DNA of 64,000 nt, taken from positions 37,324-101,323 of the forward strand of contig CANQCR010000003.1 in NCBI GenBank assembly GCA_947589735.1. The letters run 5' to 3'. The notes under the pieces are model-generated. The model did no database searches and was not told where the DNA came from. It saw only the letters and a program-made list of their open reading frames with translations. Every line of letters starts with the position of its first letter. The first letter of the stretch is position 1. The translations under genes were made by a program, and so were the position numbers. Origin of the DNA: an uncultured Bacilli bacterium (GTDB taxonomy: Bacteria; Bacillota_I; Bacilli_A; RF39; UBA660). Positions 1 through 64,000 of this stretch are shown in pieces.

Positions 1-805
1 CTTCTACACCTGTTGGAATTACCATAGTAAATGGAACTTTAATGCCTTTACTATTTAAAACTGATAATCCATACATTTTTCCACCAATATATTTTACTAC
101 GAATTTTTTAATATATAGTTCACTTAGAATACTACATGTATCTAAATCTAAAATTTTTCTTTCAGAAAGTGAATCAAATAGTCTTTTTCTAAGTGCAAAT
201 TGCTCTAATGAAAATGGATCCATTGAATTATCATCACAATAAACTTGTTGTAACTGTTCTAAGTATTGACCATAATTTTCATCAAAGAAATGATGCTGCA
301 TATCTTGCCATTTTTTTAATACGATATACTTTTTTAGCAAATCATCTGAAATGGTTAAGTTTTCACTATCTAACTTAATAGCTTCTTTTGTATCAACAGA
401 TAAATATGCTCTATCAATTTGGGCAATAATATTTAAATAATTATCAGGATATTTTCTTTGAATTTCTTCTACAATTCCATCACTTAATGTTGAATGTTCA
501 TCCATACTTTCTAAGAAATAGAAATATGCAAGAGATCTTAGGGCAAAGAAAATTTTATCATTTTCTGTTTCTGATTTTTGTGATTTTTCATAATAATCAA
601 TTGTATCTTGTCTAATATCATTGAATATACTATTTAATTCTTCAGAAGTAATTCTTCCACTAAGAATATTAATATAGTTTAAAATTTTCATTCCAAACAT
701 TTCATCATCTATAGCTTCAAACATCATTCTACTTCTAAAGGCTTTATTTGTAATTGTTTTTTCCAACACTTCTTTATATTTTTTAAATTCTTCTAACTTA
801 ATCAT
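1..805 (-). CDS. Hypothetical protein, partial. The N-terminal 268 aa lie in the window and the ORF runs off the window start. Last gene of the rSAM operon.
   Basis: Hand translation of the minus strand from the ATG at 805-803 shows no in-frame stop down to position 2 (MIKLEEFKKYKEVLEKT...). It overlaps the stop of the upstream rSAM gene by 8 nt. It is absent from the ORF track only because it is truncated by the window edge. Confidence 0.55.
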   Translation of the reverse strand, partial: MIKLEEFKKYKEVLEKTITNKAFRSRMMFEAIDDEMFGMKILNYINILSGRITSEELNSIFNDIRQDTIDYYEKSQKSETENDKIFFALRSLAYFYFLESMDEHSTLSDGIVEEIQRKYPDNYLNIIAQIDRAYLSVDTKEAIKLDSENLTISDDLLKKYIVLKKWQDMQHHFFDENYGQYLEQLQQVYCDDNSMDPFSLEQFALRKRLFDSLSERKILDLDTCSILSELYIKKFVVKYIGGKMYGLSVLNSKGIKVPFTMVIPTGVE

Positions 806-1982
806 TTTTTTCACCTTTTTTCCCTTGTTTTATTGCTAAACACACTCTATCAGTGTTCTGTTCAGATAATTTTTTTAAAAATTTAAATCTATTAACATTA
901 TCCCATATCTCTTTTAAAGTATTTTTATTTAAGTCTCCTAAATAGCTAGTTTTTATAAATGGGCAACAATATACTTTACCATTTGGATCTATCGTTACTC
1001 TAGCAACACCAGCCGTACACTTCCAATTATCATTGCCAATATAGTTTTTCTTTCCTTTACTAAAGGTATATACTTTCCTTATACCATCACTATCTGGCAC
1101 TTCCGAATAATAAATATATCCAAACTCAGGATGTTTTTTATACAAATCATTTATTTTTTCTTTCAAAGTGAGTTGTTCATTCATAGATATTTTTAAATCT
1201 TTACTAGCATTTCCTTGGACAATTAAATTTGATAATTGTACATCTTTAACACCAATTGTCTTTAATAAAGTAACCATATCTATTATATCACAATAATTTA
1301 TCTTATTGATAACTGTGTTAGTTACAACAGTATATCCTTTACTAATTGCATATTTGATATTCTCAATAGTTTTATCAAAAGTGTTTTTTCCTCTTATTTT
1401 TTCATGTGTTTCTTTTAAACCATCCACACTAACATAGAATAATAGTAATTCTTTATGCGAAATAGTTAAATCAATTTTATCTAATACTTTTTTTAAAAGG
1501 ATAGCATTGGTAAATACAGCTACTTTAATACCATTATCTATAAACTTTTTAATAATATCTTCGATACCATTATATGTTAGGCATTCTCCACCAGATATAG
1601 TTACTTCCATTACATTTGAATCAATTATCATATTAGCAATTTTCATTGCTGTTTCATATGGCAATTCAAAACCATCTAGTTTACCTAAATAGCAATGTTT
1701 ACATTTTAAATTACATTTATTAGTAATTTTCCATTGAATTTTAATAGGTGTTTCAAGTTTTAAGTTATCTTCATAATAATCTTTTGCCATTAATTTTTTT
1801 TCAATTTCATTATATAAAATTTTTAATTCTCTTTTATTATATCCCGTTTTTTCTTCAATTACTTTTAAATCATTTTGATGATCAAACATATCAAGCAACT
1901 TAAAAGTTAAATCATTTACTACGTAATACTTATCATTCCAAAAGACTAAATATCTATCATTTCCTATTTTTCTTTTCAGCAT
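798..1982 (-). CDS. Radical SAM/SPASM-domain protein with an N-terminal RRE (PqqD-like) peptide-binding domain. Likely a peptide-modifying maturase.
   Basis: CX3CX2C motif (CNLKCKHC); a C-terminal Cys-rich SPASM/twitch region (WKC..YCCPF..RVC); and about 85 aa of wHTH-like sequence before the rSAM core. Confidence 0.8.
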   Translation of the reverse strand: MLKRKIGNDRYLVFWNDKYYVVNDLTFKLLDMFDHQNDLKVIEEKTGYNKRELKILYNEIEKKLMAKDYYEDNLKLETPIKIQWKITNKCNLKCKHCYLGKLDGFELPYETAMKIANMIIDSNVMEVTISGGECLTYNGIEDIIKKFIDNGIKVAVFTNAILLKKVLDKIDLTISHKELLLFYVSVDGLKETHEKIRGKNTFDKTIENIKYAISKGYTVVTNTVINKINYCDIIDMVTLLKTIGVKDVQLSNLIVQGNASKDLKISMNEQLTLKEKINDLYKKHPEFGYIYYSEVPDSDGIRKVYTFSKGKKNYIGNDNWKCTAGVARVTIDPNGKVYCCPFIKTSYLGDLNKNTLKEIWDNVNRFKFLKKLSEQNTDRVCLAIKQGKKGEKND

Positions 1983-3207
1983 TCAAACTCACATCCTTTA
2001 ATACTCCATCCCTATATAACGCCACTAAGAAATTTTTATATTTTTCAAATTGTTCTAATCTTTCGCCATTGTTAATTTTTTCTAAAATCTTAACTGCTTC
2101 TAAATTATACTTTCTAGACGGATATGATAAACTAACATAATCTTTTTTTTCTTTTCTTAATACTGAAATGTTAACTTTCATATTCTTTTTCTTTATTTTA
2201 TTCCATACTTTTTCGATTTCCGTTTTAACAATATAGTCATTTATTTCATTTAGTTTTTCTCCTAATTCAATTTTACAACCACATCGACATCTAGCTAAAT
2301 TCTTACATACTTTACAATATTCAGGGATCCATGCCATTTTCCTATAATCTTTAAGGGAAGTTTGATTCCAAATTTTTTTTATACTATTCTCTTTAATATT
2401 GCCAATAATTCTTTTTGAACTAGGACATATTTTTACATTACCATTATAATCAATACTACCAAATAAATAACCTGCACCACATCCATGTGTTAAATATGTA
2501 TACTTATCTTCTACAGTACATGGTGCAATACAATCATTTATAGAAAAGTTATAACCCTCACTCTTTAATATATTTAAATTTTCCACAAATGAATTAATAT
2601 TTATATAACACTTATTCTTTTTGCCTTCGCCTATATTATTGTATTTAGCAAATGAAACAGGTATATTTTTTTTATTTCCAAATTCTAAAATAGACCGCAT
2701 TTCTTTAATATCCTGATTATCACTTGTAACGGTATAATTTATTTTAACATTTGTAATTTTTCTTGCTAATTCAATATTTAATAGCACTTTGTCATAGCAA
2801 TTAGAATCAGTTAGTTTATTGTGCATTTCTTTGGTACCATGAAGAGAAACACAAACACACATAATTTTATTTAAAACAGGTTGAATTTTATCAAGAAATA
2901 TACCATTTGTTAAAATTGTCTGCCTAATTCCTAATTGGGAAGCATATTCTACAATTTCCATAAAGTTTGGATGCATAAGTGGTTCTCCACCAGTATAATA
3001 CACATCATATATTCCATTATTCTTTAGTTCATCTAAAATACTTCTCGCCATATCCATACTCATATATTCATTATTTTTATTTGATACGGAGCAAAACTTA
3101 CACCGCAAATTACAACTATTATTCAATTCTAAATAAAAGTACAAAGGCATATCAACGGTATCTAATGAAATATTTTGATTATAGCCAACACTCTCATACT
3201 TAATCAT
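1957..3207 (-). CDS. Radical SAM/SPASM-domain protein
   Basis: CNLRCKFC rSAM motif; a full SPASM motif (CKVCKNLARCRCGC); and a 26-nt overlap with the downstream rSAM gene. Confidence 0.8.
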   Translation of the reverse strand: MIKYESVGYNQNISLDTVDMPLYFYLELNNSCNLRCKFCSVSNKNNEYMSMDMARSILDELKNNGIYDVYYTGGEPLMHPNFMEIVEYASQLGIRQTILTNGIFLDKIQPVLNKIMCVCVSLHGTKEMHNKLTDSNCYDKVLLNIELARKITNVKINYTVTSDNQDIKEMRSILEFGNKKNIPVSFAKYNNIGEGKKNKCYININSFVENLNILKSEGYNFSINDCIAPCTVEDKYTYLTHGCGAGYLFGSIDYNGNVKICPSSKRIIGNIKENSIKKIWNQTSLKDYRKMAWIPEYCKVCKNLARCRCGCKIELGEKLNEINDYIVKTEIEKVWNKIKKKNMKVNISVLRKEKKDYVSLSYPSRKYNLEAVKILEKINNGERLEQFEKYKNFLVALYRDGVLKDVSLNAEKKNRK

Positions 3208-3341
3208 TTTATCTTTTCCTTAATTTTATTATCAACTTGGACAATTCTACATTGCGTCATTTCTGGTTTTAACTCTTTTAAATATATTTTTGATTGCAAA
3301 TCTTTTTTATCAGTTTTTTTTAGTAACGATTTAATACCCAT
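3204..3341 (-). CDS. Unannotated 45-aa ORF (MGIKSLLKKTDKKDLQSKIYLKELKPEMTQCRIVQVDNKIKEKIK). Candidate precursor peptide or small partner of the rSAM enzymes.
   Basis: An AGGAG motif sits 9 nt upstream of the ATG. The start overlaps the end of the B12-rSAM gene by 11 nt. The stop TGA overlaps the ATG of the next rSAM gene (ATGA). Confidence 0.5.
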   Translation of the reverse strand: MGIKSLLKKTDKKDLQSKIYLKELKPEMTQCRIVQVDNKIKEKIK

Positions 3342-4971
3342 TTTTCGCATCTCCTTTATAATTTAAGCTATAATATTTTCTATCTAAATACATATATTCT
3401 GAACGATATAATATTTTCAAGCGAGTATTTGCAAATTGCTTTATTTTTTTAATATTATTAAATTTATTAATAATAGACATATATTTATAGTAATTATCAT
3501 TTTTAGTTCTATAAATCAAATTCAAGTCTTGTTCTTCATTTAAGCAACTTAAATCAACCAATTTTGAGTTTCGCATATAATTAAATATGCTTAAGCCAAA
3601 AGTATCTAAATACTTAAATTTTCTAATAAATCTTAATGTTTTTCTAATATTTAAAATATTTTCCGTTGGATATCCAATCATAAATGTTGCTGATACGGAG
3701 ATTCCTGAATTATAAAAAATTTTCATGGTTTTTTTAGCAATATTCAAATCGATTCCTTTATTCATATCTCGCAATATTTTTTTATTATAAGACTCTACCC
3801 CAAACGATATTTCTCTACACCCGCTATTATATAAAATATTCGCGAATTTTCTATCTATATACTTGCTATCAATTCTAGTCTCGACCATCCATTTTATGTT
3901 AATGTCATTATCTATTAAATATGTAGCTAATTGCATTAAAATATCTGCTGGGATACATTCATCAACAAAATATACCGCTTCAATATGTTCTCTATTATAT
4001 AATTTTTTTAAATATGCAAATATTTTATTGATATCATATGTATGATAGCCGTTATAGTAATAGTATCTAGAGCAAAACATACATTTTGAATGATAACACC
4101 CATAGTTTAAAGTAAGTGGAACTAACTTTAAGTTTGATAAATAATTTTCTAAATTCAAATCACTAAAATCAGGCACATATTTATCTTTATAAAAGCAATC
4201 TTGCTGTTTATTAATCTTATATATAATTTTATTCTCATTTCTATAAATAACATTGTCTATATTTGATACTTTCTTATTTTGAAAGATTTTAATCGTTTCT
4301 ACAACATTATTATAGTTTCCGAATAAAACTATCCCATCTATATAAGAACACTTTTCCATTAGTTCTTTTAAATTTTTATTTATGTGTGTAATATAGTCTC
4401 CACCTAAGATAATTTTAATACTACTATTTTTAGATTTTAAATACCTTGAAAATCTAATAGCGTAGCTTAATTGAAAAGGATATTGAACACTTAAATAAAC
4501 AATATCGTTGTCATTTAAATCATGAGTATTTTTTAGAACCTTATCAAATATGCTATTTTCTTCACTAAAAGCTAATTCTATAATGTCATCAACTGTAAGA
4601 ATCTTTTTAGAAAAATCTATTCCTCTTCTTTCCCATTTTATCCCATAATGTCGGCCCATTATTTCTAAATATTTATGTATTTGTTCATTAGCTTCGATAA
4701 TCTTTAGGGTATCAATTTCCCTATCTTGCATTTGCTTTACAGCTTTTTCAATATTATCTACGATATTTTTTTCTTTTTCATTTAATGAATTATAATATTG
4801 TAAACACATCTCTTTAATATAATTATTTTTAAAACAGGTTTTCAAAAATCTTGATGTTAAATCATATTGTTTAGATTTTATTTTACATTCTTTCAAATAG
4901 CCTTTCAATAAAGGAACACTTATTTGTGGCATATTAAAGGCTGTCCCAGGTAATGTATATAAATAAAGCAT
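3331..4971 (-). CDS. B12-binding-domain radical SAM protein (class B rSAM, probable methyltransferase)
   Basis: An N-terminal cobalamin-binding-like domain and a Cys motif CYHSKCMFC inside an rSAM core. Confidence 0.7.
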   Translation of the reverse strand: MLYLYTLPGTAFNMPQISVPLLKGYLKECKIKSKQYDLTSRFLKTCFKNNYIKEMCLQYYNSLNEKEKNIVDNIEKAVKQMQDREIDTLKIIEANEQIHKYLEIMGRHYGIKWERRGIDFSKKILTVDDIIELAFSEENSIFDKVLKNTHDLNDNDIVYLSVQYPFQLSYAIRFSRYLKSKNSSIKIILGGDYITHINKNLKELMEKCSYIDGIVLFGNYNNVVETIKIFQNKKVSNIDNVIYRNENKIIYKINKQQDCFYKDKYVPDFSDLNLENYLSNLKLVPLTLNYGCYHSKCMFCSRYYYYNGYHTYDINKIFAYLKKLYNREHIEAVYFVDECIPADILMQLATYLIDNDINIKWMVETRIDSKYIDRKFANILYNSGCREISFGVESYNKKILRDMNKGIDLNIAKKTMKIFYNSGISVSATFMIGYPTENILNIRKTLRFIRKFKYLDTFGLSIFNYMRNSKLVDLSCLNEEQDLNLIYRTKNDNYYKYMSIINKFNNIKKIKQFANTRLKILYRSEYMYLDRKYYSLNYKGDAKNGY

Positions 4972-5954
4972 TATAGAACTATTTCCCCGATACGTTTAAT
5001 AACTTCTTGAGAAAAAATTTCATTATTTACCCAAATTTTAATGAATGGGACAACTTCATCAAATTTTTGGATACCGGCTAAATCGCTTAAACTATCATAT
5101 ATTTTATTCATTAATTTATTATCATCAAAGATTATAGAAATAAAGTTGGCACCAGATTTAATAATTTTTATACCTTTTATGTCTTTAAAAGCATTATATA
5201 TTAAGTCTCTATTAGCTTTAATATATTCTCTAGTATCAACAAATGCTTTTAGTATTTTTTTATCATTTAATAAAGATACAAAGAAATTTTCAGAATAAGA
5301 AGTAACTGAATGTGGTGGGATAATGGTATTTCTTAGGCCTTCTATTTTTTTAGTTGTTACCATATAGCCTGTCCTATAACCGGAAGCTAAAAACTTTTTT
5401 GAAAATGATCTAAATATTATAACCCTATCATTTTCTAAGCAAATATCTATCATTCCTCTTTCATCATCTGAATAATCAATATATGCTTCATCAATAATCA
5501 AAGTTCCTTTATATATATTCAATATTTCATTTATTTGCTTTTTTGTAAATAACTCACCGCTAAACCACCTTGGTGAAGATATACATAATAAATCCTTATT
5601 ACTTGACTTAACTCTTTTTAAATTATTAATAAAATCTTCCGTATGAATTCCTTGTACAAATATTATTTTTTTATCATTTAATAATGCTGTCCTTTTATAT
5701 AGAGCAAATTCTATATCTGGTAATATAATATTTTTCCAATCCTTTAATCCAACTATTGCATTAATAAATTGACTAATACCAGCACCAACATATATATAGT
5801 CTTTTTTTACATTTATGTAATTTGAAATTGCCTTAACAAGAGGATCTTCTAGAGGATATGCTAAATTATAGTTAAAATCCCCGTTGGCGTTTTCTTTAAA
5901 GTGTTTTATTTCCCATTTCCTTAATAATTTATTATTTTGCCATACTGATGACAT
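4971..5954 (-). CDS. Class I/II PLP-dependent aminotransferase/decarboxylase family (HisC/CobD-like)
   Basis: IDEAY and RSFSKKFLASGYRTGY motifs with the PLP lysine. The 327-aa length is typical of CobD-like members. Confidence 0.75.
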   Translation of the reverse strand: MSSVWQNNKLLRKWEIKHFKENANGDFNYNLAYPLEDPLVKAISNYINVKKDYIYVGAGISQFINAIVGLKDWKNIILPDIEFALYKRTALLNDKKIIFVQGIHTEDFINNLKRVKSSNKDLLCISSPRWFSGELFTKKQINEILNIYKGTLIIDEAYIDYSDDERGMIDICLENDRVIIFRSFSKKFLASGYRTGYMVTTKKIEGLRNTIIPPHSVTSYSENFFVSLLNDKKILKAFVDTREYIKANRDLIYNAFKDIKGIKIIKSGANFISIIFDDNKLMNKIYDSLSDLAGIQKFDEVVPFIKIWVNNEIFSQEVIKRIGEIVL

Positions 5955-6021
5955 ATACTATCTTTCCTTTCTTTAAACAATAGTACACATTGCTTATTTA
6001 AACTCTAGTATGTTCTATTCA

Positions 6022-6060
6022 TTTATAAACAAAAAAGAGGGCCATAAAACAAGGCCCTCC
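6022..6060 (-). terminator. Rho-independent terminator of the gene ending at 6139
   Basis: GAGGGCC-N9-GGCCCTC hairpin followed on the minus strand by TTTTTTGTTTAT. Confidence 0.7.
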
Positions 6061-6138
6061 TCCTCCACAAGTACTACAAATTAATTTATCACTTATTTTA
6101 TTACTTTTTTTAATGAAAATCAATTGTTTTTATATATT

Positions 6139-6528
6139 TTATTTTTTTATATAAACAGATATAACGTATAAATCCATACCATCAGCATTTTTATCATAGA
6201 TAACATTATCAATAATAGGAAGCATATGATAATAATTGTTTTTATCCCAGCAAAATACAATATATGAATCATTATTCAAATTCAAATCTTTAATCATAAC
6301 ATCTTTATCAAAATCAACATTAAAAATATTATTATCTTCCATATATTTTTCAAATACCGGTATATCATTAAATGAAGAACAATTTAATTCTTTTGCAACT
6401 TCACATAAGTCATTATAAACATCTTCATATTCTTTATTTAAAATCTTACACAAACTTCTTATTACGCAATTACTTTTACCGTTTTTATCTGATATACAAA
6501 ATTCTTTAAATATCATCTTAATCTCCAA
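6139..6528 (-). CDS. Hypothetical protein
   Basis: A 129-aa ORF within the run of minus-strand genes. Confidence 0.5.
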   Translation of the reverse strand: MEIKMIFKEFCISDKNGKSNCVIRSLCKILNKEYEDVYNDLCEVAKELNCSSFNDIPVFEKYMEDNNIFNVDFDKDVMIKDLNLNNDSYIVFCWDKNNYYHMLPIIDNVIYDKNADGMDLYVISVYIKK

Positions 6529-7006
6529 TCTTTTTTATTTTTGTATACATTCTTGAATGATATCCATTTTTATCATAAAACTTAATCGCATTTTCATTAT
6601 AAGCAAATACATCTACTAAAATATATTCACAACCTAGTGATTTGAAATATTCTTCCATCTTATTCATAAGCATATTACCTATACCCTTACTTCTTACATT
6701 TTTAGAAACTATTAATTCCGTTATTTCTCCTCTTTTCGGACATTTATAATCGAGATAATCATATTCATCATATGGAAAAATACATCCCATAATTAATCCT
6801 ACTGCTCTATCATTTTCAATTGCTATATAACATTTACCATTATTATTTTTAACTTTCTCTAAATCTAAAATTGCCATTTTATCTCTATATTCTGGATGTA
6901 GTTGATCTAAATTATCTTTATCAATAGATAAAATATACTCTTCAAGTTCAACTAACAAGTCTTTAACATCTTCCAAATATTTATCTTCGTATTCTATTAT
7001 TTTCAT
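6518..7006 (-). CDS. GNAT family N-acetyltransferase
   Basis: Acetyl-CoA-binding motif RSKGIGNMLM. Confidence 0.75.
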   Translation of the reverse strand: MKIIEYEDKYLEDVKDLLVELEEYILSIDKDNLDQLHPEYRDKMAILDLEKVKNNNGKCYIAIENDRAVGLIMGCIFPYDEYDYLDYKCPKRGEITELIVSKNVRSKGIGNMLMNKMEEYFKSLGCEYILVDVFAYNENAIKFYDKNGYHSRMYTKIKKIGD

Positions 7007-7604
7007 TATTAAAATAATACTCCTTAGTTAAACCATATTTAGAAAAAGTTAATATTCCATCATAAAAAGTATAAGGTGATTCTTTTACTACTTCACCAGT
7101 TTTTTCAAATCCTAGTTTTTCAAATATTCTACAAGATCCTATATTATCTTTTACAGCGCCAGAAGAAATACCATTTATTTCTACATCTTTAAACATATAA
7201 TCAATCATTGCTTTAGTAGCTTCGGTTGCATATCCTTTCCCTTGGTAAATAGGATATATATACCAACCCACATCACGAATGGTAATATCCTCTCCATTTT
7301 CCTGAGCAGATATCTGACCAATTACTTCTTCATAACCACTATTCGTATATTCCGGCTTCAAAAATACGCTCCATACAAATACATCATTATTATCTGCTTT
7401 TTCTACTTTAGATTTATAAAACTTTTCTTGATTTTCCCAAGTCCAGTGACTTGGATTATTTGCATATTTTTTCGCACTTGTTAGATACCATTTATTTACT
7501 TCTGGTATCATTAATATCTCCCACAATCTTTTTTGTTCTTCCATTTTAGAACTTCTTAATATTAATCTTTCCGTTTCTATTGTTTTACTTCCCATTAAAT
7601 TCAT
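6981..7604 (-). CDS. GNAT family N-acetyltransferase (RimJ/RimL-like)
   Basis: QGKGYATEA motif and RimL-like architecture. Confidence 0.75.
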   Translation of the reverse strand: MNLMGSKTIETERLILRSSKMEEQKRLWEILMIPEVNKWYLTSAKKYANNPSHWTWENQEKFYKSKVEKADNNDVFVWSVFLKPEYTNSGYEEVIGQISAQENGEDITIRDVGWYIYPIYQGKGYATEATKAMIDYMFKDVEINGISSGAVKDNIGSCRIFEKLGFEKTGEVVKESPYTFYDGILTFSKYGLTKEYYFNNENNRIRR

Positions 7605-7622
7605 AATATCAAACCCTTTTAT

Positions 7623-8378
7623 CTATACTCTATCATAACCCCACCAATCAGGAATTAATTCTTCTAGTCTTACTATTTCTTTCGTATTAATGTTTTTACA
7701 TATTTCAATATCTTTACTCTTTTTAGATAGTTGCATCAGATATTCTCTACATGCTCCACAAGGTAAACAAACATTTCCTTTTGAATCAATACAAACTAGT
7801 TTTATAATCTCATTTTCACCATTTGTAATCATATTAGCAATAGCATTCCGCTCACCACACATACCAAGTGTTGATGCCGTATCAATGCATACACCTGTGT
7901 AAATATTATGATTTTTAGTAAGTATTGCTGATCCAACTTGCCCTGCACTAATCATCCCTGATACTTCTCTTGGATTTCTAATATTCTTTGCCTTTTCATA
8001 TAATTCATCCCAAACAGTGTTTTCACTATATAAATATTCTATATGAATTGCATATACACCATTTTTCTCAATAGCTTCTTGATATCCATCTGGCGCACTT
8101 ACATTTCTAATTGCTTCTTCTTTATCTTTGGTAGAGGAAGTTGTATATCGTATGCCTTCTAAAGTGAATAATTCTTCTAAAGAATTATAATGATTTACTT
8201 CTTTAACTTTAACATAAAATACACCTAAATTATTACTAGTAAATTCTATAATATCATTTTCTTTTAATTTACTATAATCATACTCGCTATTTTCTTTTTT
8301 TACTCTTATTTCTACTCTCTTTGTATTATTCTTTATAGCTAAAGCTTCACAATCACTAATATTTAATTTCATTATCAT
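7623..8378 (-). CDS. ASCH-domain / cytidine-deoxycytidylate deaminase-like fusion protein
   Basis: An N-terminal ASCH-like region; C-terminal zinc motifs (MCGERNAI ... PCGACRE) typical of CDA and blasticidin-S deaminase folds. Confidence 0.65.
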   Translation of the reverse strand: MIMKLNISDCEALAIKNNTKRVEIRVKKENSEYDYSKLKENDIIEFTSNNLGVFYVKVKEVNHYNSLEELFTLEGIRYTTSSTKDKEEAIRNVSAPDGYQEAIEKNGVYAIHIEYLYSENTVWDELYEKAKNIRNPREVSGMISAGQVGSAILTKNHNIYTGVCIDTASTLGMCGERNAIANMITNGENEIIKLVCIDSKGNVCLPCGACREYLMQLSKKSKDIEICKNINTKEIVRLEELIPDWWGYDRV

Positions 8379-8446
8379 TTTAATATCCTCCTAACAAAAA
8401 AATTCTGCATAATGCAAAATTAATTTTATAAGTTAAAAGAATATTC

Positions 8447-8512
8447 CTAAAAGTTTAATAAATTAGGAGTAGTGATTAATTTTGCATTATTAACAACTTG
8501 TAAATTTTTCAT
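8447..8512 (-). CDS. 21-aa leader uORF (MKNLQVVNNAKLITTPNLLNF)
   Basis: Strong SD GAAAGGAGGG 9 nt upstream of the ATG. The ORF overlaps one arm of a 16-bp inverted repeat upstream of the deaminase gene. Confidence 0.4.
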   Translation of the reverse strand: MKNLQVVNNAKLITTPNLLNF

Positions 8513-8678
8513 CTTAATCACCCTCCTTTCTTTGAATAATTTACACTAATAATATATCATAATTTTATAATTTTTTAAATTACCTTTGCTTTTTCTTTAA
8601 CGATTAAAATAAAACTTGTTATATAAACGTTACTTTTCTAATATCATTTTGATATTTTAATTTTAAAAGTATCATTTA

Positions 8679-9947
8679 TTAGATAGTAAGGTGAATAGCG
8701 GTAACAGACACGCCCTGGCCAAAAGCCGTCGTAACTGTTTCTAGATCCCCAATCTTATCAACATCAAAAAGGATTCCGTTTTCTTCCCCATTTAGTTCAA
8801 TACCTGTTTTAACCCCAAAACCAAAATCTTTAATATATTTAAATAATTTTTCTTTACCTAATTTATAACCGATACTGACAAATCCCGTATTACATGAGTT
8901 TTCGACAACTTCTAAATAGGTTTGATGGCCATGGCCACCATGTTTCCAACAATGAATTGTCGCTCCACTTACTTTCACACTACCCGTATCATAATAGTAG
9001 TCTTTATCTAAATCAATTAAGTTTTCTTCTAAAGCCGAAGCTAACGATATAATCTTAAATGTTGATCCCGGTTCATAAGTCATCCAAATGGGAAGATTAC
9101 GATTAATCTCTTCGGTCGCATAATCTTGATAATGCAATGGGGAAAAAGTCGGACGAGATGCGATAGCTAATACTTCGCCGGTGTTAGGATCCATTATTAT
9201 GCCCCAAGCCCCATCGGGATTATACATATTAATAGCGTTATCTAATTCTCTTTCTAAAGCTTCTTGCAACTTATAGTTAATGGTTAGGGTAATATTCATT
9301 CCCGCCTGGGGTTGTTCATATTTTTGACTTAACTTTAATTTTTCACCCTTCGCATCACTATAATATTTAATCGCACCATAGCTTCCCGTTAAATAATCAT
9401 CATAGATGAGTTCTAAACCGCTTAAACCTTGATTATCTATTCCAACAAAACCAAGTGTATTAGCTAAAAGCGTATCATAAGGATAATCCCTCTTCGCTTC
9501 TTTAACAAGATAGACGCCATCTAATTTTAAAGCATTTATCTTATCCGCTACTAAATTACTAAGTCGTCTTCCCTCCGGGTGAACCCGTTCGATAGATGTC
9601 TTTTTACTTGTGTGCGCTAACATATCATCATATGGAACTTCTAAAATGTTAGCTAAAGCTGAAGCCGTCTTTTCCTTATCTTTAATTTGATTAGGAATCA
9701 ATACTAAGGATGTCGTCGTTACATTACCTGCTAAAGTAACCCCTTCCCGGTCATAGATATTTCCTCGGTTAGCTTCTAAAGGTAGATTACGACTCCATAA
9801 GTCATTCGCATATTTATTTAATTTATCATAACTAAATACTTGGATATAAAAAACTTTGCCAATGATTATTATAAACATCATTATAATTATGACTAAAACA
9901 AAGCGCATTCTTTCGTTCATTTTTTTAATAAACATATCATCACCCAT
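8679..9947 (-). pseudogene. C-terminally truncated class B penicillin-binding protein (FtsI/PBP2B-like)
   Basis: N-terminal TM segment, dimerisation domain, and the STFK and SCN motifs are present. The ORF stops before the KTG motif. Only about 300 bp of non-coding sequence follows. Confidence 0.6.
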
Positions 9948-9959
9948 ATTATTTTATGA

Positions 9960-10003
9960 ATTAAAGATGTTTATTAATAAAGAAAAGAGAAATATTTCTC
10001 TTT
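9960..10003 (-). terminator. Putative terminator after the HAD/GT-C gene
   Basis: AAGAGAAAT/ATTTCTCTT palindrome followed by a T-rich run. Confidence 0.35.
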
Positions 10004-13000
10004 TTAGGCGGTTATAAGTAAGAATAATTCAGCTGCCGATAAGACATTGGTTGGTTCAATTTTATTTTTAATAAAATAAGTACCCAAGAATGTTAATTTA
10101 GCATAATCAGCCCTAGTATCAGCTTTCTTCCAAGATAATGGATATAACTGATTACTCAATGTCATACTAGCTTTATCACCTAATAAGTGACGCTGTTCGT
10201 AAGCTAAAGATGGGTCATTATCGTTAAATACGATGACACGTAATTTACTTACATTTTCATCAGTATACCAAAAAGCATTAGTATGATTATCTGTCTTTTT
10301 ATAGTCGTAGGCTAGATCAAGATTAAATTGTGATAGACCGAATTTTAACCATAATGTCTGATAATCTGGGTAATCAATAGCTTTAGAATTAGTAAGATAC
10401 TTACCTAGTTTATCTTCAACCTTAATAGTATCAGCTTCTTTGATAATCTTTTTAACCATATCATTATCTTTATCCGTAACTAATGATAATAGATATAATA
10501 ATTCACCTAGATTAGTTACATCTTTATCTTTCGTATCATATATATCATCAATAGATAAAATCCAATCTTTGATTATATCAATGTTATCTGTCTTCTTAAG
10601 AACCATTGCGGCCACGGCGGCATCTTTATACTGTGGTTTATCATAAGTAAACACATTAGGATAAATAATACCATCTTTAATATTAATTAATATCTCTTGA
10701 TATAATACATTTAATAATTCACTATACTTATAATCATCAAAACGTGGTAACGAAATATCCTCTTCGGTATTAGGAACTATATCATCATCATTATCACTAA
10801 TGATGTGAACAGCTTTTTCATCTTCCACAATTTTATAGAATTTATTATCCTTTGTCTTTATTAAAACAGTATATAGATTAGGAATAATAAGTTGTTCTAA
10901 AACATCAAAGCGCCTATAAACTTTTTCTGTGGCAATATCTCTTAAAACACCATTTTGGTAAATGTATTTATCACGGTTACCCATTCCATAAAGTAAAAAT
11001 TTCTCATTATTAAATCGCTTATTAATAACAATATTTTTTTCGCCGACAAAAGCCTTATACTGATCTTTATACTTTTGATAAGCTTCAACTTCATCTTCAT
11101 AGTAGGCACTTAAACTCTTAGATGGTGAGGGGATACTTAATTTACCATATATATTATTACTTGCGCGGTAATTATTAAAAGTCTCAAAACGAATAAATAG
11201 TATTGATGTAATAAAGATGCATAGGCACCCTACTATCAAAAGAATGGTTTTATGGTGACGAATATACTTTTTAATTAAAAGTCCAGCTGAAAAGATAAGA
11301 ACAATTATAGCAATAATAAAAGGTATAAAAATGATAAGTTCTTTAATAATCGCTAAATGGCTAGAAATAAACTCCATCTTAAAGTGTTTATTTAAAGCGA
11401 CAAGCAATTGTTTAAAGCCAATAACATTACTAAAAAGTTCAAACAAGAAGAAAAATATTAAAAAGATGCTCGTAATCTTATATTGACGACGATTATTAAG
11501 GGCAAAGAGTAAAATCACTAAGTATATGATATTTTCTGAATAAAGAAAAGCATTATCATTTCCATATAAAATGTGTAAAAAGCTCATACCCAGTAAACTT
11601 ACTAAAAGCCCGAGATTTAAAATCTTATTATGCTTAAAATTAATAATGATAAGACATATTAAAAGTCCATAAAAAAGAGTAATGATAATAGTTTTAATAT
11701 AATTTGGTTTAACAAATCCTAAAATAGTCTTAGAGTCAGGGTTATTTTCATCATAATACGTCTCTTTAATCTTACTAGCAGCAATACCGTTCATATAGAT
11801 ATCATTATAAACATTTTGTGCTTTCGCAAGTGTTATATCGTATGAAACATATTCCCCTTCAGCGGCTTGACTATTATCCATAACACCTCTAACAATATTT
11901 TTAGGCGTTATCCAGATTAGTTCTTGGACAATCGTCAATACAATAATAGCGAGAATAGTCAGTAAATGAATCGTAATAAACTTCTTAAAGTTAACTTTTT
12001 TACCAAGCCATAAAACTAATGTACCAACGCCAAAGACAGTATAATTAGTTAGTAATATACCCGCTGTTAAAATGCCAAGTGCGATATAGCGGTATAACTT
12101 AAAAGTCCGGTAATGGTTAAAATCTAAAAAGATGTTATACCAAAGAAGAATAAATGATAAAGCTGATAAAGAATATATTTCAAAAGTTGTATTAAAAACT
12201 AAAGAACTAAAAGAAAAACCATATATCAATGTCAGAACAAAATTAACAATTTTATTTTGACTAATAAGACATAAAGATTGGTATAAGTATTTAATACAAA
12301 GCCCACCGATCAAAGACATAAAAAGGCCAAGCGCAAAAACACCATTATGCGTAAATCCTTGAAGTAATAAAATAAGGGGTTGGAAGAGTATTATAAGTGG
12401 ATGAACACCAATTCGGGAATTATGGTCATAAATAATGGTTGAAAAGTCATTATAAACTCGACCTGTATCTGATTGAAAAAGAAAGTCCCAATTACTGGTT
12501 AGGTCATGATTATAATTAATTAACATATCTAAAACAAAATAGATAATGAAAAAAATTATTCCTAGACAGGTTCCCGTTTTCTTAACCCGGTCATGATAAA
12601 GTTTATTAACGTCATACGCTAATATTTCTCCATTAGAAACCATATAGGCATTATTAGATGCTGAAGCGATAAAGCGGTCGGTATAAGAATCAGAATAAGA
12701 ATTATTAATACTAAACTTTTTATAATTTTTCTTAAGATATTCTAATTTATTCTCACCTCGACAATTATCATCTAACCATTCTCCAGTTTTAATTGAAGCC
12801 GTGGATGCAATAACTGTTTTAACACCTAATTTATGTCCAATTGGTTCGATTAAAAAGTTTGGTGAAGCACTTAAAATTACTGCCTGTTGGTCATTTGCAA
12901 GCAATTTTTTTAATTCCGGATAAATCTTTTTTTCATGGGTCTGCCAAAACTCATCAACTAGAGCTTCGGGATCATCAAAATAACGTAAAAAAGAAAAGTA

Positions 13001-13216
13001 AACTGTTTTAAACTTTTCTTTTTTTATAAAATGGAAAAGATATAAAACCATATATAAGAATATCTTAGGAAACAGTAAGATATTCTTTTTTCTTTTTTGT
13101 AATGCAAAAAGGAAAAAATCAACGGCACTATCACCATTGTAAATCGTGCCATCAAAATCATATACATTAATTTTATTATTAGATTGCATATAAAACGACC
13201 CCCATATATAAGCCAT
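10004..13216 (-). CDS. Fusion of a HAD-family phosphatase (N-terminal) with a large polytopic GT-C-like membrane glycosyltransferase carrying a C-terminal extracytoplasmic domain
   Basis: DFDGT HAD motif; more than 12 predicted TM helices; a roughly 370-aa soluble C-terminus; a 38-nt overlap with the upstream UbiA-family gene. Confidence 0.6.
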   Translation of the reverse strand: MAYIWGSFYMQSNNKINVYDFDGTIYNGDSAVDFFLFALQKRKKNILLFPKIFLYMVLYLFHFIKKEKFKTVYFSFLRYFDDPEALVDEFWQTHEKKIYPELKKLLANDQQAVILSASPNFLIEPIGHKLGVKTVIASTASIKTGEWLDDNCRGENKLEYLKKNYKKFSINNSYSDSYTDRFIASASNNAYMVSNGEILAYDVNKLYHDRVKKTGTCLGIIFFIIYFVLDMLINYNHDLTSNWDFLFQSDTGRVYNDFSTIIYDHNSRIGVHPLIILFQPLILLLQGFTHNGVFALGLFMSLIGGLCIKYLYQSLCLISQNKIVNFVLTLIYGFSFSSLVFNTTFEIYSLSALSFILLWYNIFLDFNHYRTFKLYRYIALGILTAGILLTNYTVFGVGTLVLWLGKKVNFKKFITIHLLTILAIIVLTIVQELIWITPKNIVRGVMDNSQAAEGEYVSYDITLAKAQNVYNDIYMNGIAASKIKETYYDENNPDSKTILGFVKPNYIKTIIITLFYGLLICLIIINFKHNKILNLGLLVSLLGMSFLHILYGNDNAFLYSENIIYLVILLFALNNRRQYKITSIFLIFFFLFELFSNVIGFKQLLVALNKHFKMEFISSHLAIIKELIIFIPFIIAIIVLIFSAGLLIKKYIRHHKTILLIVGCLCIFITSILFIRFETFNNYRASNNIYGKLSIPSPSKSLSAYYEDEVEAYQKYKDQYKAFVGEKNIVINKRFNNEKFLLYGMGNRDKYIYQNGVLRDIATEKVYRRFDVLEQLIIPNLYTVLIKTKDNKFYKIVEDEKAVHIISDNDDDIVPNTEEDISLPRFDDYKYSELLNVLYQEILINIKDGIIYPNVFTYDKPQYKDAAVAAMVLKKTDNIDIIKDWILSIDDIYDTKDKDVTNLGELLYLLSLVTDKDNDMVKKIIKEADTIKVEDKLGKYLTNSKAIDYPDYQTLWLKFGLSQFNLDLAYDYKKTDNHTNAFWYTDENVSKLRVIVFNDNDPSLAYEQRHLLGDKASMTLSNQLYPLSWKKADTRADYAKLTFLGTYFIKNKIEPTNVLSAAELFLLITA

Positions 13217-14042
13217 AAACGAGAATACTAAAAATTAAAACTTTATCATTAATAACAACATCCACAGGATCTCCAAAAGAATCACCATCAATAACTAATG
13301 AATAACGCATTAAAACGAAAACGACAATTAAAATACTAGCTAAAAGATAAGGTGAATTAACCGCATTAGCCCATAAAGAATAAAAAACGATGGTTAAGGT
13401 TAAAAAGATATTAAGAAAATTATTTAAATAATCTTTATTATAATATTTTAAAACTTCCCGGGATTCACTACCATTTTTAAGATACTCATTTCTTCTTTTA
13501 CCTAAAGCAGCATAGAAGGAAAAAGATAGAACTGTTAAATATAACCAATTAGATATTTCAACACCAATAGCTACCCCACCATAAATGACACGAATAATAA
13601 AACCAATCGCTAAAATAAAGATATCAACAATAGGAATATGCTTTAATTTTAAAGAATATAAGATGTTTATTAAAAGATAGCCATATAATAAAATAAAAGT
13701 ATAGACTAAAGAATAGTTATCATAAAAAAGATATGGAATAAAGTTAATAACAGAAGCAGTTATAAAGAGTATTATTATAAAGGTAAAAGCACTTTTTACC
13801 TTTATAATACCACTAGCTAGTGGTCGATCTTTTTTTATGGGATGCTTCTTATCTTTTTCTATATCACATATATCGTTAATAATATAGACAATGGAACACA
13901 TCAAAGAAAAAGAAATCAAGTTTAATATATTGGTTCCTAACATTTCAAAGTTTAAAATATTGCCACTAAAAATAATAGCCGCAAATATTAAAAAATTTTT
14001 CATATAGTGTTTAACACGCATTAATTTAAGATAATTTTTCAT
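13179..14042 (-). CDS. UbiA prenyltransferase family, decaprenyl-phosphate phosphoribosyltransferase (DPPR synthase)-like
   Basis: NDICDIEKDKK and RPLASG motifs, with 8-9 TM helices. Confidence 0.7.
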   Translation of the reverse strand: MKNYLKLMRVKHYMKNFLIFAAIIFSGNILNFEMLGTNILNLISFSLMCSIVYIINDICDIEKDKKHPIKKDRPLASGIIKVKSAFTFIIILFITASVINFIPYLFYDNYSLVYTFILLYGYLLINILYSLKLKHIPIVDIFILAIGFIIRVIYGGVAIGVEISNWLYLTVLSFSFYAALGKRRNEYLKNGSESREVLKYYNKDYLNNFLNIFLTLTIVFYSLWANAVNSPYLLASILIVVFVLMRYSLVIDGDSFGDPVDVVINDKVLIFSILVYGLYMGVVLYAI

Positions 14043-14149
14043 GATTCACCTACAATCGCCATAAACATCAATATTATAACATTATTTACTGTATTAAGCA
14101 ATTAAAACCATCATCAAGGAAATCCTAATTATCGCTATTATTTTATTAA

Positions 14150-14185
14150 TTAAAAGTGACGACAATAAAAAGAAGACTTATTTGT
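14150..14185 (-). terminator. Terminator of the histidine kinase gene
   Basis: AGAAGAC-N6-GTCTTCT hairpin followed by TTTTTATT. The hairpin includes the stop codon. Confidence 0.5.
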
Positions 14186-16106
14186 CTTCTTTCTCTTTTA
14201 ATGGTGTATCTAAATCATATATTTCACTTGGAAGTGGTTCAAATGATACTTCTCTAGTAACATCAATATCAACAAGAGTTTTAGATAAAACTCGTTCAAG
14301 TTCTTTCTTATCAATCGGTTTAGATAGATAATCAACAAAACCCGCTTCAAGATATTTTTCTTTCATACCCTCTAGCGCATTAGCCGTAAGAACAACGACT
14401 GGAGTATTAAAATGATCTAATTTTTTTAATTCTTGTAAAGTCTCTGTTCCAGATATTTTAGGCATCATATCATCCATTAAAATTAAATCATAATTATCCT
14501 CTTTAACTTTTAAAAGACAATCGGTGCCACTTTCACATTCAGTAACATCAACATGATATTGTTCTAAAAGACGAACTGCTACCTTTAGGTTAATACGATT
14601 ATCATCAACGACCAATACCTTTTTATCACTAACATCAAGAATCTTAACGGGTTCAATTACCCTTTTCATTTTCTTTTCAGTATTAGTGTGAATTTCTTGT
14701 TTCAAATAAACGGTAAACTTAGATCCTTCACCATATTTACTTTGAACGATGACTTTACCTCCCATCATTTCAGCAAGTCTTTTGGTAATAGCAAGACCTA
14801 ATCCCGTTCCTTCTAAAGTCGTATTACGATCTTCTTCTAAACGTTCAAACTTATCGAAGATTTTATCAATCTTATCCGGTTTAATACCCCGCCCTGTATC
14901 TTCAACAGAAATAACAATGGTACTTTCATTATTACGATTAATACAGCTAACTTCAATAGCGATATATCCTTGCTCCGTATATTTAATAGCGTTAGTTAAA
15001 ATATTAGAAACAATTTGTCTAATTTTACCGATATCGCCATATAAGTTATATGGTAAGTCTTCAGCAAAATTAACTTTTAACTGAATTGGTTTTTCGCCAA
15101 TCCGAGGTTGGATTAATTTAATTAACTCATTTAATTCATTTTTTAGGTTATATTCAATATTAACAAACTCAACCTTATCGGCTTCAATTTTGGAAATATC
15201 CAAAATACCATTAACGATTTCTAAAAGATTTTGGGATGCGATAACAATATCTTGAGCATCCTTTTTCGCACTTTCTAGTGTTTCATCAGTTAGGATACAT
15301 TCACTAAAGCCCACAATCGCATTTAAAGGTGTCCTTATTTCATGTGACATATTAGATAAGAAATCCGTTTTAGCTTTATTAGCTTTCTCAGCTTTATCAC
15401 GAGCTAAAGATACTTGTTCTAACATTTTAACATCAGGGTTTTCAATGGTAAAATACATAAGATAACATAGAATAGCTAAGATAAAATCATAGATAATTAA
15501 TTCTGGAAAGTAGATAAGAACAAAATAGAAAAATACTAATAAAGCTAAAATCAAAAAGATAGGAAGATACCGTTTATCTAAATGTTTAATATTTAAAAGA
15601 GCAATAAACATCGACATAACTAATAAAATTAACATGACCAACAATCCAAAATCAATAAGTGGTCCTTTAACATTTGTCACACTACCTACTTCATATATTT
15701 CAACGGATAAAAAGCAAGTAATAATAAATATTAAAGTATTAAAGATAATAAGACATATATTAATCACATTAAACTTATTTTTAAGTTTAGGAAAAGTAAT
15801 TATTAAGGTATAGGCAAACAAAGAACTCAAAACAATGGAAAAACCAAGTAGCATAAAACGGTTCATCCAAGTAAATAACGATACGTAAAAGCCCGTCGTA
15901 ATCGTCGCAAAAGGATTTATCGCACATATTGAATGCGCAACAAAATCAATAAATATTTCAAAAATAGACGCTATTAAAATAACACTATAAAATCTATTTT
16001 CAATAAGATCCGCTTTTTCTTTATGAAAATAAACAAATGTTAAAAGAGCCATAAATACAAATGACACTAATGGTATTTCAAACTCAACAGATAGATTATT
16101 TACCAT
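14178..16106 (-). CDS. Hybrid sensor histidine kinase with a multi-TM sensor, HisKA, HATPase and a C-terminal receiver domain
   Basis: H-box SHEIRTPLNAI; G-boxes; a receiver with DDNRINL...ILMDDMMP. Confidence 0.85.
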   Translation of the reverse strand: MVNNLSVEFEIPLVSFVFMALLTFVYFHKEKADLIENRFYSVILIASIFEIFIDFVAHSICAINPFATITTGFYVSLFTWMNRFMLLGFSIVLSSLFAYTLIITFPKLKNKFNVINICLIIFNTLIFIITCFLSVEIYEVGSVTNVKGPLIDFGLLVMLILLVMSMFIALLNIKHLDKRYLPIFLILALLVFFYFVLIYFPELIIYDFILAILCYLMYFTIENPDVKMLEQVSLARDKAEKANKAKTDFLSNMSHEIRTPLNAIVGFSECILTDETLESAKKDAQDIVIASQNLLEIVNGILDISKIEADKVEFVNIEYNLKNELNELIKLIQPRIGEKPIQLKVNFAEDLPYNLYGDIGKIRQIVSNILTNAIKYTEQGYIAIEVSCINRNNESTIVISVEDTGRGIKPDKIDKIFDKFERLEEDRNTTLEGTGLGLAITKRLAEMMGGKVIVQSKYGEGSKFTVYLKQEIHTNTEKKMKRVIEPVKILDVSDKKVLVVDDNRINLKVAVRLLEQYHVDVTECESGTDCLLKVKEDNYDLILMDDMMPKISGTETLQELKKLDHFNTPVVVLTANALEGMKEKYLEAGFVDYLSKPIDKKELERVLSKTLVDIDVTREVSFEPLPSEIYDLDTPLKEKEDK

Positions 16107-16149
16107 ACCTACACACCCTCTATCATATAGATTATATCAAAAAACTAAA

Positions 16150-16185
16150 AAATAATAAAGGTTATTTGCCTTTATTATTTTGCCA
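16150..16185 (-). terminator. Terminator overlapping the stop codon of the acyltransferase gene
   Basis: AATAAAGG-N7-CCTTTATT hairpin followed on the minus strand by ATTTTTTAGTTTTTT. Confidence 0.5.
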
Positions 16186-17163
16186 ATGGGTTTTAATATA
16201 TTTTTTAAAATTATATTTTTCATCTTCAATTCGTCGCCGAACAATAGGATACATAATACCGATATTATCTTTAGTTAAAACGACCTTATCAAAACTCTTT
16301 CTAACATCATCAGCATATGTAATTCTCTTGTCGCGATAAGTCGATAATTCCTCATCCCAAACATCACGGGTCCATTTAACTTGTAAATATTCATCAACCC
16401 TATCTTGCATAAACTGGGTATGATAATCACTAGCTAAGCTATCGCGCATCAAAGGAGTACTATATTTTTCAATCATTGTATACTGCATTGTAGCCATTTG
16501 ATCTCTTAGTAACGATAATGCTTCATCCTTTTCTAAAGAGCCAATATCTAGTGGTTCACCTACCATAATATGAACTTCTTTAAGTTCTGGTGCATAAAAA
16601 GTAGCCATAGGAACAACTTTCTTACCCGTTTCCTTAGCCAAGATATATGGGCCTGCAAAAAGCGGTTGCACTAGTAAGTTTTCCGTATTATTTAAGCCTC
16701 CTTCGGGAAACATTAAAACACTTGTTCCACTTTCAAGAACGCGGATTTGCTTTAAAATAGAATCTTTGCGACTTTGTGGGTCTAATCTATTAACATAAAT
16801 CATTCCGTTTATCCAAGCAAAATAACTTTGTGGGTTATGTTCAATTTGATCAGTTGTACCTAATAAAATATAGGCATTGCGATCAATCGATGCCAAACTC
16901 GAAATAATATCCTCATCAAAATAATGCGTTGTTGCAAAAATATATGGTTCATCAGGATTCAAATTAGGGTATGAATCGATAACTAGTTTATTTTTTGCTG
17001 CCATTTTTAAAACAAGACGAACACCAGGATTAATATAGCGACGTAATTTTAGTCCTGTTTTAGTCGTAAAAGTATCAACATTTGAAAATTTTACTCTTCC
17101 TAATAAGATATTTTTAACTATCATACTCATTCCCCCCAATTTCATTATATCATAAATGAGCAA
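16162..17163 (-). CDS. Lysophospholipid/glycerol-phosphate acyltransferase family protein (LPLAT)
   Basis: HX4D motif (THYFDED) and FPEGG motif. Confidence 0.7.
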   Translation of the reverse strand: MLIYDIMKLGGMSMIVKNILLGRVKFSNVDTFTTKTGLKLRRYINPGVRLVLKMAAKNKLVIDSYPNLNPDEPYIFATTHYFDEDIISSLASIDRNAYILLGTTDQIEHNPQSYFAWINGMIYVNRLDPQSRKDSILKQIRVLESGTSVLMFPEGGLNNTENLLVQPLFAGPYILAKETGKKVVPMATFYAPELKEVHIMVGEPLDIGSLEKDEALSLLRDQMATMQYTMIEKYSTPLMRDSLASDYHTQFMQDRVDEYLQVKWTRDVWDEELSTYRDKRITYADDVRKSFDKVVLTKDNIGIMYPIVRRRIEDEKYNFKKYIKTHWQNNKGK

Positions 17164-17174
17164 GAAAAAAGATA

Positions 17175-17348
17175 CTAAATAGTATCTTCAGATTCGTCTT
17201 TAGCGAATAATCTAGATATTCCAAAGACAATTACAAGTGTCATCATTACGAGTAGAATCTTAATAAACATATCAGATGGTAAGAAAGAAATTATTTTATC
17301 TGTTATGTCGATTAGTGCTGTCTCAATTTGTAATGTTATCGCACCCAT
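17175..17348 (-). CDS. 57-aa small membrane protein (MGAITLQIETALIDITDKIISFLPSDMFIKILLVMMTLVIVFGISRLFAKDESEDTI)
   Basis: Strong SD AAGGAGG 6 nt before the ATG; one C-terminal TM helix; its own hairpin/T-tract terminator at 17160-17190. It is below the ORF-track length cutoff. Confidence 0.5.
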   Translation of the reverse strand: MGAITLQIETALIDITDKIISFLPSDMFIKILLVMMTLVIVFGISRLFAKDESEDTI

Positions 17349-17406
17349 ATAAGTCCTCCTTCATTTACCCTATCTATTCACATATTCATTATACCGCGGA
17401 TGAAAA

Positions 17407-18045
17407 TTAATTGTCAAATTTTGGTTGATTATCACTTTCCCCTTTATTTTCAAGGATTAAATCTAAAACAGCCTGATATAATTTTTCATTTGCTTTATCA
17501 AGTTGCATATTATCAACTTTAAAGGGCTTACCATAACGAATAGTAAGATTCTTACTTCGAAACTTATAATCACCGGTTATCCCAAAAGGAACGAGATAAG
17601 CGTTAGTCTTTTTAGCCATCGCCACCGCTCCATATTTAAAAGGTAATAGTATTTCATCCGTTTTATTTCTTGTTCCTTCCGGGAATAAACCGATAGCACC
17701 GTTATCTTTTAAGACGGATATGGCAAGCGCTTGCGCTACTTTATCGCCATGAGCCCGGTCGACACTAATACAACCGGTACCTTTAAAAAACCACGCTACC
17801 TTAGCATCATCAAAGTATTCTTTTTTAGCCATATAGTGAATACCACGCTTGGTAGCAACAATCGTAAGACACTGATCATACAAGTGTTTATGATTACCAA
17901 CGATAATAATAGGTCCATCTTTAGGAATATTTTCCTTACCAATTATTTTAGGACGATAATAAAGTTTAAAGATAGGTCCTAAAATAAAGCGACCAAAGCG
18001 ATATAAGAATGGAACTTTACTCGTCATCGCTAGCTCCGATATCAC
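17407..18045 (-). CDS. plsC: 1-acyl-sn-glycerol-3-phosphate acyltransferase
   Basis: NHKHLYD (HX4D) and FPEGTRN motifs. Confidence 0.75.
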   Translation of the reverse strand: MISELAMTSKVPFLYRFGRFILGPIFKLYYRPKIIGKENIPKDGPIIIVGNHKHLYDQCLTIVATKRGIHYMAKKEYFDDAKVAWFFKGTGCISVDRAHGDKVAQALAISVLKDNGAIGLFPEGTRNKTDEILLPFKYGAVAMAKKTNAYLVPFGITGDYKFRSKNLTIRYGKPFKVDNMQLDKANEKLYQAVLDLILENKGESDNQPKFDN

Positions 18046-19750
18046 TTTTTAACTTTTGAAAATCAACTTTACCAAGTTTTGTTTTCGGTAATTGTTTACG
18101 GAAGACAAACTCAGCCGGAATCATATACTTAGCTAGATTTTTCTGGCAATAACTTTTGATTTCTGAACGGACAAATAAGCCATGATAACCATCTTTTAAA
18201 ACGATAAAGGCTTTGGCAACCTCTTGCTTATAAGGATGGGGAATACCGATAACACTACACTGTAAAACAGCGGGATGAGATTCAATAACCTCTTCAATAT
18301 GGTTAGGATATACGTTATACCCACTCGTAATAATCATCCGTTTTTCTCTTCCCTTATAAAAGATAAAACCATCACTATCCATATAACCTAAATCACCGGT
18401 ATGAAGCCAAACATGGCCATCTTTATGAATTCTTAAAGCTGCATTTGTTTCTGCTTCATCATTTAAGTAGCCCATCATCAAGGCTTTACTATTAATAACA
18501 ATCTCCCCTACTTCACCATAAGGAACTGTCTTTAAAGTAGCAGGATTAATAATTTTAATATTGTTACTAGCAAGAGGAATCCCTACCGATCCTTTTTTAT
18601 TGATATCATCACAGGCAAGGGTTACCGCGGCTAAGGCTTCTGATAAGCCATAACCTTGCGTAATGCGAGCTTTAGAATTATGTTCTTCAAAGTATTTATT
18701 GATACTATCTTCCAAGCCTTCCGTGAGGATATCCCCACCACTAACAACATATTTTAAGAAAGATAAATCCAAATGTTTTTCGTTATTACATTTAATTAAA
18801 GCTTCATATAAAGTAGGAACCCCTAATACACAAGTTGGTCTTGTCTTTTTAAATAACGTATCAAACTTTTTCGAATCAAATTGGGGAATTAAGATTGAAT
18901 AACAACCTAAAGCAAATGGTGTATGCATTAAAACACTTAAACCAAAACCATGGAAATTAGGCATAATAGCCAGACAGCAATCTCCCGCTTGTAAGCGTTT
19001 CATTTGAATTTGTTCTTGACGGGCCGCTAAAATGAAAGCTCGGTTTTGAATAACGACATTTTTAGGTTTGCCACTTGTCCCACCACTATGCAAAATAACA
19101 GCTGGAGTATTTTTCCCGTAGCGTACCCTTTTAGGTGGTTTGGTATTACGTCCTAATTTCATAAAATGTTTAAAACTAATAAATAAATCATCTTTAGGAT
19201 ATTTTTTATACTTACCTAATTGTTTTACTTTATAACCTATTTTCATAAAAATATTTAAGGAGTCAGCGGGCGATGCGAAAATAACTTTCTTTACCCTAGT
19301 CTCTTTGATGGTATGTTCAATTTTGTTATAAAACATATCGGCCATTACTAAATATTTACTATGGGTAGAGTTCAAGCTTTCTTTAATTTCTTCTTCAGCT
19401 GATAATGGGTGAAGCATATTACCGATTGCTCCTAATTTATTTAAAGCGTATAAAGCAATTAAGGCTTCTGGAATATTAGGTAAACATATCGTTACAATAT
19501 CCCCTTTTTTAATACCTAATGTGTAAAAAGATAGGCTAGCCTTATCAATTAATTTGATAAACTCTTTATAAGTCGTCTTTTTACCAAAGTATTCAATAGC
19601 TGGATACGAAGGATATTTTAAATAGCTATTATGAACATCATCATACATACTGATATTAGGTATTTTAAGATGTAGCTCTTCTTCCGTATAATACTTAGCC
19701 CAAGGAGCTGGAATGGGCTTCTTCGTTCTTAAAAGATTAAAGATTGACAT
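18017..19750 (-). CDS. AMP-dependent long-chain fatty acid--CoA/ACP ligase
   Basis: AMP-binding motif TSGTSGKPK and GYGLSE. Confidence 0.8.
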   Translation of the reverse strand: MSIFNLLRTKKPIPAPWAKYYTEEELHLKIPNISMYDDVHNSYLKYPSYPAIEYFGKKTTYKEFIKLIDKASLSFYTLGIKKGDIVTICLPNIPEALIALYALNKLGAIGNMLHPLSAEEEIKESLNSTHSKYLVMADMFYNKIEHTIKETRVKKVIFASPADSLNIFMKIGYKVKQLGKYKKYPKDDLFISFKHFMKLGRNTKPPKRVRYGKNTPAVILHSGGTSGKPKNVVIQNRAFILAARQEQIQMKRLQAGDCCLAIMPNFHGFGLSVLMHTPFALGCYSILIPQFDSKKFDTLFKKTRPTCVLGVPTLYEALIKCNNEKHLDLSFLKYVVSGGDILTEGLEDSINKYFEEHNSKARITQGYGLSEALAAVTLACDDINKKGSVGIPLASNNIKIINPATLKTVPYGEVGEIVINSKALMMGYLNDEAETNAALRIHKDGHVWLHTGDLGYMDSDGFIFYKGREKRMIITSGYNVYPNHIEEVIESHPAVLQCSVIGIPHPYKQEVAKAFIVLKDGYHGLFVRSEIKSYCQKNLAKYMIPAEFVFRKQLPKTKLGKVDFQKLKSDIGASDDE

Positions 19751-20339
19751 TATATCCCTCCAATTTATTTTTTATAATGTTACGTAAGCGTTCATTTTCT
19801 TTTTCTAGATAATCATTAACGTAAATAGGGTCTAGAAACTCTATTTGAAGTCCTTTTTTAAAAAGACGATACTCTCCTGTTATGACAAAAGGAACAATCG
19901 GAGCCTTAGTTTCATAGGCCATCTTGACCGCGCCGATTTTAAATGGCATAACAATGTCGTTGGTCCGGTTAAAAGTCCCTTCAGGGAAAATACCAATTAC
20001 TTTTTCTGATGAAAGATAAGCAATCGCCTTATTTAAAGCTTCTGGATTTTTCACACTACGATCAACGGGTATTAAGCCTAGATGTTTAAAGATAAGGCCT
20101 TTGAGTCCTTTAAAAAGTTCTACTTTAGCTAAAAAATGAATCGGTCTTTTTGTCGATGATAATAAGATTAAAGAATCAAAATTATGCTTATGATTGCCCG
20201 CTAAAATAACCCGGCCATTTTTAGGAATTTTATCTATTCCAATAAGTTTAGGTCGATACAATAATTTAAAAAGGAATTTAACAATCGGTCTAACTATTAT
20301 ATATAGTTTTGCATTTTTCATATTCATCACTATTATCAT
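19737..20339 (-). CDS. 1-acylglycerol-3-phosphate acyltransferase family (second PlsC-like paralog)
   Basis: AGNHKHNFD and FPEGTFNR motifs. Confidence 0.7.
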   Translation of the reverse strand: MIIVMNMKNAKLYIIVRPIVKFLFKLLYRPKLIGIDKIPKNGRVILAGNHKHNFDSLILLSSTKRPIHFLAKVELFKGLKGLIFKHLGLIPVDRSVKNPEALNKAIAYLSSEKVIGIFPEGTFNRTNDIVMPFKIGAVKMAYETKAPIVPFVITGEYRLFKKGLQIEFLDPIYVNDYLEKENERLRNIIKNKLEGYNVNL

Positions 20340-20392
20340 ACCATTTTTTTATTTCTTTGACAAAAAGATAGCTATTTAATTATATGTGATAA

Positions 20393-20426
20393 CTTTAAAA
20401 AAAGAAAAAAGCGATTAATATCGCTT
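20393..20426 (-). terminator. Rho-independent terminator
   Basis: AAGCGAT-taat-ATCGCTT hairpin followed by TTTTCTTTTTTT. Confidence 0.65.
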
Positions 20427-21276
20427 ATTTTATCTTTTTAACCTTATCGGTAGTAGGTTCATTATCATCAGTATTAATTTCAACTTCATGAAGTAATATA
20501 TCTCTTAACTCTCTATAGGTATCTAAATCTCCACTAGATTCAAGATCTTTAGCTTTATCTAAGGAACTAGATAATTCTTTTTCTTTAACTTTTTCTTTAT
20601 CCTTATCTTTATCCTCATCATCTTCTTCTAAAGATGCTTTAAAATGTTGTTCTAAAGAAGAATCTTCCTTTTGATGATGTCCTTCTTCATACTTTAACAA
20701 ATAACCTGTAATCGTTAACATCTGCATTGATGTTGTCATAATAAATAAAGTATTAAATAATGTATCGACATCTAAAAACTTTGATAAAAAGCCAACACCT
20801 AATAAAGGATATAGGGCACAAGTTTTAATTTTACCAATATATAGGGAGCTCACACTACTTCTTGTTTGATTATTTATTTTAGCACGGACATTAATCCCCG
20901 CAATAATAGCTTCTAAAATAAGATTATAAATTAAAGTTGGGTTAAAAAAGCTTGAGGCAATTAGTAAAGATCCCGCAAATACTTTATCACATATCGCATC
21001 AAGATCTTTACCTAGTTCACTAGTTAGATGATAGTGTCTAGCAATAAAGCCATCTAAGGCATCCGTTAAAGAGAAGATAGTTGTAAAGATAACAATTAAG
21101 GGAATATTAGCTGTAAGCGCCGCGGGAATGATAAATAGCGGTGCTGCAATAAGTCTTGTTGACGTCAAAATATTAGGTATTTGGCGATATCTTCGACCTT
21201 TAGTTTTTAAATCTGTTATAGCATCTTTAATAAGTGCTTTATAACGTTTCCAATTTTCTTTAATTCCCTGTTTCAT
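20425..21276 (-). CDS. CDP-alcohol phosphatidyltransferase (PgsA-like) with an acidic Lys/Asp/Glu-rich C-terminal tail
   Basis: TDALDGFIARH...GKDLDAICD motif. Confidence 0.75.
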   Translation of the reverse strand: MKQGIKENWKRYKALIKDAITDLKTKGRRYRQIPNILTSTRLIAAPLFIIPAALTANIPLIVIFTTIFSLTDALDGFIARHYHLTSELGKDLDAICDKVFAGSLLIASSFFNPTLIYNLILEAIIAGINVRAKINNQTRSSVSSLYIGKIKTCALYPLLGVGFLSKFLDVDTLFNTLFIMTTSMQMLTITGYLLKYEEGHHQKEDSSLEQHFKASLEEDDEDKDKDKEKVKEKELSSSLDKAKDLESSGDLDTYRELRDILLHEVEINTDDNEPTTDKVKKIK

Positions 21277-21332
21277 ACAACATTCCCCTTTAATTGATAA
21301 CTTATTTTATACCTCCCCTATCTTTTTGTCAA

Positions 21333-22712
21333 CTAATAGTCACAATTGTTTGGTGTCCGGTAATATGGAATAACATCACGGATATTTTCAACACCTGTTA
21401 AATAAATTAACAAACGTTCAAAGCCCATACCAAAGCCAGAGTGAACACACCCACCATAACGGCGTAAGTTCAAGTACCAATCAAGCTCATCAGTATTCAT
21501 ACCTAACTCATGCATTCTGCTAACAAGTTTATCATAGTCTTCCTCACGTTGTGAGCCACCCATCAATTCCCCAGCACCTGGTACCTCAAGATCAACGGCC
21601 GCAACTGTCTTGCCATCAGCATTTTGTTTCATATAGAAAGCTTTAATATCTTTAGGCCAGTTTTTGATGAAAACAGGGCCATTAAAGTATTCGGTAATAT
21701 ATTTTTCGTGTTCCTTGGCAATATCCTCACCATATTCAGGGGGAAACTCCCACTTAACATCGGCTTCTTTTAAAATCTTAATAACTTCTTCGTGATCGAT
21801 ACGGGTAAACTTACTACTAATTAACTTGGTTAATTTTTCTTTTAATCCTTTTTCGACAAAGGCATCAAAGAAGTCAATTTCTAAAGGACAATTGTCTAAG
21901 ACATACTTAACAACATATTTAAGCATATCTTCCATAATATCCATATCTTGATCTAAATCACAGAAAGCAATTTCTGGTTCAATCATCCAAAACTCATTAG
22001 CGTGCGTTTTCGTATTAGAGTTTTCCGCTCTAAAGGTTGGACCAAAAGTATACGTTTTCTTATAAGCTAGAGCCCAAGTTTCAGCTTCTAATTGACCTGA
22101 TACCGTAAGAGATGTTTGTTTACCAAAAAAGTCTTTACTATAGTCAACCTCACCACTTTTCGCAATCCGGTCTAAATCAAGAGTCGTTACTTGAAACATC
22201 TCACCAGCTCCCTCACAATCACTAGCTGTAATTAAAGGAGCATGAAAATAAACATATCCACGTTCTTGAAAGTATTTATGAATCGCATAAGCGGCGACGC
22301 TACGAACTCTAAAAGTTGCATTAAACAAGTTCGTCCGAGGACGAAGATAAGCATTATCTCTTAAGAACTCTCTTGTATGTCTTTTAGGTTGAATTGGATA
22401 GTCTTCATCACAATCACCTTCTAGAGTAAGTTCTTTGCATTGCATTTCTAACTCTTGTCCTTCTTTAGGTGATGGAATTAATATGCCAGTTACACTAATC
22501 GCACTACCAATATGTAACTTGGTAATCTCATCGAAATTAGCTAATTTGTTATCATAGACAATTTGTAAATGGGTAAATGTTGTCCCATCACTAAAATCGA
22601 TAAAACCAAATTCTTTTTGCTTACGATGATTACGAATCCAGCCTTGAACAGTTACTTCTTTATTTAAATAAGCTTTCGTATCAGCATATATTTCTTTTAA
22701 ATCTAAAATCAT
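21333..22712 (-). CDS. asnS: Asparagine--tRNA ligase
   Basis: Close match to E. coli AsnRS (EGAGEMFQV, FGPTFRAENSNT, GGSQREE, HSGFGMGFERL). Confidence 0.9.
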   Translation of the reverse strand: MILDLKEIYADTKAYLNKEVTVQGWIRNHRKQKEFGFIDFSDGTTFTHLQIVYDNKLANFDEITKLHIGSAISVTGILIPSPKEGQELEMQCKELTLEGDCDEDYPIQPKRHTREFLRDNAYLRPRTNLFNATFRVRSVAAYAIHKYFQERGYVYFHAPLITASDCEGAGEMFQVTTLDLDRIAKSGEVDYSKDFFGKQTSLTVSGQLEAETWALAYKKTYTFGPTFRAENSNTKTHANEFWMIEPEIAFCDLDQDMDIMEDMLKYVVKYVLDNCPLEIDFFDAFVEKGLKEKLTKLISSKFTRIDHEEVIKILKEADVKWEFPPEYGEDIAKEHEKYITEYFNGPVFIKNWPKDIKAFYMKQNADGKTVAAVDLEVPGAGELMGGSQREEDYDKLVSRMHELGMNTDELDWYLNLRRYGGCVHSGFGMGFERLLIYLTGVENIRDVIPYYRTPNNCDY

Positions 22713-22714
22713 AG

Positions 22715-24172
22715 TTACCTCCTATCAATTTCTTCTTTGATAATTTGGGCCGTTAATGATGGATTAGCTTGACCTCTTGTCTCTTTCATTACTTGACCGA
22801 CGAAGAAATCAAAAGTATTACGACCTTTACGATGTTCAATAATTAAATCAGGATGAGCATCTAAAACTCTAACGACAATATCCCGAATAGTTTTATCATC
22901 AGATATTTGACTAACACCTAATTCTTTGACAATGACTTTTGGTTCTTTCTTTTCTTCTAAGACTTTATTTAAAACTTCTTTACTCTGTTTAGAAGATATT
23001 TTACCATCTTTCGTCATCTGCATTAAATCAACTAACATTTTGGGTGTTAAATAAAGATCTTTAATTTCTAATTCATTTTTATTTAAATAACCTAATATGA
23101 CACTTGTAAGCCAGTTAGCCGCTCCTTTAGGATCAGCTCCTAAACTGATAACCTCTTCATAATAATCCGAAATAGCTTTATCTTTAACTAGTATTTTAGC
23201 GTCATAAGCTGATAGGTTATATGTTTTCATATATTTTTCTTTACGTTCAGGCGCTAAAGCAGGAATACTCTTACGAATATTATCGAGCCAACTTGAGCTT
23301 ATTTTAAACTTTGGAATATTAGGTTCAACAAAATATTTATAGTCGATAGCATCTACTTTACTTCGCATAAACTTCGTTGTAAAAGTATCTTCATCCCATC
23401 TTCTGGTTTGTTGTTCCATCTTATCATATTCACCCTTTTGTTTTAACTCTACTTGTCTTTCAATTTCATAGTTAATAGCGTCTCTAACGCCGGCAAAAGA
23501 GTTAACATTTTTAATTTCTACTTTAGTTCCCCAATTTTTAGGATCTGTTTCATCTAGGTTTTCATCCATAATCGAAACGTTAACGTCACATCTAATTTGT
23601 CCCTTGCGGTTATCCGCATCACTTATTTCAGCATACTGATAAATAGAGCGCATCGTCTCAAGAAAAGCAACGGCTTCATCAGCGCTATGTAAATCCGGTT
23701 CCGTTACTAATTCTAGAAGAGGAACACCAGCCCGGTTATAATCAATGGTTGAAAAAGTAGGATAGTGATCAGATGAAGCAGCATCTTCTTCTAGATGGAT
23801 ATTGTTAATGCGAACAGTTCTCTCTTCATCTTTATAATCAAAAGTAAGGGAGCCATAGATACCGACAGGAGCAGGTTTAGTCTCTTGTGTAATCTGATAA
23901 CCCTTAGGTAAATCAGGATAATAATAATTCTTTCTTTCAAAGTACATATACTCTGGTTGTTTACAATTTAAAATCATACTTGCTTTTAAAGCTAGCTCAA
24001 CCGCTTTTTTATTGACAACTGGTAAGGTTCCTGGAAAAGCCATATCAAGAGGTCTAATATTGGCATTAGGAGTATCATTATAATCGTTTAGAGCACTACT
24101 AAAAACTTTCGTCTTTGTCTTACTTATTTCACAGTGCATCTCAAGTCCGATTAAAGCTTTATATCCGTCCAT
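22715..24172 (-). CDS. gatB: Asp/Glu-tRNA amidotransferase subunit B
   Basis: GatB N- and C-terminal signatures; gatC-gatA-gatB gene order. Confidence 0.9.
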   Translation of the reverse strand: MDGYKALIGLEMHCEISKTKTKVFSSALNDYNDTPNANIRPLDMAFPGTLPVVNKKAVELALKASMILNCKQPEYMYFERKNYYYPDLPKGYQITQETKPAPVGIYGSLTFDYKDEERTVRINNIHLEEDAASSDHYPTFSTIDYNRAGVPLLELVTEPDLHSADEAVAFLETMRSIYQYAEISDADNRKGQIRCDVNVSIMDENLDETDPKNWGTKVEIKNVNSFAGVRDAINYEIERQVELKQKGEYDKMEQQTRRWDEDTFTTKFMRSKVDAIDYKYFVEPNIPKFKISSSWLDNIRKSIPALAPERKEKYMKTYNLSAYDAKILVKDKAISDYYEEVISLGADPKGAANWLTSVILGYLNKNELEIKDLYLTPKMLVDLMQMTKDGKISSKQSKEVLNKVLEEKKEPKVIVKELGVSQISDDKTIRDIVVRVLDAHPDLIIEHRKGRNTFDFFVGQVMKETRGQANPSLTAQIIKEEIDRR

Positions 24173-25626
24173 TATTTTACCTCCTTTGCAATTTGATCTT
24201 TATAATTCATTTGTCCTTCCAAAGCATAGGCAATATTTAAGACACATGCGTCATCATAACAATTACCTGTTATATTAACACCGACAGGTAGATTATTTAT
24301 AAAGCCATTAGGAATGGTAATTGAAGGGAATCCTCCAAAGTTACCAATCTGTAAATGTTCTTCTAAAATATGACTATTTTTATAATCTTTATTTTTAGCA
24401 TCATCTAAATATTTAGCTGGTCCACTACCAACGGGTAAGATAACAGCATCATATTTTTTAAATAATTCTTTCCACGTATCAACAAGTAATCTTCTAACTC
24501 TTTGGGCATTATTAAAGTAACGGTCTTTGTTTTCAGCTTGTAAAACGTATGAACCGATAATAAAACGCCTTTTAATTAATGATGAAAATCCTTCGGTCCG
24601 ATAGTTCTTCATCATTTCAACATAAGTATCCCCTTTGCTTCGAGGTCCAAAGATAATACCGGTTAAATTAGACATATTAGAAGTTGCTTCAGCACAAGAG
24701 ATAACAACATAAACAGAGTTTAGGGCATCTAATAATTTCATATCAACCGATACTTCATCAACACTCATACCGATCTTTTTACATAATTCTAATGTCTTAT
24801 TAAAATTAGCTAAATGTTCTTTTAATTCATCTGAAGCATCAGGATAATTATTTATATCACATATCTCTTTAACATAACAAAGTTTTTTACCTTTAACATC
24901 ATCACTTAAAGATTCATATAAATGTATATCACTAGAATCCCAACTAGTCATATCATTTTTATCAATGCCTTTCATCGCATCTGTTACAATAGCGGCATCT
25001 CTAACACTACGGGTAAGACATCCTAAGTGATCAAGACTTGAGGCAAATGGGAATAAGCCATACCGAGAAATCATTCCGTAAGTTGGCTTAAAACCGACAA
25101 TCCCACAGTAAGCAGCCGGTTTACGAATAGAGTCCCCTGTATCAGAACCCGTCGCAAAAGGATAAACACCAGCGGCGACAGATGCGGCACTTCCAGATGA
25201 ACTTCCGGCACACATTCTTTCTTTATCCCAAGGATTTTTAATAAATCCCGTATGCGCTGTTTTACCAAGGCCACCCATACCAAACTCATCCATCGTTGTC
25301 TTACCGATTAAAACAGCCCCACTACTTTTTAATTTCGTAACAGCCGTGGCATCAAAAAATGGTACATAATCTTTTAAGGTATTACTAGATCCCGTACTTA
25401 AAATATCTTTCGTACTATAGTTATCTTTTAAGCCATATGGAATACCTGATAATAAATTATCAGATACACTCGCCCCTTTAGCGTCATCAATAATTGTTAC
25501 AAAGGCATTACATTCTTTAGCGCAATCATGCGCTTTAGCTAAAGATTCTTTAACTAACTCTTCACTAGTTACCTCACCCTTCTTCAAGGCTTCGTGAAGT
25601 TCTACAATTCCTTTATCCATGTACAT
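24172..25626 (-). CDS. gatA: Glutamyl-tRNA(Gln) amidotransferase subunit A
   Basis: Amidase signature GGSSGGSAA. Confidence 0.9.
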   Translation of the reverse strand: MYMDKGIVELHEALKKGEVTSEELVKESLAKAHDCAKECNAFVTIIDDAKGASVSDNLLSGIPYGLKDNYSTKDILSTGSSNTLKDYVPFFDATAVTKLKSSGAVLIGKTTMDEFGMGGLGKTAHTGFIKNPWDKERMCAGSSSGSAASVAAGVYPFATGSDTGDSIRKPAAYCGIVGFKPTYGMISRYGLFPFASSLDHLGCLTRSVRDAAIVTDAMKGIDKNDMTSWDSSDIHLYESLSDDVKGKKLCYVKEICDINNYPDASDELKEHLANFNKTLELCKKIGMSVDEVSVDMKLLDALNSVYVVISCAEATSNMSNLTGIIFGPRSKGDTYVEMMKNYRTEGFSSLIKRRFIIGSYVLQAENKDRYFNNAQRVRRLLVDTWKELFKKYDAVILPVGSGPAKYLDDAKNKDYKNSHILEEHLQIGNFGGFPSITIPNGFINNLPVGVNITGNCYDDACVLNIAYALEGQMNYKDQIAKEVK

Positions 25627-25925
25627 TATCCCACCACCTTTGGAACTTTTATTTCGGTATCGACGTAGTTATCACAATTTTGAAGTAATTCATCAATGGG
25701 AACACTTTCTTCTTCGACATCTTCTCTTAGTTCATAAACAAAATCATCTAAGCAATGCGTCATCGGTTCAACCTCACCTAACCCATCAATCGCATTCAAA
25801 CGATCAATATCCGCATCAATCTTATCAAACTCATCTAAAACCATCTTGTTTTCTTCTGGTGTTAGACCAATCAATAACTTATCAGCTAAATCATCAACAA
25901 CTTCTTTGGTAAATACTTTTGTCAT
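25626..25925 (-). CDS. gatC: Amidotransferase subunit C
   Basis: 99 aa. The true ATG at 25925 is preceded by AAAGGAGG. The ORF-track start at 25952 is a TTG over-extension. Confidence 0.8.
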   Translation of the reverse strand: MTKVFTKEVVDDLADKLLIGLTPEENKMVLDEFDKIDADIDRLNAIDGLGEVEPMTHCLDDFVYELREDVEEESVPIDELLQNCDNYVDTEIKVPKVVG

Positions 25926-25940
25926 AATATCCTCCTTTAT

Positions 25941-25967
25941 ATGAAAAAACAAGTCCTAGGACTTGTT
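25941..25967 (-). terminator. Intrinsic terminator/attenuator between tRNA-Asn and gatC
   Basis: AACAAGTCC-TA-GGACTTGTT hairpin followed by a T6 run, immediately upstream of the gatC SD. Confidence 0.55.
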
Positions 25968-25977
25968 ATTTACTAAG

Positions 25978-26053
25978 TGGCGCCTGATGTAGGACTCGGA
26001 CCTACGACCTGCCGGTTAACAGCCGGATGCTCTACCGACTGAGCTAATCAGGC
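25978..26053 (-). tRNA. tRNA-Asn (GTT)
   Basis: Hand-folded cloverleaf; anticodon loop CTGTTAA; encoded CCA. Confidence 0.85.
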
Positions 26054-26056
26054 GCA

Positions 26057-26132
26057 TGGCGCTCAATGTAGGACTCGGACCTACGACCTGCCGGTTAACA
26101 GCCGGATGCTCTACCAACTGAGCTAATTGAGC
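26057..26132 (-). tRNA. tRNA-Asn (GTT), second tandem copy with a different acceptor stem
   Basis: Same body as the first copy; acceptor GCTCAAT/ATTGAGC; encoded CCA. Confidence 0.85.
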
Positions 26133-26385
26133 AATTAATAAATTATAGTCCCGATTGGGACGAAATATTCCGCGGTGCCACCCAATTTATCAATATTATT
26201 GATCACTTTATCGATTCTATTAAATCGTGTAATATGATAACGGATTACTTCCGATTAAGCCTACTTCGTTCAGCCTAACAACTAGTGGATGTTATTCATA
26301 ATAAACTTAATCGTTAGCTCACACCATACCTAACTCGCTTTTATCAGTTTTTATTATTACTTCTTCCACGTCAAAACGCTTATGT
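26133..26385 (-). promoter_or_regulatory. T-box riboswitch-like leader, probably Asn-specific
   Basis: Conserved T-box sequence AAATTGGGTGGCACCGCGG at 26170-26188, followed by a GTCCC-AATC-GGGAC hairpin and an A/T-rich tract. Stem I is closed by GATTAAG/CTTAATC and contains candidate AAC specifier codons. Confidence 0.6.
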
Positions 26386-26389
26386 ACTA

Positions 26390-26418
26390 ATTATATTTCA
26401 AAGATAAGTTTTTGTCAA
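26390..26418 (-). promoter_or_regulatory. Consensus sigma-A promoter (TTGACA-17-TATAAT) driving the T-box leader
   Basis: Exact -35 and -10 hexamers with 17-nt spacing. Confidence 0.6.
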
Positions 26419-26466
26419 TACACTTTTAGTGTTTAGGTAAGACATTTTTAAATAAAAAAGAAGACG

Positions 26467-28632
26467 TTAATCTTCTTTCTTGGGCATTAATTGATATTGC
26501 TTTCCTCCTTCAGATAAAGTATCTTCATATTCTATAAGATATGGAAGTAAAGCCTTCATATAACCATTTAACTCATCTGATATATGAGGAAAAGGATGAC
26601 TTAAATAATAATCATAAGCCTCTTTGAATTTCCTTTTCTTAAGAAAATGGCGCATCGTCTTTAAATCATCTACGCCTGAAACCTCGATATGCGTAATTTC
26701 TTCAGGTTCTGAGTGATGATGAACATTTTGGGTTTTTAATTGCCATAATAATTTTTTATAAGCTCTTGGATATGGCTTTTTAAAATTATTTTTGGCTTCC
26801 ATCATCCACTCATCACTTTGACAAAGCACAAAAGCCGTCTGATAATCACCATAATATAAAGCGTGAAGAAAGCGTTCGATAAGACTCGCATTTTCTAATT
26901 CATAAGGATTAAAATAAGTTGGCGTAGCGCCATAATTAGATTTCGTCTTTAAAATTAATCTAATAATTCGAAGAAGATTAACGTCATCCGCATCATCATA
27001 ATTTTGGCCATATACTTCTTTAGTTAAACGATCTTTTTCTTGAATTAAAGATGCCACTTCTTCTAACTCTTCTGGTGTAAAAAAGCCTTGCTGATAAAAC
27101 ATATCTTTAATTTTTTGTCTTAACACTTTAAGGCTATCTAGCCGTGGTTTGATATGCTCGTATTCGGTAATCGCTTTAACTAAATCATCTAAAATAAGAG
27201 CATAGATATGAAACTCTTCCGCCTTTTGATGAATAAGAAGATCATATTTCTCACACGCTAAAGCTAATTCATAAGCTTTTTTAAAATCAAGATTTTCAAG
27301 AGCGGTATAGAAGTTTGAAAAAATAGTCCCAGCATTATATTGCATATCAGGGTCAATAACACTAAAATTAGCATTATACTTTTGAACATCCAATAGACGA
27401 ACGATAAGTTTTCTTGCATTATTAAAGACTCTCGTTTGCTTCCTACTAGCATCTTTATACTTATAACATAATTCTAAAGCCTTTTCATAGTCTTTATCAT
27501 AAACAAGTTGTTCTAATGTTTTAATGTCAGAGTCTATATCATCAGCTTTTTTAGATATTACATTATTAGTAACTTCTACTTTAGGTGTTACATCAACAAT
27601 AGGAGCTTTAACCTGGCTTTTTGTTTTTGCATCAAGCCGGACTAGCGTTCCTATTAAAGACGTTACAGCATTAAAATAGTGCCAATCATTTCTTGGAATT
27701 TCAACTAAATCTTTAACTTCAAAGGCCGTAAGATAATCGCCATTTGCTAAGGCCGTATCAAAAAGCTTTTTAGGTTCTAATGGTGGATATGATGCTTTTT
27801 TTAAAGATAGTAATCCTTTTTTAATGGCTTCAGCATCATCAAGTAATTTATACATTACTTGCCACTTAGCTTGATATTTAGGAAAGACATAAACAATTAG
27901 TTTATCCATATTTCTTTTAATAGCGGCGCGGTCATTAAGCGAAATAGAAGCCATTAAGCGCTCATATATCCTACCAAAATTACGTTTACGCCAAACATCA
28001 GCTTGTAAATACTTTTTTTCTTCTTCAAAAGTTAATTGATCTCTTTTATCAGCATACTCTTGATAATAGAAAAGCATTTTCTTATCATAAACCTGTAACG
28101 ATAAATTATGAATATTATGGGTTGTACCCCGAATATGGCCAAATAAAGATAATTCTTCGGTTTTAACATCATGATAATCTCTTATAGCATCTTCAATTGC
28201 ACCCACGATAATCTTTCTTTTATAATTCGTAAATATTGGTAAATAATCACTACTATCCTGATATGATAATTGGTGAAGGAGTTCATCACATTCTATATCC
28301 ATATTAGATAGTGTTTTTACTAAACTAATAATACAAGCCATGGTAAGATCTTCGTTGGTATCTTCCCTTAAAGCAATGGCATCTTTAAAACAAGCAATAG
28401 CTTCAACATACCTTTTACTACTAGCGATTCGAACACCTTTTTCTAGAGTTCGCATCGCTTGATAACCATTTTTAGAAAATTGATAGTGACCCCTTTTAAC
28501 TCTTACAAGAACACCCGTTTCAACTAATTTATGAACTTGGTATTTACTTAAACCACCTTCATATAACACTTTCGTCTCGTAATCTATTTGCGGTAGACGT
28601 TTTAAAGTATTTAAAGATTCTTTTATATCCAT
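26467..28632 (-). CDS. Hypothetical 721-aa protein with an N-terminal wHTH (AbiEi-like RGxY motif) and a helical-repeat body
   Basis: N-terminus GVLVRVKRGHYQF; the rest is predicted all-helical and TPR-like. Confidence 0.55.
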   Translation of the reverse strand: MDIKESLNTLKRLPQIDYETKVLYEGGLSKYQVHKLVETGVLVRVKRGHYQFSKNGYQAMRTLEKGVRIASSKRYVEAIACFKDAIALREDTNEDLTMACIISLVKTLSNMDIECDELLHQLSYQDSSDYLPIFTNYKRKIIVGAIEDAIRDYHDVKTEELSLFGHIRGTTHNIHNLSLQVYDKKMLFYYQEYADKRDQLTFEEEKKYLQADVWRKRNFGRIYERLMASISLNDRAAIKRNMDKLIVYVFPKYQAKWQVMYKLLDDAEAIKKGLLSLKKASYPPLEPKKLFDTALANGDYLTAFEVKDLVEIPRNDWHYFNAVTSLIGTLVRLDAKTKSQVKAPIVDVTPKVEVTNNVISKKADDIDSDIKTLEQLVYDKDYEKALELCYKYKDASRKQTRVFNNARKLIVRLLDVQKYNANFSVIDPDMQYNAGTIFSNFYTALENLDFKKAYELALACEKYDLLIHQKAEEFHIYALILDDLVKAITEYEHIKPRLDSLKVLRQKIKDMFYQQGFFTPEELEEVASLIQEKDRLTKEVYGQNYDDADDVNLLRIIRLILKTKSNYGATPTYFNPYELENASLIERFLHALYYGDYQTAFVLCQSDEWMMEAKNNFKKPYPRAYKKLLWQLKTQNVHHHSEPEEITHIEVSGVDDLKTMRHFLKKRKFKEAYDYYLSHPFPHISDELNGYMKALLPYLIEYEDTLSEGGKQYQLMPKKED

Positions 28633-28642
28633 TGTAGCACTC

Positions 28643-29836
28643 CTAACTTTCGGTATTAAATAATGAACTATCTTCTAATGATGCTAAAGACTCAAGCAAG
28701 GAATTAACGATATTTTTGTCATGATCATCCATAGCGCTTCTACTCGTCATAGCCATAGCTTCTTTATAACGATGTTCTTTAACCAAACCATTTAAAGATA
28801 TCTGGCGGTAAGGGTTATTCATTTTAATTACTTTTCGAATATTTAAAAAATTATAGATGCGACTTAATAAATTGTCATAGATGGCAAAATCGCGGTCTTG
28901 AGTATGTTCAAAAATAGCGTTGGCAAAACGTTTGGCATTAAGATAATCATTACGATTAATAGCCTCATAAAAACTCATCTTCAAAGGTCCATGATACTTA
29001 TAATTAGTCTTATAAGTATCAAGATCAATTCCTTGATGTTCAACAATAAAGTTAAAACAGTTAAACAAGTCAATAATAATACTTAATCTTGCATCATCAA
29101 TTTTTAATTCTTTTTTCAAATGATACAACTTAGATAGATAGTAATAAGCTGCATCATAATCGTTATTCATAACCGCATTATATAAAGCCTCATAAACACG
29201 GCCATATTCACTATTTTCCACATTTTTTTGAGGTTTAACTTTAGCGACACCAAGACTTAAATCTCTTAAGACCTTAACATCTAATTTTGGTAGACTCATC
29301 CGATATGTCCGAAGTGTTTGAAAAGCACGATCGTAATCTTTTTGAATGACACAATCTAAAAATAGCTTTAAGCCATCTTTTTCATCTTTAAAAATTTTAC
29401 TGCGCAAATCTTCTAACTTTTTATTAGATGAACCCATCATCGCTGTTAGAAGTAAGGCGTAAGTATAAAGGGTTTCTTTATTATTTTTATCTTTATTTAA
29501 CTCACAACATTTGCTTAATGCTTGATAAGCCGCATCATAGTTGTGTTTCATTATATCATAGATAAGCAAATAGTAATAAGCTTCATAATCTTTAATGGAT
29601 AATGAAGTAAAATAGGTATAAAACTCATCTAACTTATCATTCATTAGATAATAAGCCATTAAGTCAGTATCAATTTCATATTTAATGGTAACTTTATAAT
29701 AGCCGCGACGTGTTCGCTCAAGGATATTATCAAGTATCAACTTATTTATCATCCGTGCATTGAAGCCAAGACTTCTTAACTTTTCGGTCCGGATAACCTC
29801 ACCATTAAATGGTAGTAAAGCATCTAACTCCATCAT
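28643..29836 (-). CDS. Hypothetical 397-aa paralog of the preceding gene (wHTH plus helical repeats)
   Basis: N-terminus ILERTRRGYYKV; similar repeat composition. Confidence 0.55.
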   Translation of the reverse strand: MMELDALLPFNGEVIRTEKLRSLGFNARMINKLILDNILERTRRGYYKVTIKYEIDTDLMAYYLMNDKLDEFYTYFTSLSIKDYEAYYYLLIYDIMKHNYDAAYQALSKCCELNKDKNNKETLYTYALLLTAMMGSSNKKLEDLRSKIFKDEKDGLKLFLDCVIQKDYDRAFQTLRTYRMSLPKLDVKVLRDLSLGVAKVKPQKNVENSEYGRVYEALYNAVMNNDYDAAYYYLSKLYHLKKELKIDDARLSIIIDLFNCFNFIVEHQGIDLDTYKTNYKYHGPLKMSFYEAINRNDYLNAKRFANAIFEHTQDRDFAIYDNLLSRIYNFLNIRKVIKMNNPYRQISLNGLVKEHRYKEAMAMTSRSAMDDHDKNIVNSLLESLASLEDSSLFNTES

Positions 29837-29896
29837 CCCACTCCTTTCCAGTTATTTTAACACTAAACCATATTGTAGTCAACAAAAAAGAAGTCC

Positions 29897-31543
29897 TTAG
29901 ACTTCTTGTACAACAATGATAATCATTGGTTTTGAACCGGTTTGTTGATAGAAAAATTTTCCTAATTTTTCTCTTATACCAAGTTTGATTTTATTAAAAT
30001 CAACATAGTTTGGATTTAAGAAACTATTGATAACTTCCAAGGATATTTTAGCTGATTCTTCAATTAGATCAGTATTATCTTTGACATAGATAAATCCTCT
30101 AGTTAATATTTCTGGTCCAGCTAAAACTTTCTTAGTAGTTTTATCCAAAGTAGCAGTTACAATAACGATACCATTTTCACCTAATAGTTCACGGTCTTTT
30201 AAAACGACATCGCCGACATCACCGGCTTGTTTACCATCGATTAAAATCTCATCTGTTTTAATTTTCTCATCGGTATCAACTAAATTGCCCCCTTCGAAGC
30301 ATACAACATCGCCATTTAGTTTTAATAAAACGTGATCCTCATCCATACCTAATTTATAGGCTAAATTAGCATTTTCAACTTGATAACGATATTCACCAAC
30401 AATTGGAAAATAATATTTAGGATGAAGCATATTAATCATCATCATAATATCTTCACTAGAAGCATGTGGTGAGCGATATTCTTTCTTTGATAAGATAACT
30501 AAGTTACAGCCCTTTTTAGCGACGGCATCAAAAACTTTTGTCGAAATAACCTCGATATTATCATATACTGGTGAGGCAAAGACAACCGTATCTTGAGGAG
30601 TTAAAGTAATAAACTTATCTGTTCCTCTTAAAATACGCCGAATATTAGAATATGGCATTTCCCTTTCATTAGATACTAAAACAATAATCCCCTTTTCATT
30701 GACACATTTAATATTTTTAATCCGATTCTTATCAAACTTAAGATATCCCATCGCAATAGAACTTAAAATAATATCTTCAAGCTTTTTACCCATAACAACA
30801 ACATTACGATCGGTCTTTGATACTTCATCAAATAACTCTTGAATACGAAAGATTTGGGCTTGCATAATATTAAATAAGATACGACCATCGTTTTTATTGA
30901 TTGTCTCTCTAATGATTTCCCGAGCTCGATGATTAGGAGAGGTAAAGCCTTTTTTATCCGCATAAATAGATTCGTTTAAGAAACATAAAACACCTTGTTT
31001 TCCCACATAAGCAATTTTACCAACATCACAGTTAAAGCATCCGAGCATTGATGGGTCAATAACGTAGTTACCGGAAAAGACAATCGCACCATCTTCGGTG
31101 TATAAAACATACATAACGGCATCCGGTGTTGAATGGGATACCCTAATTGGAAAAATACTATTTTTACCAAAGGCTACATTACGATGTGGTTGTAACTCAA
31201 TTAAATTATCCGACTGAATATTTTCCTCTTCAAGATTTTTCTTAATAATTTCTAAAGTAAATTTTGTCGCATATACTTTTAAATCTGGTATATCTCTTAA
31301 AATATCTTCAATAGCGCCCATCTGTTCATCATGACCATGGGTAATGAATAAACCAACAATCCGCTCTTTATTTTCTTTTAAATAATCATAATTAGGAATA
31401 ATATAATCTATTCCTAGTGAATTATCTTCACTATATTTTAAACCCGCTTCAAATACAAAAATATCTTCGTCGACTTCAACGACATACATATTTTTACCAA
31501 TTTCATTTAGTCCGCCTAAAGCGAACATTTTTATTTTACTCAT
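29897..31543 (-). CDS. Ribonuclease J family (metallo-beta-lactamase/beta-CASP) with the degenerate motif HGHDEQ
   Basis: MBL, beta-CASP and C-terminal domain architecture. The canonical HGHEDH is replaced by HGHDEQ. Confidence 0.8.
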   Translation of the reverse strand: MSKIKMFALGGLNEIGKNMYVVEVDEDIFVFEAGLKYSEDNSLGIDYIIPNYDYLKENKERIVGLFITHGHDEQMGAIEDILRDIPDLKVYATKFTLEIIKKNLEEENIQSDNLIELQPHRNVAFGKNSIFPIRVSHSTPDAVMYVLYTEDGAIVFSGNYVIDPSMLGCFNCDVGKIAYVGKQGVLCFLNESIYADKKGFTSPNHRAREIIRETINKNDGRILFNIMQAQIFRIQELFDEVSKTDRNVVVMGKKLEDIILSSIAMGYLKFDKNRIKNIKCVNEKGIIVLVSNEREMPYSNIRRILRGTDKFITLTPQDTVVFASPVYDNIEVISTKVFDAVAKKGCNLVILSKKEYRSPHASSEDIMMMINMLHPKYYFPIVGEYRYQVENANLAYKLGMDEDHVLLKLNGDVVCFEGGNLVDTDEKIKTDEILIDGKQAGDVGDVVLKDRELLGENGIVIVTATLDKTTKKVLAGPEILTRGFIYVKDNTDLIEESAKISLEVINSFLNPNYVDFNKIKLGIREKLGKFFYQQTGSKPMIIIVVQEV

Positions 31544-31636
31544 AAATCTCCTTTCTGTTCATAAATCCCAAATCATTATAGCAAAAATTACTTTAATAGT
31601 CTAGTTTAGAAAATAAAAAAGAGAAAGATAAACTTT

Positions 31637-32194
31637 CTACAATTTTATTAATTCCCGTCCTCCAAATGGATCGACGTTATATAACTGAACTCGAGGATAT
31701 AGTTTGAAACTACTAAAAGTATATTCCAAGGCAACTAATTTATTAATACGCGTTTTGGTTTTAATTTTGCGAAACATTATGTCTTCTTCATTACTACGAT
31801 AAATATTGGCATATAACTCACCACTATCTGTAATGATTAGAGCATAAGCTGTATCATAATAATATAAGTTTACTTCAGTTAAGTATTTAGCATTACCTTT
31901 TGAATAAACAACTTTTTTACTACCATTACTAGTATTGATAAGATAAACATTACCATTTTGAACTTTTAACTGGTAGCTTTTAACTCGATTATTATTTGTT
32001 ACCTCTTTTTTAATGGTTGATTTAAATACTAAATCTTTACTGCTATAACGATCATCAGCTACTTTCCCCAAATAGTAGTTAGGATGAATCGCCTCTTTAT
32101 TTTTAGAAGATGCCATAACAAATGTTACTGTTAGCATACAAGTACAAATAGCAATAATTCCTAAAAAGATTTTTATTTTGTTACTCCGTGCCAC
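31637..32194 (-). CDS. Hypothetical secreted/membrane-anchored protein
   Basis: N-terminal signal/TM segment. Confidence 0.5.
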   Translation of the reverse strand: MARSNKIKIFLGIIAICTCMLTVTFVMASSKNKEAIHPNYYLGKVADDRYSSKDLVFKSTIKKEVTNNNRVKSYQLKVQNGNVYLINTSNGSKKVVYSKGNAKYLTEVNLYYYDTAYALIITDSGELYANIYRSNEEDIMFRKIKTKTRINKLVALEYTFSSFKLYPRVQLYNVDPFGGRELIKL

Positions 32195-32317
32195 AAAAAC
32201 CCCCTACTTTCCAACCAAACCTCGAATTTGTATCATTTATTATAGGCATTTTTTAATAAATGTCAATAAAAAAAATAACTTTTTTTAATTTTAAATAACA
32301 AAAAAAGACTTAAATAT

Positions 32318-32899
32318 TTATTTAAGCCTTTTACTTACGGATATGCCATCCCCAATATCATAAAAAGTTGTTTCAAAATCGGGATTATTTTTTAAAAATT
32401 CAATATATTGTTTTATCTTATTAACAAGTTGGCGTGTATTACGATTCTTAGTTAAACTAATATCAGCGACCATGCCATGAAAAGCAAGATTATCAGATAT
32501 AATTACCCCACCCTCATTTAATAAGGGTGAATATTTTAAGAAAAACTTCGTATATTGACTTTTAGCGGCATCGATAAAAATGAGATCAAATGTACCTGTA
32601 ACTTCAATATCCAAAGCATCACCATGAATGATTTGAATACGATCATCTAATTTCATATTAGAAACATTTTTAAGAGCTTCCGAGTACATCGTATCGTCTC
32701 TTTCGATGGTAACGACATGAACATCATCACTTACACTAGCAAATTGGATTGCCGAATAACCAATGGCGCTACCGATTTCCAAAACGTTTTTTACGTGATT
32801 AGATTTAATATAATCCAAGATAAAGTCAATGCCCGCATCCTGCATAATCGGAACGTGTGCTTCTTTAGCGTACGCTTTTATTTCGTGTATTGATACCAT
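32318..32899 (-). CDS. Class I SAM-dependent O-methyltransferase (YrrM/TrmR-like)
   Basis: SAM-binding motif VLEIGSAIGYSA. Position follows mltG as in B. subtilis yrrL-yrrM. Confidence 0.75.
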   Translation of the reverse strand: MVSIHEIKAYAKEAHVPIMQDAGIDFILDYIKSNHVKNVLEIGSAIGYSAIQFASVSDDVHVVTIERDDTMYSEALKNVSNMKLDDRIQIIHGDALDIEVTGTFDLIFIDAAKSQYTKFFLKYSPLLNEGGVIISDNLAFHGMVADISLTKNRNTRQLVNKIKQYIEFLKNNPDFETTFYDIGDGISVSKRLK

Positions 32900-33969
32900 A
32901 AGCCTTTATCTTTCAACTCTTTAACTGTTTGATTGTGTTCATTTGCATCCTTACTATAATACATCTTACCATTTTTATCAGAGACAAAGTAATAGTAATT
33001 ACTCGTAATTGGTCTTAAAACAGCCGCAATAGAGATAATAGATGGATTACAGATTGGCCCAACGGGTAATTTTCCGGCCATCGCACTAGGACGTGTATTA
33101 TAAGCATTAACCGTATTAATTTCGGAATTATATAAATCTCTTTCAGCCATATCAACACCAATACCATAATAGGTTGTTACATCACTACCTAAAGGCATAT
33201 TAGCTTTAAGACGATTAAGGAAGACACCACTAACGCGATTACGATCAATCTCGGTATTAGCTTCTAATTCAACGATACTAGCAAGAGTAAGAATCTCATG
33301 CACACTATATTTACTCTTCTTAAAATCATTTTCGTATGGTTGTAATTCTTGTTCCATCTCATCTAACATTTTTTTAAATATTTCTTTAACCGTTACATCT
33401 TTGTTAAGAAAATTATAAGTGTTAGGATATAGATAACCTTCTAATGAATAATAGATATCTTTATTTAAAATACTATCATCAATAAACCAGTACGTATCAA
33501 TTAATTCTTTTAGATAATCTTCATCCTTTAATAAAGCATAAACATCATCAGTACTATTATTGGTATTTTGGGCTATTGTTCCGGCAATACTTCGCATATT
33601 TTTACCTTCGACGAAAGTTATAACCGTATCTGTTGTTTCCTTTTCATTGCCGGATAAAGTCTCAACTATTCCCTTAACACCCATATTTGGTTTCAATGTG
33701 TAAACGCCAATACCAAGTTCCGCGGGACGATTAAGACGTAGATATATTTTATAAGTAAAGGATGATTTTATTAATCCTTCTTCTTTTAATTTATCAGCAA
33801 TTGTATAATAATTATCCCCTTGATTAATGGTAAAAGAGATAGCTTCATCACTATCACTAACGGGTCCAATACTATTTTTATAATAAAAGACGCATCCAAC
33901 CCCACCAAGTACAAGTAATAAAATTAAAGATAAAATAACACAACCAACTATTAAAACGAACTTCTTCAT
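32878..33969 (-). CDS. mltG: Endolytic murein transglycosylase MltG (YceG family)
   Basis: N-terminal TM segment; YceG domain with LPVGPICNPS. Confidence 0.8.
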   Translation of the reverse strand: MKKFVLIVGCVILSLILLLVLGGVGCVFYYKNSIGPVSDSDEAISFTINQGDNYYTIADKLKEEGLIKSSFTYKIYLRLNRPAELGIGVYTLKPNMGVKGIVETLSGNEKETTDTVITFVEGKNMRSIAGTIAQNTNNSTDDVYALLKDEDYLKELIDTYWFIDDSILNKDIYYSLEGYLYPNTYNFLNKDVTVKEIFKKMLDEMEQELQPYENDFKKSKYSVHEILTLASIVELEANTEIDRNRVSGVFLNRLKANMPLGSDVTTYYGIGVDMAERDLYNSEINTVNAYNTRPSAMAGKLPVGPICNPSIISIAAVLRPITSNYYYFVSDKNGKMYYSKDANEHNQTVKELKDKGLWYQYTK

Positions 33970-33991
33970 TGCTAGTAAAAAAAGAGTATTA

Positions 33992-34276
33992 CTACTCTTC
34001 TTCTCCTTTACCTTGAATTTCGTTTTGTAATTCGTCTAAGATGGTTTCAATAATTTTCCATTCTTTGTCTGTTTCAATTGGTAGTAATTTTGTTTCATCT
34101 TCATCAGGATTAAAAACAGAAGCATAAACTTTAGTATTTCCATCCTCATCTAAAGTGTTATCTGTATAAACTATATAGTTCTTCTTTGTCTCATCAGATT
34201 CAAATGTAAATAATACTTCACACTCTACTTCTTGTCCTTCATCATTCAAAACTTTAAACGTCATTTTTTCTTCCAT
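33992..34276 (-). CDS. DUF1292 (YrzB-like) protein
   Basis: 94 aa, acidic, conserved position between ruvX and mltG. Confidence 0.6.
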   Translation of the reverse strand: MEEKMTFKVLNDEGQEVECEVLFTFESDETKKNYIVYTDNTLDEDGNTKVYASVFNPDEDETKLLPIETDKEWKIIETILDELQNEIQGKGEEE

Positions 34277-34279
34277 ATT

Positions 34280-34702
34280 TTATCTCCCTTTCTCTTTATC
34301 TAAATATGTCTGAAGTATAATATTAGCCGCCAAAGCATCAACTTTAGCTTTTCTTTTTTGCCTAGATATATCAGCTTCTAGCATATAATTAGTAGCTTCA
34401 ACCGTTGACAAGCGTTCATCTTGTAAAACGACGGGTATCTTAAATGCTTGCCAAAGTTCTTCTTTAAAAATCGTTGTTTCATAAGCTCGATTACCAAGAC
34501 TGTTATTCATATTCTTAGGTAGTCCTAAAACTATTTTTTCAATTTCATTTTCCTCTATAATGGGTTTTAACATATTAATAGCGGCATCATAGTCGCCCTC
34601 AGCAAAGTGAAGCGTCTTTAGGGGTGTCGCTATTGTATGGGTTAAATCACTAAGAGATATTCCTAGGGTTCTGGTTCCTAAATCAAGACCAATATAACGC
34701 AT
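34280..34702 (-). CDS. ruvX: Putative pre-16S rRNA nuclease / Holliday junction resolvase-like YqgF
   Basis: N-terminus MRYIGLDLGTRTLGISLSD. Confidence 0.85.
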   Translation of the reverse strand: MRYIGLDLGTRTLGISLSDLTHTIATPLKTLHFAEGDYDAAINMLKPIIEENEIEKIVLGLPKNMNNSLGNRAYETTIFKEELWQAFKIPVVLQDERLSTVEATNYMLEADISRQKRKAKVDALAANIILQTYLDKEKGR

Positions 34703-34938
34703 TATTCTAAGAACTTCTTAACTAAGACTTCCATAACCTTAATTCGTTCATAACGGGTTATTTTTAATCTGGCATCTTTATGACTAGATATGTATCCCGG
34801 ATCTCCACTTATTAAATAGCCAACGATTTGACTGATGGGATCATAGCCTTTTTCTTGTAAAGCCTCAGCTACTTCTTTAATAGTTTCTTCAACCATACCT
34901 TCTTGAAAATCTGATACTTGATATACTTCAGTCATCAT
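34702..34938 (-). CDS. UPF0297 family protein (IreB-like)
   Basis: 78 aa, at the conserved position upstream of ruvX. Confidence 0.6.
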   Translation of the reverse strand: MMTEVYQVSDFQEGMVEETIKEVAEALQEKGYDPISQIVGYLISGDPGYISSHKDARLKITRYERIKVMEVLVKKFLE

Positions 34939-35006
34939 TATCAGTCCTCACTCTCATCTATGAATACACCTATATTGTAACATAAGATTAAATAATTGTA
35001 AACCAA

Positions 35007-36350
35007 TTAGTCATTTCTTACGAGTTCTTTAAAAGCATTACCCTTTTCTTCAAAATTTTTAAAATACTCATAACTAGAAGCTGCCGGGCTTAAAAGACAT
35101 ATTTTCTTTTTAGCTGTTACTTCTTTAGCTTTCTTAACGGCATCAGTTAGTAGTTCACATTCATAAATATGAGTATCAGGGTTACTGATAAGTTTACCTA
35201 TCTTATACCCCGTTGTTGGCATACAAATTAAATTGCGAACCACACCTGTATTTAAGTAATCGATAAGTTCATCATAATTAATTCCCCTATCCATTCCTCC
35301 AAAGATTAGTGTATCAACACTACCCAATGTTTTAATCGCATTAACTGTCGCATCCGGAATAGTCGCAATCGCATCATTATAATAAATGATATCATCATAC
35401 TCACCAACATATTCAAGGCGATGTGGTAATCCCTTAAAATTATTAATTGTTTTACTAACTATTTTTAAATCTAAATTAAGATAACGACTAATAGCTAGAA
35501 CAAACATAATATTTCTTAGATTATGCTCACCTAACAATTTTCTTGGTGATGCGGCATCATATAAGACTTCACCATTTAAATAAACTTGATTATCCTTAAG
35601 ATAAATAGCGTCTTTTAAATTACTATCACTCATAAAAATGGGATACTTATGCGCTAGATAATTATCATTTATATAACTACATAATGGTTCGATATCACCA
35701 CTATAAATACATACGTCGTCCTTCATTTGGTATTTAAAAATATTTAACTTATTAGCGTGATAATGCTCAATTGTCCCACTATGATCAAGGTGATCTTCAT
35801 AAAGATTGATAATAGCCGCTATTTTAGGTGAGTAGTGAACGAACTCTAATTGTAAGGCTGACATTTCACAAACAACCCAAGTATCTTCGCTAATCTCTTC
35901 TAAATAATCAAAAATAGCTTTACCAATATTACCTAAAAGAAGGGTTTTAAGGCCACAGGATTTTAAGACTTCATAAGTTAAGGTACAAGTCGTACTCTTA
36001 CCCTTAGTAGCCGTTATACCAATAGTGTGATCACGATGATACTTAAGTAACATCTCTAACTCGGATGTAAAATTAATATGACTAGTATCGATATCTTTCG
36101 TAATAACACCAGGACTTTTAAAAACTAAATCATATTCTTCTAAGTTATCTAAATAATTCTCTCCATAAATAATTTCAATATGATCATCTTTTAACTCGGG
36201 ATGACGAATAGTTGGATCGTTTTTATCAATAATGGTAAGGGGCATATCCGTGTAACGACGAATGAAGTTATAGGTCGCCATACCTTCCATCCCCATACCT
36301 AAAAGGGCAATTTTCTTACCCTTTAACTCTTCAATTATTTTATACACCAT
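35007..36350 (-). CDS. Mur ligase, MurD-like (UDP-MurNAc-L-Ala--D-Glu ligase family)
   Basis: GMGMEG Rossmann motif; P-loop GITATKGKSTT; NDAIATIPDAT matching the MurD DSKATN-like motif. It lies outside the dcw cluster context. Confidence 0.6.
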   Translation of the reverse strand: MVYKIIEELKGKKIALLGMGMEGMATYNFIRRYTDMPLTIIDKNDPTIRHPELKDDHIEIIYGENYLDNLEEYDLVFKSPGVITKDIDTSHINFTSELEMLLKYHRDHTIGITATKGKSTTCTLTYEVLKSCGLKTLLLGNIGKAIFDYLEEISEDTWVVCEMSALQLEFVHYSPKIAAIINLYEDHLDHSGTIEHYHANKLNIFKYQMKDDVCIYSGDIEPLCSYINDNYLAHKYPIFMSDSNLKDAIYLKDNQVYLNGEVLYDAASPRKLLGEHNLRNIMFVLAISRYLNLDLKIVSKTINNFKGLPHRLEYVGEYDDIIYYNDAIATIPDATVNAIKTLGSVDTLIFGGMDRGINYDELIDYLNTGVVRNLICMPTTGYKIGKLISNPDTHIYECELLTDAVKKAKEVTAKKKICLLSPAASSYEYFKNFEEKGNAFKELVRND

Positions 36351-37695
36351 GATTCAACAACTCGTTTACACGCTCTAATTCTTGACGAACTAAACCTTCA
36401 AAAGCTTCAGGAACATTGTGTTCCGTGTTAAAGTCATATCGGAAATGGTCATCTAAATCCAAATCATAATGATCTTTATAATATTGTAATAAATATGGTA
36501 AGTTATCTACCCCATCGATAACCGCACTAATAGCGTATCTTACCTCACTAAAAGTTCCCACACATTCAAAAGGTTTAGCTTCATCATATCCTGCTAGTTT
36601 TAACATCGTTGGCAATAAATCTTCTCTTTTATATAAATCTTCACCAAAAATATTAATTATCTCTTGATCAGTTAAGAAAGGATATAACATAATGTAGACA
36701 AACAAACATTTTGGACAGTTACAACACCATTTACAAGGTGTTTCTTTACTACCGACATTACAACTTTTGAAAACTTTATGATACTTATAGTATCTTGAGA
36801 ATAGCATCGTTATCTGTAATTCCGTTAATGGTCGAAGTAAACTAAAGTATTTAATATCTAATTTAAAATATTTAGTGACATAATCATTAAAATCACATTC
36901 AAACTCATAAGTCTTTGAATATTGATGATTGATATTCGTACCAATTATAGTTGGTTCATTCGCACTAGCTTCATTAGATAAAACGATATACTTTTTGCCA
37001 GTTAAATAAGCACATAAATATGAGACAAAAGCAACTAACGCACTAAAAGGTGTATGTCCATTTAAGTATCCTTCTTTATTTAATTCGATAAGACGTCTAT
37101 CAACTGTTCTTTTAATAGCCATAAAATCATCATGACCAGCGACTTTAGCGCATTCAATGCTTGGCTCTTTAGGATTAATCATAAAGCATTTATTATCAAA
37201 TCCATCAAGAATAGTCAAAGTTACAGCGGAATCTTTACCGCCCCCAACCGCGATAAGATTTCCTTTACCTTGATAATCAATTTCATCCACTTTCTCTTTA
37301 TCATGCGAACAAGTGAACTTGACAAAATCTTCTTCAGATACGTCGATATCATTGACATAACGAAACTCTCCTAAGCCATTATAGTATAGTTTTTTAAACC
37401 AAGCTAATTGATTTTTATTTAAATAGCCAGCTTTAATTTCCACATTAGGACTACAAGTACATTTAAAATAACTGATTAATTCAACCATACCGATATTAAA
37501 GATAAGATAATTCAAAAAAGTTTCATCATATTTCGTTACAATATCTTTCTTTTGAATATGAAGGGTTGGTGTGAAAGTAGCTAAATCGGGTATTTCAAAA
37601 TGAAAGGTAGCAATTAAACTTTCCTCCGTATCTTCTATTTCATATTTTTCATATATAATTTTGGGATATTTTTCTCTTAATTCTTCAAATTCCAT
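36340..37695 (-). CDS. PP-loop ATP pyrophosphatase superfamily protein with a Cys cluster (function unknown)
   Basis: GGGKDS PP-loop in mid-protein; CKWCCNCPKC motif; an 11-nt overlap with the Mur ligase gene. Confidence 0.5.
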   Translation of the reverse strand: MEFEELREKYPKIIYEKYEIEDTEESLIATFHFEIPDLATFTPTLHIQKKDIVTKYDETFLNYLIFNIGMVELISYFKCTCSPNVEIKAGYLNKNQLAWFKKLYYNGLGEFRYVNDIDVSEEDFVKFTCSHDKEKVDEIDYQGKGNLIAVGGGKDSAVTLTILDGFDNKCFMINPKEPSIECAKVAGHDDFMAIKRTVDRRLIELNKEGYLNGHTPFSALVAFVSYLCAYLTGKKYIVLSNEASANEPTIIGTNINHQYSKTYEFECDFNDYVTKYFKLDIKYFSLLRPLTELQITMLFSRYYKYHKVFKSCNVGSKETPCKWCCNCPKCLFVYIMLYPFLTDQEIINIFGEDLYKREDLLPTMLKLAGYDEAKPFECVGTFSEVRYAISAVIDGVDNLPYLLQYYKDHYDLDLDDHFRYDFNTEHNVPEAFEGLVRQELERVNELLNHGV

Positions 37696-37759
37696 ACTAT
37701 CACCTAATAAAATTATATCAAAAAAATTAGCACTTAGTCTAATTTCTTTAATATTTATG

Positions 37760-38389
37760 TTAATTATTACTTTTAGTTAACACTATAACCTTTTCTAAGA
37801 TAAAGCCATATTTCGTTAAGGGACTCTCCCCTTCGAAGAATAGAAAATCATCATAATTGATATCTTGTTCTTCTGAAATATTTTTGCCATCAACATTTTT
37901 AATCACTATGCCTTTAACTGAGCCACTACCGTTTTTTAATACATCTAGAGTGTCTTTAGCATTAACTTTAACAACGCCTAAAACTTCATTAAGATCAAAA
38001 GTAAAGTCACTAATATCGCCTTTAAAATTGGCAACATAGACATTAGCTTTAGCGCGGTCACGAAACATCGTTCCATCCGCTTTTTTAAGATCCTTAATAA
38101 AAGGAACAATACCTACTAGAGTAATCTTATTAGGATCAACATCTAAACCGATCTCTTCTTTAATCTCCCTAGCAAAGCCATCATTAAGCGATTCTTCTGC
38201 CTTAACATGTCCTGATGCGGTCGTGTATAACTTTCCTTCATCTTTACGAATTTGAAAATAGATATTGCCTTCTTCATCATATAGCCAACAATGCACTGTA
38301 TTATGCCACAAAGCATCGCGATGAACAACATCCCTAGGAGCTTGTCCTAAATGATTTCCTTCTTCATCATATATATCTAGATATTCCAT
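37760..38389 (-). CDS. NUDIX hydrolase
   Basis: Nudix box GHVKAEESLNDGFAREIKEEIGL. Confidence 0.8.
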   Translation of the reverse strand: MEYLDIYDEEGNHLGQAPRDVVHRDALWHNTVHCWLYDEEGNIYFQIRKDEGKLYTTASGHVKAEESLNDGFAREIKEEIGLDVDPNKITLVGIVPFIKDLKKADGTMFRDRAKANVYVANFKGDISDFTFDLNEVLGVVKVNAKDTLDVLKNGSGSVKGIVIKNVDGKNISEEQDINYDDFLFFEGESPLTKYGFILEKVIVLTKSNN

Positions 38390-38447
38390 TTTATCACCTA
38401 CAATGTCAATATTCTTTATTATCTATAGACATTGTAGCATACTTTTG

Positions 38448-39017
38448 CTATTTTTTTAATAATAAAATCTTCGCTGCCTCATAATTTGGTAAAATTATCT
38501 CTTTACCTTTATCAGATAATTTATTATAACTTCTTTGAAGTTTGTTATAAACGAAATCCGCACCATCATCAATCGACATCTGTTTCTCTACATAGACCAT
38601 TCGAAGTAAAGAAGGAACACTATAAAAATGAGCCATAGCATCAGCATCCGCAACACACACCTCTTCTGGGGTTGTCTTAATTGCTAGAACGCTACCACGA
38701 TGATTTAAAATACATTTTTTTATTAATGCGATATCTTCTTTTGATATTTCATAGGGCTTTAATAATTTTTCCGCCATTTCAGCACCAATGATATGATGAT
38801 CTTTGGTGTATTCCTTATCGGTAACAGAGGCGATATCATGTAGTAAAGCCGCTAAAGCGACAATATCGTGTTGCGCGCCATATTGGTTGCAAATTTCCGT
38901 CGCCACTTTATAGACTAACTCAATGTGATGATCCCAAGCGCCTACGCCATAAGCATTACTCGGTTCCATACATCTTCTTTTAACTTCTAAATATATTTCT
39001 TCAATAATCTTATCCAT
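38448..39017 (-). CDS. HD-domain phosphohydrolase
   Basis: H...HD motifs (LLHDIA). Confidence 0.7.
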   Translation of the reverse strand: MDKIIEEIYLEVKRRCMEPSNAYGVGAWDHHIELVYKVATEICNQYGAQHDIVALAALLHDIASVTDKEYTKDHHIIGAEMAEKLLKPYEISKEDIALIKKCILNHRGSVLAIKTTPEEVCVADADAMAHFYSVPSLLRMVYVEKQMSIDDGADFVYNKLQRSYNKLSDKGKEIILPNYEAAKILLLKK

Positions 39018-39074
39018 TTTTATCCCCCCAAGAAAACCAATATAACTATTCTAACATAATTTTAAGCATAATAA

Positions 39075-39100
39075 AACATGAACTTTAAAGTTCATGTTTC
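39075..39100 (-). terminator. Terminator after tRNA-Glu
   Basis: A 12/13-bp perfect palindrome AAACATGAACTTT/AAAGTTCATGTTT followed by a T-rich run. Confidence 0.55.
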
Positions 39101-39108
39101 TTTTTCAA

Positions 39109-39185
39109 TGGTAGCCTGTACGGGATTCGGACCCGTGTATGTCACCTTGAGAGGGTGATGTGTTAAACCACTTCACCAACAGGCC
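39109..39185 (-). tRNA. tRNA-Glu with anticodon CTC (CUC)
   Basis: 77-nt cloverleaf closely resembling B. subtilis tRNA-Glu, but the anticodon loop is CTCTCAA. CCA is encoded. Confidence 0.7.
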
Positions 39186-39209
39186 AAGTAATGCCTTTAA
39201 GACATTACC

Positions 39210-39238
39210 ATTTTATCATTAATATCATCTTTTGACAA
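39210..39238 (-). promoter_or_regulatory. Putative promoter for tRNA-Glu (TTGTCA-17-TAAAAT)
   Basis: Hexamer spacing is correct; the element lies about 18 nt upstream of the mature tRNA 5' end. Confidence 0.35.
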
Positions 39239-39265
39239 TATTAAATATTATTTTTACACAAAATA

Positions 39266-42200
39266 TTATGATTTCATTGTAAGACATTTAGCTTTTTCTT
39301 TTAAGTCTAACAAACTAGGAGATGTCGTCTGTCTTAATATATCTAGTCCTTTATGAAAAGCTTCTCTATAGATATCAGGTTTCATTTGAAGAGTTGATGC
39401 GACGATATCATCATCATAATCTGCTGGTAAAATTATCTTTAAAGTTACAACTAAAGCTTCTTTTGATGGCATTATTGTACATAGTAAATTATAAATTGTC
39501 GCATTTGCACTACTTTCACGATTATCATTTGCCATCTTCTTTAGTTCTTCATCGCTTTCTTTAAGGCGACGTTTTACTTTTTGTGTTAAGACACGCCACT
39601 TAGCGCGATCAGTCGTTGAAGTTATTGGATGTGGCAATACATCTTTATCATAATCAGTTCCAAATTGGTGATGGAATAGTTCCCTCTCATCAAAAGTTAG
39701 AGTGTCTAAAACTAAAGCTAAACGTTCTTTCGTTGTAGCATATGTTCTAGTAGCTGATGAAGGTGTATGATACTTTAGATATTTTCTAATCTTGGTACTT
39801 ATTTTAGAATATTCTTTACTTTCTTCCCCACTTAAATAACTAATTGCTACAGGATGCGTATAATCAGTTCCATTATGCTTTTGGAAGAAGGCTAATTCAT
39901 CTTTCGATAAAATAGTTAAAGCTTGTTCTAATTCCTCTAAAGTTGTGTGAAAAAGATCAACAATAACAATATCCTTCCTATGTCTAACAATTGGTTTCTT
40001 ATGAAGTTCGCTTTGAAGGTTATTACAAATCAAGCGATATCTTCTTGCTTCTTCGCCAAACAATGGATGTGGAATAATAGGAGCATCAAAATCAGTGCCA
40101 TTACGTTTAATAAACAATTCTTTTTTATCTTCTGGAAGTTTAAGTACTGCATCTTTTAATGATGTTGCATCCGTATCAAAAGTTACTAATAAGTCTTCTT
40201 CTTCGACATTCATACCTTTAATACGACGACCAATCTTTCTTTTTAATTGATTATATTCTTCGCTAGACGCACTATCAACTAATTGTGGTCTTACTGTTGT
40301 AAGGTCATCACCATTATATTTTCTAAATAAAGCTTGTTCTTCTAAAGTTAAAGAAGCTATAACATAACGTAATTTTTCTTCCGTTGTGTCAAATAGTTGA
40401 ACCGGTGAAGTTTCTTTAGGTTTACTACCTTTTTCGATATGATACTTCAACCGATAATGGATTCTGGTATAGACCTTTTTTTCTTCAGCATTAAGAGGAG
40501 CTGGTGTATAAGGCTTATCATAAACAGTTCCATTACGCTTAATAAATAGCTCTTTTTCTTCAGGGGTTAAAACAGTATCTAGTAAATATTGCAATTTATC
40601 AGGCGTTGTTTTATATATATCTAAAACCATCAGTTTAGAAGTCCGTTGATGGGCTTGTTTTTCTTCTTTCTTCATCTTAGAAATAATTGCCCGTAGATGT
40701 TTACTAACTACTTTATAGTCTTCCCTATTTTGACCTAAAAGAGGTCGTGGGGTGATTAAAGAAGAATAACTAAGGCCATTACGTTTGATAAATAAAATAC
40801 GTTCTTCACTTGGTAGCTGATCAATAGCAGCATGAAGTTTTTCATCAGTCGTTTTAAATTTGGCTAAAAGATCTTCTGTTGGTTTCTTTTCTAAACTTTT
40901 TAAACGTTTAGATATTTTAATGCAAATTTTATTATATGTTTCTGATTCCTCAGCCGTAAGTGGTGAGAAAGTAGTTACATTAAAGAAATCATTACCATTA
41001 CGTTTAACAAACAAAGTTCGTTCTTCTGGAGTAAGAGAATCAAAAACGATTTCAAAGTTATCTCTTGTAGTTTTAAAGTGAACTAAGATAGGCTCTGGGA
41101 TATTTCTTCTTATTTTAGCTGCTACTCGATGGTATTGTTTAATATCTTCCCCTTTTGCTCGTTTGCGTGGCACTAAAGTAGTGTAGTCAGTACCATTATA
41201 CTTAATAAACAAATCTCGTTCTTCAGCTGTCAATACCGTTTCAACTAAAATCTTTAAGGTTTCCGGTGAGATATGGAAACGTTCCGCTACACTTAAAAGT
41301 TTAACTTCTTTAGGTGTCTTCGTCGTCCGCTTTTTACCTTTATTTAAATCATTAACAATTCCTTGAACTTTTTTATGAACGACCATATAAGTTTGGGCCT
41401 GACTAAGTGTTAACTTCCGTAACCGGACTGGTTTATCATATTCATAACCATTACGATATGTAAAGATAGTTTGCTCATCATCAGATAAAGTTTCAACGAT
41501 ATCCTTTAGAGTTACAGCATCTGTTTTAAACAAATCGGTTAAACGGTAAAGATCTGTTTGGTTATAACACATTAATCTAATTCGAATTTTTTCCTCTAGC
41601 GCATCATACATAGCTTGTGTTTCTTTATCAAGTTTACACAATTTAGCGGGAGCATCATACGTAAAGGCATTTCGTTTTTGGAATAATGCTAATTCTTCTG
41701 GCGTTAACGTCTCTAAAACACTCTTTAAAGAATAAATGTTAGTTTGAAGCATACTGGTTACTAAATAAATTTCTTGGGTGCGAAAACGTTTGGTCATAAC
41801 GAGACCTGGACGATAATTTTTTATGAGACTAAAGACTTTTGTTTTAACACGGTTCCATTCCTCATCATGAACTTGAGATAAAAGTTGATAATTGACAGGA
41901 GCTTCAAAGTCATTACCGACACGATCATAGAAGACCTCTTGTTCCCAAGGCTCTAAAACGCCAACAACTGTTCTTAAAATATCCGGTGTTGTATCAAAAG
42001 CTACTGATACTGTTGGATGTTTTGTTTTTAAGTGTGCAAAACACGTTTTTAAATACTTAACTTGGGTTGGTGTTAAAAGACTATTTTCGGTATAAATCTT
42101 AACATATCGTTTAACAATCGGAATAATGCTATATAAAACTAAACGACGATCTTGAATTGACAACAATGATTGATCTTCAAAGAAACGCGTAAACTTCGTT

Positions 42201-44674
42201 CTAATACTTTCATCAAGATAAGATAAAACTTTAAAAATAGCCTCACGATCGGCAGTATCACATAGTACTTCCATTGATTCATATAATTTATCTAGTTCTT
42301 CTTGTAATTTTGGGACAATAATTTGATATAACTTTGTCATGCGATAAGGTGATAGCATATTAAACTCAGGACTTTGCAAATAATTGCTACCATATCTTGA
42401 AATTAATAGGTTAAACTCCACCGTACCTAAAGCCTCAACAGCAACATCAACATCATTGATATTTTTATATTTTAATAAAGTCGTCAAAGATAACTGATCA
42501 TTTATTGATACGTTATAAGTACCAGTACTAGCTAAGTTTTCAGCATAAGTTAATATTTTTTCTAAGATTTGGCGATATTGTTTTTCAGGATTTTTACTTA
42601 AAATAGAAAGTATCCTACTATAGTTAAACACATCATCACCATAGGCATCGACAATGCTCTTAACCTCTTCTTCAGATAAATATTTTAATGCTTGATATAT
42701 TTTTTCAGCAAATGATTCATTTTTCTTTTGAGCAACTTTCTTTTTCCGCATTTCTGAACGTAATCCTTTAGGAATAAAACTCCGTAATTTAGGAATAATA
42801 GATTGCGCTATATAATATTCATATGATGGATGAAGAACAACATCAGTTGGTTTTAAAAGACCATTTTTATATTTCTTTCTTAAAATAGTTAAATCATTAT
42901 CGTCTAATTTAAGGAGAATGCTTTTTAGTACCTCTTCATCATCAATACCTAATAAAGCTTTAAGGCCAACATTATTAGCATTGGAAAAATTACGCACTAT
43001 TTGGCGTGACATAGCCCCCGTTGCAAAAATTCTTAATTTAGCTAAAATGGCATCACCATAAGCATCATCAATAATATGGGCACGAGGTTTATCAAAGTTT
43101 TCACCAAACATTCTTTTAAGGGTCTCTCGTTCCTTTACATCTAATAAAGGAATAACATTAAGATATGTATTTCTTTGACAATGAAGATATTTATTTAAGG
43201 TATTATTAAACCTTGGACTATTATCCAATGCGCCTTCTTCATCGCGAGCACTTGGTTTATCAGAGTAGACACCTAATCCACTTTGTCTAGAATAACGTTT
43301 TAACTTCCGCAAAGCTTTAGCTTCAATTTGACGAATACGCTCTCTCGTAACCCCAAATTGTTTACCTACTTCTTCCAAAGTTCTACCTCTACCATCGTCG
43401 ATGCCAAAGCGCAATCTTAAAACCTTGTTCTCCCGTGGCGTCAAGCGATCTAAAAGAGGTTCTAAGGCATCTTTTAAAGATGAACTTATAAAGTCTTCTT
43501 CTAAATTTTCATCATTAGGAATAAAACTTCCAAGTTCACTATCTTCTTCATCACCAATAGGATTTGATAAACTAAGTGGTGAGCCAAGATTAAGAACATT
43601 AACCCAATCCTCAATCTTCTCTTTAGAAACACCCATATATTCAGCTTGCTCTTCAATGGTTGGTTCACGGCCAATTTGTTCTTTTAGAGCATCATAACGC
43701 CGACGATACTTATTTAAAGCTTCGACCATATGAACAGGAATTCTAATCGTATGTGATTGATCAGCAATAGCTCTTGTAATTGACTGTCTTATCCACCAAG
43801 TTGCATAAGTAGAAAATTGATATCCTTTATCCGGATCAAACTTATCAACAGCCTTCAAAAGGCCTAAATTACCTTCCTGAATCAAGTCTAGGAAAAGCAT
43901 TCCTCGGCCGACATATCTTTTAGCAATACTAGGAACAAGTCGTAAATTATGAAGAATAATTTGATCACGCGCGCTGGCATCGCCATCTTTATATTTGTGC
44001 GCTAAAGACGCAACTTCTTCGGGCGATAATAACGTGTGCCTTATGGATTGTAAATAATCTCTAACCGGATCACCTGTAATGCTATATTCTTTTTCTATTT
44101 CTTCAAATGTTTGATATTTCTCATCGGCATCGCTTACATCAATTCCTTTAACTAAGCAATAACTCTCAATTAAAGGATATATATCGCTATCAAATAAAGC
44201 ACTTATTTTTTCCCTTGATGGCTTACCTTTAACACTTATAACACTGGAAATAGCATCATCTAATAAACTAATATTGTTAATTAAATAACTATAATCATCA
44301 GGTGATAAATCATAGCCAACAGCCTGAAAAGCAGACATCATAATATTTAGTGATGCTAAAGCCTGTTTACTATTTGAAAATGACGGTAAATAGTTTTTAG
44401 CAAAAGCAACTAAAAAAGATGTATTATCACTACTAGATAAACGTTCTAAAGCGACCTCTTCATATTTAGAAGAATACACTTGTCTTAACGTTTCTTCAAA
44501 ATTATTTATAGTTAAATTAGGCTTATCCGCCATAACACCTAAAGTCATTTCAAATAATTCTTCAACATTTTCAACATGCATCCAAGCGTAGTCTTCTTCG
44601 ACTTCTTTTCTTACTTTAGCAATATAGCTAAAGACCTTGCTACGATCATGAGCTGATAATTCTTCTATTTGCAT
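39266..44674 (-). CDS. rpoD: Giant (1802-aa) RNA polymerase sigma-70 family factor: a primary-type sigma domain (regions 1.2 to 4) followed by a ~1300-aa C-terminal extension of tandem region-4.1-like repeats
   Basis: Region 2 ([54 protein letters not shown]) and region 4 ([14 protein letters not shown]...[28 protein letters not shown]) are near-consensus. They are followed by at least 11 repeats of F-x-TT..L(T/S)xEE+xLFxKRNGTDY. Confidence 0.85.
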
Positions 44675-44735
44675 AATCTCACCATCTTTTTAATCAATAT
44701 AATAACATATTTTAAGTAAGAAATACCAGCCTTTT

Positions 44736-46073
44736 TTAATTATTTTTTAACTTTGCTAAATTACTTAAAACTTCTTTTGCCTTTTTCTCATTACCCATAT
44801 TCGTAGGATAATAATAGTGATGATTTTTTAACTCTTCTGGCATACACGTCATCTTCGTAACTTTATTTTCAAAATTATGGGCATACTCGTATCCTTCACC
44901 ATAGCCTAAATCACTATCTAATTTTGTTACCGCATTACGTAAATGAAGTGGTACTTTTAAGTGAGCCGTCTTGATTGCATCAGCTTTAGCTTTACCATAA
45001 GCCGTATATAAAGCATTAGACTTGGGTGATAAACTAAGGTAAACAACAGCTTGCGCTAAATTGACATTACATTCTGGCATACCATTAAAGTGAACCGCCT
45101 GATAAGCATTAACTGCCTGGGTTAGGGCATTGATATTAGCAATTCCGATATCCTCTGATGCAAAACGAATAAGACGCCTTGCTACATAAAGGGGGTCTTC
45201 CCCGGCCTCTAACATACGAGCAAGATAATATAAAGCAGCATCGGGATCACTATTACGCATCGATTTATGTAAAGCTGAAATTAAATTATAATGTTCTTCC
45301 CCTTTTTTATCATAAAGAAACGTTTTACTTTGAAGCGTGTGTTTTAAGGTATCAACATCAATTTTCACCTTTCCCCGTTTAGATGGAGTTAAATTGATAA
45401 CATTTTCTAAAGTATTTAAAGCCGTTCTAGCATCACCATTACTAAGATTAACAATCATATTAATGCTTTCATCATCAATGGTAACATTACGATATTCATA
45501 ATTAATTTTTAAGGCTCTCGTCAATATTCCTTTAACTTCTTCTTCGGTTAAACTTTTTAAGACGTAGACTTTTGTTCTAGATAATAAAGCGGAGTTTACT
45601 TCAAAAGAAGGATTTTCCGTTGTCGCCCCAATTAAGATAATATCGCCTTTTTCAACATGTGGTAAAAAAGCGTCTTGTTGGGCTTTATTAAAGCGATGAA
45701 TCTCATCAACAAAAACGATGGTCTTTTGGTTATTACTTTTATTATAGCGAGCTATTTCAATTAATTCTTTAATATCTTTAACGCCACTCGTTACAGCACT
45801 TAATTCATAAAAAGCCGAATGGGTCTGATGCGCAATTATTTTAGCAAGGGTCGTTTTACCAACACCTGGTGGGCCCCATAAAATCATTGATGAAATGTTA
45901 TCCGTTTCAATCATCTTTCTTAAAGGTGATCCTTCACCAACAATTTCTTCCTGACCAAAAAAATCATCCAATGTCATAGGTCTAATTTTATCAGCAAGCG
46001 GTTTATATATTTCTTTTTCGTCATCAAATAAACTTTCCATAATATCACTTTCCCTAAGCATATTATAACACAC
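44736..46073 (-). CDS. rarA: Replication-associated recombination protein A (AAA+ ATPase)
   Basis: Walker [10 protein letters not shown] and the MgsA C-terminal domain. The true start is probably the internal M (MESLFDD). Confidence 0.85.
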
Positions 46074-46158
46074 TATCTCTTAAAATTCTATCAATATTAA
46101 AACAAATGTTCGTTTGTATGAATATCTTTTTTTAATCCACACTATTAAGGGTGAGATA

Positions 46159-47427
46159 ATGCGCTATTTCCTTATTGTATACATCTTTCTTATTTTAATC
46201 ACATATAATATGACGATGAAGACACTAAATAAAGATAATGATGATAAAAAATATACGGCTATTCCCTATGCGAGGAATGAACAAAGTAATAATGATATCA
46301 TTATTACTGATAAAACCTTTGTTCATAGTGCGGAAGATAAAAAGGTGCTTATGAATTATCAAGCTATTTTAAAATATAATGCCAAAACACTTAAAAATGA
46401 TGCAACACTATATAATTTAGATACTATCACTTCCCTTAATAAAAAAGAAATTGAAAAACTTATTTTAAAATATGAATTACCAAAACTTCCTAAATATAAT
46501 GGTAACCAAAAAATAACTAATGATGATTTAAATAAAATTTTAGATAATCGTAATTTAAATAATATTGTTGATATCAACAATGTTGTAAAAGGTATTGTTA
46601 TTAAAAGAACTAATCTGAAATCTTTTCCAACCAAAATACATTTTTTTGATAAACCAGGAATGGATAATTTTGATAATCTTCAAGAATCAGAGTTACACGT
46701 TAACACACCTTTAATTATTACTCATACAAGTAAAGATAACCTATGGTCATATGTTATCACACCAACCTATATAGGCTGGGTTTTAAAAGAAGACATTGCC
46801 TTTGCCACTAGTGATGACTTTAATTATTTTACTGCTCCTGAAATGTTTGCTATTATCATAAAACCAAGTATAGCTATAAATAATACTACTCTTGATATGA
46901 GTGTTAAATTACCACTATTAAAAATTGATAAAAACTACGAACTCGCTCTTCCCATTAAAGGTGATGACGGCTATGTAAAAAAGAAAAAAATTGTTTTAAC
47001 AAAAGACGATGCCCATATTGGCTATTTGGACTATACGAAAGAAAATGTATACACTTTGGCCTTTAAATATTTAAATACACCCTATCGTTGGGGTGGGATG
47101 GATTATGGTGTGGATTGTTCTAGCTATGTTGCTAATATCTACCGAAGTTTTGGCTTTATTTTTCCTAGAAATACGTCAAACCAAAGGCAAAGTCTTCAAA
47201 AAACTATCGATTTAACTAATCTAAGTTCTAAAGAAAAACTAAAGTTGATTGAAGGTAAAGAACCTATCCTTCTTTATCAACCTGGACATGTAATGTTATA
47301 TCTTGGTAAATATAATAAAAAAGATTATATTATTCATGCATCCGGAAGTCACAAAAAAGTTACTTTAAGTATTCTTGATGATTCTGATTACTTAAAAAAG
47401 ATAACTACGGCTATTAACATAAAATAA
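46159..47427 (+). CDS. Secreted NlpC/P60-family peptidoglycan endopeptidase
   Basis: Start re-set to the ATG following AAGGGTGAG (signal peptide MRYFLIVYIF...). C-terminal NlpC/P60 with catalytic Cys (DCSSYV) and His (IIHASG). Confidence 0.75.
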   Translation: MRYFLIVYIFLILITYNMTMKTLNKDNDDKKYTAIPYARNEQSNNDIIITDKTFVHSAEDKKVLMNYQAILKYNAKTLKNDATLYNLDTITSLNKKEIEKLILKYELPKLPKYNGNQKITNDDLNKILDNRNLNNIVDINNVVKGIVIKRTNLKSFPTKIHFFDKPGMDNFDNLQESELHVNTPLIITHTSKDNLWSYVITPTYIGWVLKEDIAFATSDDFNYFTAPEMFAIIIKPSIAINNTTLDMSVKLPLLKIDKNYELALPIKGDDGYVKKKKIVLTKDDAHIGYLDYTKENVYTLAFKYLNTPYRWGGMDYGVDCSSYVANIYRSFGFIFPRNTSNQRQSLQKTIDLTNLSSKEKLKLIEGKEPILLYQPGHVMLYLGKYNKKDYIIHASGSHKKVTLSILDDSDYLKKITTAINIK

Positions 47428-47429
47428 AA

Positions 47430-47465
47430 ACCAATCATTATGATTGATCTTTATTTTTATTTTGA
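47430..47465 (+). terminator. Putative terminator between convergent genes
   Basis: CAATC...GATTG hairpin followed by CTTTATTTTTATTTT. Confidence 0.35.
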
Positions 47466-47575
47466 CCTAAAGTCTCCGTTACGACAACTTCTTCCGGAGT
47501 ATTTTTAACCTTAAGTTTATTTTTTTTACTTTTCTTTTTCATAATATCACCCATTAATATTATGAACTATAAAAC

Positions 47576-48925
47576 TTATTTTATTTCTAAAATTTTAGTA
47601 TCCAAATGATAAGCATATTCTTTAGAAGTATATCCTTCATCGGTTGATACATTGATAGTTATCATAATATCGTTGCCATCTAAATAAGCATAATATCCAA
47701 ATACATCACCAATTGGTTCTTCCTTATAAAGTATTGTTGTTTCTATTTCTTGATTAATAACTTTATTATTATCGTAATCAATAAGTTTTAATTTATTATC
47801 TTCATTAACTACTAATAATTTATCAAAAGCAAAAATCATATCATAACCTTTATCGATAATTTTTTCACCATTACTATTAATTAAGTAATACTTTTTACCA
47901 TCTTTAATAACATAGGAATTATCTGGTCCTAAATAGACATTATCATACTTAATTGGTAGTATTTCTTTACCCGTTTTAAAATCGATAACACCATATTTAT
48001 CATCAAGGCTAGCTACTATTTTTTCATCTTTAACATTATAAGTTCGATAATCCAAATGATCATCTAAAATAAGTCCTAACTGATTATATTTAAACTTTAA
48101 TTTTTCTGTTCCTCTTAAATCAACATAACCATATTTTTTGGTTTTAGCATCCTTTGCAATGAAGCCAAGATAAGTATCTTCATCTTTAACAGGCATTATT
48201 TCAGATAATGGATCAATAACATTTTGTAAAGCCTGATAATTATATAGATATTTTTCATCACCATCATAAATAACAGCTATATTATCTAGGCAAGAATTAT
48301 AATTAGCAATCTTATCTAGACCACATTTATTATGTTCACACTCATAGACACTGATTAACTCTTCCCCATCATAAAAAGATAGTTCTTTTTCTGTGCTGTT
48401 ATACAAAGCTTTACAAGCTAGAGCTTCTTCACTTAATTTACGTCCATAAGTTTCTTCTACTTTATCACCATCGATTGTACAATCAGATAAATAAGCAGAA
48501 CCATCAATGTTGATATAGATATTGTTACAATTAACCTCATGTTTACCATATTGAACAAGATCTCTAATCTCAGCAAAATCATTAACTAAATCATGTGTCT
48601 CTAAATACTTTTCACTAGCATCTTCAACAGCAGCACCATAATCATTAATTATCTCTTGATTATTACGTGTAGGTTTGGTTTCTTCTTTTACATCTTCTTT
48701 CGTTAAATCAAAATAAAGGAAAGCGCCAATGCCACAAGCAATAACTAAAACGATAAAGCATATTAATAAAGTATGGTGTTTTTTAGGCATCAAATCATCT
48801 AATGATGTTGGTCCTAAATCAGATACATCTATTTCTTTAGGTAATTCTTCACCGACTTTAGCGCCACAATTTTCACAAAAAACAGAATCTGGTGGAAGTT
48901 CCTCACCGCATTTTAAACACTTCAT
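47576..48925 (-). CDS. Zinc-ribbon / TM / WG-repeat-like extracellular protein
   Basis: N-terminal CxxC...CxxC ribbon; one TM; repeated ...YG(V/Y)(I/V)D... beta-repeat motifs. Confidence 0.55.
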   Translation of the reverse strand: MKCLKCGEELPPDSVFCENCGAKVGEELPKEIDVSDLGPTSLDDLMPKKHHTLLICFIVLVIACGIGAFLYFDLTKEDVKEETKPTRNNQEIINDYGAAVEDASEKYLETHDLVNDFAEIRDLVQYGKHEVNCNNIYINIDGSAYLSDCTIDGDKVEETYGRKLSEEALACKALYNSTEKELSFYDGEELISVYECEHNKCGLDKIANYNSCLDNIAVIYDGDEKYLYNYQALQNVIDPLSEIMPVKDEDTYLGFIAKDAKTKKYGYVDLRGTEKLKFKYNQLGLILDDHLDYRTYNVKDEKIVASLDDKYGVIDFKTGKEILPIKYDNVYLGPDNSYVIKDGKKYYLINSNGEKIIDKGYDMIFAFDKLLVVNEDNKLKLIDYDNNKVINQEIETTILYKEEPIGDVFGYYAYLDGNDIMITINVSTDEGYTSKEYAYHLDTKILEIK

Positions 48926-48986
48926 AAGCCACCTCTATTATTAATTATAATACATTTATTGCCATTTGAAAAGATGATTTAAAACC

Positions 48987-49688
48987 TTATTCAAATGTTC
49001 TTGGCGTATTATCAAAATCTTTATCCATCAAAAATTCATGGATGATTTCTTCTTCATTTTCAACCGCTATTTCTTCAATCCGATCCACTCTTAATTTTTC
49101 ACTTACTAAAATTGCTTCTACTTTCTTAACCGCCTCATCAAGGTCATCATTAACAACGACATAATTATAGTTATTAACTTGATTTATTTCTTGATAAGCT
49201 CGTTTAAATCTTTTAATAATTTGCTCATTATTCTCATCGCCACGCATCTTAATGCGTCTTTTAACTTCTTCCATACTAGGCGCCATAATAAAAATTAAGA
49301 TTGTCTCAGGAAACTTTTCTTTTATCTGTTTTGCGCCTTCCACATCAATCTCTAAGATGACATCTTTGCCACTTTCAAGTTTTTTAATAACTTCCTTTTT
49401 AGGAGTTCCATAATAATCTCCATAATGAACTTTAGCGTATTCTAAGAAGTCTCCCTTAGCTATTTTTTCTTCAAACTCTTTTTTAGTTACAAAATAATAG
49501 TCAACGCCATCAATTTCTGATTCTCTTTTGGGCCTTGATGTATAAGAAATTGATAAGACGATATCATTATGTAAAGAAAGTAGTTTCTTAATAACGGTTC
49601 CCTTTCCCGCACAGGTTGTTCCTGATATGATAATAAGTGATCCTTGACTTTTCGTTTTAATCATTTTGTTCCTCCATTTCTCTTTCAA
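48987..49688 (-). CDS. gmk: Guanylate kinase with a C-terminal extension
   Basis: P-loop GTTCAGKGT and SYTSRPKRESEIDGVDYYFV. Confidence 0.8.
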   Translation of the reverse strand: MKEKWRNKMIKTKSQGSLIIISGTTCAGKGTVIKKLLSLHNDIVLSISYTSRPKRESEIDGVDYYFVTKKEFEEKIAKGDFLEYAKVHYGDYYGTPKKEVIKKLESGKDVILEIDVEGAKQIKEKFPETILIFIMAPSMEEVKRRIKMRGDENNEQIIKRFKRAYQEINQVNNYNYVVVNDDLDEAVKKVEAILVSEKLRVDRIEEIAVENEEEIIHEFLMDKDFDNTPRTFE

Positions 49689-50064
49689 TCCATGTCATAA
49701 TAATGGTTACAATATAGTCAATATCCTTTGGGCTTAATTCTTTTTCCTTACTTATATGGTGCCACTTCTCTAAACAGCCCCGGCAACACGTCGCTGTCGC
49801 ATGTTGAGCCACGAATACAGGGTGCCCCCGCATTGGTGTTTGATGACCATCTTTAGGATTATTTAAAGGAGCTAGTCGCATTTTAATAAAATCATAGGCA
49901 TGCTCTTTTATTTTATCTAAACCTTTCTCACCAATATAATCCAAATCTTTCTTGGTCAAATGAAAGTGGCTTCGAAAAGATGATGTGGATAATTGCTTTA
50001 ATTTTTGATTAATTACCAAACTCATAAAATACCTACTTAAAATAAAAGGCAAAGATAAGGCCAC
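49657..50064 (-). CDS. DUF4186-like conserved hypothetical protein
   Basis: HPVFVAQHATATCCRGCLEKWH motif. Confidence 0.55.
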   Translation of the reverse strand: MALSLPFILSRYFMSLVINQKLKQLSTSSFRSHFHLTKKDLDYIGEKGLDKIKEHAYDFIKMRLAPLNNPKDGHQTPMRGHPVFVAQHATATCCRGCLEKWHHISKEKELSPKDIDYIVTIIMTWIEREMEEQND

Positions 50065-50590
50065 ATAAAGCCCCTAACAGATGTGATGAATGTGATACAT
50101 TATCATTCTTGGTGAGACCATTTAAGATTTCATTGACAATATAAAATAAGAAAATCAAAATAAGAGTTATCGGTATTTTTCCCGCTTGTAAATTAACGGC
50201 CGAACTTAAAACGATTAACATATAAACAATATCGCTTGCTCCTAAAATACGGTTACGTGTAAAAATAATATTGATAAGACCGACGACAACAGCTGTTATT
50301 AAGATCATAATCAAAAGATTAAGGCTTCCATACTTTTCTTCAATCATCGGTCCAATTAAAAGAATATAAAGAAAATTATTCATAAAATGTTGATAATTAG
50401 AATGCCCCAAAATATGGGTAACTAAACGCAAATAAGTCAAGGGATTTAAAAGTTTAGAACGTTGACAACTAAAAAGAAGACGATTCGCCTTGCCTTTGGT
50501 GATAAAGTTTAAAAGAAAAGCGAAAAGTGAGATAAAGAAAAAAGATAAGATAACAACAGAATTATAGCTTAAACTATTAATAATATCCAT
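50033..50590 (-). CDS. Rhomboid family intramembrane serine protease
   Basis: 6 TM helices; GASD serine motif; TM His (HLLGALCG). Confidence 0.7.
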   Translation of the reverse strand: MDIINSLSYNSVVILSFFFISLFAFLLNFITKGKANRLLFSCQRSKLLNPLTYLRLVTHILGHSNYQHFMNNFLYILLIGPMIEEKYGSLNLLIMILITAVVVGLINIIFTRNRILGASDIVYMLIVLSSAVNLQAGKIPITLILIFLFYIVNEILNGLTKNDNVSHSSHLLGALCGLIFAFYFK

Positions 50591-50943
50591 TAAGATGTTT
50601 CCTCATTAATCCAATTAAGATATTCCCTACTTGTGGATGAAATATCCCAAGTAGCAAACTCAAAGCACTCATAACTGTGCATTTCTTTTATAACATTATA
50701 AATATCATTAACTAAATCTTTCCTCGTTTTAAAAAAGACTAAATACTCTAAACTTTCTTCTAAATTATGATGCCAATGCCAACTACTTTGACTGACAACC
50801 TTTTGAGCAGAACTGACTAATTTTAAATCAAGAAGTTTTAAAATAGTCTCTTTAGCTTCTTCCTCGCTATTAAATGCTACTTCAATCATAGAGTTCATAC
50901 TATCACCTAATTTAATGATAGACCACTTTTCTAATTTCGTCAA
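50590..50943 (-). CDS. CutA1 divalent-cation tolerance family protein
   Basis: CutA-like core (WHWH..E...FKT....YECFE). The start may be the internal Met. Confidence 0.55.
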   Translation of the reverse strand: MTKLEKWSIIKLGDSMNSMIEVAFNSEEEAKETILKLLDLKLVSSAQKVVSQSSWHWHHNLEESLEYLVFFKTRKDLVNDIYNVIKEMHSYECFEFATWDISSTSREYLNWINEETS

Positions 50944-50958
50944 TGTAAAAAAGAAGTA

Positions 50959-51429
50959 TCATTTTACATATTGATACTTCTTTTGATCTCGAAGATAATT
51001 AAGGCAATTAAAATAAAGTTCTACAAAAGCTGTAACGATATCATCATTACTACTATCGTTAATACGAAAGCGCACCCTACTTTCCGTAACATTTAAAGTG
51101 TCATCCATATTTGACGTAAGTTTAACTATAAAACTATCGTCACTTTTATCGATATCAAGATAGTTAACATCCTCGGTTAATCCTTCATCACTAATCCATC
51201 TAAAATGCTGGCCGTCAAAATTGGCACTACCAACACTACTTGTTGCATTAATCATCATAAATAAATGCATCATTTTATCAAAGAGAAAAGAATCGTCTTT
51301 CGTAACTATAAATATTGCATCACTACTACTTACGCGCCAGAAAAAATCTTTAGCTCCATATTCCATTGTTAATTCTATTCCATCATCATTTACTAAGACA
51401 ACAGCTAGATCACGTTTTAATAGTTGCAT
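50959..51429 (-). CDS. Hypothetical protein
   Basis: 156-aa ORF. Confidence 0.45.
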   Translation of the reverse strand: MQLLKRDLAVVLVNDDGIELTMEYGAKDFFWRVSSSDAIFIVTKDDSFLFDKMMHLFMMINATSSVGSANFDGQHFRWISDEGLTEDVNYLDIDKSDDSFIVKLTSNMDDTLNVTESRVRFRINDSSNDDIVTAFVELYFNCLNYLRDQKKYQYVK

Positions 51430-51648
51430 AAGTCACCTCTAAATATTTAACAAGTATTTTACGATATAATTATCTTTTTGTCTATATCATTATAAGCATT
51501 AATAAGATAAATATGCATATATAAGTAGTTTAAAAAGTCTAATATGTTTTATAAGAATATATTTATGATATAATTATATTGATGGACTTAATAAATATGA
51601 AAAAAATGACAATTCATAAGACTAGACCGTTACTAAGAAGGTGAAAAC

Positions 51649-54285
51649 ATGAATAAATACTTATTTTCAGTAGTAATTCCAATATATAATTGTGAGAAAT
51701 ATTTAGATGAAACAATTAATAGTATTGTAAAACAAACTATAGGATTTAAAAATATTGAGTTAATATTAGTTAATGATGGATCAACGGATAATAGTGAACA
51801 AATATGTTTAAAATATAAAAATAAATACAAGAACATAATTTATATAAAGCAAGAAAACGCTGGTGTAGCAGAAGCCCGCAACAAAGGATTAGAAATCGCC
51901 TCTGGAGAATTAATTAATTTCTTAGATAGCGATGATAAATGGTCTTTAAATACATTAAAAATAGTTTATGACAATTATTTAAAACATAAAGATGTACATA
52001 TATTTAGTACTAAGATGTTCTTTTTTGATTATCAAAAAGGAAACCATATATTAAATTACAAATATAAAGAAGATAAAATAGTTGATATTAGAAAAGACTA
52101 TAAATACATTCAATTAAGTACATGCTCATGTTTTATAACTAAAGATGTTATAAAACAATATCAATATGATTCAAAAATAAAATATGAAGAAGATACCAGA
52201 TTGATAAATGAAATATTAATTAAAGAACATCAAATGATGGTTTTATCAAAACCTGTCTATTACTATCGTTGCAGGAAAAATCAAAGTTCTGCTAGTCAAA
52301 ATCCTTTGGCGAATAAATCTTGGTATACCATAACACCATACAAAGTATTTAATTATTTATTTGAAAAATCGAAAAAAGAATTTGGATATGTTTTAGATTA
52401 TTTTAAATATCTAATCGCTTATGATATTGAGCGGAGAATAGCATCGACATCTAATAATGAATTATTAACAAAAAAAGAACAAGAAAATTATATAAAATGT
52501 ATTAGTAATTTTATAGAAGAAATAGATTTTAAATTTTTTAAGGAGCAAAAGAAAATTTCTCCATTACATTTAATGTATATTTATAAAATTAAGTATAATG
52601 AAGATTATTCATCATTACTTTCAATTGAAAATAATAAAATTATCTGTAATTTAATAAAAAATCATGATAATACAATAGATTTAATTCACATAGATGATAT
52701 ATATATAGAAGAAAGTATCTTACAAATAATAGGACGTATAAATCAAAATTTATGTAAAAAAGAAAAAATTGGATTCATTGCAGATGGTAAAAACCAAAAA
52801 ATAGAATATTATAAATTACATAGTAACTATGATGAAGTATCATATCGTAATGAAAAAATTACTGACTATATAGGTATAAATATTAAAGTTGATATTAATA
52901 AAATACACGAATTTGGTTTTATCTATAGTAAAGATAATAATTTCTTAAGTTTAGTATTTTCAAATCGGTGCAACCTAACCAATCTACTAAAGGGAAGCTA
53001 TTATTTATATAAAGATAAAATGGTAACTTTAGATAAAGGAAGATTTATCATAAGAAAAAGAAGTATTTTTAAATGTATTCAACGAGAATTTAAAAATATT
53101 GCTGGTTTAATTAAAAATAGAAAAATTAGACAATTAGCTATTAGAATGTTAATATTATCTAGTAAGCCATTTGCTCCTAAAAATATTTGGTTATTATCAG
53201 ATAGAGTTAATGTAGCAGATGATAATGCTGAACATTTATTTAAATATATAAATGAATATCATAAAAAAGAAATTAATGCTTATTATGTAATTTCTAAAGA
53301 TTGTAAAGATTTTGAACGAATGAAACAATATGGTAAAGTAATTGATAACAGCTCTCTCAAATATAAATTTTTATTTTTTAATTCTAAATTTATAATTTCA
53401 TCACATGCTGAAACATATATTACTAATCTATTTGGTAAAAAAAACCAATATTACAAAGATTTATTCAAATTTAAATATGTCTTTTTACAACATGGAATAA
53501 CAAAAGATGATATATCTTCATGGTTAAATCCAAATACTAAACATATTGATATGTTTGTTTCAGCTACTCAGAAAGAATATGAATCATTATGTACTTATGG
53601 CTATAATAAAAATGTTATTAAATTAACAGGATTTCCTAGATATGATAGTTTGATTAATAAACAAATGCAGTATGATTTACATAATACTATTATGATATCA
53701 TTTACTTGGAGAAATACCTTTGCTAGTAAAATAGATAAAATAACGGGTAAGAGAGTATATAATAATCAATTTAAAAATACAGATTATTATAAATGGATTA
53801 ATGGTTTATTAAATGACAAAAAACTTCATGAAGTATTAAAAAAATATAATTATAAATTAAGATTTATACCTCATCCAAATGTATTACCACAAATTAAAGA
53901 TTTTGATTTGAATGAATTTGTTGAAATTGCCGATGGCGGAATAAATTATCAAAAAGAGTTTTGTGAAAATAAGCTACTTATAACTGATTACTCAAGTGTA
54001 TTCTTTGACTTTGCTTATTTAAAGAAACCAATTATATATTTTCAACCAGATAGAAAAGCATTTTATGAGGGTCAAATATATAATAAAGGATATTTTGATT
54101 ATGAAACAATGGGGTTTGGACCTTGCTGTACAGATTATGATACATTCATAAAAAAATTAATCAATTTAATAGAAAATGATTGTAAAAATCCCCCAAAATA
54201 TATTGAAAGAATAGAAAAAACATTTAAGTATACAGATCATAATAATTGTAAAAGAGTATATGAAGAAATATTGAAATTGGAATAG
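51649..54285 (+). CDS. Bifunctional GT2 glycosyltransferase / CDP-glycerol glycerophosphotransferase (TagB/TagF-like) teichoic-acid biosynthesis protein
   Basis: N-terminal GT-A (VVIPIYNCEKYL...VNDGSTDNS...DSDD); C-terminal TagF-like domain. Confidence 0.75.
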   Translation: MNKYLFSVVIPIYNCEKYLDETINSIVKQTIGFKNIELILVNDGSTDNSEQICLKYKNKYKNIIYIKQENAGVAEARNKGLEIASGELINFLDSDDKWSLNTLKIVYDNYLKHKDVHIFSTKMFFFDYQKGNHILNYKYKEDKIVDIRKDYKYIQLSTCSCFITKDVIKQYQYDSKIKYEEDTRLINEILIKEHQMMVLSKPVYYYRCRKNQSSASQNPLANKSWYTITPYKVFNYLFEKSKKEFGYVLDYFKYLIAYDIERRIASTSNNELLTKKEQENYIKCISNFIEEIDFKFFKEQKKISPLHLMYIYKIKYNEDYSSLLSIENNKIICNLIKNHDNTIDLIHIDDIYIEESILQIIGRINQNLCKKEKIGFIADGKNQKIEYYKLHSNYDEVSYRNEKITDYIGINIKVDINKIHEFGFIYSKDNNFLSLVFSNRCNLTNLLKGSYYLYKDKMVTLDKGRFIIRKRSIFKCIQREFKNIAGLIKNRKIRQLAIRMLILSSKPFAPKNIWLLSDRVNVADDNAEHLFKYINEYHKKEINAYYVISKDCKDFERMKQYGKVIDNSSLKYKFLFFNSKFIISSHAETYITNLFGKKNQYYKDLFKFKYVFLQHGITKDDISSWLNPNTKHIDMFVSATQKEYESLCTYGYNKNVIKLTGFPRYDSLINKQMQYDLHNTIMISFTWRNTFASKIDKITGKRVYNNQFKNTDYYKWINGLLNDKKLHEVLKKYNYKLRFIPHPNVLPQIKDFDLNEFVEIADGGINYQKEFCENKLLITDYSSVFFDFAYLKKPIIYFQPDRKAFYEGQIYNKGYFDYETMGFGPCCTDYDTFIKKLINLIENDCKNPPKYIERIEKTFKYTDHNNCKRVYEEILKLE

Positions 54286-54298
54286 TGAGGTAAAGAAT

Positions 54299-55252
54299 AT
54301 GAAAATCAGTATAATAGTACCTGTTTATAATACATCAGAATATTTAAAAGAATGTTTAAACTCACTAGTAGATCAAACCATCCAAGATTACGAAGTTATT
54401 GTTATTGATGATGGTTCTACAGATGATAGTCTTAAAATAATAAAAGAATATTATGAACATTATCCTAAAATTATAAAATATAAATCTATTAAAAATAGTG
54501 GCGTTTCACATGCTAGAAATGTAGGACTTAGTATGGCAAAAGGCGAATATGTAGGTTTTGTTGATAGCGATGATTATATTGATAAAGATATGTATTTAAA
54601 ATTATATAATAAAGCTAAAGAAGAAAAGGCCGAAATAGCACTTTGTGGATATTATAAATTAAAAAATAAAAAACTAGAGCCTGCTAAAATAAAAGAAAAC
54701 AAAGAATTTGAAAATAGTGTTAAAAACAATCCCAAAATACTAAAATATTCATCACCATTTGCTGCAGTTCATTTGTTTAAAAAGAAATTAATAGATAATA
54801 ATAAAATAATTTTTGAAGACTATAAAATATTTGAAGATTTATTATTTACATATAAAGCATATAAACATGCAAATAAAATAGTTAAAGTATTTGAACCTTT
54901 ATATTATTATAGAATAAGAGACAATGGGTCATCAGCTACCCAAGGCTTTTCTAAAAACTATACTCAACTATTTACCATTATGAATGAATTAAAAGAATAT
55001 TATGGTGATTATATCCCTCAAGAATATTTAACATATATTGCTTTAAAACATATATTTATAAGATTTCGAACGAAAACAACTTTAAAACAATTTGTGACTA
55101 AATATAAATTTGTAAATAAAGCATTTAAATTCTTAAATAGTTTTGATAGTAACTGGAAAAATAATTCTTATTTTGATAGGCATCGTAAAAGTAAACATTT
55201 TTATACTTTGTACTGGGTTATTATTCCAATGAAAGTTGGAACCACTAAATAA
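54299..55252 (+). CDS. GT2 family glycosyltransferase
   Basis: IIVPVYNTSEYL...IDDGSTDDS...DSDD. Confidence 0.8.
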   Translation: MKISIIVPVYNTSEYLKECLNSLVDQTIQDYEVIVIDDGSTDDSLKIIKEYYEHYPKIIKYKSIKNSGVSHARNVGLSMAKGEYVGFVDSDDYIDKDMYLKLYNKAKEEKAEIALCGYYKLKNKKLEPAKIKENKEFENSVKNNPKILKYSSPFAAVHLFKKKLIDNNKIIFEDYKIFEDLLFTYKAYKHANKIVKVFEPLYYYRIRDNGSSATQGFSKNYTQLFTIMNELKEYYGDYIPQEYLTYIALKHIFIRFRTKTTLKQFVTKYKFVNKAFKFLNSFDSNWKNNSYFDRHRKSKHFYTLYWVIIPMKVGTTK

Positions 55253-55278
55253 ATATTATTTTATGGCATCAAAAAAAT

Positions 55279-55304
55279 CTAACTAGAAATAGTTAGTTTT
55301 TTTT
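55279..55304 (+). terminator. Rho-independent terminator (bidirectional) after the GT2 operon
   Basis: CTAACTA-GAAA-TAGTTAG hairpin followed by T8, with A7 upstream. Confidence 0.7.
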
Positions 55305-55397
55305 ATTACAAATAGAAGTTGAACTACTTATCAAAATAATAGTGATTAAGAAACTAAATCTATAGATATTTTATAAAAAATAAGAGGTAAATAAGAG

Positions 55398-55431
55398 GTT
55401 AAAAATAAAAGTCCTTATAAAATAAGGACTT
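55398..55431 (-). terminator. Terminator after tRNA-Met
   Basis: 10-bp stem AAGTCCTTAT/ATAAGGACTT followed on the minus strand by TTTATTTTT. Confidence 0.6.
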
Positions 55432-55440
55432 AATATACAT

Positions 55441-55517
55441 TGGTAGCGACGGGGAGATTCGAACTCTCGACACTATGGGTATGAACCATATGCTCTAGCC
55501 AACTGAGCTACATCGCC
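55441..55517 (-). tRNA. tRNA-Met (CAT), elongator-type
   Basis: Cloverleaf with anticodon loop TTCATAC; resembles B. subtilis elongator tRNA-Met; CCA encoded. tRNA-Ile2 (lysidine) cannot be excluded. Confidence 0.7.
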
Positions 55518-55560
55518 ATAAAAAGTAAGCAATATAAATATATCATATTTACTTACTTTT
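55518..55560 (-). terminator. Terminator of the thioredoxin-like lipoprotein gene
   Basis: AAAAGTAAG...CTTACTTTT stem followed by TTTTTAT. Confidence 0.45.
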
Positions 55561-55572
55561 AGCAAGTACTTT

Positions 55573-56118
55573 TTACTTTTTTTGGTTTTTTGCTCGGCAA
55601 GCTGAAACATCGCCACTTATCTTAACAGTATTAACAACATCACAACTATCAAATGTTGAATAATATTCAAATAGATTAATCAATTCCTCGCTATCTGCTG
55701 CTGCATAGCCAATCCGATAATCATTACCAATAATTGTTAGAGGAACAAATTCTGAATCAATTTCCATCTTATTTTTAACTAACTCATAAAAGGTTATATT
55801 AGCTGATGCTTCATACTTCTCAATTTTAAGATAAGGATAAGTTGTTCCTAGGGTATCTAACCATTCAATTTCTTCATGACAATGTGAACAGGTTGCACTA
55901 TAAAATAAATATAGAGTGACCGGGTTTTTACCAACATCAGATTCAGCATATTCGTAAGTATCGCTACTCATGTTGCTATTTTCTTCAGTCATTTGCTCAT
56001 TACTATTAGTTTCACTATTAAGATTACTATCACGATTATTTTCGTTATTAGCATCTTTGCCACAACCCACTAATAGAGTTAAAGTAAGAAGAATAAGTAA
56101 TTTTTTCATAATAATCAC
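55573..56118 (-). CDS. Thioredoxin-fold lipoprotein (CxxC thiol-disulfide oxidoreductase-like)
   Basis: Lipobox LLVGC; CSHC motif. Confidence 0.65.
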   Translation of the reverse strand: MIIMKKLLILLTLTLLVGCGKDANNENNRDSNLNSETNSNEQMTEENSNMSSDTYEYAESDVGKNPVTLYLFYSATCSHCHEEIEWLDTLGTTYPYLKIEKYEASANITFYELVKNKMEIDSEFVPLTIIGNDYRIGYAAADSEELINLFEYYSTFDSCDVVNTVKISGDVSACRAKNQKK

Positions 56119-56124
56119 ACTCCA

Positions 56125-56505
56125 TTAAAATATTTTGGGAATAAAAATAATAAACCCGCCGATAAGAGATACTAGACATAGGATTAAACTGGCGGTGGAT
56201 GCCGTATCCTTTGCTATTTTAGCTAAAGGATGGGTTTCTAATGTTATAAGATCAATAGTAGCTTCAAGCGCTGTATTAATCATTTCCATACTAGTAACAC
56301 TTCCAATAGCAAATAAAATGAATAACCATTCATAAGCACATATATTATAATAAAATCCCGCTGAAATGACAAGAATAGTTGCGATAAGCATAATAATCAT
56401 ATTATGCTCATATCTTAAACTATATAAAAATCCAGAACAGGCGTGACCAAAACTCTTAACATAACGGACAATAAAATTGCCTTGATCTTTGCGTCGATTT
56501 TCCAT
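56125..56505 (-). CDS. dgkA: Diacylglycerol/undecaprenol kinase (DgkA family)
   Basis: 3 TM helices; EMINTALEATIDL motif. Confidence 0.65.
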   Translation of the reverse strand: MENRRKDQGNFIVRYVKSFGHACSGFLYSLRYEHNMIIMLIATILVISAGFYYNICAYEWLFILFAIGSVTSMEMINTALEATIDLITLETHPLAKIAKDTASTASLILCLVSLIGGFIIFIPKIF

Positions 56506-56542
56506 ATATCTTTCTCCTTTAAATTAAAATGTAAGATAATTC

Positions 56543-58471
56543 TTACATTTTTAATCTATTAATCACACCATTAGATGGTCCACTTACAAAATCTTCACCC
56601 TCAAGATGTGAAATTGTACCATTATATTTAATATCTTCTAAAGAGGGCTCATCATTAAGATTATCGTCCATCTTATCAGACATTTCATTTTCTTTTTCAG
56701 CTACAATTTCTTTGATAAAGTCTACCCTTGCCTTTTGTGTTTTTATTTCATCAGCTATCCGAAGCGTAGAATTAAGCATATTCTTTAGTTTCTGTAAAAT
56801 AAAAGGCCGGTCGGTTTGTGAGACTTGTTCTATCGTAACTAAAAAACTATTATGATAACTTCTAAACCGTTCTGCAATTTGACTGATATCCGTTAAAGTA
56901 TCTTGAACTGTACTTATAAACTCCGCCGGATATCCAGCATCAATATTAAGGATACTTTCATAAAGTTGGGGTGTAAAATCAGTACGTAAAACTGATAAAT
57001 CATTCATAATTTGACTAAAGTTATCTTGAATCTCTTGAATTAAATCTTGGATATCATCCTTTACTTTTGATGCTTTAGGTAAGATCTCACCTACATCAGG
57101 TTCTAAATCACCTAGATTAGGTGCGGTGGTATCATCCTCTTTAGCGATATCAGGTTTTTCTTGACTATTTAAAACCTTATCTAAAGGCATATGATACTTT
57201 GCTTCGATCGTATCTAAAGTAGCGATAATTTTTCTTCTACAAATACTTTTGAAAGAATTATCTGTAACAAAAGAATTAATATTTTTAGGAACGTTATCAT
57301 TATCCCAAGTTGGATCATCATCTGGTTGATTAGTCGTTATAAAACGTGCGGATAATCTTTCTTTTCTTTGAACATCAGGGATTGCCATTAATGGTCTTGC
57401 TTTTGCTATATTATTTTGAAGGGAACTAGCATCCCGTTGATAACTTTCAATCGTTATCGGAATGATATAACCATTATGAATTGTTCTAGCATCAATTGTT
57501 GTCTGATCAAAAGGTGCCCAAGAATCGTCTAGTTCTACAGTTGGATAACCAAACTTAGCCAAAAAGGCTGCTTTATAAGCGTTCCATGTCCATGTTGTAT
57601 CACTAACAATGGTTCTTGCCTTAGAACTAACTCCTTCTAATTCTCCGATTAGTTTCTTTCGATATTCTCTAACAGCTCGATCTAAATATAAGAAACGTTC
57701 TTCCTCGGTTAAAACATCAACTTTAACTTTATCCTCTTTTAAGTATTTACGAAATAAACTATTAATCTCTGGAACATCTTGTTTCGTAATGCGATATTCT
57801 TCAACAAAATATTTTGTCTCACCAGCATCATTAATACCCGCTTTAGCAACTGTTAAAAAGACATTACCATCTAATCCAGCAGCGGTAAGTTTTTTATTAT
57901 TTTTACGAATAATTAATTTAGAAACTGATGCTACCTCATAAAAAGAGTTTATAACATATGGACTATCACAGTGACTAAACTCCGCTTTTCTAGCTTGAAT
58001 AAAAGCTTCTCCATCATATAAACGTTTAAACTCACTAATAAGTGATGGTGGGAGTAAGTTTTGAATATGAGAGTAACGATTTAAACGATTATCCAAACTT
58101 GTAAGCTCAATTTGTTTTAAACTGATCTTAACCCCGTTATGCATAGCTTGTTCATATTCTTGGCTAGCCCACAAACCACCATTTTCATCTTCATAATATG
58201 TTATTTCATCAATGGAAGCAGCATCTTTTTTACAGATAAAAGAGCCATTATCATAATAATAAGCATTAACACCGACAAGCATATCACCAAGCTGTTGTTG
58301 AAGCTTAGATGGTGTATATCCAGCTTTTAAGATTTCATAAACTTTGTGCTTATCCAAGTGTAGGTTATCTTTTGTTATAAAACCTTGGCTTAATAACCCG
58401 TCAAACTCTTGTTCACTAATGTCATAGACAGATACACTATCATTGGTCATTAATACTACCACTTTAATCAC
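56543..58471 (-). CDS. Hypothetical 642-aa protein
   Basis: ORF only. Confidence 0.5.
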   Translation of the reverse strand: MIKVVVLMTNDSVSVYDISEQEFDGLLSQGFITKDNLHLDKHKVYEILKAGYTPSKLQQQLGDMLVGVNAYYYDNGSFICKKDAASIDEITYYEDENGGLWASQEYEQAMHNGVKISLKQIELTSLDNRLNRYSHIQNLLPPSLISEFKRLYDGEAFIQARKAEFSHCDSPYVINSFYEVASVSKLIIRKNNKKLTAAGLDGNVFLTVAKAGINDAGETKYFVEEYRITKQDVPEINSLFRKYLKEDKVKVDVLTEEERFLYLDRAVREYRKKLIGELEGVSSKARTIVSDTTWTWNAYKAAFLAKFGYPTVELDDSWAPFDQTTIDARTIHNGYIIPITIESYQRDASSLQNNIAKARPLMAIPDVQRKERLSARFITTNQPDDDPTWDNDNVPKNINSFVTDNSFKSICRRKIIATLDTIEAKYHMPLDKVLNSQEKPDIAKEDDTTAPNLGDLEPDVGEILPKASKVKDDIQDLIQEIQDNFSQIMNDLSVLRTDFTPQLYESILNIDAGYPAEFISTVQDTLTDISQIAERFRSYHNSFLVTIEQVSQTDRPFILQKLKNMLNSTLRIADEIKTQKARVDFIKEIVAEKENEMSDKMDDNLNDEPSLEDIKYNGTISHLEGEDFVSGPSNGVINRLKM

Positions 58472-58539
58472 TCCTAGTATTCTATATATAGGATACCATA
58501 TTTAACAACTTTTTTCAATTAAACCAAAAAAAAGATGAC

Positions 58540-59238
58540 TTAAATGTCATCATTTTTACGAATTACAAACACTTTAGCCTTTTCTTTCTTAAAACTATCT
58601 AGCTTACTAGCAAACTCTTCACTAGTAATTGGTTTGATATCATCAGGTGTTCCACCAATAAATACTCTACTCGTTTGAATTAAAGCAGCTGGCTCACCAA
58701 CACTCATAACTTCAGTAACATAAGAATTATCTAAAGATGAATAACAAGTCGTCCTAGATTCTGAATAACTATCATCCATATTGCCAATTCTATGTATATA
58801 TTGTTGTTCATAACGTTTTTGACCATTTATATAAGTCGTTTCTTTTCTTTTAGATATAGTAACAGTTCCCCTACTTACTTTACGAGAAACAATACTAATA
58901 GTATCCGTATTATCAGGAACAAATGTTACATCATATACATCTTTCCACTGACCATCTAAAGCCGTATGTTTAATACTAATAAACTCAGGATTAATAAGAC
59001 TTGGTTCAAACTCGATAGCAAATCTATCACCATTCTTTTCAGCGATAAATCCAACCTCACCTATCAATTTTAATGTTGATGGCATATTGGTATCAGTTAT
59101 AAAATGACTGATATTACCATTGATGATATGTTGTAAGTTTTCATCAATATCACCTAAGTTTAAAAAGTTTAAATGATTAATAATATTTTGTATTTTTAAA
59201 GATATATCATTTTTTGGTTTCGTCAATTTTGTTTTCAT
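58540..59238 (-). CDS. Hypothetical protein
   Basis: ORF only. Confidence 0.45.
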   Translation of the reverse strand: MKTKLTKPKNDISLKIQNIINHLNFLNLGDIDENLQHIINGNISHFITDTNMPSTLKLIGEVGFIAEKNGDRFAIEFEPSLINPEFISIKHTALDGQWKDVYDVTFVPDNTDTISIVSRKVSRGTVTISKRKETTYINGQKRYEQQYIHRIGNMDDSYSESRTTCYSSLDNSYVTEVMSVGEPAALIQTSRVFIGGTPDDIKPITSEEFASKLDSFKKEKAKVFVIRKNDDI

Positions 59239-59334
59239 TTTTCTACCCCCTTTTGAGTATATTTCTCTCTTCGGAGGTATTATAATATCATCTTTTCTAC
59301 TTTATTGCAAGTTTTTTCGTTATTTTTTTTAATT

Positions 59335-59919
59335 TTAGTTTGTCTGCCAAATAGCGATAACTTCTTTTAAAAAGCCAACACTAGTTTCGTAAAGCGTTCC
59401 TTCAAAATAAGAATATGGCTTATCCATAACATAATCTAAAACATAAGAAATATCATCTAAGGTATACGTATTATCTTCACGATTGATATAGGTATATTTT
59501 CTAGTCAAAAGGTTTCCTTTAATAACTGTTGTTTTATGTTGATACATTTCTCTTAAAGGAACCTTAAGCGAACATATTTCCATCATAAAATCATAATTAT
59601 CTTGACGTTCGATAACAAAATTAAACTTTAATGCTTGATCATATTTATAACCATCAGAACATAGTAAAGTACAATGATACTCTAAAGCTTCCTTCATAAT
59701 TTGTTCTAGATAATTATCATTAGGATCTGGGTGTTCTAAATTGTTATAGGTATAAAAGGGTAAGTCTTTTATTTTCTCATCACTATCAAAACGCATCGTA
59801 AAAAGCGGATGATTATCACGATACTCTTTTAGCTCATCAAGATTACTAATCGTTTGAAAATGATGAACATTTATTTTACTATCTAATAAACGTTTTAAAT
59901 TACGTGCCTTATATCCCAT
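59335..59919 (-). CDS. Hypothetical protein
   Basis: ORF only. Confidence 0.45.
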   Translation of the reverse strand: MGYKARNLKRLLDSKINVHHFQTISNLDELKEYRDNHPLFTMRFDSDEKIKDLPFYTYNNLEHPDPNDNYLEQIMKEALEYHCTLLCSDGYKYDQALKFNFVIERQDNYDFMMEICSLKVPLREMYQHKTTVIKGNLLTRKYTYINREDNTYTLDDISYVLDYVMDKPYSYFEGTLYETSVGFLKEVIAIWQTN

Positions 59920-60017
59920 ATCATCACCATTTATATTATAACACGTTTATTTTATTAATTATACTTTATTTACTTTAAATAAAATATGTGTTATAGTCAT
60001 ATTATGGAGGATGATTT

Positions 60018-60437
60018 ATGAAGAAATTAATTTTAAGTAGCGTTATTTTAGGCAGTATGGTTTTATTACTAACTGGATGTGGCGTTAAGAAAGTAACATG
60101 TACTAATGAAGCAAGTAGTACCGGTATAACGCAAAAAATGACATCAGTAGGATACTTTAGAAATAACAAATTAACAAAAGTCGAAAATGAAATTAGTATG
60201 ATTTTTGATGAAGAATATGCTTCTAATATTACTGATGATGCGGTTGATGAATTAAAAGAAGCTATGGAATCTTCAGCTAAAGAAGAAGGCTATGAAGTTA
60301 CAGTTAAAAGAGTATCCGATACCGAAGTTAGAGTTAAAATGAATGCTAAAGCCAGTGATTTAAGTGAAAGCGAAAATTATGGTACACCAAGTGATATGAA
60401 GAAGTCTATGGAAGAAGAAGGATTCACTTGTAAATAA
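60018..60437 (+). CDS. Lipoprotein
   Basis: Signal peptide plus lipobox LLTGCG. Confidence 0.6.
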   Translation: MKKLILSSVILGSMVLLLTGCGVKKVTCTNEASSTGITQKMTSVGYFRNNKLTKVENEISMIFDEEYASNITDDAVDELKEAMESSAKEEGYEVTVKRVSDTEVRVKMNAKASDLSESENYGTPSDMKKSMEEEGFTCK

Positions 60438-60464
60438 AACACTATGAAATATCATAGTGTTTTT

Positions 60465-60896
60465 TTATAGATAAGCTTTTAATTTCGTTATTTCATCTTG
60501 TTGAAACTTAGCATAATCCCTAGCTAGTTTTAAAATCTTTTTATCAGCTTTCGTTTTATAATTATTTATTTTAGTATCCGTATCAATACTTCCCATTGTA
60601 AGACCTTCAATAAGAAGATGAGCAATAGCTGCATCACTATTATCTTCCCTAACCTCTTTTTGAATACCCATTTTAGAGGCCATCTTTGTCATTAATTTAT
60701 TTTCTTTAAAATCAGTTCCTTTAGCTAATCTTTTACTCGTTTGATAAAACTTTTCATAGAGTTTTACCTCATCACTAATAATACTTTTAATTTTATTTTC
60801 TTTATCTTTTAATTCTTTTAATAAATCTTCTAAAGCCGTTTTACCCATTTCACTAGAATTATAAATATATTCTAGTAATTCTAAGTTTTCATTCAT
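60465..60896 (-). CDS. Hypothetical protein
   Basis: Probable start is the ATG after GGTGAT (MNENLELLEY...). The ORF-track start at 60923 is a TTG over-extension. Confidence 0.5.
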   Translation of the reverse strand: MNENLELLEYIYNSSEMGKTALEDLLKELKDKENKIKSIISDEVKLYEKFYQTSKRLAKGTDFKENKLMTKMASKMGIQKEVREDNSDAAIAHLLIEGLTMGSIDTDTKINNYKTKADKKILKLARDYAKFQQDEITKLKAYL

Positions 60897-60925
60897 ATTA
60901 TCACCATTATTAGTATTAATCAAAA

Positions 60926-60953
60926 AAAGAAATTAATACTAATTAATTTCTTT
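60926..60953. repeat. 28-bp palindromic element, copy 1 (AAAGAAATTAATACTAATTAATTTCTTT)
   Basis: Perfect match to 61144-61171. Internally it is an 11-bp inverted repeat with a 4-nt centre. Confidence 0.8.
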
Positions 60954-60960
60954 CTGGCCG

Positions 60961-60995
60961 TTGACAAAGTCGGTTTTTCAAACCGGCTTTGTCAA
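60961..60995. repeat. 13-bp imperfect inverted repeat TTGACAAAGTCGG-N9-CCGGCTTTGTCAA. Operator-like, or a + strand terminator since it is followed by T6.
   Basis: Read directly from the sequence; one mismatch between the arms. Confidence 0.6.
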
Positions 60996-61143
60996 TCGGC
61001 TTTTTTGGTTCCCCACTTTAGTATTAAAAAAAGAGTTAATTTGGGTTTTTAATATCAAATAACACTCATTTTTAAACTTTTGTCTCCACTTTTAAATTTT
61101 AAATTTTTGTTTTTTTCCAAGAATGTAGTTTGTCAACAGTCTG

Positions 61144-61171
61144 AAAGAAATTAATACTAATTAATTTCTTT
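61144..61171. repeat. 28-bp palindromic element, copy 2. It overlaps the stop codon of the AddA-like gene.
   Basis: Identical to 60926-60953. Confidence 0.8.
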
Positions 61172-64000
61172 TATCTCTCCTGTTAAAATAGAGTATAAAT
61201 AAACTTTAACATCTTTCGTCGTCTTTGTTTTAATATAATCACGATAACCCATTAATTGCTTTAAATAATCATCATTTGAAATATCACTTAATTTATAATC
61301 AATAATGATAAGACTATCTTCATCTTCTAACATTAAGTCAATAATACCATGATATTTAGTATTATCCTTGGTATAAATAAACTCAAACTCTTTATATATT
61401 TTAGCGTCTTTTAAGTTTTGCATTAAAGAACTTTTTAAAAGTCCATTAATAGCGTCATCAATAACTTTATCTTGACAAGGCTGATAATTTTTGAAATCAA
61501 TGTGTTCTAAGATACTATGAATCTTAGTACCATATTTCATATTTTGATAAGATTCCTTACTAATTAAACTATTTGTCTTATGAGAATAAGATGTCTCAGA
61601 AATTGGTGTTGCGGTATTTAGAAGTGGCTTAACATCTAAAGGATGATGTTTAATTTCTAAATCTAACTGGTTCTTTTTAGGGAATAAGTAATCCCTTGTC
61701 AAATTAAGACTATTAATATCTAATGAATAGTAATAAGAAGGTAAATACTCTTTCACAGAATACATAATATCAGCAAAAGAACTATATTTTAATCTAGATG
61801 TAACTTTTAAAGCGCCATTTTTTTCTTTACTAATAGATACATCATCTTTATGGGGTAAAATGATAATCATTTTTTCTTTAGCCCTTGTTAAAGCCACATA
61901 AAATAAGCGAATCTTTTCAGATATTTCTTCCATCATATAATCATAATTCAATAATGGTTTTAAAATGGTTTGATTAATTCCTTCCTCAAAATAAGGGATA
62001 ATGAAACCATATTTTTGATTATAGATAAAGCTATCATGAAGTTCTTGAATGTTAAACTCTTTATATAATCCACTATAGTAACAAATAGGATATTCTAATC
62101 CTTTTGAATGATGAATATTCATAATTCGAACACTATTGGTATCAGTGAATGATAATTCATATGGTATTTCATATTTATCATTAATTAGTGTTGTTAAATA
62201 ATCATTAAAAGATGGAATATCATACCCAGCATTAGTAAGTTCTAAAGCGAGTTCTTGCATTTTTTGTAAACGGATTAGACTATTATCGACATCACCAACT
62301 AAAATAATTTTCTGATAAATATCTGTTTTTTCAAGAATAATGTTTAAAAGTTCATAAGGGGTCATACAATTGATGTTGATATTATCAAACATTTTAACAA
62401 TAGAAGATGCTTGATAATCATTGTTCATAAACCATTTAAATATATCTTCATCAGGATAAGCAAATAAAAAGCTCCGAGCAACACTCATAAGTGCATACTT
62501 AAACTCTGTATCAAAGGTATGCGTATTGATTTTAATAACCAAAGTTAAAAGATTTTTAACAATATATAAATCATTACTATTATTTAAGTTTTCCTTTTTA
62601 TAAACAGTAAGTGGAATACCTAAGTATTCAAAGATCTTTTTATAAAGATAAAAAGCATTGGAGCGATCCATTAGAATAACAAAATCAGAGTAGCAAGCAT
62701 CCCGCAATTTTTTCGTATCCTTATCAAAGACCTGATACTTATTTTGAACTTTTTGTTTAATATCTTTAGCAATAGCAAAAGCTTCGACTTCTTCTTTATT
62801 AAAGATAACATCTTTAGGTAAATCATATTCTAAAACTTCAAGATTATAATTAGATTTATATTTACTATCTTGGATATACGCTTTATTACCAAAAACCATT
62901 TGATGAGACTCGTAATATTCAGCTCCCCCAACGACATCATCCATAACTAAGGTGAAAATATCATTAATAGCATCTAAAACTGTATTTCGTGAGCGGAAGT
63001 TCTTAACAAGATCAATCTTCATACCTCCATCACCTTTAGCATAGCTATCATATTTAGACTTAAATATATATGGATTAGCATTTCTAAAGCGATAAATTGA
63101 TTGTTTAATATCACCAACCATATAGACATTATCATTGGCAATTAAACTGATAAAAGCTTCTTGAATATCATTAGTATCCTGATATTCATCGATAAGAATT
63201 TCTTTTAAAGAGGATTTTACCTCATCACATACACGAGGATTATCCTTTAAGATTTTAATCGCTAAAAGCGCAATATCACTAAACTCATAAAGTTCATTAT
63301 CTAATTTATATTGTTCAACTAACTTAAAATAATCCTTTAGAAGTGAGATTAATACAGCTACACCGGATTTAGTTTTTAAAAGATTAGCTTTTAACTCACT
63401 ACTTTTTCCATATTGGAATAACGCGTCTAATTTAAGAAGATACTTCTTTAGCTGTTCTTTGACTAATTTTACTTCATCTAAACTACCTCGTGGTAAATTA
63501 GGTAAGCGAACGAGGCGATTACTTTCAATTTCAGCAAGGGTAGATGAACCTAACAAACCATTTAAAGAAGCATACACTTTATCCATATAAGCAGCGTCAA
63601 CCAAAGGTGATAATTCTTTTACTTTTTCCTTAATATCACCAATGATTTCTTGCGCTAAATGTTCATACTCCCCCACTAGGTTATCCAAATAATCATCACG
63701 ATAATACGTGTCTAAATAAGTATCTAAATAACCATTAACATCGGGTAACATTTGGATCTTATTTGTCATTTGTTCAACGCTTCTTCTTAAATTATCATCA
63801 TCGCGCACACAAAATTGGGCAATAAAGTTTAAAAAGCTAGGATCTTCTTTTTCATAATAAGCATCAAAAACTTGATTAAGGATTTCTCTTTTTTTTATTT
63901 TTAGGACCGTTTCCGGCGCAATACTGATATCACTTGCGATATTAACAAGATAGTGATATTTTTTAACAATGGATAAAGCATAACTATCGAATGTCGTTAT
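61157..64000 (-). CDS. addA: AddA-like (UvrD/PcrA-family) helicase with a C-terminal PD-(D/E)xK nuclease. 5'-partial: it continues beyond the window end.
   Basis: Helicase motifs TFDSYA, DEYQDTN, VGDIKQSIYRFRNA, VALTRAK; nuclease IIDYK. The frame is open upstream of the GTG at 63808 all the way to position 64000. Confidence 0.75.
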   Translation of the reverse strand: MTTFDSYALSIVKKYHYLVNIASDISIAPETVLKIKKREILNQVFDAYYEKEDPSFLNFIAQFCVRDDDNLRRSVEQMTNKIQMLPDVNGYLDTYLDTYYRDDYLDNLVGEYEHLAQEIIGDIKEKVKELSPLVDAAYMDKVYASLNGLLGSSTLAEIESNRLVRLPNLPRGSLDEVKLVKEQLKKYLLKLDALFQYGKSSELKANLLKTKSGVAVLISLLKDYFKLVEQYKLDNELYEFSDIALLAIKILKDNPRVCDEVKSSLKEILIDEYQDTNDIQEAFISLIANDNVYMVGDIKQSIYRFRNANPYIFKSKYDSYAKGDGGMKIDLVKNFRSRNTVLDAINDIFTLVMDDVVGGAEYYESHQMVFGNKAYIQDSKYKSNYNLEVLEYDLPKDVIFNKEEVEAFAIAKDIKQKVQNKYQVFDKDTKKLRDACYSDFVILMDRSNAFYLYKKIFEYLGIPLTVYKKENLNNSNDLYIVKNLLTLVIKINTHTFDTEFKYALMSVARSFLFAYPDEDIFKWFMNNDYQASSIVKMFDNININCMTPYELLNIILEKTDIYQKIILVGDVDNSLIRLQKMQELALELTNAGYDIPSFNDYLTTLINDKYEIPYELSFTDTNSVRIMNIHHSKGLEYPICYYSGLYKEFNIQELHDSFIYNQKYGFIIPYFEEGINQTILKPLLNYDYMMEEISEKIRLFYVALTRAKEKMIIILPHKDDVSISKEKNGALKVTSRLKYSSFADIMYSVKEYLPSYYYSLDINSLNLTRDYLFPKKNQLDLEIKHHPLDVKPLLNTATPISETSYSHKTNSLISKESYQNMKYGTKIHSILEHIDFKNYQPCQDKVIDDAINGLLKSSLMQNLKDAKIYKEFEFIYTKDNTKYHGIIDLMLEDEDSLIIIDYKLSDISNDDYLKQLMGYRDYIKTKTTKDVKVYLYSILTGEIKEIN

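Follow-up and report, generated by a model that had tools for sequence, protein, structure and literature searches.

A widespread radical-SAM/YcaO gene cluster of probable RiPP type, carried in one Bacilli genome by an element that splits spoVD

Introduction

The sactipeptide and ranthipeptide maturases SkfB, CteB and PapB and the streptide maturase SuiB combine an RRE, a radical-SAM (rSAM) domain and a SPASM/twitch domain, an architecture shared with the rSAMs of the cluster described here. In the PQQ (PqqA/D/E) and mycofactocin (MftA/B/C) systems an rSAM-SPASM enzyme likewise acts on a short peptide of which few C-terminal residues matter, and, as in our locus, a small, highly conserved peptide gene is located immediately upstream of the rSAM. 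Bottromycin-type clusters contain stand-alone YcaOs, class-B rSAM methyltransferases and an O-methyltransferase, with a precursor that has a follower instead of a leader; to our knowledge they hold no SPASM rSAMs, PLP enzyme or PEP-utiliser. E. coli YcaO serves as accessory factor to RimO, the rSAM responsible for methylthiolating Asp88 in ribosomal protein S12.

The window analysed here is a 64,000 nt stretch from an uncultured Bacilli bacterium (contig CANQCR010000003.1, positions 37,324 to 101,323). Six genes at its start form the larger part of a previously undescribed variant among rSAM/YcaO RiPP systems, which is widespread among gut Firmicutes and of which no published description was found in the literature. 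We put at roughly 70% the probability that most of a single operon belonging to an unnamed RiPP pathway lies in the window.

Results

Positions 1-5954 of the window hold six tightly coupled minus-strand genes, as determined from the ORF listing and translation of the edge gene. Gene A (4971-5954, 327 aa) encodes a HisC/CobD-like PLP enzyme and gene B (3331-4971, 546 aa) a class-B-like rSAM. These are followed by the small gene S (3204-3341/3350, 45/48 aa, the shorter form counted from the ATG at 3341), gene D (1957-3207, 416 aa, an rSAM with SPASM and a predicted C-terminal winged-helix-like domain), gene E (798-1982, 394 aa, an rSAM with a modelled N-terminal RRE) and gene F (1-805), of which the N-terminal 268 codons precede the window edge. 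Successive genes overlap by 1 (A/B), 11 (B/S), 4 (S/D), 26 (D/E) and 8 nt (E/F), exactly as in the initial annotation, which was also right to regard the last gene as truncated (268 of the 567 aa of F are inside the window). Pfam and NCBIfam detect Aminotran_1_2 once, Radical_SAM three times and SPASM twice among the window proteins. Together with the RRE in the AlphaFold model of E, this agrees with the enzyme set originally proposed, the B12 assignment being supported in part. The description of the locus as uncharacterised, RiPP-like and without a cluster name holds, with peptide maturases as best relatives and no protein of the cluster reaching a curated NCBIfam equivalog or subfamily cut-off.

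The 5' limit of the operon is marked by an intrinsic-terminator-like hairpin at 6031-6059 (minus strand, GAGGGCC-N9-GGCCCTC-T6; -20.2 kcal/mol, z=-4.3) that ends the preceding gene (6139-6528). Both sequence and fold energy thus bear out the terminator previously placed just upstream, which the terminator scanner overlooked because its loop is 9 nt. The 76 nt from this terminator to the ATG at 5954 (5955-6030, minus strand) comprise an untranslated leader and presumed promoter region, with AAAGGAAAG preceding the start codon. Sigma-70-like matches numbered 68, versus 74.8 expected from shuffles of this 25% G+C DNA, and neither a significant promoter call nor an Rfam element was found in 5955-6030. 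The promoter that the initial annotation placed at 5955-6021 is thus putative.

D and E are core genes of the system. D matches Pfam Radical_SAM and SPASM, has the full 7-Cys SPASM complement, and contains the invariant cysteines C32/C36/C39 and C230/C243/C261/C298/C301/C307/C311. Its AF2 model (pLDDT 93.3) shows a C-terminal domain of four strands and two helices (~340-405) that appears winged-helix/RRE-like; hhalign gave no sequence link between this domain and RREs (probability 10%), and no PDB profile match was obtained. The top Foldseek matches of D are SuiB, SkfB and CteB, and its family is discrete, with ~89 clusters followed by a fall in score from 332 to 140 bits. E also matches Radical_SAM and SPASM, the latter in a reduced, SPASM/twitch-like form in which 3-4 Cys are conserved; C90/C94/C97 and C322/C340/C381 are invariant in the family alignment, and 52 representative clusters are related to E at E<1e-30. 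The E model (pLDDT 87.9) has beta1-3/alpha1-3 at residues 2-65, and a Foldseek comparison of the whole model aligns it with SkfB, SuiB and CteB, all RRE-bearing maturases, over ~405-428 columns. The model thus points to a canonical RRE at the E N-terminus, as had been proposed; the Pfam PqqD model is blind to it and likewise does not detect the D C-terminal domain. The rSAMs did not prove to be orthologues of characterised non-RiPP enzymes, the nearest relatives of D and E in sequence and fold being SkfB, SuiB, CteB and PqqE rather than anSME or BtrN.

The continuation of the locus was obtained from L001, a metagenome contig that shares 11,982 nt with the window at 100% identity. Past the window edge it carries the rest of F, a 40-aa peptide gene and a divergently transcribed YcaO, as well as a serine recombinase. 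Transport or immunity genes, which the initial annotation had suggested might lie just outside, are not among these, and neither an exporter nor an immunity gene nor a leader peptidase could be recognised on the window lineage's element. Full-length F (567 aa) is a PPDK_N (ATP-grasp)/PEP-utiliser phosphotransferase, matching Pfam PPDK_N and PEP-utilizers (the swivelling-His domain); its N-terminal ~250 aa have no Pfam match, and its closest relatives (PEP synthase, rifampin phosphotransferase and PigC/RedH) all score below cut-off. The YcaO passes the TIGR00702 YcaO-domain model (108.6 bits, cut-off 75.65) and is nearest to E. coli YcaO (4q84) and the MJ1094 YcaO. No E1-like, Ocin-ThiF or TfuA partner was found in any locus examined.

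The 40-aa peptide (L001 ~12919-13038, ~940 bp past the window start) ends in GNGNCSDCC, the window-lineage variant of the C-terminal [GA]G-x-Y-C-[SG]-D-x-C found in peptides of 10 lineages. These peptides are ~30-50 aa long; their leaders vary, the C-terminal nonapeptide is conserved, and the synonymous codons used for its invariant Y, C, D and C differ among lineages. The gene does not adjoin E or D in every locus. We consider this C-terminal-core peptide the probable precursor.

S is a translated, strongly conserved small protein and not an obvious precursor. Its ATG at 3341 has a GGAG 9 nt upstream, and its stop overlaps the D start (ATGA). Homologues form ~110 clusters of 33-68 aa, nearly all stand-alone, with the conserved core IYLKELKPEMTQCRIVQVD; synonymous codons for the invariant T, C and R differ among them, and no Pfam or NCBIfam model matches S. 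It is found alongside the two rSAMs in 9 of the 10 lineages. The embedded ORF, first put forward as the cluster peptide, is hence real and conserved in homologous loci, but the 40-aa peptide outside the window is the better precursor candidate. S might instead be an accessory partner or a second substrate.

It is unlikely that S is itself the precursor, or one of two, bound by the C-terminal domain of D and modified at T-x-C-R, for example to a Cys thioether, in parallel with PqqA/PqqE or with other precursor genes immediately upstream of their own rSAM. S does lie directly 5' of D in every S-bearing locus, regardless of the preceding gene; it has an invariant Cys, a 19-aa core under protein-level selection, and variable, low-complexity flanks resembling leader and follower regions. 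The peptide-binding-type domain of D is distinct from the E RRE; D and E each have a recognition domain, and there are therefore two recognition domains and two conserved peptides per system. PqqE and the mycofactocin maturase are furthermore among the NCBIfam matches of D. However, the abundant L007 lineage has S as an in-frame extension at the C-terminus of a 545-aa enzyme, a 1-nt indel relative to the window giving a 589-aa read-through form of the B12-like rSAM, and in L095 S is fused to YcaO. Such fusions would be odd for a peptide needing processing and release. The S/D stop-start codon overlap suggests subunit-like 1:1 expression, which also counts against a precursor role. Moreover, the most divergent branch, L096, lacks S yet keeps D, E, YcaO and a ...GGNYCGDVC peptide 5' of D, and every locus has another peptide with canonical precursor anatomy.

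In this genome the cluster is carried by a serine-recombinase element splitting spoVD. The integrated element of 13.8 kb spans L001 3292-17102, with its in-window part at 1-8691 (left junction 8691/8692), and a large serine recombinase of 549 aa adjoins the right junction. The N-part of spoVD (window 8679-9947) covers TIGR02214 positions 2-413 and the C-part (L001 17119-17757) positions 419-634; the junctions rejoin in frame over a shared CA dinucleotide to give ...VTAIQITAVSATINGG..., so that the predicted excision of the element would restore the spoVD reading frame. Known intervening elements of sporulation genes are skin in sigK, gin in gerE and SPbeta in spsM (PMC5595907, PMC4191935). As in these cases, the carrier (not the cluster) precisely interrupts a mother-cell sporulation gene and has a recombinase gene at one junction, whereas the target here is spoVD and the cargo a RiPP cluster. 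No report of spoVD as an intervening-element target was found in the literature.

Gene content, domain architecture, conservation and co-occurrence were demonstrated across ten lineages with enzymes 30-80% identical. D and E are present in every locus and F in 7/10; precursor, E, D and S make up the conserved core, accompanied by a stand-alone YcaO in 9/10 lineages (it is absent within 10 kb in L099, Anaerocolumna). The gene arrangement is not a matter of chance, because it recurs, rearranged, in loci with enzymes only 30-45% identical.

A and B are accessory to the system, with homologues of both in 4/10 lineages. A, confined among the 10 lineages to the window lineage, L007, L013 and L091, is a PLP-dependent class I/II aminotransferase-fold enzyme of HisC/CobD-like type. 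It matches Pfam Aminotran_1_2 with 94 bits, and NCBIfam hisC and CobD with 126 (cut-off 276) and 91 bits (cut-off 290). Its best PDB matches are histidinol-phosphate aminotransferases, and the motif SFSKKF...GYRTGY retains the PLP lysine, as read from the sequence. B matches Pfam Radical_SAM, and class-B rSAM families (PhpK-family, BchE and the RiPP C-methyltransferase TIGR03975) top its NCBIfam matches, though far below cut-off in every case; for Pfam B12-binding the values are E=0.013 and 15.8 bits (cut-off 32.1), and the best PDB match is AprD4 (1.4e-6). The cobalamin rSAM of the initial annotation is thus upheld as to family resemblance but not by any cut-off, and B is best described as class-B-like and a putative cobalamin binder. 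The gene is intact, with lengths of 539 aa in L013 and 512 aa in L091; in L099 the class-B rSAM is only 23% identical. An S51 peptidase occurs in L007 and L013 only, and a SAM methyltransferase is present in sister lineages. The flanks of other members contain an HTH (HTH_3) regulator with an ABC-2 transporter, a HATPase_c_5 kinase in one case and Peptidase_S8 with ABC transporters in another; such regulators and exporters are typical of peptide natural products.

A core as strongly conserved as that of the precursor is unusual for bacteriocins, and its conservation across enzymes 30-40% identical better fits a cofactor, signal or metal-binding product. Less likely still than a precursor role for S is the proposal that the nonapeptide is converted into a small molecule (redox cofactor, metallophore or signal, cf. 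PQQ/mycofactocin) and not into a peptide antibiotic, with the kinase, PLP enzyme and methyltransferases acting once it is proteolytically released. This would account for strong precursor conservation limited to the last 9 residues, and the Tyr, Cys, Asp and Cys of the core are typical metal or redox ligands. Small molecules are the usual substrates of PLP enzymes, PEP-utiliser phosphotransferases and SAM methyltransferases, and D and E match PqqE and the mycofactocin maturase, albeit below threshold. A cofactor would, however, be expected beside dependent enzymes in a stable chromosomal context, whereas the distribution is patchy, on mobile elements at differing insertion sites; no partner oxidoreductase family co-occurs, and the ABC exporters and adjoining HTH regulator in other members resemble those of secreted peptides. 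A non-RiPP system, in which the rSAMs mature a protein (anSME-like) or oxidise a sugar or aminocyclitol (BtrN/BtrR-like) and the small ORFs are incidental, is very improbable: an rSAM dehydrogenase with an aminotransferase is known small-molecule logic and the fold matches include anSME and BtrN, but these rank well under SuiB, SkfB and CteB (the BtrN sequence match being partial, E~1e-4), E has the predicted RRE, the aminotransferase is missing in 6/10 lineages while conservation alongside D and E extends to both small peptide genes, and no adjacent sulfatase or sugar-pathway genes were found.

Discussion

For a RiPP pathway acting on the C-terminal-core peptide, we infer the chemical steps and the role of S as follows. 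The N-terminal RRE of E would bind a leader. E, and D with a full SPASM domain for two auxiliary Fe-S clusters and a putative C-terminal winged-helix domain of its own, would each remove a hydrogen atom from the core and cross-link the two invariant cysteines, most likely through thioether bonds to carbons of Asp, Asn or Tyr by analogy with QhpD, PapB, SkfB and CteB. YcaO would next phosphorylate a backbone amide, leading to an azoline or a thioamide/amidine. In the window lineage, further enzymes would tailor the product: the RPH/PigC-like F could activate a hydroxyl, enol or carboxyl oxygen via its phospho-histidine, B may methylate an unactivated carbon, and A may act on an oxidised or phosphorylated intermediate by transamination or decarboxylation. 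For S, the most likely role is that of a small partner peptide held by D, as adaptor or in-trans leader; a second, PqqA-like substrate is less likely.

RPH and PigC/RedH, the best PDB/NCBIfam relatives of F, share its PPDK_N ATP-grasp part and swivelling phospho-histidine domain. At 567 aa, versus ~860-900 aa, F lacks their rifampin-/substrate-binding middle domain, and its N-terminal region is unrelated to theirs; no report of an F-type enzyme in a RiPP cluster was found in the literature. In both PDB and NCBIfam, the cluster YcaO comes closest to that of E. coli (146.6 bits, cut-off 700), with which it would share a partner rSAM and an Asp-containing target. The genomic context is nevertheless wholly different, and the cluster has no RimO-type methylthiotransferase. 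Bottromycin clusters resemble ours in a YcaO without an E1-like partner, a class-B-like rSAM, a core that here ends Asp-x-Cys, and the SAM methyltransferase of the sister lineages, but our YcaO is nearer E. coli YcaO than bottromycin YcaOs.

In the comparison with PQQ and mycofactocin, scores are 82.9 bits for PqqE (cut-off 381) and 82-88 for MftC (cut-off 265). Unlike those systems, the cluster lacks E-x3-Y and GVY motifs as well as homologues of PqqB/C/F and MftD/E/F, and it is mobile and patchily distributed. The likeness to ranthipeptide, streptide and triceptide pathways drawn initially is an analogy only, because no family model for their maturases is matched above cut-off; NCBIfam scores against cut-offs are 64.6/340 (PapB), 68/300 (SkfB) and 75/625 bits (StsB). 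As in sactipeptide, ranthipeptide and streptide pathways, the core has cysteine together with Asp and Asn candidate acceptors. In contrast to the SkfB, CteB, PapB and SuiB pathways, the cluster employs two different rSAMs, one with a C-terminal recognition-type domain, and adds a YcaO, S and a PEP-utiliser enzyme that sactipeptide, ranthipeptide and streptide pathways lack.

Operon organisation and genes beyond the window edge

The operon lies in a region of ~25% G+C and comprises six minus-strand genes: the HisC/CobD-like PLP enzyme A (4971-5954, 327 aa), the class-B-like radical SAM (rSAM) protein B (3331-4971, 546 aa), the small protein S (3204-3341, 45 aa, or 48 aa from an alternative ATG at 3350), the rSAM proteins D (1957-3207, 416 aa) and E (798-1982, 394 aa), and the phosphotransferase F (1-805, 268 codons), whose gene is cut by the window edge. 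The ORF listing returns the overlapping gene ends described in the initial annotation (1, 11, 4, 26 and 8 nt). The terminator it had placed upstream is also found, as a hairpin at 6031-6059 (-20.2 kcal/mol, z=-4.3) located 3' of the preceding gene (6139-6528). This strong terminator-like hairpin confines the operon start to the 76 nt between it and the ATG at 5954. A sigma-70 scan of the operon upstream region called no promoter above background, the AT-rich DNA making the scan uninformative, and no Rfam element or riboswitch was found within window 1-10000.

The E protein was found to be identical on metagenome contigs, one of which (L001) matches window 1-11,982 at 100% identity and can thus be used to read past the window start. 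On this contig, full-length F is a 567 aa protein consisting of an unassigned N-terminal region (~250 aa), an ATP-grasp part (PPDK_N) and a swivelling-histidine domain of the PEP-utiliser type, with PEP synthases, rifampin phosphotransferase and PigC/RedH as nearest relatives. F is followed by a short ORF, the most plausible product of which is a 40-aa peptide, MIRFLKRLFRKDNNVLINLNNVNKTLSMSMAGNGNCSDCC, and by a convergently oriented gene for a 681-aa YcaO. The latter scores 108.6 against TIGR00702 (cut-off 75.65) and 122 bits against Pfam YcaO, with E. coli YcaO as its closest relative. Beyond it lie a 68-aa ORF and the gene for a large serine recombinase of 549 aa. In the shorter YcaOs of Lachnospiraceae-type clusters the C-terminus bears a Cys-rich motif, WPKCPECSVCPYNKEC or FPICPNCKKCRISVTCP (L014 ~8380-8480 and L100; L095 ~6500-6640), that is absent from the window-lineage YcaO and may form a zinc or Fe-S ribbon.

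A conserved nonapeptide core across ten lineages

The E family contains 52 representative clusters at E<1e-30, with ~30 full-length members sharing 30-44% identity including the N-terminal domain. The D family is discrete, with ~89 clusters (90% identity) before scores drop from 332 to 140 bits; its members are named merely 'radical SAM protein' in the sources. A scan of the genome collection with a 6-sequence alignment returned 80 loci, four of them truly related. Comparison of ten lineages shows D and E to be adjacent in all ten, YcaO to be present in nine (the exception being Anaerocolumna sp. MB42-C2, where none lies within 10 kb), F in seven, and A together with a B homologue in four. SAM methyltransferases, an S51 or S8 peptidase, ABC transporters, an HTH (HTH_3) regulator and a HATPase_c_5 kinase are variably present, and the gene order is rearranged from lineage to lineage. 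On one Lachnospiraceae contig (L101 12769-14226), a DUF772 transposase separates rSAM E from the precursor gene.

All ten lineages, the window variant included, encode inside the cluster a 30-50-aa ORF with a conserved C-terminal nonapeptide, [GA]GxYC[SG]DxC. The forms observed are GGNYCSD[AIV]C, GGNYCGDVC, GGDYCGDVC and AAGYCSDQC, with GNGNCSDCC in the window lineage (where the precursor gene falls outside the window) and its two closest relatives. The leaders differ widely among the ten lineages. In the seven lineages with a GGxYC-type core, the Y, C, D and C residues are invariant and their synonymous codons differ. The combination of a conserved C-terminal core, variable leaders and varying synonymous codons gives this ORF the anatomy of a RiPP precursor.

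Domain architecture of the enzymes

Searches against NCBIfam (June 2026) and Pfam (2025) showed that no cluster protein reaches a curated NCBIfam equivalog or subfamily cut-off, and that no curated family in either release covers S or the precursor. The cluster enzymes match domain or superfamily models alone: Radical_SAM, SPASM, Aminotran_1_2, PPDK_N, PEP-utilizers and YcaO. The earlier description of A as HisC/CobD-like is accurate at the level of the Aminotran_1_2 superfamily (Pfam), where HisC and CobD are the nearest members and the SxSK lysine is kept; it does not extend to equivalog level, the NCBIfam scores lying below half of the curated cut-offs (hisC 126.1 vs 276.55, CobD 91.4 vs 290.55).

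B has a clear Pfam rSAM domain, and its best relatives are the class-B families PhpK, BchE and TIGR03975, all far under cut-off (in NCBIfam, 93 against 600 for PhpK and 73.5 against 282 for TIGR03975). The match to the Pfam B12-binding domain is weak (15.8 bits, cut-off 32.1, E=0.013). In the PDB, B is closest to AprD4, a diol-dehydratase reported to work without cobalamin. B12-rSAM is thus a plausible but provisional assignment for B. The rSAM cysteine motif of B (window 3980-4010) reads C-YHSK-C-MF-C, i.e. CX4CX2C vs the canonical CX3CX2C.

Seven SPASM cysteines are invariant in D, which also has the CxxxCxxC motif. The AlphaFold model of D, built from the family alignment (pLDDT 93.3), shows an additional C-terminal domain (residues ~343-405) built from four strands and two helices. 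E keeps the rSAM motif and has only 3-4 conserved C-terminal cysteines, its C-terminal domain thus being twitch-like. An RRE had been predicted on one of the two SPASM-type enzymes, and the AF2 model of E (overall pLDDT 87.9) bears this out: residues 2-65 adopt the canonical beta1-3/alpha1-3 RRE arrangement with pLDDT about 87-93. Structure models alone were informative here, as Pfam PqqD gave no match and profile detection of an RRE returned nothing useful. The full-length fold alignment of E to SkfB, SuiB and CteB takes in their N-terminal RREs.

These RiPP maturases are the best PDB matches of both the D and E models, with anSME, BtrN, MoaA and viperin lower, and the same relatives are found at the sequence level. 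The rSAM proteins are not orthologues of anaerobic sulfatase maturases or BtrN-like enzymes: no anSME model is among the best 25 NCBIfam matches for D or E, anSME ranks below the RiPP maturases by fold, and BtrN gives a partial sequence match (E~1e-4).

The small protein S

A profile search with S yields ~110 clusters of stand-alone proteins of 33-68 aa, sharing the core I-[YF]-[IL]-K-[EK]-[LVI]-[KR]-P-[ED]-[MI]-T-[QE]-C-R-[IV]-[IVL]-Q-[VI]-[DE] flanked on both sides by variable, charged tails. The T, C and R residues are invariant in eight aligned lineages and their codons vary; S is therefore a real, translated protein. S is much more conserved than the neighbouring enzymes. It recurs 5' of D in L091, L093, L097 and L099, lies between YcaO and D in the B-less Lachnospiraceae cluster (L014, L100-102), and in L095 forms a fusion with the C-terminal end of YcaO; the small ORF is conserved in homologous loci. 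In L014, L091, L093, L097 and L099 it is not beside a B12-like rSAM. The most divergent branch (L096) is without S and keeps a ...GGNYCGDVC peptide, placed 5' of D.

We favour a role for S as an accessory peptide that would be bound by D, either as an adaptor or as a leader acting in trans. This is suggested by its position always directly 5' of D, with stop and start codons usually overlapping, and by the tolerance of fusion to neighbouring enzymes. S may alternatively be a second, PqqA-like substrate, in keeping with its invariant Cys and with the recognition-type domain that D has of its own; we rank this below the accessory role given the position and fusions of S. A first reading of S as the frameshifted C-terminal tail of B, prompted by the L007 lineage in which an in-frame fusion appends S to B (589 aa, the window differing there by a 1-nt indel), was rejected, as L013 encodes S separately from B, the loci named above have S away from any B12-like rSAM, and the ~110 homologous clusters are stand-alone.

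Proposed pathway and product

From the observed architecture, conservation and co-occurrence of these genes, we infer the chemical steps of a possible pathway. The RRE of E would dock the precursor leader. The core offers two invariant Cys plus Asp and Tyr, and E and D could cross-link the two cysteines through thioether bonds to carbons of Asp, Asn or Tyr, a linkage proposed on the precedent of the nearest characterised relatives of both enzymes. YcaO would then activate a backbone amide with ATP. In the window lineage, F might phosphorylate an oxygen nucleophile through a phospho-histidine, with C-methylation by B and transamination or decarboxylation by A as further putative steps.

On a more far-reaching reading, to which, taken as a whole, we give about one chance in four, the cluster would represent a new RiPP class with two separately encoded cooperating peptides. 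One peptide, S, would be a core-less trans leader or adaptor, or a second substrate for D; the other would supply the nonapeptide, on which the two rSAMs would install cross-links before an E. coli-type YcaO acts. The window lineage would add phosphoryl activation by a PEP-utiliser/phospho-histidine enzyme and a step by a PLP enzyme. The product, from common human-gut Firmicutes, could be compact and metal-binding or cofactor-like. Since conservation is limited to the nine C-terminal residues, an end product resembling a cofactor, metallophore or signal rather than a bacteriocin is a serious alternative.

The cluster is carried by mobile elements

In the window genome the cluster is carried by a 13.8-kb element (L001 3292-17102; from window 8691 through position 1 and past the window edge) that splits a spoVD-type PBP gene, with the left junction at window 8691/8692. 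The N-part of spoVD (window 8679-9947) corresponds to TIGR02214 positions 2-413, and the C-part (L001 17119-17757) to positions 419-634. The two halves bound the element; joined at the CA dinucleotide they share, they restore one reading frame, giving a predicted attB of …GTTACCGCTATTCAAATTACAGCCGTT…, and the 549-aa recombinase gene sits at the far end of the element, ending inside the right junction. This arrangement is that of an intervening element, and the carrier resembles skin, gin and SPbeta (PMC5595907, PMC4191935). No report of an intervening element in spoVD was found in the literature. The carrier would thus add spoVD to the sporulation genes interrupted by excisable elements, its excision being predicted, and provides an example of such an element bearing a biosynthetic cluster.

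Other cargo of the element occupies window 6139-8378: a 129-aa ORF without family, two GNAT acetyltransferases (one of them Acetyltransf_3/RimJ-like) and a 251-aa ASCH and cytidine-deaminase-fold protein, which could be resistance-type genes. These were considered as cluster members and rejected, as they are not conserved beside the cluster elsewhere.

Relatives at 80% identity (L007-L011) have the cluster on a different element, at several different insertion sites. Their cluster contains genes for an S51 peptidase and a TehB-like methyltransferase. CI-like repressors are encoded on the island as well, together with DNA methylase, HAD and His_Phos genes, and a serine recombinase of 681 aa lies at the end of L010. 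The left flanks vary by contig (SpoIIP, VanY/holin, M16 peptidases, ffh). As the island differs from the window element and its flanks vary, at least two types of element carry the cluster as mobile cargo. Phage-defence neighbours are seen in two further loci (L091 1-5163; L095 9290-11000), namely GmrSD, an OLD-family nuclease with UvrD helicase, and a SMODS/CBASS-type gene, which suggests that family members reside in variable defence or mobile islands.

Elsewhere in the window, a minus-strand T-box leader (25981-26383, 121.8 bits) is directly followed by two tRNA genes, an unusual arrangement for a T-box, and then by three ORFs (21333-25626; 484, 485 and 459 aa) that could be gatB, gatA and an aminoacyl-tRNA synthetase gene.

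Comparison with known systems

The initial annotation had described the operon as uncharacterised and RiPP-like. A precursor and an RRE are indeed present in an rSAM/YcaO kind of RiPP cluster, and the proteins fail every specific family test. Scores fall far short of the ranthipeptide and sactipeptide maturase models (PapB NF047865 64.6/340, SkfB TIGR04403 68/300, StsB NF045574 75/625 and AlbA NF012164 70.5/850). The suggested likeness to streptide and triceptide pathways was not upheld: the core is without Trp or a Lys-Trp motif, SuiB is a fold match only (17-20% identity), and for no NCBIfam model of the StrB, SuiB or XyeB kind is the cut-off reached. PQQ and mycofactocin systems are similarly distant (PqqE 82.9 vs 381, MftC 82-88 vs 265), and neither cluster peptide has the cognate motif.

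The cluster YcaO differs from that of TOMM/azoline systems, scoring 55.4 vs 219 for the SagD-family model TIGR03604, and no ThiF, Ocin-ThiF or nitroreductase Pfam domain occurs in any gene table. It also differs from thioamidating YcaO-TfuA systems, with no TfuA in any locus table and a score of 60.9 vs 365 for the methanogen-marker YcaO TIGR03266. Full-text literature searches yielded nothing relevant on the gene combination, on the core motif or on RiPP-associated PEP-utiliser enzymes, and no report was found of a PEP-utiliser/phospho-histidine enzyme or PLP enzyme of these types in RiPP biosynthesis.

If the prediction holds, the cluster defines an unstudied family of peptide natural products. 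The Lachnospiraceae-type form is very common in human-gut assemblies, with the small-protein marker in ~1,900 assembly blocks, and the window-type relative (80% identity) is indexed in ~370. S itself provides a new 19-residue small-protein motif, conserved far above the surrounding enzymes. New enzymology would include a YcaO that has no partner protein and is related to its still puzzling E. coli counterpart, as well as two enzymes acting in a peptide pathway, one a phosphotransferase of the PEP-utiliser type and the other a HisC-like PLP enzyme. A defined substrate of an E. coli-type YcaO, encoded beside rSAMs, could shed light on the function of that subfamily.

Follow-up and report, generated by a model that had tools for sequence, protein, structure and literature searches.

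pepB, a strongly conserved small peptide gene beside paired SPASM radical-SAM enzymes of uncultured gut Bacilli and a putative substrate of these enzymes

Introduction

In the genome of an uncultured Bacilli bacterium, a very short lysine-rich open reading frame (ORF) lies between the gene of a B12 radical-SAM enzyme and that of a SPASM radical-SAM enzyme. Is this frame a gene, and if so, does its product serve as a substrate of the neighbouring enzymes or as one of their parts? A preliminary description had proposed a putative precursor peptide, with a small accessory subunit as the alternative. Here, we address the question in the window, which is the whole 64,000-nt stretch of DNA that was analysed, and in homologous clusters of other genomes.

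Reading frame and start signals

The gene, here called pepB, encodes a peptide of 45 aa (MGIKSLLKKTDKKDLQSKIYLKELKPEMTQCRIVQVDNKIKEKIK) and occupies positions 3204..3341 of the minus strand, stop codon included; the assignment draws on the ORF itself, 28 homologues and a core that varies only synonymously. It starts with the ATG at 3341-3339 and ends with the TGA at 3206-3204. A Shine-Dalgarno (SD) sequence, AGGAG (3351..3355, minus strand), lies within the final codons of the gene upstream and is separated from the ATG by a 9-nt spacer, so the length and spacing given earlier stand, the strand being the minus one. In every locus where pepB adjoins the B12 radical-SAM gene, including the fused ones, an SD-like purine run is found 6-11 nt before the ATG. 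The upstream 546-aa gene ends with TAA at 3333-3331, and the pepB ATG lies 8 nt 5' of that TAA; therefore, the two ORFs overlap by 11 nt. The overlap described earlier is thus real, but it does not consist of a start codon placed on the stop codon. At the other end, the pepB stop codon and the SPASM1 ATG (3207-3205) share ATGA, exactly as had been proposed. These start signals are present and conserved, and by using them pepB would be translated by coupling from a polycistronic message, with its own SD sequence and ATG, both located within the 3' end of the B12 gene.

The frame had been called unannotated, but this does not hold everywhere, as gene callers give a nameless 45-aa product at pepB on public contigs identical to the window. 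A 48-aa version from the ATG at 3350, present in a mechanical ORF list, was rejected because it leaves no spacer to the SD sequence. An alternative code in which TGA specifies Trp (one public gene call ends in …KTKW) was also rejected: TGA is a real but rare stop here, long ORFs contain no in-frame TGA, Trp is encoded by TGG, and SPASM1 ends with TGA and then another stop. A promoter scan was uninformative in this AT-rich DNA, where shuffled sequences gave more promoter-like sites, and a terminator scan found none between the genes.

Conservation and selective constraint

The conserved core of pepB, delimited from alignments and pN/pS, comprises residues 19-37 (IYLKELKPEMTQCRIVQVD; 3231..3287, minus strand). 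In the close homologues (n = 28, 42-48 aa, a count that leaves out three longer gene calls, of 59-68 aa), residues 19-36 show no difference, while synonymous variation affects 14 of the 18 codons, and every one of the 19 third-codon positions in the core is variable. The core pN/pS in this set is 0.008 with a pS of 0.54, synonymous change being saturated. The motif is 100% identical, compared with 55-75% identity for the enzymes. In the wider family, whose members range from 33 to 60 aa with a conserved part of approximately 20 aa, the ratio is 0.095 for PEMTQCRxxQ and 0.18 for the whole core. The family signature is I-x-[ILV]-[KRE]-[EK]-[LIV]-[KR]-P-E-[MIL]-T-Q-C-R-x-x-Q-V-[DE]; Glu27, Thr29, Cys31 (codon at 3249-3251, minus strand), Arg32 and Gln35 are invariant throughout. 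pepB was present at the equivalent position in every homologous cluster examined, except for L038/L039 and the remote L042. Profile searches of Pfam, NCBIfam and the PDB with the pepB family returned nothing meaningful, and literature searches for the pepB and pepA motifs found no match.

The frame is short, Lys-rich and of low complexity, lies in an AT-rich genome and has no curated family match, all of which would suit a frame left open by chance, or a non-coding element, between two closely spaced genes. The probability of finding no stop in 45 codons at the local base composition is approximately 0.017. Several results speak against such an origin: the near absence of nonsynonymous change in the core beside variation at every third position, the stops that close the other five frames in most or all sequences, and the homologues at the equivalent position in approximately 40 loci. 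In addition, no RNA structure signal was detected at pepB (z +0.98) and an Rfam search with the region gave no match, and the reading of the locus as an RNA element was dropped on these grounds. We give a chance or non-coding origin virtually no credence. Lack of a conserved small ORF in homologous clusters, or of selection on the frame, had been named as grounds for abandoning the proposal; the ORF was clearly found in these clusters, and its frame is under selection. As judged from the alignments, pepB is a genuine gene for a small peptide, strongly conserved and subject to very strong purifying selection. It is restricted to a single enzyme cluster, hitherto undescribed, in uncultured gut Bacilli and defines a small family new to Pfam, NCBIfam, the PDB and the searched literature.

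The core residues singled out earlier fared differently. Cys31 is invariant in the whole family, whereas the position of Tyr20 is occupied by Y, F, E, A, K or S in its wider membership, and the lysines are kept only as a general basic character. Therefore, the suggested compatibility with a Lys/aromatic cross-link is without support.

Enzymes encoded beside pepB

In the window, a co-directional gene run on the minus strand starts with a HisC/CobD-like PLP enzyme of the aminotransferase class I/II type (4971..5954), which is found in most related clusters and is absent in L015 and L040. It is followed by the 546-aa class-B (cobalamin-type) radical-SAM enzyme upstream of pepB (3331..4971, minus), which has a Radical_SAM match, sub-threshold similarity to PhpK, BchE and RiPP C-methyltransferase models, and a cobalamin radical-SAM fold with OxsB, MgmA, AprD4, TsrM and TokK as fold neighbours. 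Downstream, and translationally coupled to pepB, lies SPASM1, a radical-SAM/SPASM enzyme of 416 aa (1957..3207, minus) assigned from domain matches, its AlphaFold2 model (pLDDT 94) and fold neighbours. The structures nearest to the model are SuiB bound to SuiA, then CteB, SkfB, anSME and PqqE; the sequence-level PDB matches of the SPASM enzymes are SkfB, PqqE, CteB and SuiB. The proposal that the neighbours of pepB are enzymes of the peptide-modifying type is borne out by these relationships. The C-terminal domain of SPASM1 (residues 343-405) has a beta-beta-beta(-beta)-alpha-alpha layout in the model and looks RRE-like from this secondary-structure pattern; PqqD was not matched in a Pfam search. 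SPASM2 (394 aa; 798..1982, minus), likewise a radical-SAM/SPASM enzyme, always follows SPASM1, and its N-terminal extension of approximately 75 aa looks RRE-like by sequence pattern. None of the NCBIfam maturase models reached its cut-off: StsB, SkfB, AlbA and PapB were all far below (NF047865 for PapB, 64.6 bits vs. 340), as were PqqE (82.9 bits vs. 381) and MftC (82-88 bits vs. 265). The run continues with a 567-aa PEP-synthase-like enzyme (PPDK_N/PEP-utilizer) that starts with the ATG at 805-803 (N-terminus MIKLEEFKKYKEV…) and is cut by the window edge, so that only its N-terminal part (1..805, minus) lies in the window.

Cluster architecture and a second peptide

pepB lies directly 5' of the same SPASM1 gene in approximately 40 loci, with SPASM2 next, and the distance from its stop to the SPASM1 start is -22 to +4 nt in 25 of 26 loci. 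This order is kept even where SPASM1 is only approximately 30% identical, and the pairing was also seen when sampling from the enzyme side (L040, L041). The exception is L038/L039, in which a pepB variant precedes another radical-SAM gene. The cluster, 9 kb in size, also contains an E. coli-type YcaO, the PEP-synthase-like enzyme and a second conserved peptide, pepA (…SMSMAGNGNCSDCC), which lies just outside the window: on identical contigs, pepA and a convergent YcaO gene come after the PEP-synthase-like gene. pepA has a leader and a Cys-rich C-terminal core, giving it a more classical precursor look than pepB, and is present wherever the cluster context is complete. Profile searches of Pfam, NCBIfam and the PDB with pepA returned nothing meaningful. 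The N-termini of the two peptides look alike by eye (IKxlFKK), but a shared leader was rejected at an hhalign probability of 1.6%.

No protease or transporter was found in the conserved eight-gene set. In L021 and L022 only, pepB follows an S8 peptidase and an ABC ATPase is found in the cluster; no other small ORF was visible on these contigs. The L021 peptide has a C-terminal extension (…FVSMESKNGNNKI) faintly like the pepA core, a likeness judged too weak to use. The combination of YcaO, radical SAM, PEP synthase/dikinase and a RiPP was not found in the literature; a paper on dehydrazole deals with a pathway that is unrelated. The metagenome-assembled genomes with the cluster were recovered from samples of human, chicken, rabbit and rumen origin; one of the host chromosomes measures only 1.46 Mb.

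Free and enzyme-fused forms

In 19 of the 53 homologue clusters, the B12 radical-SAM enzyme bears pepB as an in-frame C-terminal tail. Other in-frame fusions involve YcaO, a class-I methyltransferase (Methyltransf_11/25) and, once, SPASM1; the partner is whichever gene adjoins, and the tether is almost always at the N-terminal side of pepB. The SPASM1 homologue P0136, with the pepB motif at its own N-terminus, contradicts the idea that a free C-terminus is obligatory and that pepB is never fused to a downstream gene, which we abandoned. The internal Met is kept in all 19 fused B12 proteins and the SD sequence in the B12-fused loci examined. Because the internal start is retained in all of these fusions, they may be incidental. 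Among the remaining fusions, those to the methyltransferase (L016, P0042) and to YcaO (L015, L040) have no ATG, and L016 also has neither GTG nor TTG. We read the in-frame fusions as tolerated read-through of tightly packed genes with the internal start kept. As the natural tail of the B12 enzyme, pepB has AlphaFold2 pLDDT values of 28-35, compared with approximately 90 for the enzyme, and is predicted to be disordered, which argues against a folded domain and would suit a substrate and an adaptor alike.

Could the pepB frame of the window then be a detached tail of the B12 gene, left by a 1-nt indel that split a 588-aa gene, with no independent role? The nearest relatives, approximately 90% identical (L003, L004, L023, L024 and the cluster P0137 with 230 contigs), carry the fused 588-aa form, the 546-aa form is a minority within this 90% cluster, and the junction in the window is one base longer than the fused junction of L003. 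However, in the more distant L012-L014 and L033-L035, pepB is a separate gene after the B12 stop codon, with its own GGAGG SD sequence in L012-L014, and elsewhere it occurs with no B12 enzyme upstream, following YcaO, the methyltransferase, the S8 peptidase or an intergenic region. The split allele is found on several independent contigs with frame, SD sequence and ATG intact, and the tail lies outside the enzyme fold in the AlphaFold2 model. A mere detached tail is thus quite improbable.

The fusions also bear on the accessory-subunit alternative, which stays alive. The 20-aa segment of pepB may act as an adaptor that docks on SPASM1 or another pathway enzyme, completing or activating it like a leader in trans or tethering enzymes into a complex that matures pepA; we regard this, taken together, as possible and as the main rival of the reading that we favour. 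Its appearance as a tail or head on four pathway enzymes is the Rosetta-stone pattern that interacting subunits typically show, and PqqD likewise occurs in fusions with various Pqq proteins. In some fusions an internal start is missing, conservation of the motif far exceeds that of the enzymes, and pepA, wherever the context is complete, is there as a classical-looking precursor. On the other side, approximately 20 conserved residues are too few for an RRE or PqqD-type fold, and those attached to the B12 enzyme are predicted to be disordered. The Met and SD sequence kept inside the B12 fusions point to the free peptide as the working form, and a partner that is simply the upstream gene suggests adjacency rather than a specific interface. 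To our knowledge, such a micro-adaptor has no natural precedent in radical-SAM RiPP pathways.

Comparison with known systems and a putative role as substrate

In SuiA/SuiB (streptide), CteA/CteB and SkfA/SkfB, as in the pepB cluster, a small peptide gene adjoins a SPASM radical-SAM gene, and their enzymes are the closest structures to the SPASM1 model. A Cys of CteA ligates an auxiliary cluster in CteB, and the invariant Cys of pepB could do so in like manner. These enzymes have an N-terminal RRE, whereas the putative RRE of SPASM1 is C-terminal, and the pepB cluster differs further in always having two SPASM enzymes, YcaO, the PEP-synthase-like enzyme and a second peptide. Unlike SuiA, pepB has no Trp, so a Lys-Trp link is impossible, and no conserved aromatic partner for a streptide or cyclophane was found in the family. 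Sactipeptides and ranthipeptides, including SCIFF, have multi-Cys cores, in contrast to the single Cys of pepB, which also matched no precursor model of NCBIfam or Pfam. PqqA/PqqE(+PqqD) and MftA/MftC(+MftB) resemble pepB in being very small peptides with a few modified residues invariant across species, in enzymes to which the SPASM enzymes show sub-threshold similarity, and in a conserved set with no exporter or protease, which hints at an intracellular product. They differ in that pepB has neither E-x3-Y nor a C-terminal GVY, and its cluster has no downstream Pqq or Mft genes and no evident redox partner. A stand-alone RRE/PqqD-like chaperone does not fit, as pepB is too short compared with a winged-helix domain of about 80-90 aa.

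The substrates of PapB have C-x3-D/E ring spacing. The invariant E-x3-C and C-x3-Q spacing around the single Cys of pepB resembles it, and the Cys-Asp/Glu thioether systems QhpC/QhpD and PapA/PapB also have SPASM radical-SAM enzymes; in pepB, the residue order is reversed for Glu and only one ring is possible. Borosins provide a precedent for fused and split precursor-enzyme architectures, as outlined in bioRxiv 10.1101/2021.12.24.474128 and PMC8429565. Like the borosin peptides (fused in the OphMA type, split in the Shewanella type), pepB occurs free or as a C-terminal enzyme tail, with repeated switching. However, its partners are a B12 radical-SAM enzyme, YcaO and Methyltransf_11/25 rather than the borosin alpha-N-methyltransferase, to which no fusion was found; with SPASM1 there are four different partners, always the adjoining gene, and in the window pepB is free.

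Of the features expected of a RiPP precursor, pepB shows a conserved, co-directional small ORF beside a maturase and a frame under purifying selection; a bipartite leader/core layout and, in the eight-gene set, a protease or exporter were not found. As our leading reading, and with about an even chance of being right, pepB is a dedicated partner of SPASM1-SPASM2, most likely their substrate, a putative RiPP-type precursor or scaffold modified around Cys31. We count in its favour the selection, the SPASM1 partnership, the kinship of SPASM1 to peptide-modifying enzymes, the predicted disorder and the context of L021/L022, together with the N-side tethering, the retained internal Met and SD sequence and the borosin precedent. 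The peptide, predicted to be intrinsically disordered, would bind to the RRE-like domain of SPASM1, of SPASM2 or of both, and the modification would fall in the invariant P-E-x-T-Q-C-R-x-x-Q segment. A thioether or C-C cross-link centred on Cys31 and reaching Glu27, Thr29 or Gln35, such as those formed by CteB, PapB, QhpD and SkfB-type enzymes, would be the most plausible chemistry. Variable tailoring enzymes (the B12 radical-SAM enzyme and the class-I methyltransferase) may add methyl groups, and in the fusions the enzyme would act as a very long N-terminal extension of pepB. Because a protease and an exporter are both missing from the conserved set and the core is near-invariant, an intracellular peptide-derived factor or signal is more likely than a diversifying bacteriocin.

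Other observations count against a substrate. The modification is putative and its chemistry wholly inferred, and pepA could be the only true substrate. The motif of pepB is central, with no clear leader/core split; distant members have 4-10 residues before it and then a variable Lys/Glu-rich tail. A near-invariant 20-aa motif equally fits a protein-protein interface, the N-terminal motif of P0136 is what a subunit would do, and the four fusions without an internal ATG, like the want of a protease or transporter in the conserved set of the window, are unfavourable. The precursor proposal stands as the preferred reading, with pepA as a second precursor candidate. A wider picture, offered as speculation that we think unlikely as a whole, is that pepB is a new pathway-specific peptide working equally well free or covalently attached to any of the enzymes in its pathway: carried by an enzyme as substrate or scaffold, it would be the base from which the two SPASM enzymes, with the YcaO, PEP-synthase-like and PLP enzymes, build an intracellular peptide-derived cofactor or signal, in a two-peptide system (pepA and pepB) confined to small-genome uncultured gut Bacilli.

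Biological significance

The repeated switching between free and fused forms provides a natural experiment that asks to what extent a RiPP-type peptide can bear being tethered to enzymes, and it warns annotators that such peptides may hide at the C-terminus of an enzyme as its "tail". Mutagenesis can be aimed directly at the five invariant residues. If pepB is a substrate, the cluster would represent an undescribed peptide-modification system in which two invariant peptides are combined with two SPASM enzymes, an E. coli-type YcaO and a PEP-synthase-like enzyme. The core motif hardly changes from one species to another, and this speaks for a conserved target, or for a role like that of a cofactor, rather than for an antibiotic shaped by an arms race. 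The retention of a 9-kb cluster in bacteria with few accessory genes suggests that the product is important to its carriers, which are abundant yet uncultured gut Bacilli.

Identification of pepB as a translated and selected gene

Inspection of the sequence and its ORFs placed pepB, which encodes a 45-aa peptide, on the minus strand of the window, with 45 codons running from an ATG at 3341-3339 to a TGA at 3206-3204. As the preliminary description had stated, a Shine-Dalgarno (SD) sequence, AGGAG (3355-3351), lies 9 nt from the ATG, and the TGA shares the sequence ATGA with the start of SPASM1, a gene for a 416-aa radical-SAM/SPASM protein (3207-1957). The gene order on this strand begins with a HisC/CobD-like PLP enzyme (5954-4971) and a 546-aa B12-type radical-SAM (4971-3331); after SPASM1 it continues with SPASM2 (1982-798) and the 5' part of a PEP-synthase-like gene that is cut at the window edge (805-1). 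The described overlap with the upstream gene was also found (11 nt), but the ATG does not fall on the stop itself (TAA, 3333-3331). A 48-aa version from ATG 3350, present in a mechanical ORF list, leaves no room for an SD sequence. Since TGA is a genuine but rare stop in this genome and Trp is encoded by TGG, the standard genetic code holds.

At the local base composition, the probability that a 45-codon frame is open by chance is about 0.017. Public contigs carry gene calls for exactly this peptide, as an unnamed product, and a search of 5.8 billion proteins recovered 28 homologues, 25 of which are 42-48 aa long. In their alignment the N-terminus is variable and basic, whereas IYLKELKPEMTQCRIVQV forms a block without any change. 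Synonymous variation nevertheless affects the DNA of 14 of the 18 codons for invariant residues, with TTA/CTT for Leu and AGA/CGA for Arg among the examples, and all 19 third positions of the core vary. The pN/pS ratio of the core was 0.008 at a pS of 0.54 among close homologues, and that of PEMTQCRxxQ was 0.095 across the whole family; the conserved small ORF that the preliminary description proposed to look for in homologous clusters is present. The five alternative frames contain stops in most or all sequences, and neither an RNA structure (z +0.98) nor an Rfam match was found at or near pepB. Selection and the closed alternative frames exclude a chance ORF; pepB is a real, selected gene that occurs specifically in this cluster family.

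Signature and distribution of the pepB family

Only 21 clusters matched the pepB profile among 1.84 billion representatives. The family signature is I-x-[ILV]-[KRE]-[EK]-[LIV]-[KR]-P-E-[MIL]-T-[QED]-C-R-[ILVM]-[IV]-Q-[VILM]-[DEN], in which Glu27, Thr29, Cys31, Arg32 and Gln35 are invariant; of the two core residues proposed earlier, Cys31 is therefore borne out, while Tyr20 is not conserved. The family had no match in Pfam, NCBIfam or PDB, and the peptide motifs and gene combination had none in the literature searched. We fetched 42 loci: genomes supplied 12, metagenomes 17, and look-ups of exact proteins the other 13 (L001-L002, L015-L022, L040-L042). The G+C content of every peptide-bearing locus is within 24-36%, and those source records that bear a name are MAGs of uncultured gut Bacilli, among them 'Candidatus Onthocola' and one Mollicutes-labelled record; one has a 1.46-Mb chromosome (L010, CP091726.1).

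In this chromosome every cluster gene (about 7260-16454) was split into several tblastn pieces, and a homopolymer in the pepB frame is longer by one A (TTTAAAAAGAA versus TTTAAAAGAA); long-read homopolymer errors are a more likely cause of these breaks than true pseudogenes. Separately, the 90% cluster of pepB lists a 413-aa protein (P0195) that does not resemble the peptide, which looks like a clustering artefact of the protein collection.

Coupling of pepB to SPASM1

In peptide-bearing loci, pepB lies directly 5' of a SPASM1 orthologue, with SPASM2 next, and the distance from its stop to the SPASM1 start is -22 to +4 nt. This order is kept even at about 30% SPASM1 identity. Sampling from the enzyme side also recovered pepB in L040 and L041 (an uncalled ORF in the latter), and a remote, 32%-identical system (L042) lacked it. 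The sole positional exception is a KKEMTQCR variant 5' of a different, 584-aa radical-SAM gene (L038/L039). The nearest structure to the predicted SPASM1 fold (pLDDT 94) was the SuiB complex with the peptide SuiA, followed by CteB, SkfB, anSME and PqqE; the C-terminal segment of SPASM1, 343-405, contains …YNLEAVKILEKINNGERLEQ…FLVALYRDGVL, has a beta-beta-beta(-beta)-alpha-alpha layout and may resemble RRE/PqqD-like domains. pepB is coupled to an enzyme, SPASM1, that has peptide-modifying relatives.

Free and fused forms of pepB

The pepB frame is continuous with the B12 radical-SAM, without a stop, in L003/L004/L023/L024, the L005 group, L007, L009 and L030, and it forms an in-frame tail in 19 of 53 full-length B12 radical-SAM homologue clusters. 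Fused and unfused clusters are interleaved in identity, indicating that fusion and fission occurred repeatedly. pepB could be no more than a tail split off from the B12 gene: the window junction is one base longer than the fused L003 allele, the extra base restoring the separate ORF, and the fused 588-aa form is the commoner one within the 90% cluster. This account is very improbable and holds only for the recent history of this strain; because pepB is a gene of its own after the B12 stop in clusters that are more remote (L012-L014, L033-L035), with its own GGAGG SD in L012-L014, the free state looks ancestral.

The model of a natural fusion (P0137) had a mean pLDDT of 87.6, and its peptide tail (542-588) had values of only 28-35, so pepB is predicted not to be part of the B12 enzyme fold. 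The fold neighbours of this enzyme, OxsB, MgmA, AprD4, TsrM and TokK, are cobalamin radical-SAMs and support its earlier designation as a B12 enzyme, of which Pfam on its own gave no sign. All 19 fused B12 proteins keep the Met of the free-peptide start, and a purine-rich SD is kept in each of the five B12-fused junction types whose DNA was examined, despite differing junction amino acids. The motif also forms the C-terminal tail of YcaO (L015, L040; no ATG) and of a methyltransferase (L016, P0042; no ATG, GTG or TTG in L016), and in one case (P0136) it stands at the N-terminal end of a SPASM1 homologue. The partner is always an adjacent gene, usually the upstream one.

The pepB gene cluster and its flanks

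Identical contigs extend the cluster beyond the window edge, where the PEP-synthase-like gene (567 aa; PPDK_N/PEP-utilizer) is followed by a second small ORF, pepA, and a convergent 681-aa YcaO. The ATG of the former (805) overlaps the SPASM2 end, and its best NCBIfam matches, PEP synthase, rifamycin phosphotransferase and the prodigiosin ligases PigC/RedH, are all far below the cut-off. The YcaO is nearest to NF040716 (E. coli-type), also far below the cut-off; in E. coli, this type thioamidates protein uL16 (PMC13063428).

pepA (L001:14141-14263, plus strand; MIRFLKRLFRKDNNVLINLNNVNKTLSMSMAGNGNCSDCC) lies just past the window's left edge and has its own SD. It encodes about 40 aa (MIxFLKKLFKK…NVLINLNNVNKTLSMSMAGNGNCSDCC), with a Cys-rich C-terminus that reads as an invariant M-A-G-x-G-x-C-x-D-x-C in closer clusters; the distant clusters have …GGNYCSD[VC]C there. 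It also occurs in L005-L014, L015, L033-L036, L040 and L041, in most loci after the PEP-synthase-like gene and adjoining the E. coli-type YcaO. No match was found in Pfam, NCBIfam or PDB, nor any relationship to pepB by hhalign. The conserved gene set is pepB, SPASM1, SPASM2, YcaO, the PEP-synthase-like enzyme and pepA; the PLP enzyme, the B12 radical-SAM, a class-I methyltransferase and, in L021/L022, an S8 peptidase and ABC ATPase are variable additions. In these two loci a distant pepB (L021:7323-7481, L022:6281-6439) lies 3' of the S8 peptidase and has a longer C-terminal extension (…EKEEKEKTIKKESDNTFVSMESKNGNNKI), the end of which is faintly like the pepA core (LSMSMAGNGNC); no pepA is visible on the contigs.

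The cluster is constant and its flanks differ between species, which suggests that it travels on mobile or phage-like DNA. Serine recombinase genes flank it (L001:16693-18342, L003:3-1460, L007:4152-5666, L008:17592-19124, L040:1-1973 and 12052-13017), and in L040 it is surrounded by DNA_pol_A, DUF5906 and Phage_T7_tail genes. Between GNAT genes and the cluster, the window carries a 129-aa ORF (6139-6528, minus strand; 125 aa from the gene callers' ATG) with no Pfam or NCBIfam match, whose conservation, at 71-74%, is restricted to the nearest relatives (L003, L004, L023). Elsewhere on this strand (22715-26383), two tRNA-Asn(GTT) genes (25978-26132) are immediately preceded by a T-box leader (26153-26383, 121.8 bits) and followed by 108-, 484- and 485-aa ORFs that may be a gatCAB-type amidotransferase operon.

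Possible role of pepB

We likened pepB to the small SPASM-maturase precursors SuiA, CteA, SkfA, PapA and QhpC, by analogy with which it may be modified. Borosins share its free/fused duality, but their enzymes differ and pepB does not belong among them. Nor does it belong to the sacti-/ranthipeptides, having only one Cys, to streptide and the cyclophanes, having no conserved aromatic, or to PqqA/MftA, whose motifs are absent. The libraries searched contain no description of the family, the two-peptide gene set or the promiscuous tethering. The chemistry of pepB and its role relative to pepA are putative.

The precursor proposed in the preliminary description is partly supported by the maturase-type neighbour and the selected frame; it is weakened by the lack of a leader/core split and by the more classical-looking pepA in the same cluster. 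The latter two features also suit an adaptor or accessory. The Rosetta-stone pattern of fusion to four different enzymes including SPASM1, the fusions without an internal start and the extreme conservation of a short motif likewise speak for such a role and against a substrate. We consider an adaptor or accessory role rather unlikely. Predicted disorder, the position of pepB next to a maturase-type enzyme and its coupling to that enzyme, the S8 peptidase and ABC genes of L021/L022, where no other small ORF was seen, and the internal start retained in fusions favour a substrate. As a substrate, pepB would be modified by SPASM1/SPASM2 within the invariant P-E-x-T-Q-C-R-x-x-Q, most plausibly via Cys31, the tailoring enzymes would add methyl groups, and the in-frame fusions would represent tolerated N-terminal tethering; we give this joint reading roughly equal chances of being right or wrong.

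Follow-up and report, generated by a model that had tools for sequence, protein, structure and literature searches.

Two overlapping genes on the minus strand of the window (the whole 64,000 nt stretch of DNA analysed, from an uncultured gut Bacilli bacterium) probably form a module of two genes and four domains that decorates a cell-envelope polymer with pentofuranose, most likely ribofuranose, on the extracytoplasmic side. On the cytoplasmic face of the membrane, a UbiA-family enzyme would move ribose-5-phosphate from PRPP onto polyprenyl phosphate, presumed to be undecaprenyl phosphate in a Firmicute. A large fusion protein begins with a cytoplasmic HAD-IB domain, which would then take off the 5-phosphate to yield polyprenyl-P-ribofuranose. 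A flippase encoded outside the window would translocate the lipid-linked sugar, and the GT-C domain of the same fusion polypeptide, relying on conserved D...R...D / H..R...HPL residues in its first outer loop, would hand the pentose over to an acceptor on the outer side. Binding or processing of the acceptor glycan is the probable role of the C-terminal outer domain. What was computed directly comprises domain identities, folds, conserved residues and gene linkage over many genomes; all enzymatic steps were inferred, as were the membrane topology and the nature of lipid, sugar and acceptor.

The ubiA-family gene (13179..14042, minus strand, 287 aa) and the giant ORF in its longest form (10004..13216, minus strand, 1070 aa) are present as the sequence-only reading described them, and no ORF of at least 80 aa lies on the plus strand inside the region. 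In DNA of ~28 % G+C, a frame open over more than 1000 codons is far beyond chance. The true start of the fusion gene is most likely the ATG at 13189, judging by homologue starts: the tenth codon (MQSNNK...) is the start in 16 of 16 homologues, all of which are missing the nine-codon 5′ extension (13190..13216, minus strand), which is thus probably untranslated. A database protein 100 % identical to the fusion protein (P0001) is 1061 aa long with the same start, and an identical start is called in other assemblies. Additionally, a GGGGG Shine–Dalgarno-like run is located 9 nt 5′ of this ATG, and residues 1–12 of the longest ORF have pLDDT below 50 in the AlphaFold model. The fusion gene would accordingly span 10004..13189 (minus strand; 1061 aa plus stop), and its overlap with the ubiA stop codon, ATGCAATCTAA, would be 11 nt (13179..13189, minus strand) rather than the 38 nt originally proposed. 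Translational coupling is still likely, since junction overlaps of 8–11 nt recur in seven related loci (L001, L003, L005, L006, L009, L013 and L025).

The intergenic region 5′ of ubiA (14043..14177, minus strand) contains a hairpin at the histidine-kinase stop, located by scan at 14169..14192, an extended −10-like TGTTATAAT (14081..14073, minus strand) and an AGGTGA ribosome-binding site. The promoter candidate is weak, because this AT-rich DNA yields promoter-like matches about as often as chance would (30 found, 32 expected). Directly after the fusion gene stop, an AT-rich hairpin (AAAGAGAA-ATAT-TTCTCTTT) with a T-rich tail (9976..10003, minus strand) makes a weak terminator-like site; it has too few G–C pairs to have been listed by the scan.

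Sequence comparison clearly assigns the UbiA-family protein to the decaprenyl-phosphate phosphoribosyltransferase type (PPPRS/DPPRS-like). It matches PF01040 (UbiA) in Pfam at E 5e-25, and its top NCBIfam models are three decaprenyl-phosphate phosphoribosyltransferase models (E 6e-55 to 6e-44), with the top non-DPPRS prenyltransferase model at 1e-12 and the heme-o, chlorophyll and 4-hydroxybenzoate models worse than 1e-6; the DPPRS score of 186 bits is under the curated equivalog cutoff of 207. M. tuberculosis DPPRS (PDB 8j8j) is matched over residues 5–276 at E 1e-36, the next family at 1e-4. The NCBIfam ranking and the 8j8j match rule out a MenA/UbiA quinone-type identity and bear out the grouping with DPPR synthases that the sequence-only reading had suggested. 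The cytoplasmic loop motif N56-D57-xx-D60-xxx-D64 ... R73-P-L-A-S-G (13809..13877, minus strand) corresponds position by position to the segment NDVRDVEADREHPTKRFRPIAAG of M. tuberculosis DPPRS, and the equivalent N/D residues are needed for activity of ORF15 of Citrobacter youngae (PMC11127046).

The N-terminal domain of the fusion protein (12602..13189, minus strand) is a HAD-IB phosphatase domain, predicted to be the cytoplasmic polyprenyl-P-ribose-5-phosphate phosphatase. It matches PF12710 over residues 18–180 at E 4e-18 and TIGR01488 with 49.4 bits (cutoff 45), and Foldseek matches it to 3fvv and SerB phosphatases. HAD motif I, D-F-D-G-T (13145..13159, minus strand), with the nucleophile Asp11 in the 1061-aa numbering, was read directly from the sequence, as were NDxxDxxxD and RPLASG of the UbiA protein, all three as first noticed; the motif I columns are invariant in alignment A2. 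An hhalign comparison of this HAD with one proteobacterial HAD–UbiA sequence picked up no similarity (E 0.19), a weak test given the single sequence.

Ribofuranose is favoured as the sugar because no epimerase genes occur within the 64 kb: among window ORFs of at least 150 aa there is no DprE1/E2-like, FAD-oxidase, SDR or epimerase gene, which upholds the earlier statement regarding DprE1/E2. The same machinery could act on another sugar if an epimerase or DprE1/E2-like pair elsewhere in the genome supplied a Xylf or Araf donor before export. The 64 kb are the only visible part of the genome, one relative (L001) has a NAD-dependent epimerase-family gene immediately upstream of ubiA, DprE1/E2-like genes are present at a Rhizobium HAD–UbiA locus, and the C. 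youngae GT-C takes both Ribf and Xylf donors (PMC11127046). However, described systems have epimerase genes clustered with the module (PMC11127046), and another sugar is considered rather unlikely, though the best placed of the alternatives.

Most of 80 loci have UbiA next to HAD, GT-C or both, and the HAD, UbiA, GT-C and GtrA parts are linked by repeated adjacency and alternative fusions. The same HAD subfamily is found stand-alone in related gut-Bacillota loci, fused to UbiA (L002), fused to GtrA (L075, Pfam-confirmed), fused to a GT-C that lacks the C-domain (L021, L025) and, in the window, fused to both GT-C and C-domain; elsewhere a GtrA–GT-C–C-domain fusion (P0017) adjoins a HAD–UbiA fusion. 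Judged from their neighbours, the modules in relatives sit in wall-polysaccharide or teichoic-acid clusters. The 127 flanking ORFs from 21 loci include 26 GT2, 9 GT1, 7 O-antigen-ligase-like, 4 ABC-2 permease, 4 ABC ATPase and 2 LCP genes, and one homologue (P0004) sits in a TagF/IspD teichoic-acid-type cluster. A protein acceptor, such as a pilin, S-layer or other surface protein, would be a different destination for the pentose. TfpW puts arabinofuranose on protein in Pseudomonas, and PMTs do so with mannose. The top structural matches of the membrane domain include the protein O-/C-mannosyltransferases Pmt1/2, Pmt4 and DPY19, and the window pair lies outside a polysaccharide cluster. Yet likeness of GT-C fold says nothing of acceptor type, and the GT2, GT1, ABC-2, LCP and TagF-type genes around the module in relatives, together with the EPS genes around a Lactococcus module, make a protein acceptor improbable.

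The C-terminal extracytoplasmic domain (10007..11116, minus strand; 370 aa) belongs to an uncharacterised family and is modelled as a beta-rich followed by a helical subdomain, confidently folded (pLDDT 92, pTM 0.93). Foldseek found nothing significant in the PDB (best E 0.24), and its sequence had no match in the PDB or Pfam. It cannot be recognised as a carbohydrate-binding module. Stand-alone homologues of ~386 aa with signal peptides occur in Planctomycetes and Alphaproteobacteria. Many conserved residues, some of them kept in all relatives, are replaced in the window copy: 17 of 87 highly conserved columns are altered (including R to K, D to T, E to K, H to N and W to L), against 3–5 in relatives at 46–50 % identity. 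The pair is flanked by a hybrid histidine kinase and a PBP gene cut off within its transpeptidase domain, outside any glycan cluster, and no flippase (GtrA, MATE or other candidate) was found in the 64 kb window by searches including Pfam. These features could indicate a decaying or functionally reduced remnant, severed from its glycan cluster, in which complete acceptor glycosylation has been lost. Such decay seems improbable too, given that both genes remain uninterrupted (287 and 1061 codons, in DNA rich in AT), that the locus with identical proteins was found again in several independent metagenomes, and that conserved-column changes in the other domains are few and conservative (UbiA 3/55, all conservative; GT-C 2/43, conservative; HAD 0/34 in 69 homologues).

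The membrane domain (11117..12601, minus strand) is predicted to be a GT-C-fold glycosyltransferase, an assignment supported by its AF2 model (mean pLDDT 83.7). Apart from HAD matches, Foldseek matches in the PDB at E ≤0.5 are GT-C enzymes or PIG-U only, the enzymes being ALG12, Pmt, ALG9, DPY19, STT3, ArnT, AftB and EmbA/B; the best is ALG12 (9s6t), at a modest E of 3.6e-4 and target-normalised TM-score of 0.52. The first transporters appear at E ~0.6 with probability ≤0.06. The proposed fusion of a HAD phosphatase to a GT-C-like domain with more than 12 helices and a large outer domain thus stood up to modelling: ~13 hydrophobic helices follow HAD and precede the 370-aa soluble C-domain, and the hydropathy and positive-inside pattern points to HAD inside and the C-domain outside. 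No Pfam match was obtained for the membrane domain even at E 10, YfhO and PMT included. PF19558 (DUF6080) is matched by 33 of 81 wider-family members, and the domain belongs to a divergent family with kinship to DUF6080 rather than to GT136. The first extracytoplasmic loop has the signature F-Q-S-D-T-G-R-V-Y-N-D (12446..12478, minus strand), a candidate catalytic Asp region. In longest-ORF numbering, D250 and R253 do not vary across 81 sequences at 18–34 % identity, D257 is conserved in at least 90 % of them, and all three are invariant in alignment A1. The loop, whose family-invariant residues include Asp, Arg and His, follows TM1 directly, the place at which GT-C catalytic Asp/Glu residues are sited (PMC11127046). 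That the membrane domain is instead a transporter or polymerase/ligase, with HAD and UbiA neighbours in an unrelated lipid pathway, is very improbable: it has no Pfam or CAZy-type sequence match and TM-scores to GT-C structures of only ~0.5, but more than a dozen GT-C enzymes outrank the transporters, no O-antigen ligase/polymerase structure is among the 50 Foldseek matches listed, the first outer loop has invariant acidic and basic residues as in GT-C enzymes, and GtrA fusions recur, as does placement beside DPPRS-type genes.

The decaprenyl-phospho-arabinose pathway of mycobacteria and corynebacteria comprises UbiA/Rv3806c, Rv3807c, DprE1/E2, Rv3789 and the Emb/Aft GT-C enzymes. Its first enzyme is homologous to that of the window (8j8j), with shared NDxxDxxxD and RP(I/L)A(A/S)G motifs, and dephosphorylation, flipping and GT-C transfer would be analogous. 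In contrast, the window phosphatase is a HAD-IB domain, not PAP2-type like Rv3807c; DprE1/E2 genes are absent from the window; a C55 lipid presumably takes the place of the C50 one; likeness of the GT-C to AftB and EmbA/B is confined to the fold (E 0.1–0.5); and the predicted role is decoration, not polymerization.

A closer precedent is the C. youngae O1/O2 three-component system, consisting of ORF15 (PRP-PPPRS), ORF14 (MATE flippase) and ORF12, the GT-C founding GT136 (Kelly et al., PNAS 2024, PMC11127046). The chemistry of ORF15 and ORF12 was shown biochemically, and candidate systems in Gram-positive bacteria are named, with the phosphatase variably fused or separate (PMC11127046). Both systems have a UbiA/DPPRS-type synthase acting on PRPP, a HAD-family phosphatase removing the 5-phosphate and a GT-C-fold transferase with an extra C-terminal outer domain; use of a polyprenyl-P-Ribf donor outside the membrane, predicted for the window pair, follows the same logic. 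The window phosphatase, however, is fused to the GT-C and not to the synthase, an arrangement unmentioned in PMC11127046. Likewise, the window GT-C has no EpsG-type Pfam match (the CDD label of ORF12 is EpsG) and has relatives in DUF6080, its C-domain is beta-plus-helical where that of C. youngae is a beta-rich CBM, and the pair has no linked flippase gene and lies outside a glycan cluster.

Hexose three-component systems, GtrA/GtrB/Gtr* in enterobacteria and CsbB/GtcA/YfhO teichoic-acid glycosylation in Bacillus and Listeria (PMC5836110), similarly involve a lipid-phosphate-sugar made inside, GtrA-family flipping and an outside GT-C decorating a wall polymer, and in several relatives of the window module GtrA is a fusion partner or a neighbour. 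They differ in that the donor synthase here is a UbiA-type phosphoribosyltransferase on PRPP, not a GT2 on UDP-sugar, and an extra phosphatase step would be needed. Plasmid pF27D of Lactococcus cremoris F.2.7 carries, by annotation only, a remote GT-C homologue-DPPRS-HAD-IB-GtrA series. The UbiA and HAD are of the same subfamilies (tblastn with a HAD–UbiA relative, 39 % identity), and the remote homologue, a hypothetical 462-aa membrane protein, aligns with the window GT-C over SD...HPL...E...YG..LYS (hhalign E 9e-5, probability 59 %). Unlike the window, it has its four parts as separate genes, includes a GtrA gene, lacks the C-terminal domain and lies within an EPS cluster, the plasmid being mobilisable. 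No experimental characterization of this module was found in the literature searched.

The interpretation of the pair as a donor-and-transfer module was thus supported, and neither of the outcomes that the sequence-only reading had named as refuting it was obtained. The kind of module is not new: pentofuranose glycosylation of this kind was first described in 2024, with candidates in Gram-positive bacteria (Kelly et al. 2024, PMC11127046). New in the window are the phosphatase–GT-C fusion, a GT-C family related to DUF6080 rather than GT136, an uncharacterised C-terminal domain that lacks a number of conserved residues in this copy, and the absence of flippase and epimerase genes from the 64 kb.

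Both reading frames of the sequence-only reading are present on the reverse strand: the ubiA homologue at 13179..14042 (287 aa) and the fusion gene, whose longest ORF covers 10004..13216 (1070 aa). The window has a G+C content of about 28 %, and no competing ORF of at least 80 aa is found on the opposite strand of the pair. In an alignment with 16 homologues the fusion protein starts at the tenth codon of the longest ORF, and a database protein of 1061 aa, 100 % identical to it, begins at the same codon. The likely start is thus the ATG at 13189; a run of GGGGG precedes it by 9 nt, and the gene shares 11 nt (ATGCAATCTAA) with the end of ubiA, stop codon included. The 38-nt overlap reported earlier fits the longest ORF and not the likely gene; similarly, a length of 1070 aa is correct for that ORF, while the likely product has 1061 aa (residue numbers of the fusion protein below are those of the longest ORF). 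Translational coupling of the two genes remains likely with the shorter overlap, and overlaps of 8–11 nt are found again at this junction in related loci. A hairpin lies at the stop of the hybrid histidine kinase gene 5′ of the pair, and a weak AT-rich hairpin lies just past the fusion gene's own stop; with hairpins on both sides, the pair looks like a bicistronic unit. A scan for consensus promoters was uninformative: it yielded 30 sites, and 32 are expected by chance. The order histidine kinase–UbiA–fusion is seen, with identical proteins, in several metagenome assemblies.

The UbiA homologue (Pfam UbiA, E 5e-25) is of the decaprenyl-phosphate phosphoribosyltransferase (DPPRS) type, as had been proposed. 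Its top NCBIfam models are three DPPRS models (E 6e-55, 3e-52 and 6.5e-44), followed by the HAD–UbiA fusion model PRK08238; prenyltransferase models of the archaeal, heme-o, chlorophyll and 4-hydroxybenzoate kinds reach 1e-12 at best. The protein falls below the curated equivalog cutoffs (NF008978, NF008977 and NF008976: 186.4 versus 207, 177.9 versus 234 and 150.5 versus 474, respectively), yet these remain its best-matching families, and close relatives carry the same name at NCBI. Among PDB sequences, M. tuberculosis DPPRS (8j8j) matches residues 5–276 at E 1e-36 and the next family only at 1e-4; the alignment to 8j8j lines up the N56-D57-xx-D60-xxx-D64, RPLASG and GKRxxE segments. Because the DPPRS models and 8j8j far outscore other prenyltransferases, a grouping with MenA/UbiA is not seen, and on these scores a role as a quinone prenyltransferase of that kind was rejected. 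The homologue has over 3,700 matches among database proteins at E <= 1e-20, and the few named ones are decaprenyl-phosphate phosphoribosyltransferases. Among phage records, tblastn with the UbiA protein gave one unannotated contig, at 30 % identity.

The N-terminal part of the fusion protein is a HAD phosphatase (Pfam PF12710, E 4e-18, residues 18–180) with an intact DFDGT motif, and the remaining ~870 residues have no Pfam assignment. An AlphaFold2 model of the whole protein, built from a 17-sequence alignment, has a mean pLDDT of 83.7; the PDB matches of its N-terminal part in Foldseek are HAD phosphatases (3fvv, SerB), in keeping with the fusion of a phosphatase to a membrane transferase that had been read from the sequence. 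When the family alignment was compared by hhalign with a Rhizobium HAD–UbiA protein the result was not significant (E 0.19), and a direct tie of the HAD domain to proteobacterial phosphoribose phosphatase (PRP) domains may be drawn solely from the contiguous tblastn alignment of the HAD–UbiA fusion at the related locus L002.

The membrane part of the model matches only GT-C enzymes plus PIG-U, which agrees with the GT-C-like transferase assigned earlier. The Foldseek match to ALG12 (9s6t) has an E of 3.6e-4 over 416 columns and a target-normalised TM-score of 0.52, and the remaining matches are Pmt4, Pmt1/Pmt2, ALG9, DPY19, STT3, ArnT, AftB, EmbA/B and PIG-U; transporters first appear at E about 0.6 with a probability of <= 0.06. 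Hydropathy and the model helices give ~13 membrane helices, consistent with the more than 12 previously counted. The distribution of Lys/Arg-rich loops would, as a rough guide, place the HAD domain in the cytoplasm and the large C-terminal domain outside, as had also been supposed. The first loop past TM1 reads F-Q-S-D-T-G-R-V-Y-N-D ... H..R...H-P-L. Within it and beyond, D250, R253, H272 and Q431 are invariant in 81 wider-family sequences (18–34 % identity), and conservation in the same set is 90 % or more at D257, H265, R268, E346, N391, Y551 and G552. The usual catalytic position of GT-C enzymes is an acidic residue directly after TM1 (PMC11127046; also established knowledge).

This membrane domain has no Pfam match even at E 10, and so none to the YfhO-type (PF09586) or PMT-type (PF02366 and PF13231) GT-C families of Firmicutes. 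When 1.84 billion cluster representatives were searched exhaustively with phmmer, just 327 relatives emerged, of which 132 have E <= 1e-10. DUF6080 (PF19558) is matched by 33 of the 81 scanned relatives (phmmer-found, E 1e-9 or better), with a best E of 2.7e-16; since the window domain itself has no match at E up to 10, its link to DUF6080 would be one of transitive homology only. One of the 81 has a weak PMT_2 match (E 0.002) and none matches YfhO or EpsG, the latter being the CDD label through which C. youngae ORF12, the founding GT136, was compared; by this proxy, the domain would not belong with GT136. No mention of DUF6080 was found in the literature searched.

The C-terminal domain, modelled alone, gave a very confident structure (pLDDT 92, pTM 0.93) that opens with a long helix and continues as two subdomains, one beta-rich and one helical (~240 aa). 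Nothing significant was found for it by Foldseek against the PDB (best E 0.24), and there was no match to Pfam or, with a profile, to PDB sequences. A profile search did recover stand-alone proteins of ~386 aa (31–39 % identity), for example in Thermoguttaceae and Dongiaceae MAGs, which carry N-terminal signal or lipoprotein-like sequences and share the motifs FGMGxRxK, PWYRDAA, EPDNLG, TD, YQTKWLKFGL, YPYL, YPL(S/T)WE and PHxWHAAE. Such proteins occur in Planctomycetes, Alphaproteobacteria and others, with a signal peptide and with all conserved motifs intact. Their genes (8001..9155 in L081 and 8001..9182 in L082 and L083; proteins P0039 and P0033, also P0037 and P0026) stand in varied, partly sugar-related genomic contexts. 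The signal sequences, shared motifs and contexts support a predicted extracytoplasmic, carbohydrate-related role, and the domain is apparently an unannotated, widespread extracytoplasmic family with no Pfam family or PDB relative. In the helical part, WYRD and (S/T)W(S/H)A(S/A)E are reminiscent of GH15. A six-hairpin glycosidase-like barrel for the helical part found no support in any test and stays a lead; the alpha/alpha-toroid matches in Foldseek are very weak (1sqc, A2ML1; E above 0.5).

Conservation is uneven along the two proteins. The UbiA homologue is changed at 3 of 55 conserved columns and the GT-C domain at 2 of 43, all conservatively, and the HAD domain at none of 34. The C-terminal domain of the window is unusual in departing at 17 of 87 columns (those at least 90 % conserved among 25 homologues); the TD pair is lost, and the substitutions include R→K, D→T, Y→H, Y→S, E→K, H→N and W→L. 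In relatives at 46–50 % identity only 3–5 such columns are changed.

Full-length fusions are rare, with 17 matches in an index of 5.8 billion proteins, and the MAGs that encode them are of uncultured Bacilli, Clostridia and ‘Tenericutes’ of rabbit, ruminant and human guts. Related loci were searched for with an alignment of 12 closer sequences, and domains were mapped, with Pfam checks, in 80 loci. Across these UbiA almost always has the HAD domain next to it, and the system is modular. The HAD domain either stands alone (~187 aa) or is joined to a partner: to GT-C and C-domain (the window, L001, L003–L005 and L007), to GT-C lacking the C-domain (L021 and L025), to UbiA (in L002), to GtrA (in L075 and roughly a dozen more) or to other membrane proteins of 700–765 aa, one with a weak PMT_2 match. 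The protein P0017 is a GtrA–GT-C–C-domain fusion encoded directly after a HAD–UbiA fusion. HAD–GtrA fusions (phosphatase plus flippase, ~330–350 aa) are common beside DPPRS-type genes in gut Bacillota, and in one related locus the neighbour of UbiA is a DUF6020–GtrA fusion, suggesting that other GT-C-like families without annotation draw on the same donor. Fusions of these two kinds were seen at 9968..11029 in L075, 15925..16953 in L027, 9989..10990 in L069 and 5350..7494 in L035.

The neighbours of these genes include many for surface glycans. Among 127 ORFs flanking GT-C in 21 loci are 26 GT2, 9 GT1, 7 O-antigen-ligase-like and 6 acyltransferase-3 proteins, together with 4 ABC-2 permeases, 4 ABC ATPases and 2 LCP proteins. 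The gene for the homologue P0004 lies in a teichoic-acid-type cluster with two TagF-like genes, one each of the IspD-like, GT2 and GtrA kinds, and epimerases. A cultured carrier is Lactococcus cremoris F.2.7: an EPS cluster on its plasmid pF27D encodes GtrA and a HAD-IB phosphatase alongside a DPPRS and a hypothetical membrane protein of 462 aa; the 462-aa protein aligns with the GT-C domain over 334 columns, signature motifs included (hhalign E 9e-5, probability 59 %).

The closest known system is that of Kelly et al. (PNAS 2024, PMC11127046), in which a PRP(HAD)–PPPRS enzyme is combined with a flippase of the MATE or SMR type and with a GT-C enzyme, GT136, that carries a CBM at its C-terminus; the authors list candidates in Gram-positive bacteria and a phage, one with a separate PRP. 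The PRP–GT-C fusion, the GT-C family and the C-domain of the window are absent from that work (PMC11127046), and no description of a HAD–GT-C fusion or of this GT-C family was found in literature on GT136, DUF6080 and related topics. Three of the four genetic components are present in the window, namely a UbiA-family synthase with a DPPRS-type N/D-rich loop (E 6e-55; 8j8j, 1e-36), a HAD phosphatase and a GT-C fold with acidic residues in the first outer loop (D250 and D257, with R253 also conserved, across 81 members). However, the HAD domain, which lies next to UbiA or is fused with it in most related loci, is here fused to GT-C and not to the synthase, and in place of the beta-rich CBM of GT136 there is a beta subdomain plus a ~240-aa helical part with no PDB match. 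The fourth component, a flippase, was not found in the window: no ORF of at least 150 aa has a Pfam match to MATE or SMR, and the best hit of a GtrA HMM built from relatives (E 0.003, 9.8 bits; per-domain E 0.011) was judged not credible. In relatives GtrA is fused or nearby. Compared with the mycobacterial DPA pathway, the window lacks both the DprE1/DprE2 pair and a PAP2 phosphatase (Rv3807c type), with HAD instead; its ORFs have no FAD_binding_4, SDR, epimerase or PAP2 match, which bears out the sequence-only reading as to DprE1/E2-like genes.

Peptidoglycan genes in the window comprise a PBP, a MurD-like gene, YceG and NlpC/P60. At 51649..55252 on the forward strand, opposite to the pair and ~38 kb from it, the lowest G+C in the window (0.215) coincides with genes for an 878-aa GT2–TagF-like (Glyphos_transf) fusion and a 317-aa GT2. 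From these two genes, which are of the teichoic-acid polymer type, a glycerol- or ribitol-phosphate-type polymer is a possible acceptor for the pentose transferase.

A polyprenyl-phospho-pentose donor-and-transfer module, as first proposed, is thus supported by domain identities, the GT-C fold, conservation and linkage, all shown here; its chemistry would follow from homology to two precedents, M. tuberculosis DPPRS and the C. youngae system, the latter with biochemical proof. The UbiA enzyme would convert PRPP and polyprenyl-P to polyprenyl-P-ribose-5-P, the cytoplasmic HAD domain would remove the 5-phosphate, an unlinked flippase would move the lipid-linked sugar across the membrane, and the GT-C domain would put the pentofuranose on a wall polymer. 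The outer C-domain may help acceptor recognition or processing, and is possibly impaired in the window copy. We regard as quite improbable a joint reading that starts from the recurrent HAD–UbiA, HAD–GtrA, GtrA–GT-C and HAD–GT-C fusions: synthase, phosphatase, flippase and transferase would act together in a single membrane complex, the flippase-less HAD–GT-C protein would couple cytoplasmic dephosphorylation to the flipping of polyprenyl-P-ribofuranose as well as carry out transfer, and its conserved outer domain would have an unrecognised carbohydrate-active fold, shared with secreted proteins of Planctomycetes and Proteobacteria.

Several other features of the window were recorded. Directly downstream of the pair, the PBP gene at 8679..9947 (reverse strand) ends about halfway through the transpeptidase domain (Pfam profile 4–167 of 299), with SxxK and SxN present and the KTG region absent. 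It is followed by ~300 nt (8379..8678) with no ORF of at least 25 aa on the PBP strand, after which G+C falls to about 0.25; the PBP looks truncated and appears to border an inserted segment. At 798..5954 (reverse strand; G+C about 25 %), a class I/II aminotransferase and three radical-SAM genes in a row, two of them with SPASM domains, may form a peptide-maturation or cofactor cluster, and just upstream, at 6518..8378 on the same strand, a deaminase-domain protein is encoded along with two GNAT acetyltransferases. The stretch 16162..21276 (reverse strand), which lies upstream of the histidine kinase, encodes three 1-acyl-glycerol-phosphate-type acyltransferases, an AMP-binding (acyl-CoA/AMP ligase-like) enzyme and a CDP-alcohol phosphatidyltransferase, and looks like a membrane-lipid synthesis cluster beside the glycosylation pair. 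The region 21333..26383 (reverse strand) has a T-box leader (RF00230, 121.8 bits), then two tRNA-Asn(GTT), gatC, gatA, gatB and a class II Asp/Asn-type tRNA synthetase, and appears to be a T-box-controlled transamidation operon with its own tRNA genes. ORFs of 721 and 397 aa at 26467..29836 (reverse strand) have weak N-terminal AbiEi_4 antitoxin-type matches and no other family. An 1802-aa ORF at 39266..44674 (reverse strand) has sigma-70 regions 1.2, 2, 3 and 4 at residues ~200–460 and ~1300 more residues with faint HTH-type matches only, an unusually long sigma-factor fusion.

To our knowledge, hardly anything has been established about the surface glycans of uncultured gut Bacillota. The alternative HAD/UbiA/GtrA/GT-C fusions are Rosetta-stone genomic evidence for a four-step pathway in Gram-positive bacteria; they point to a likely function for a GT-C family that is related to DUF6080 but lacks annotation, and flag a widespread outer domain of ~370 aa without family or structural relative. 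Current understanding is not overturned; this is a sound extension of the 2024 pathway to uncultured gut Firmicutes, noteworthy for its domain shuffling, unannotated GT-C family and uncharacterised outer domain. The module predicts pentofuranose, probably ribofuranose, decoration of wall polymers in some uncultured gut Bacillota, which would bear on how phages and the host immune system recognise these bacteria.
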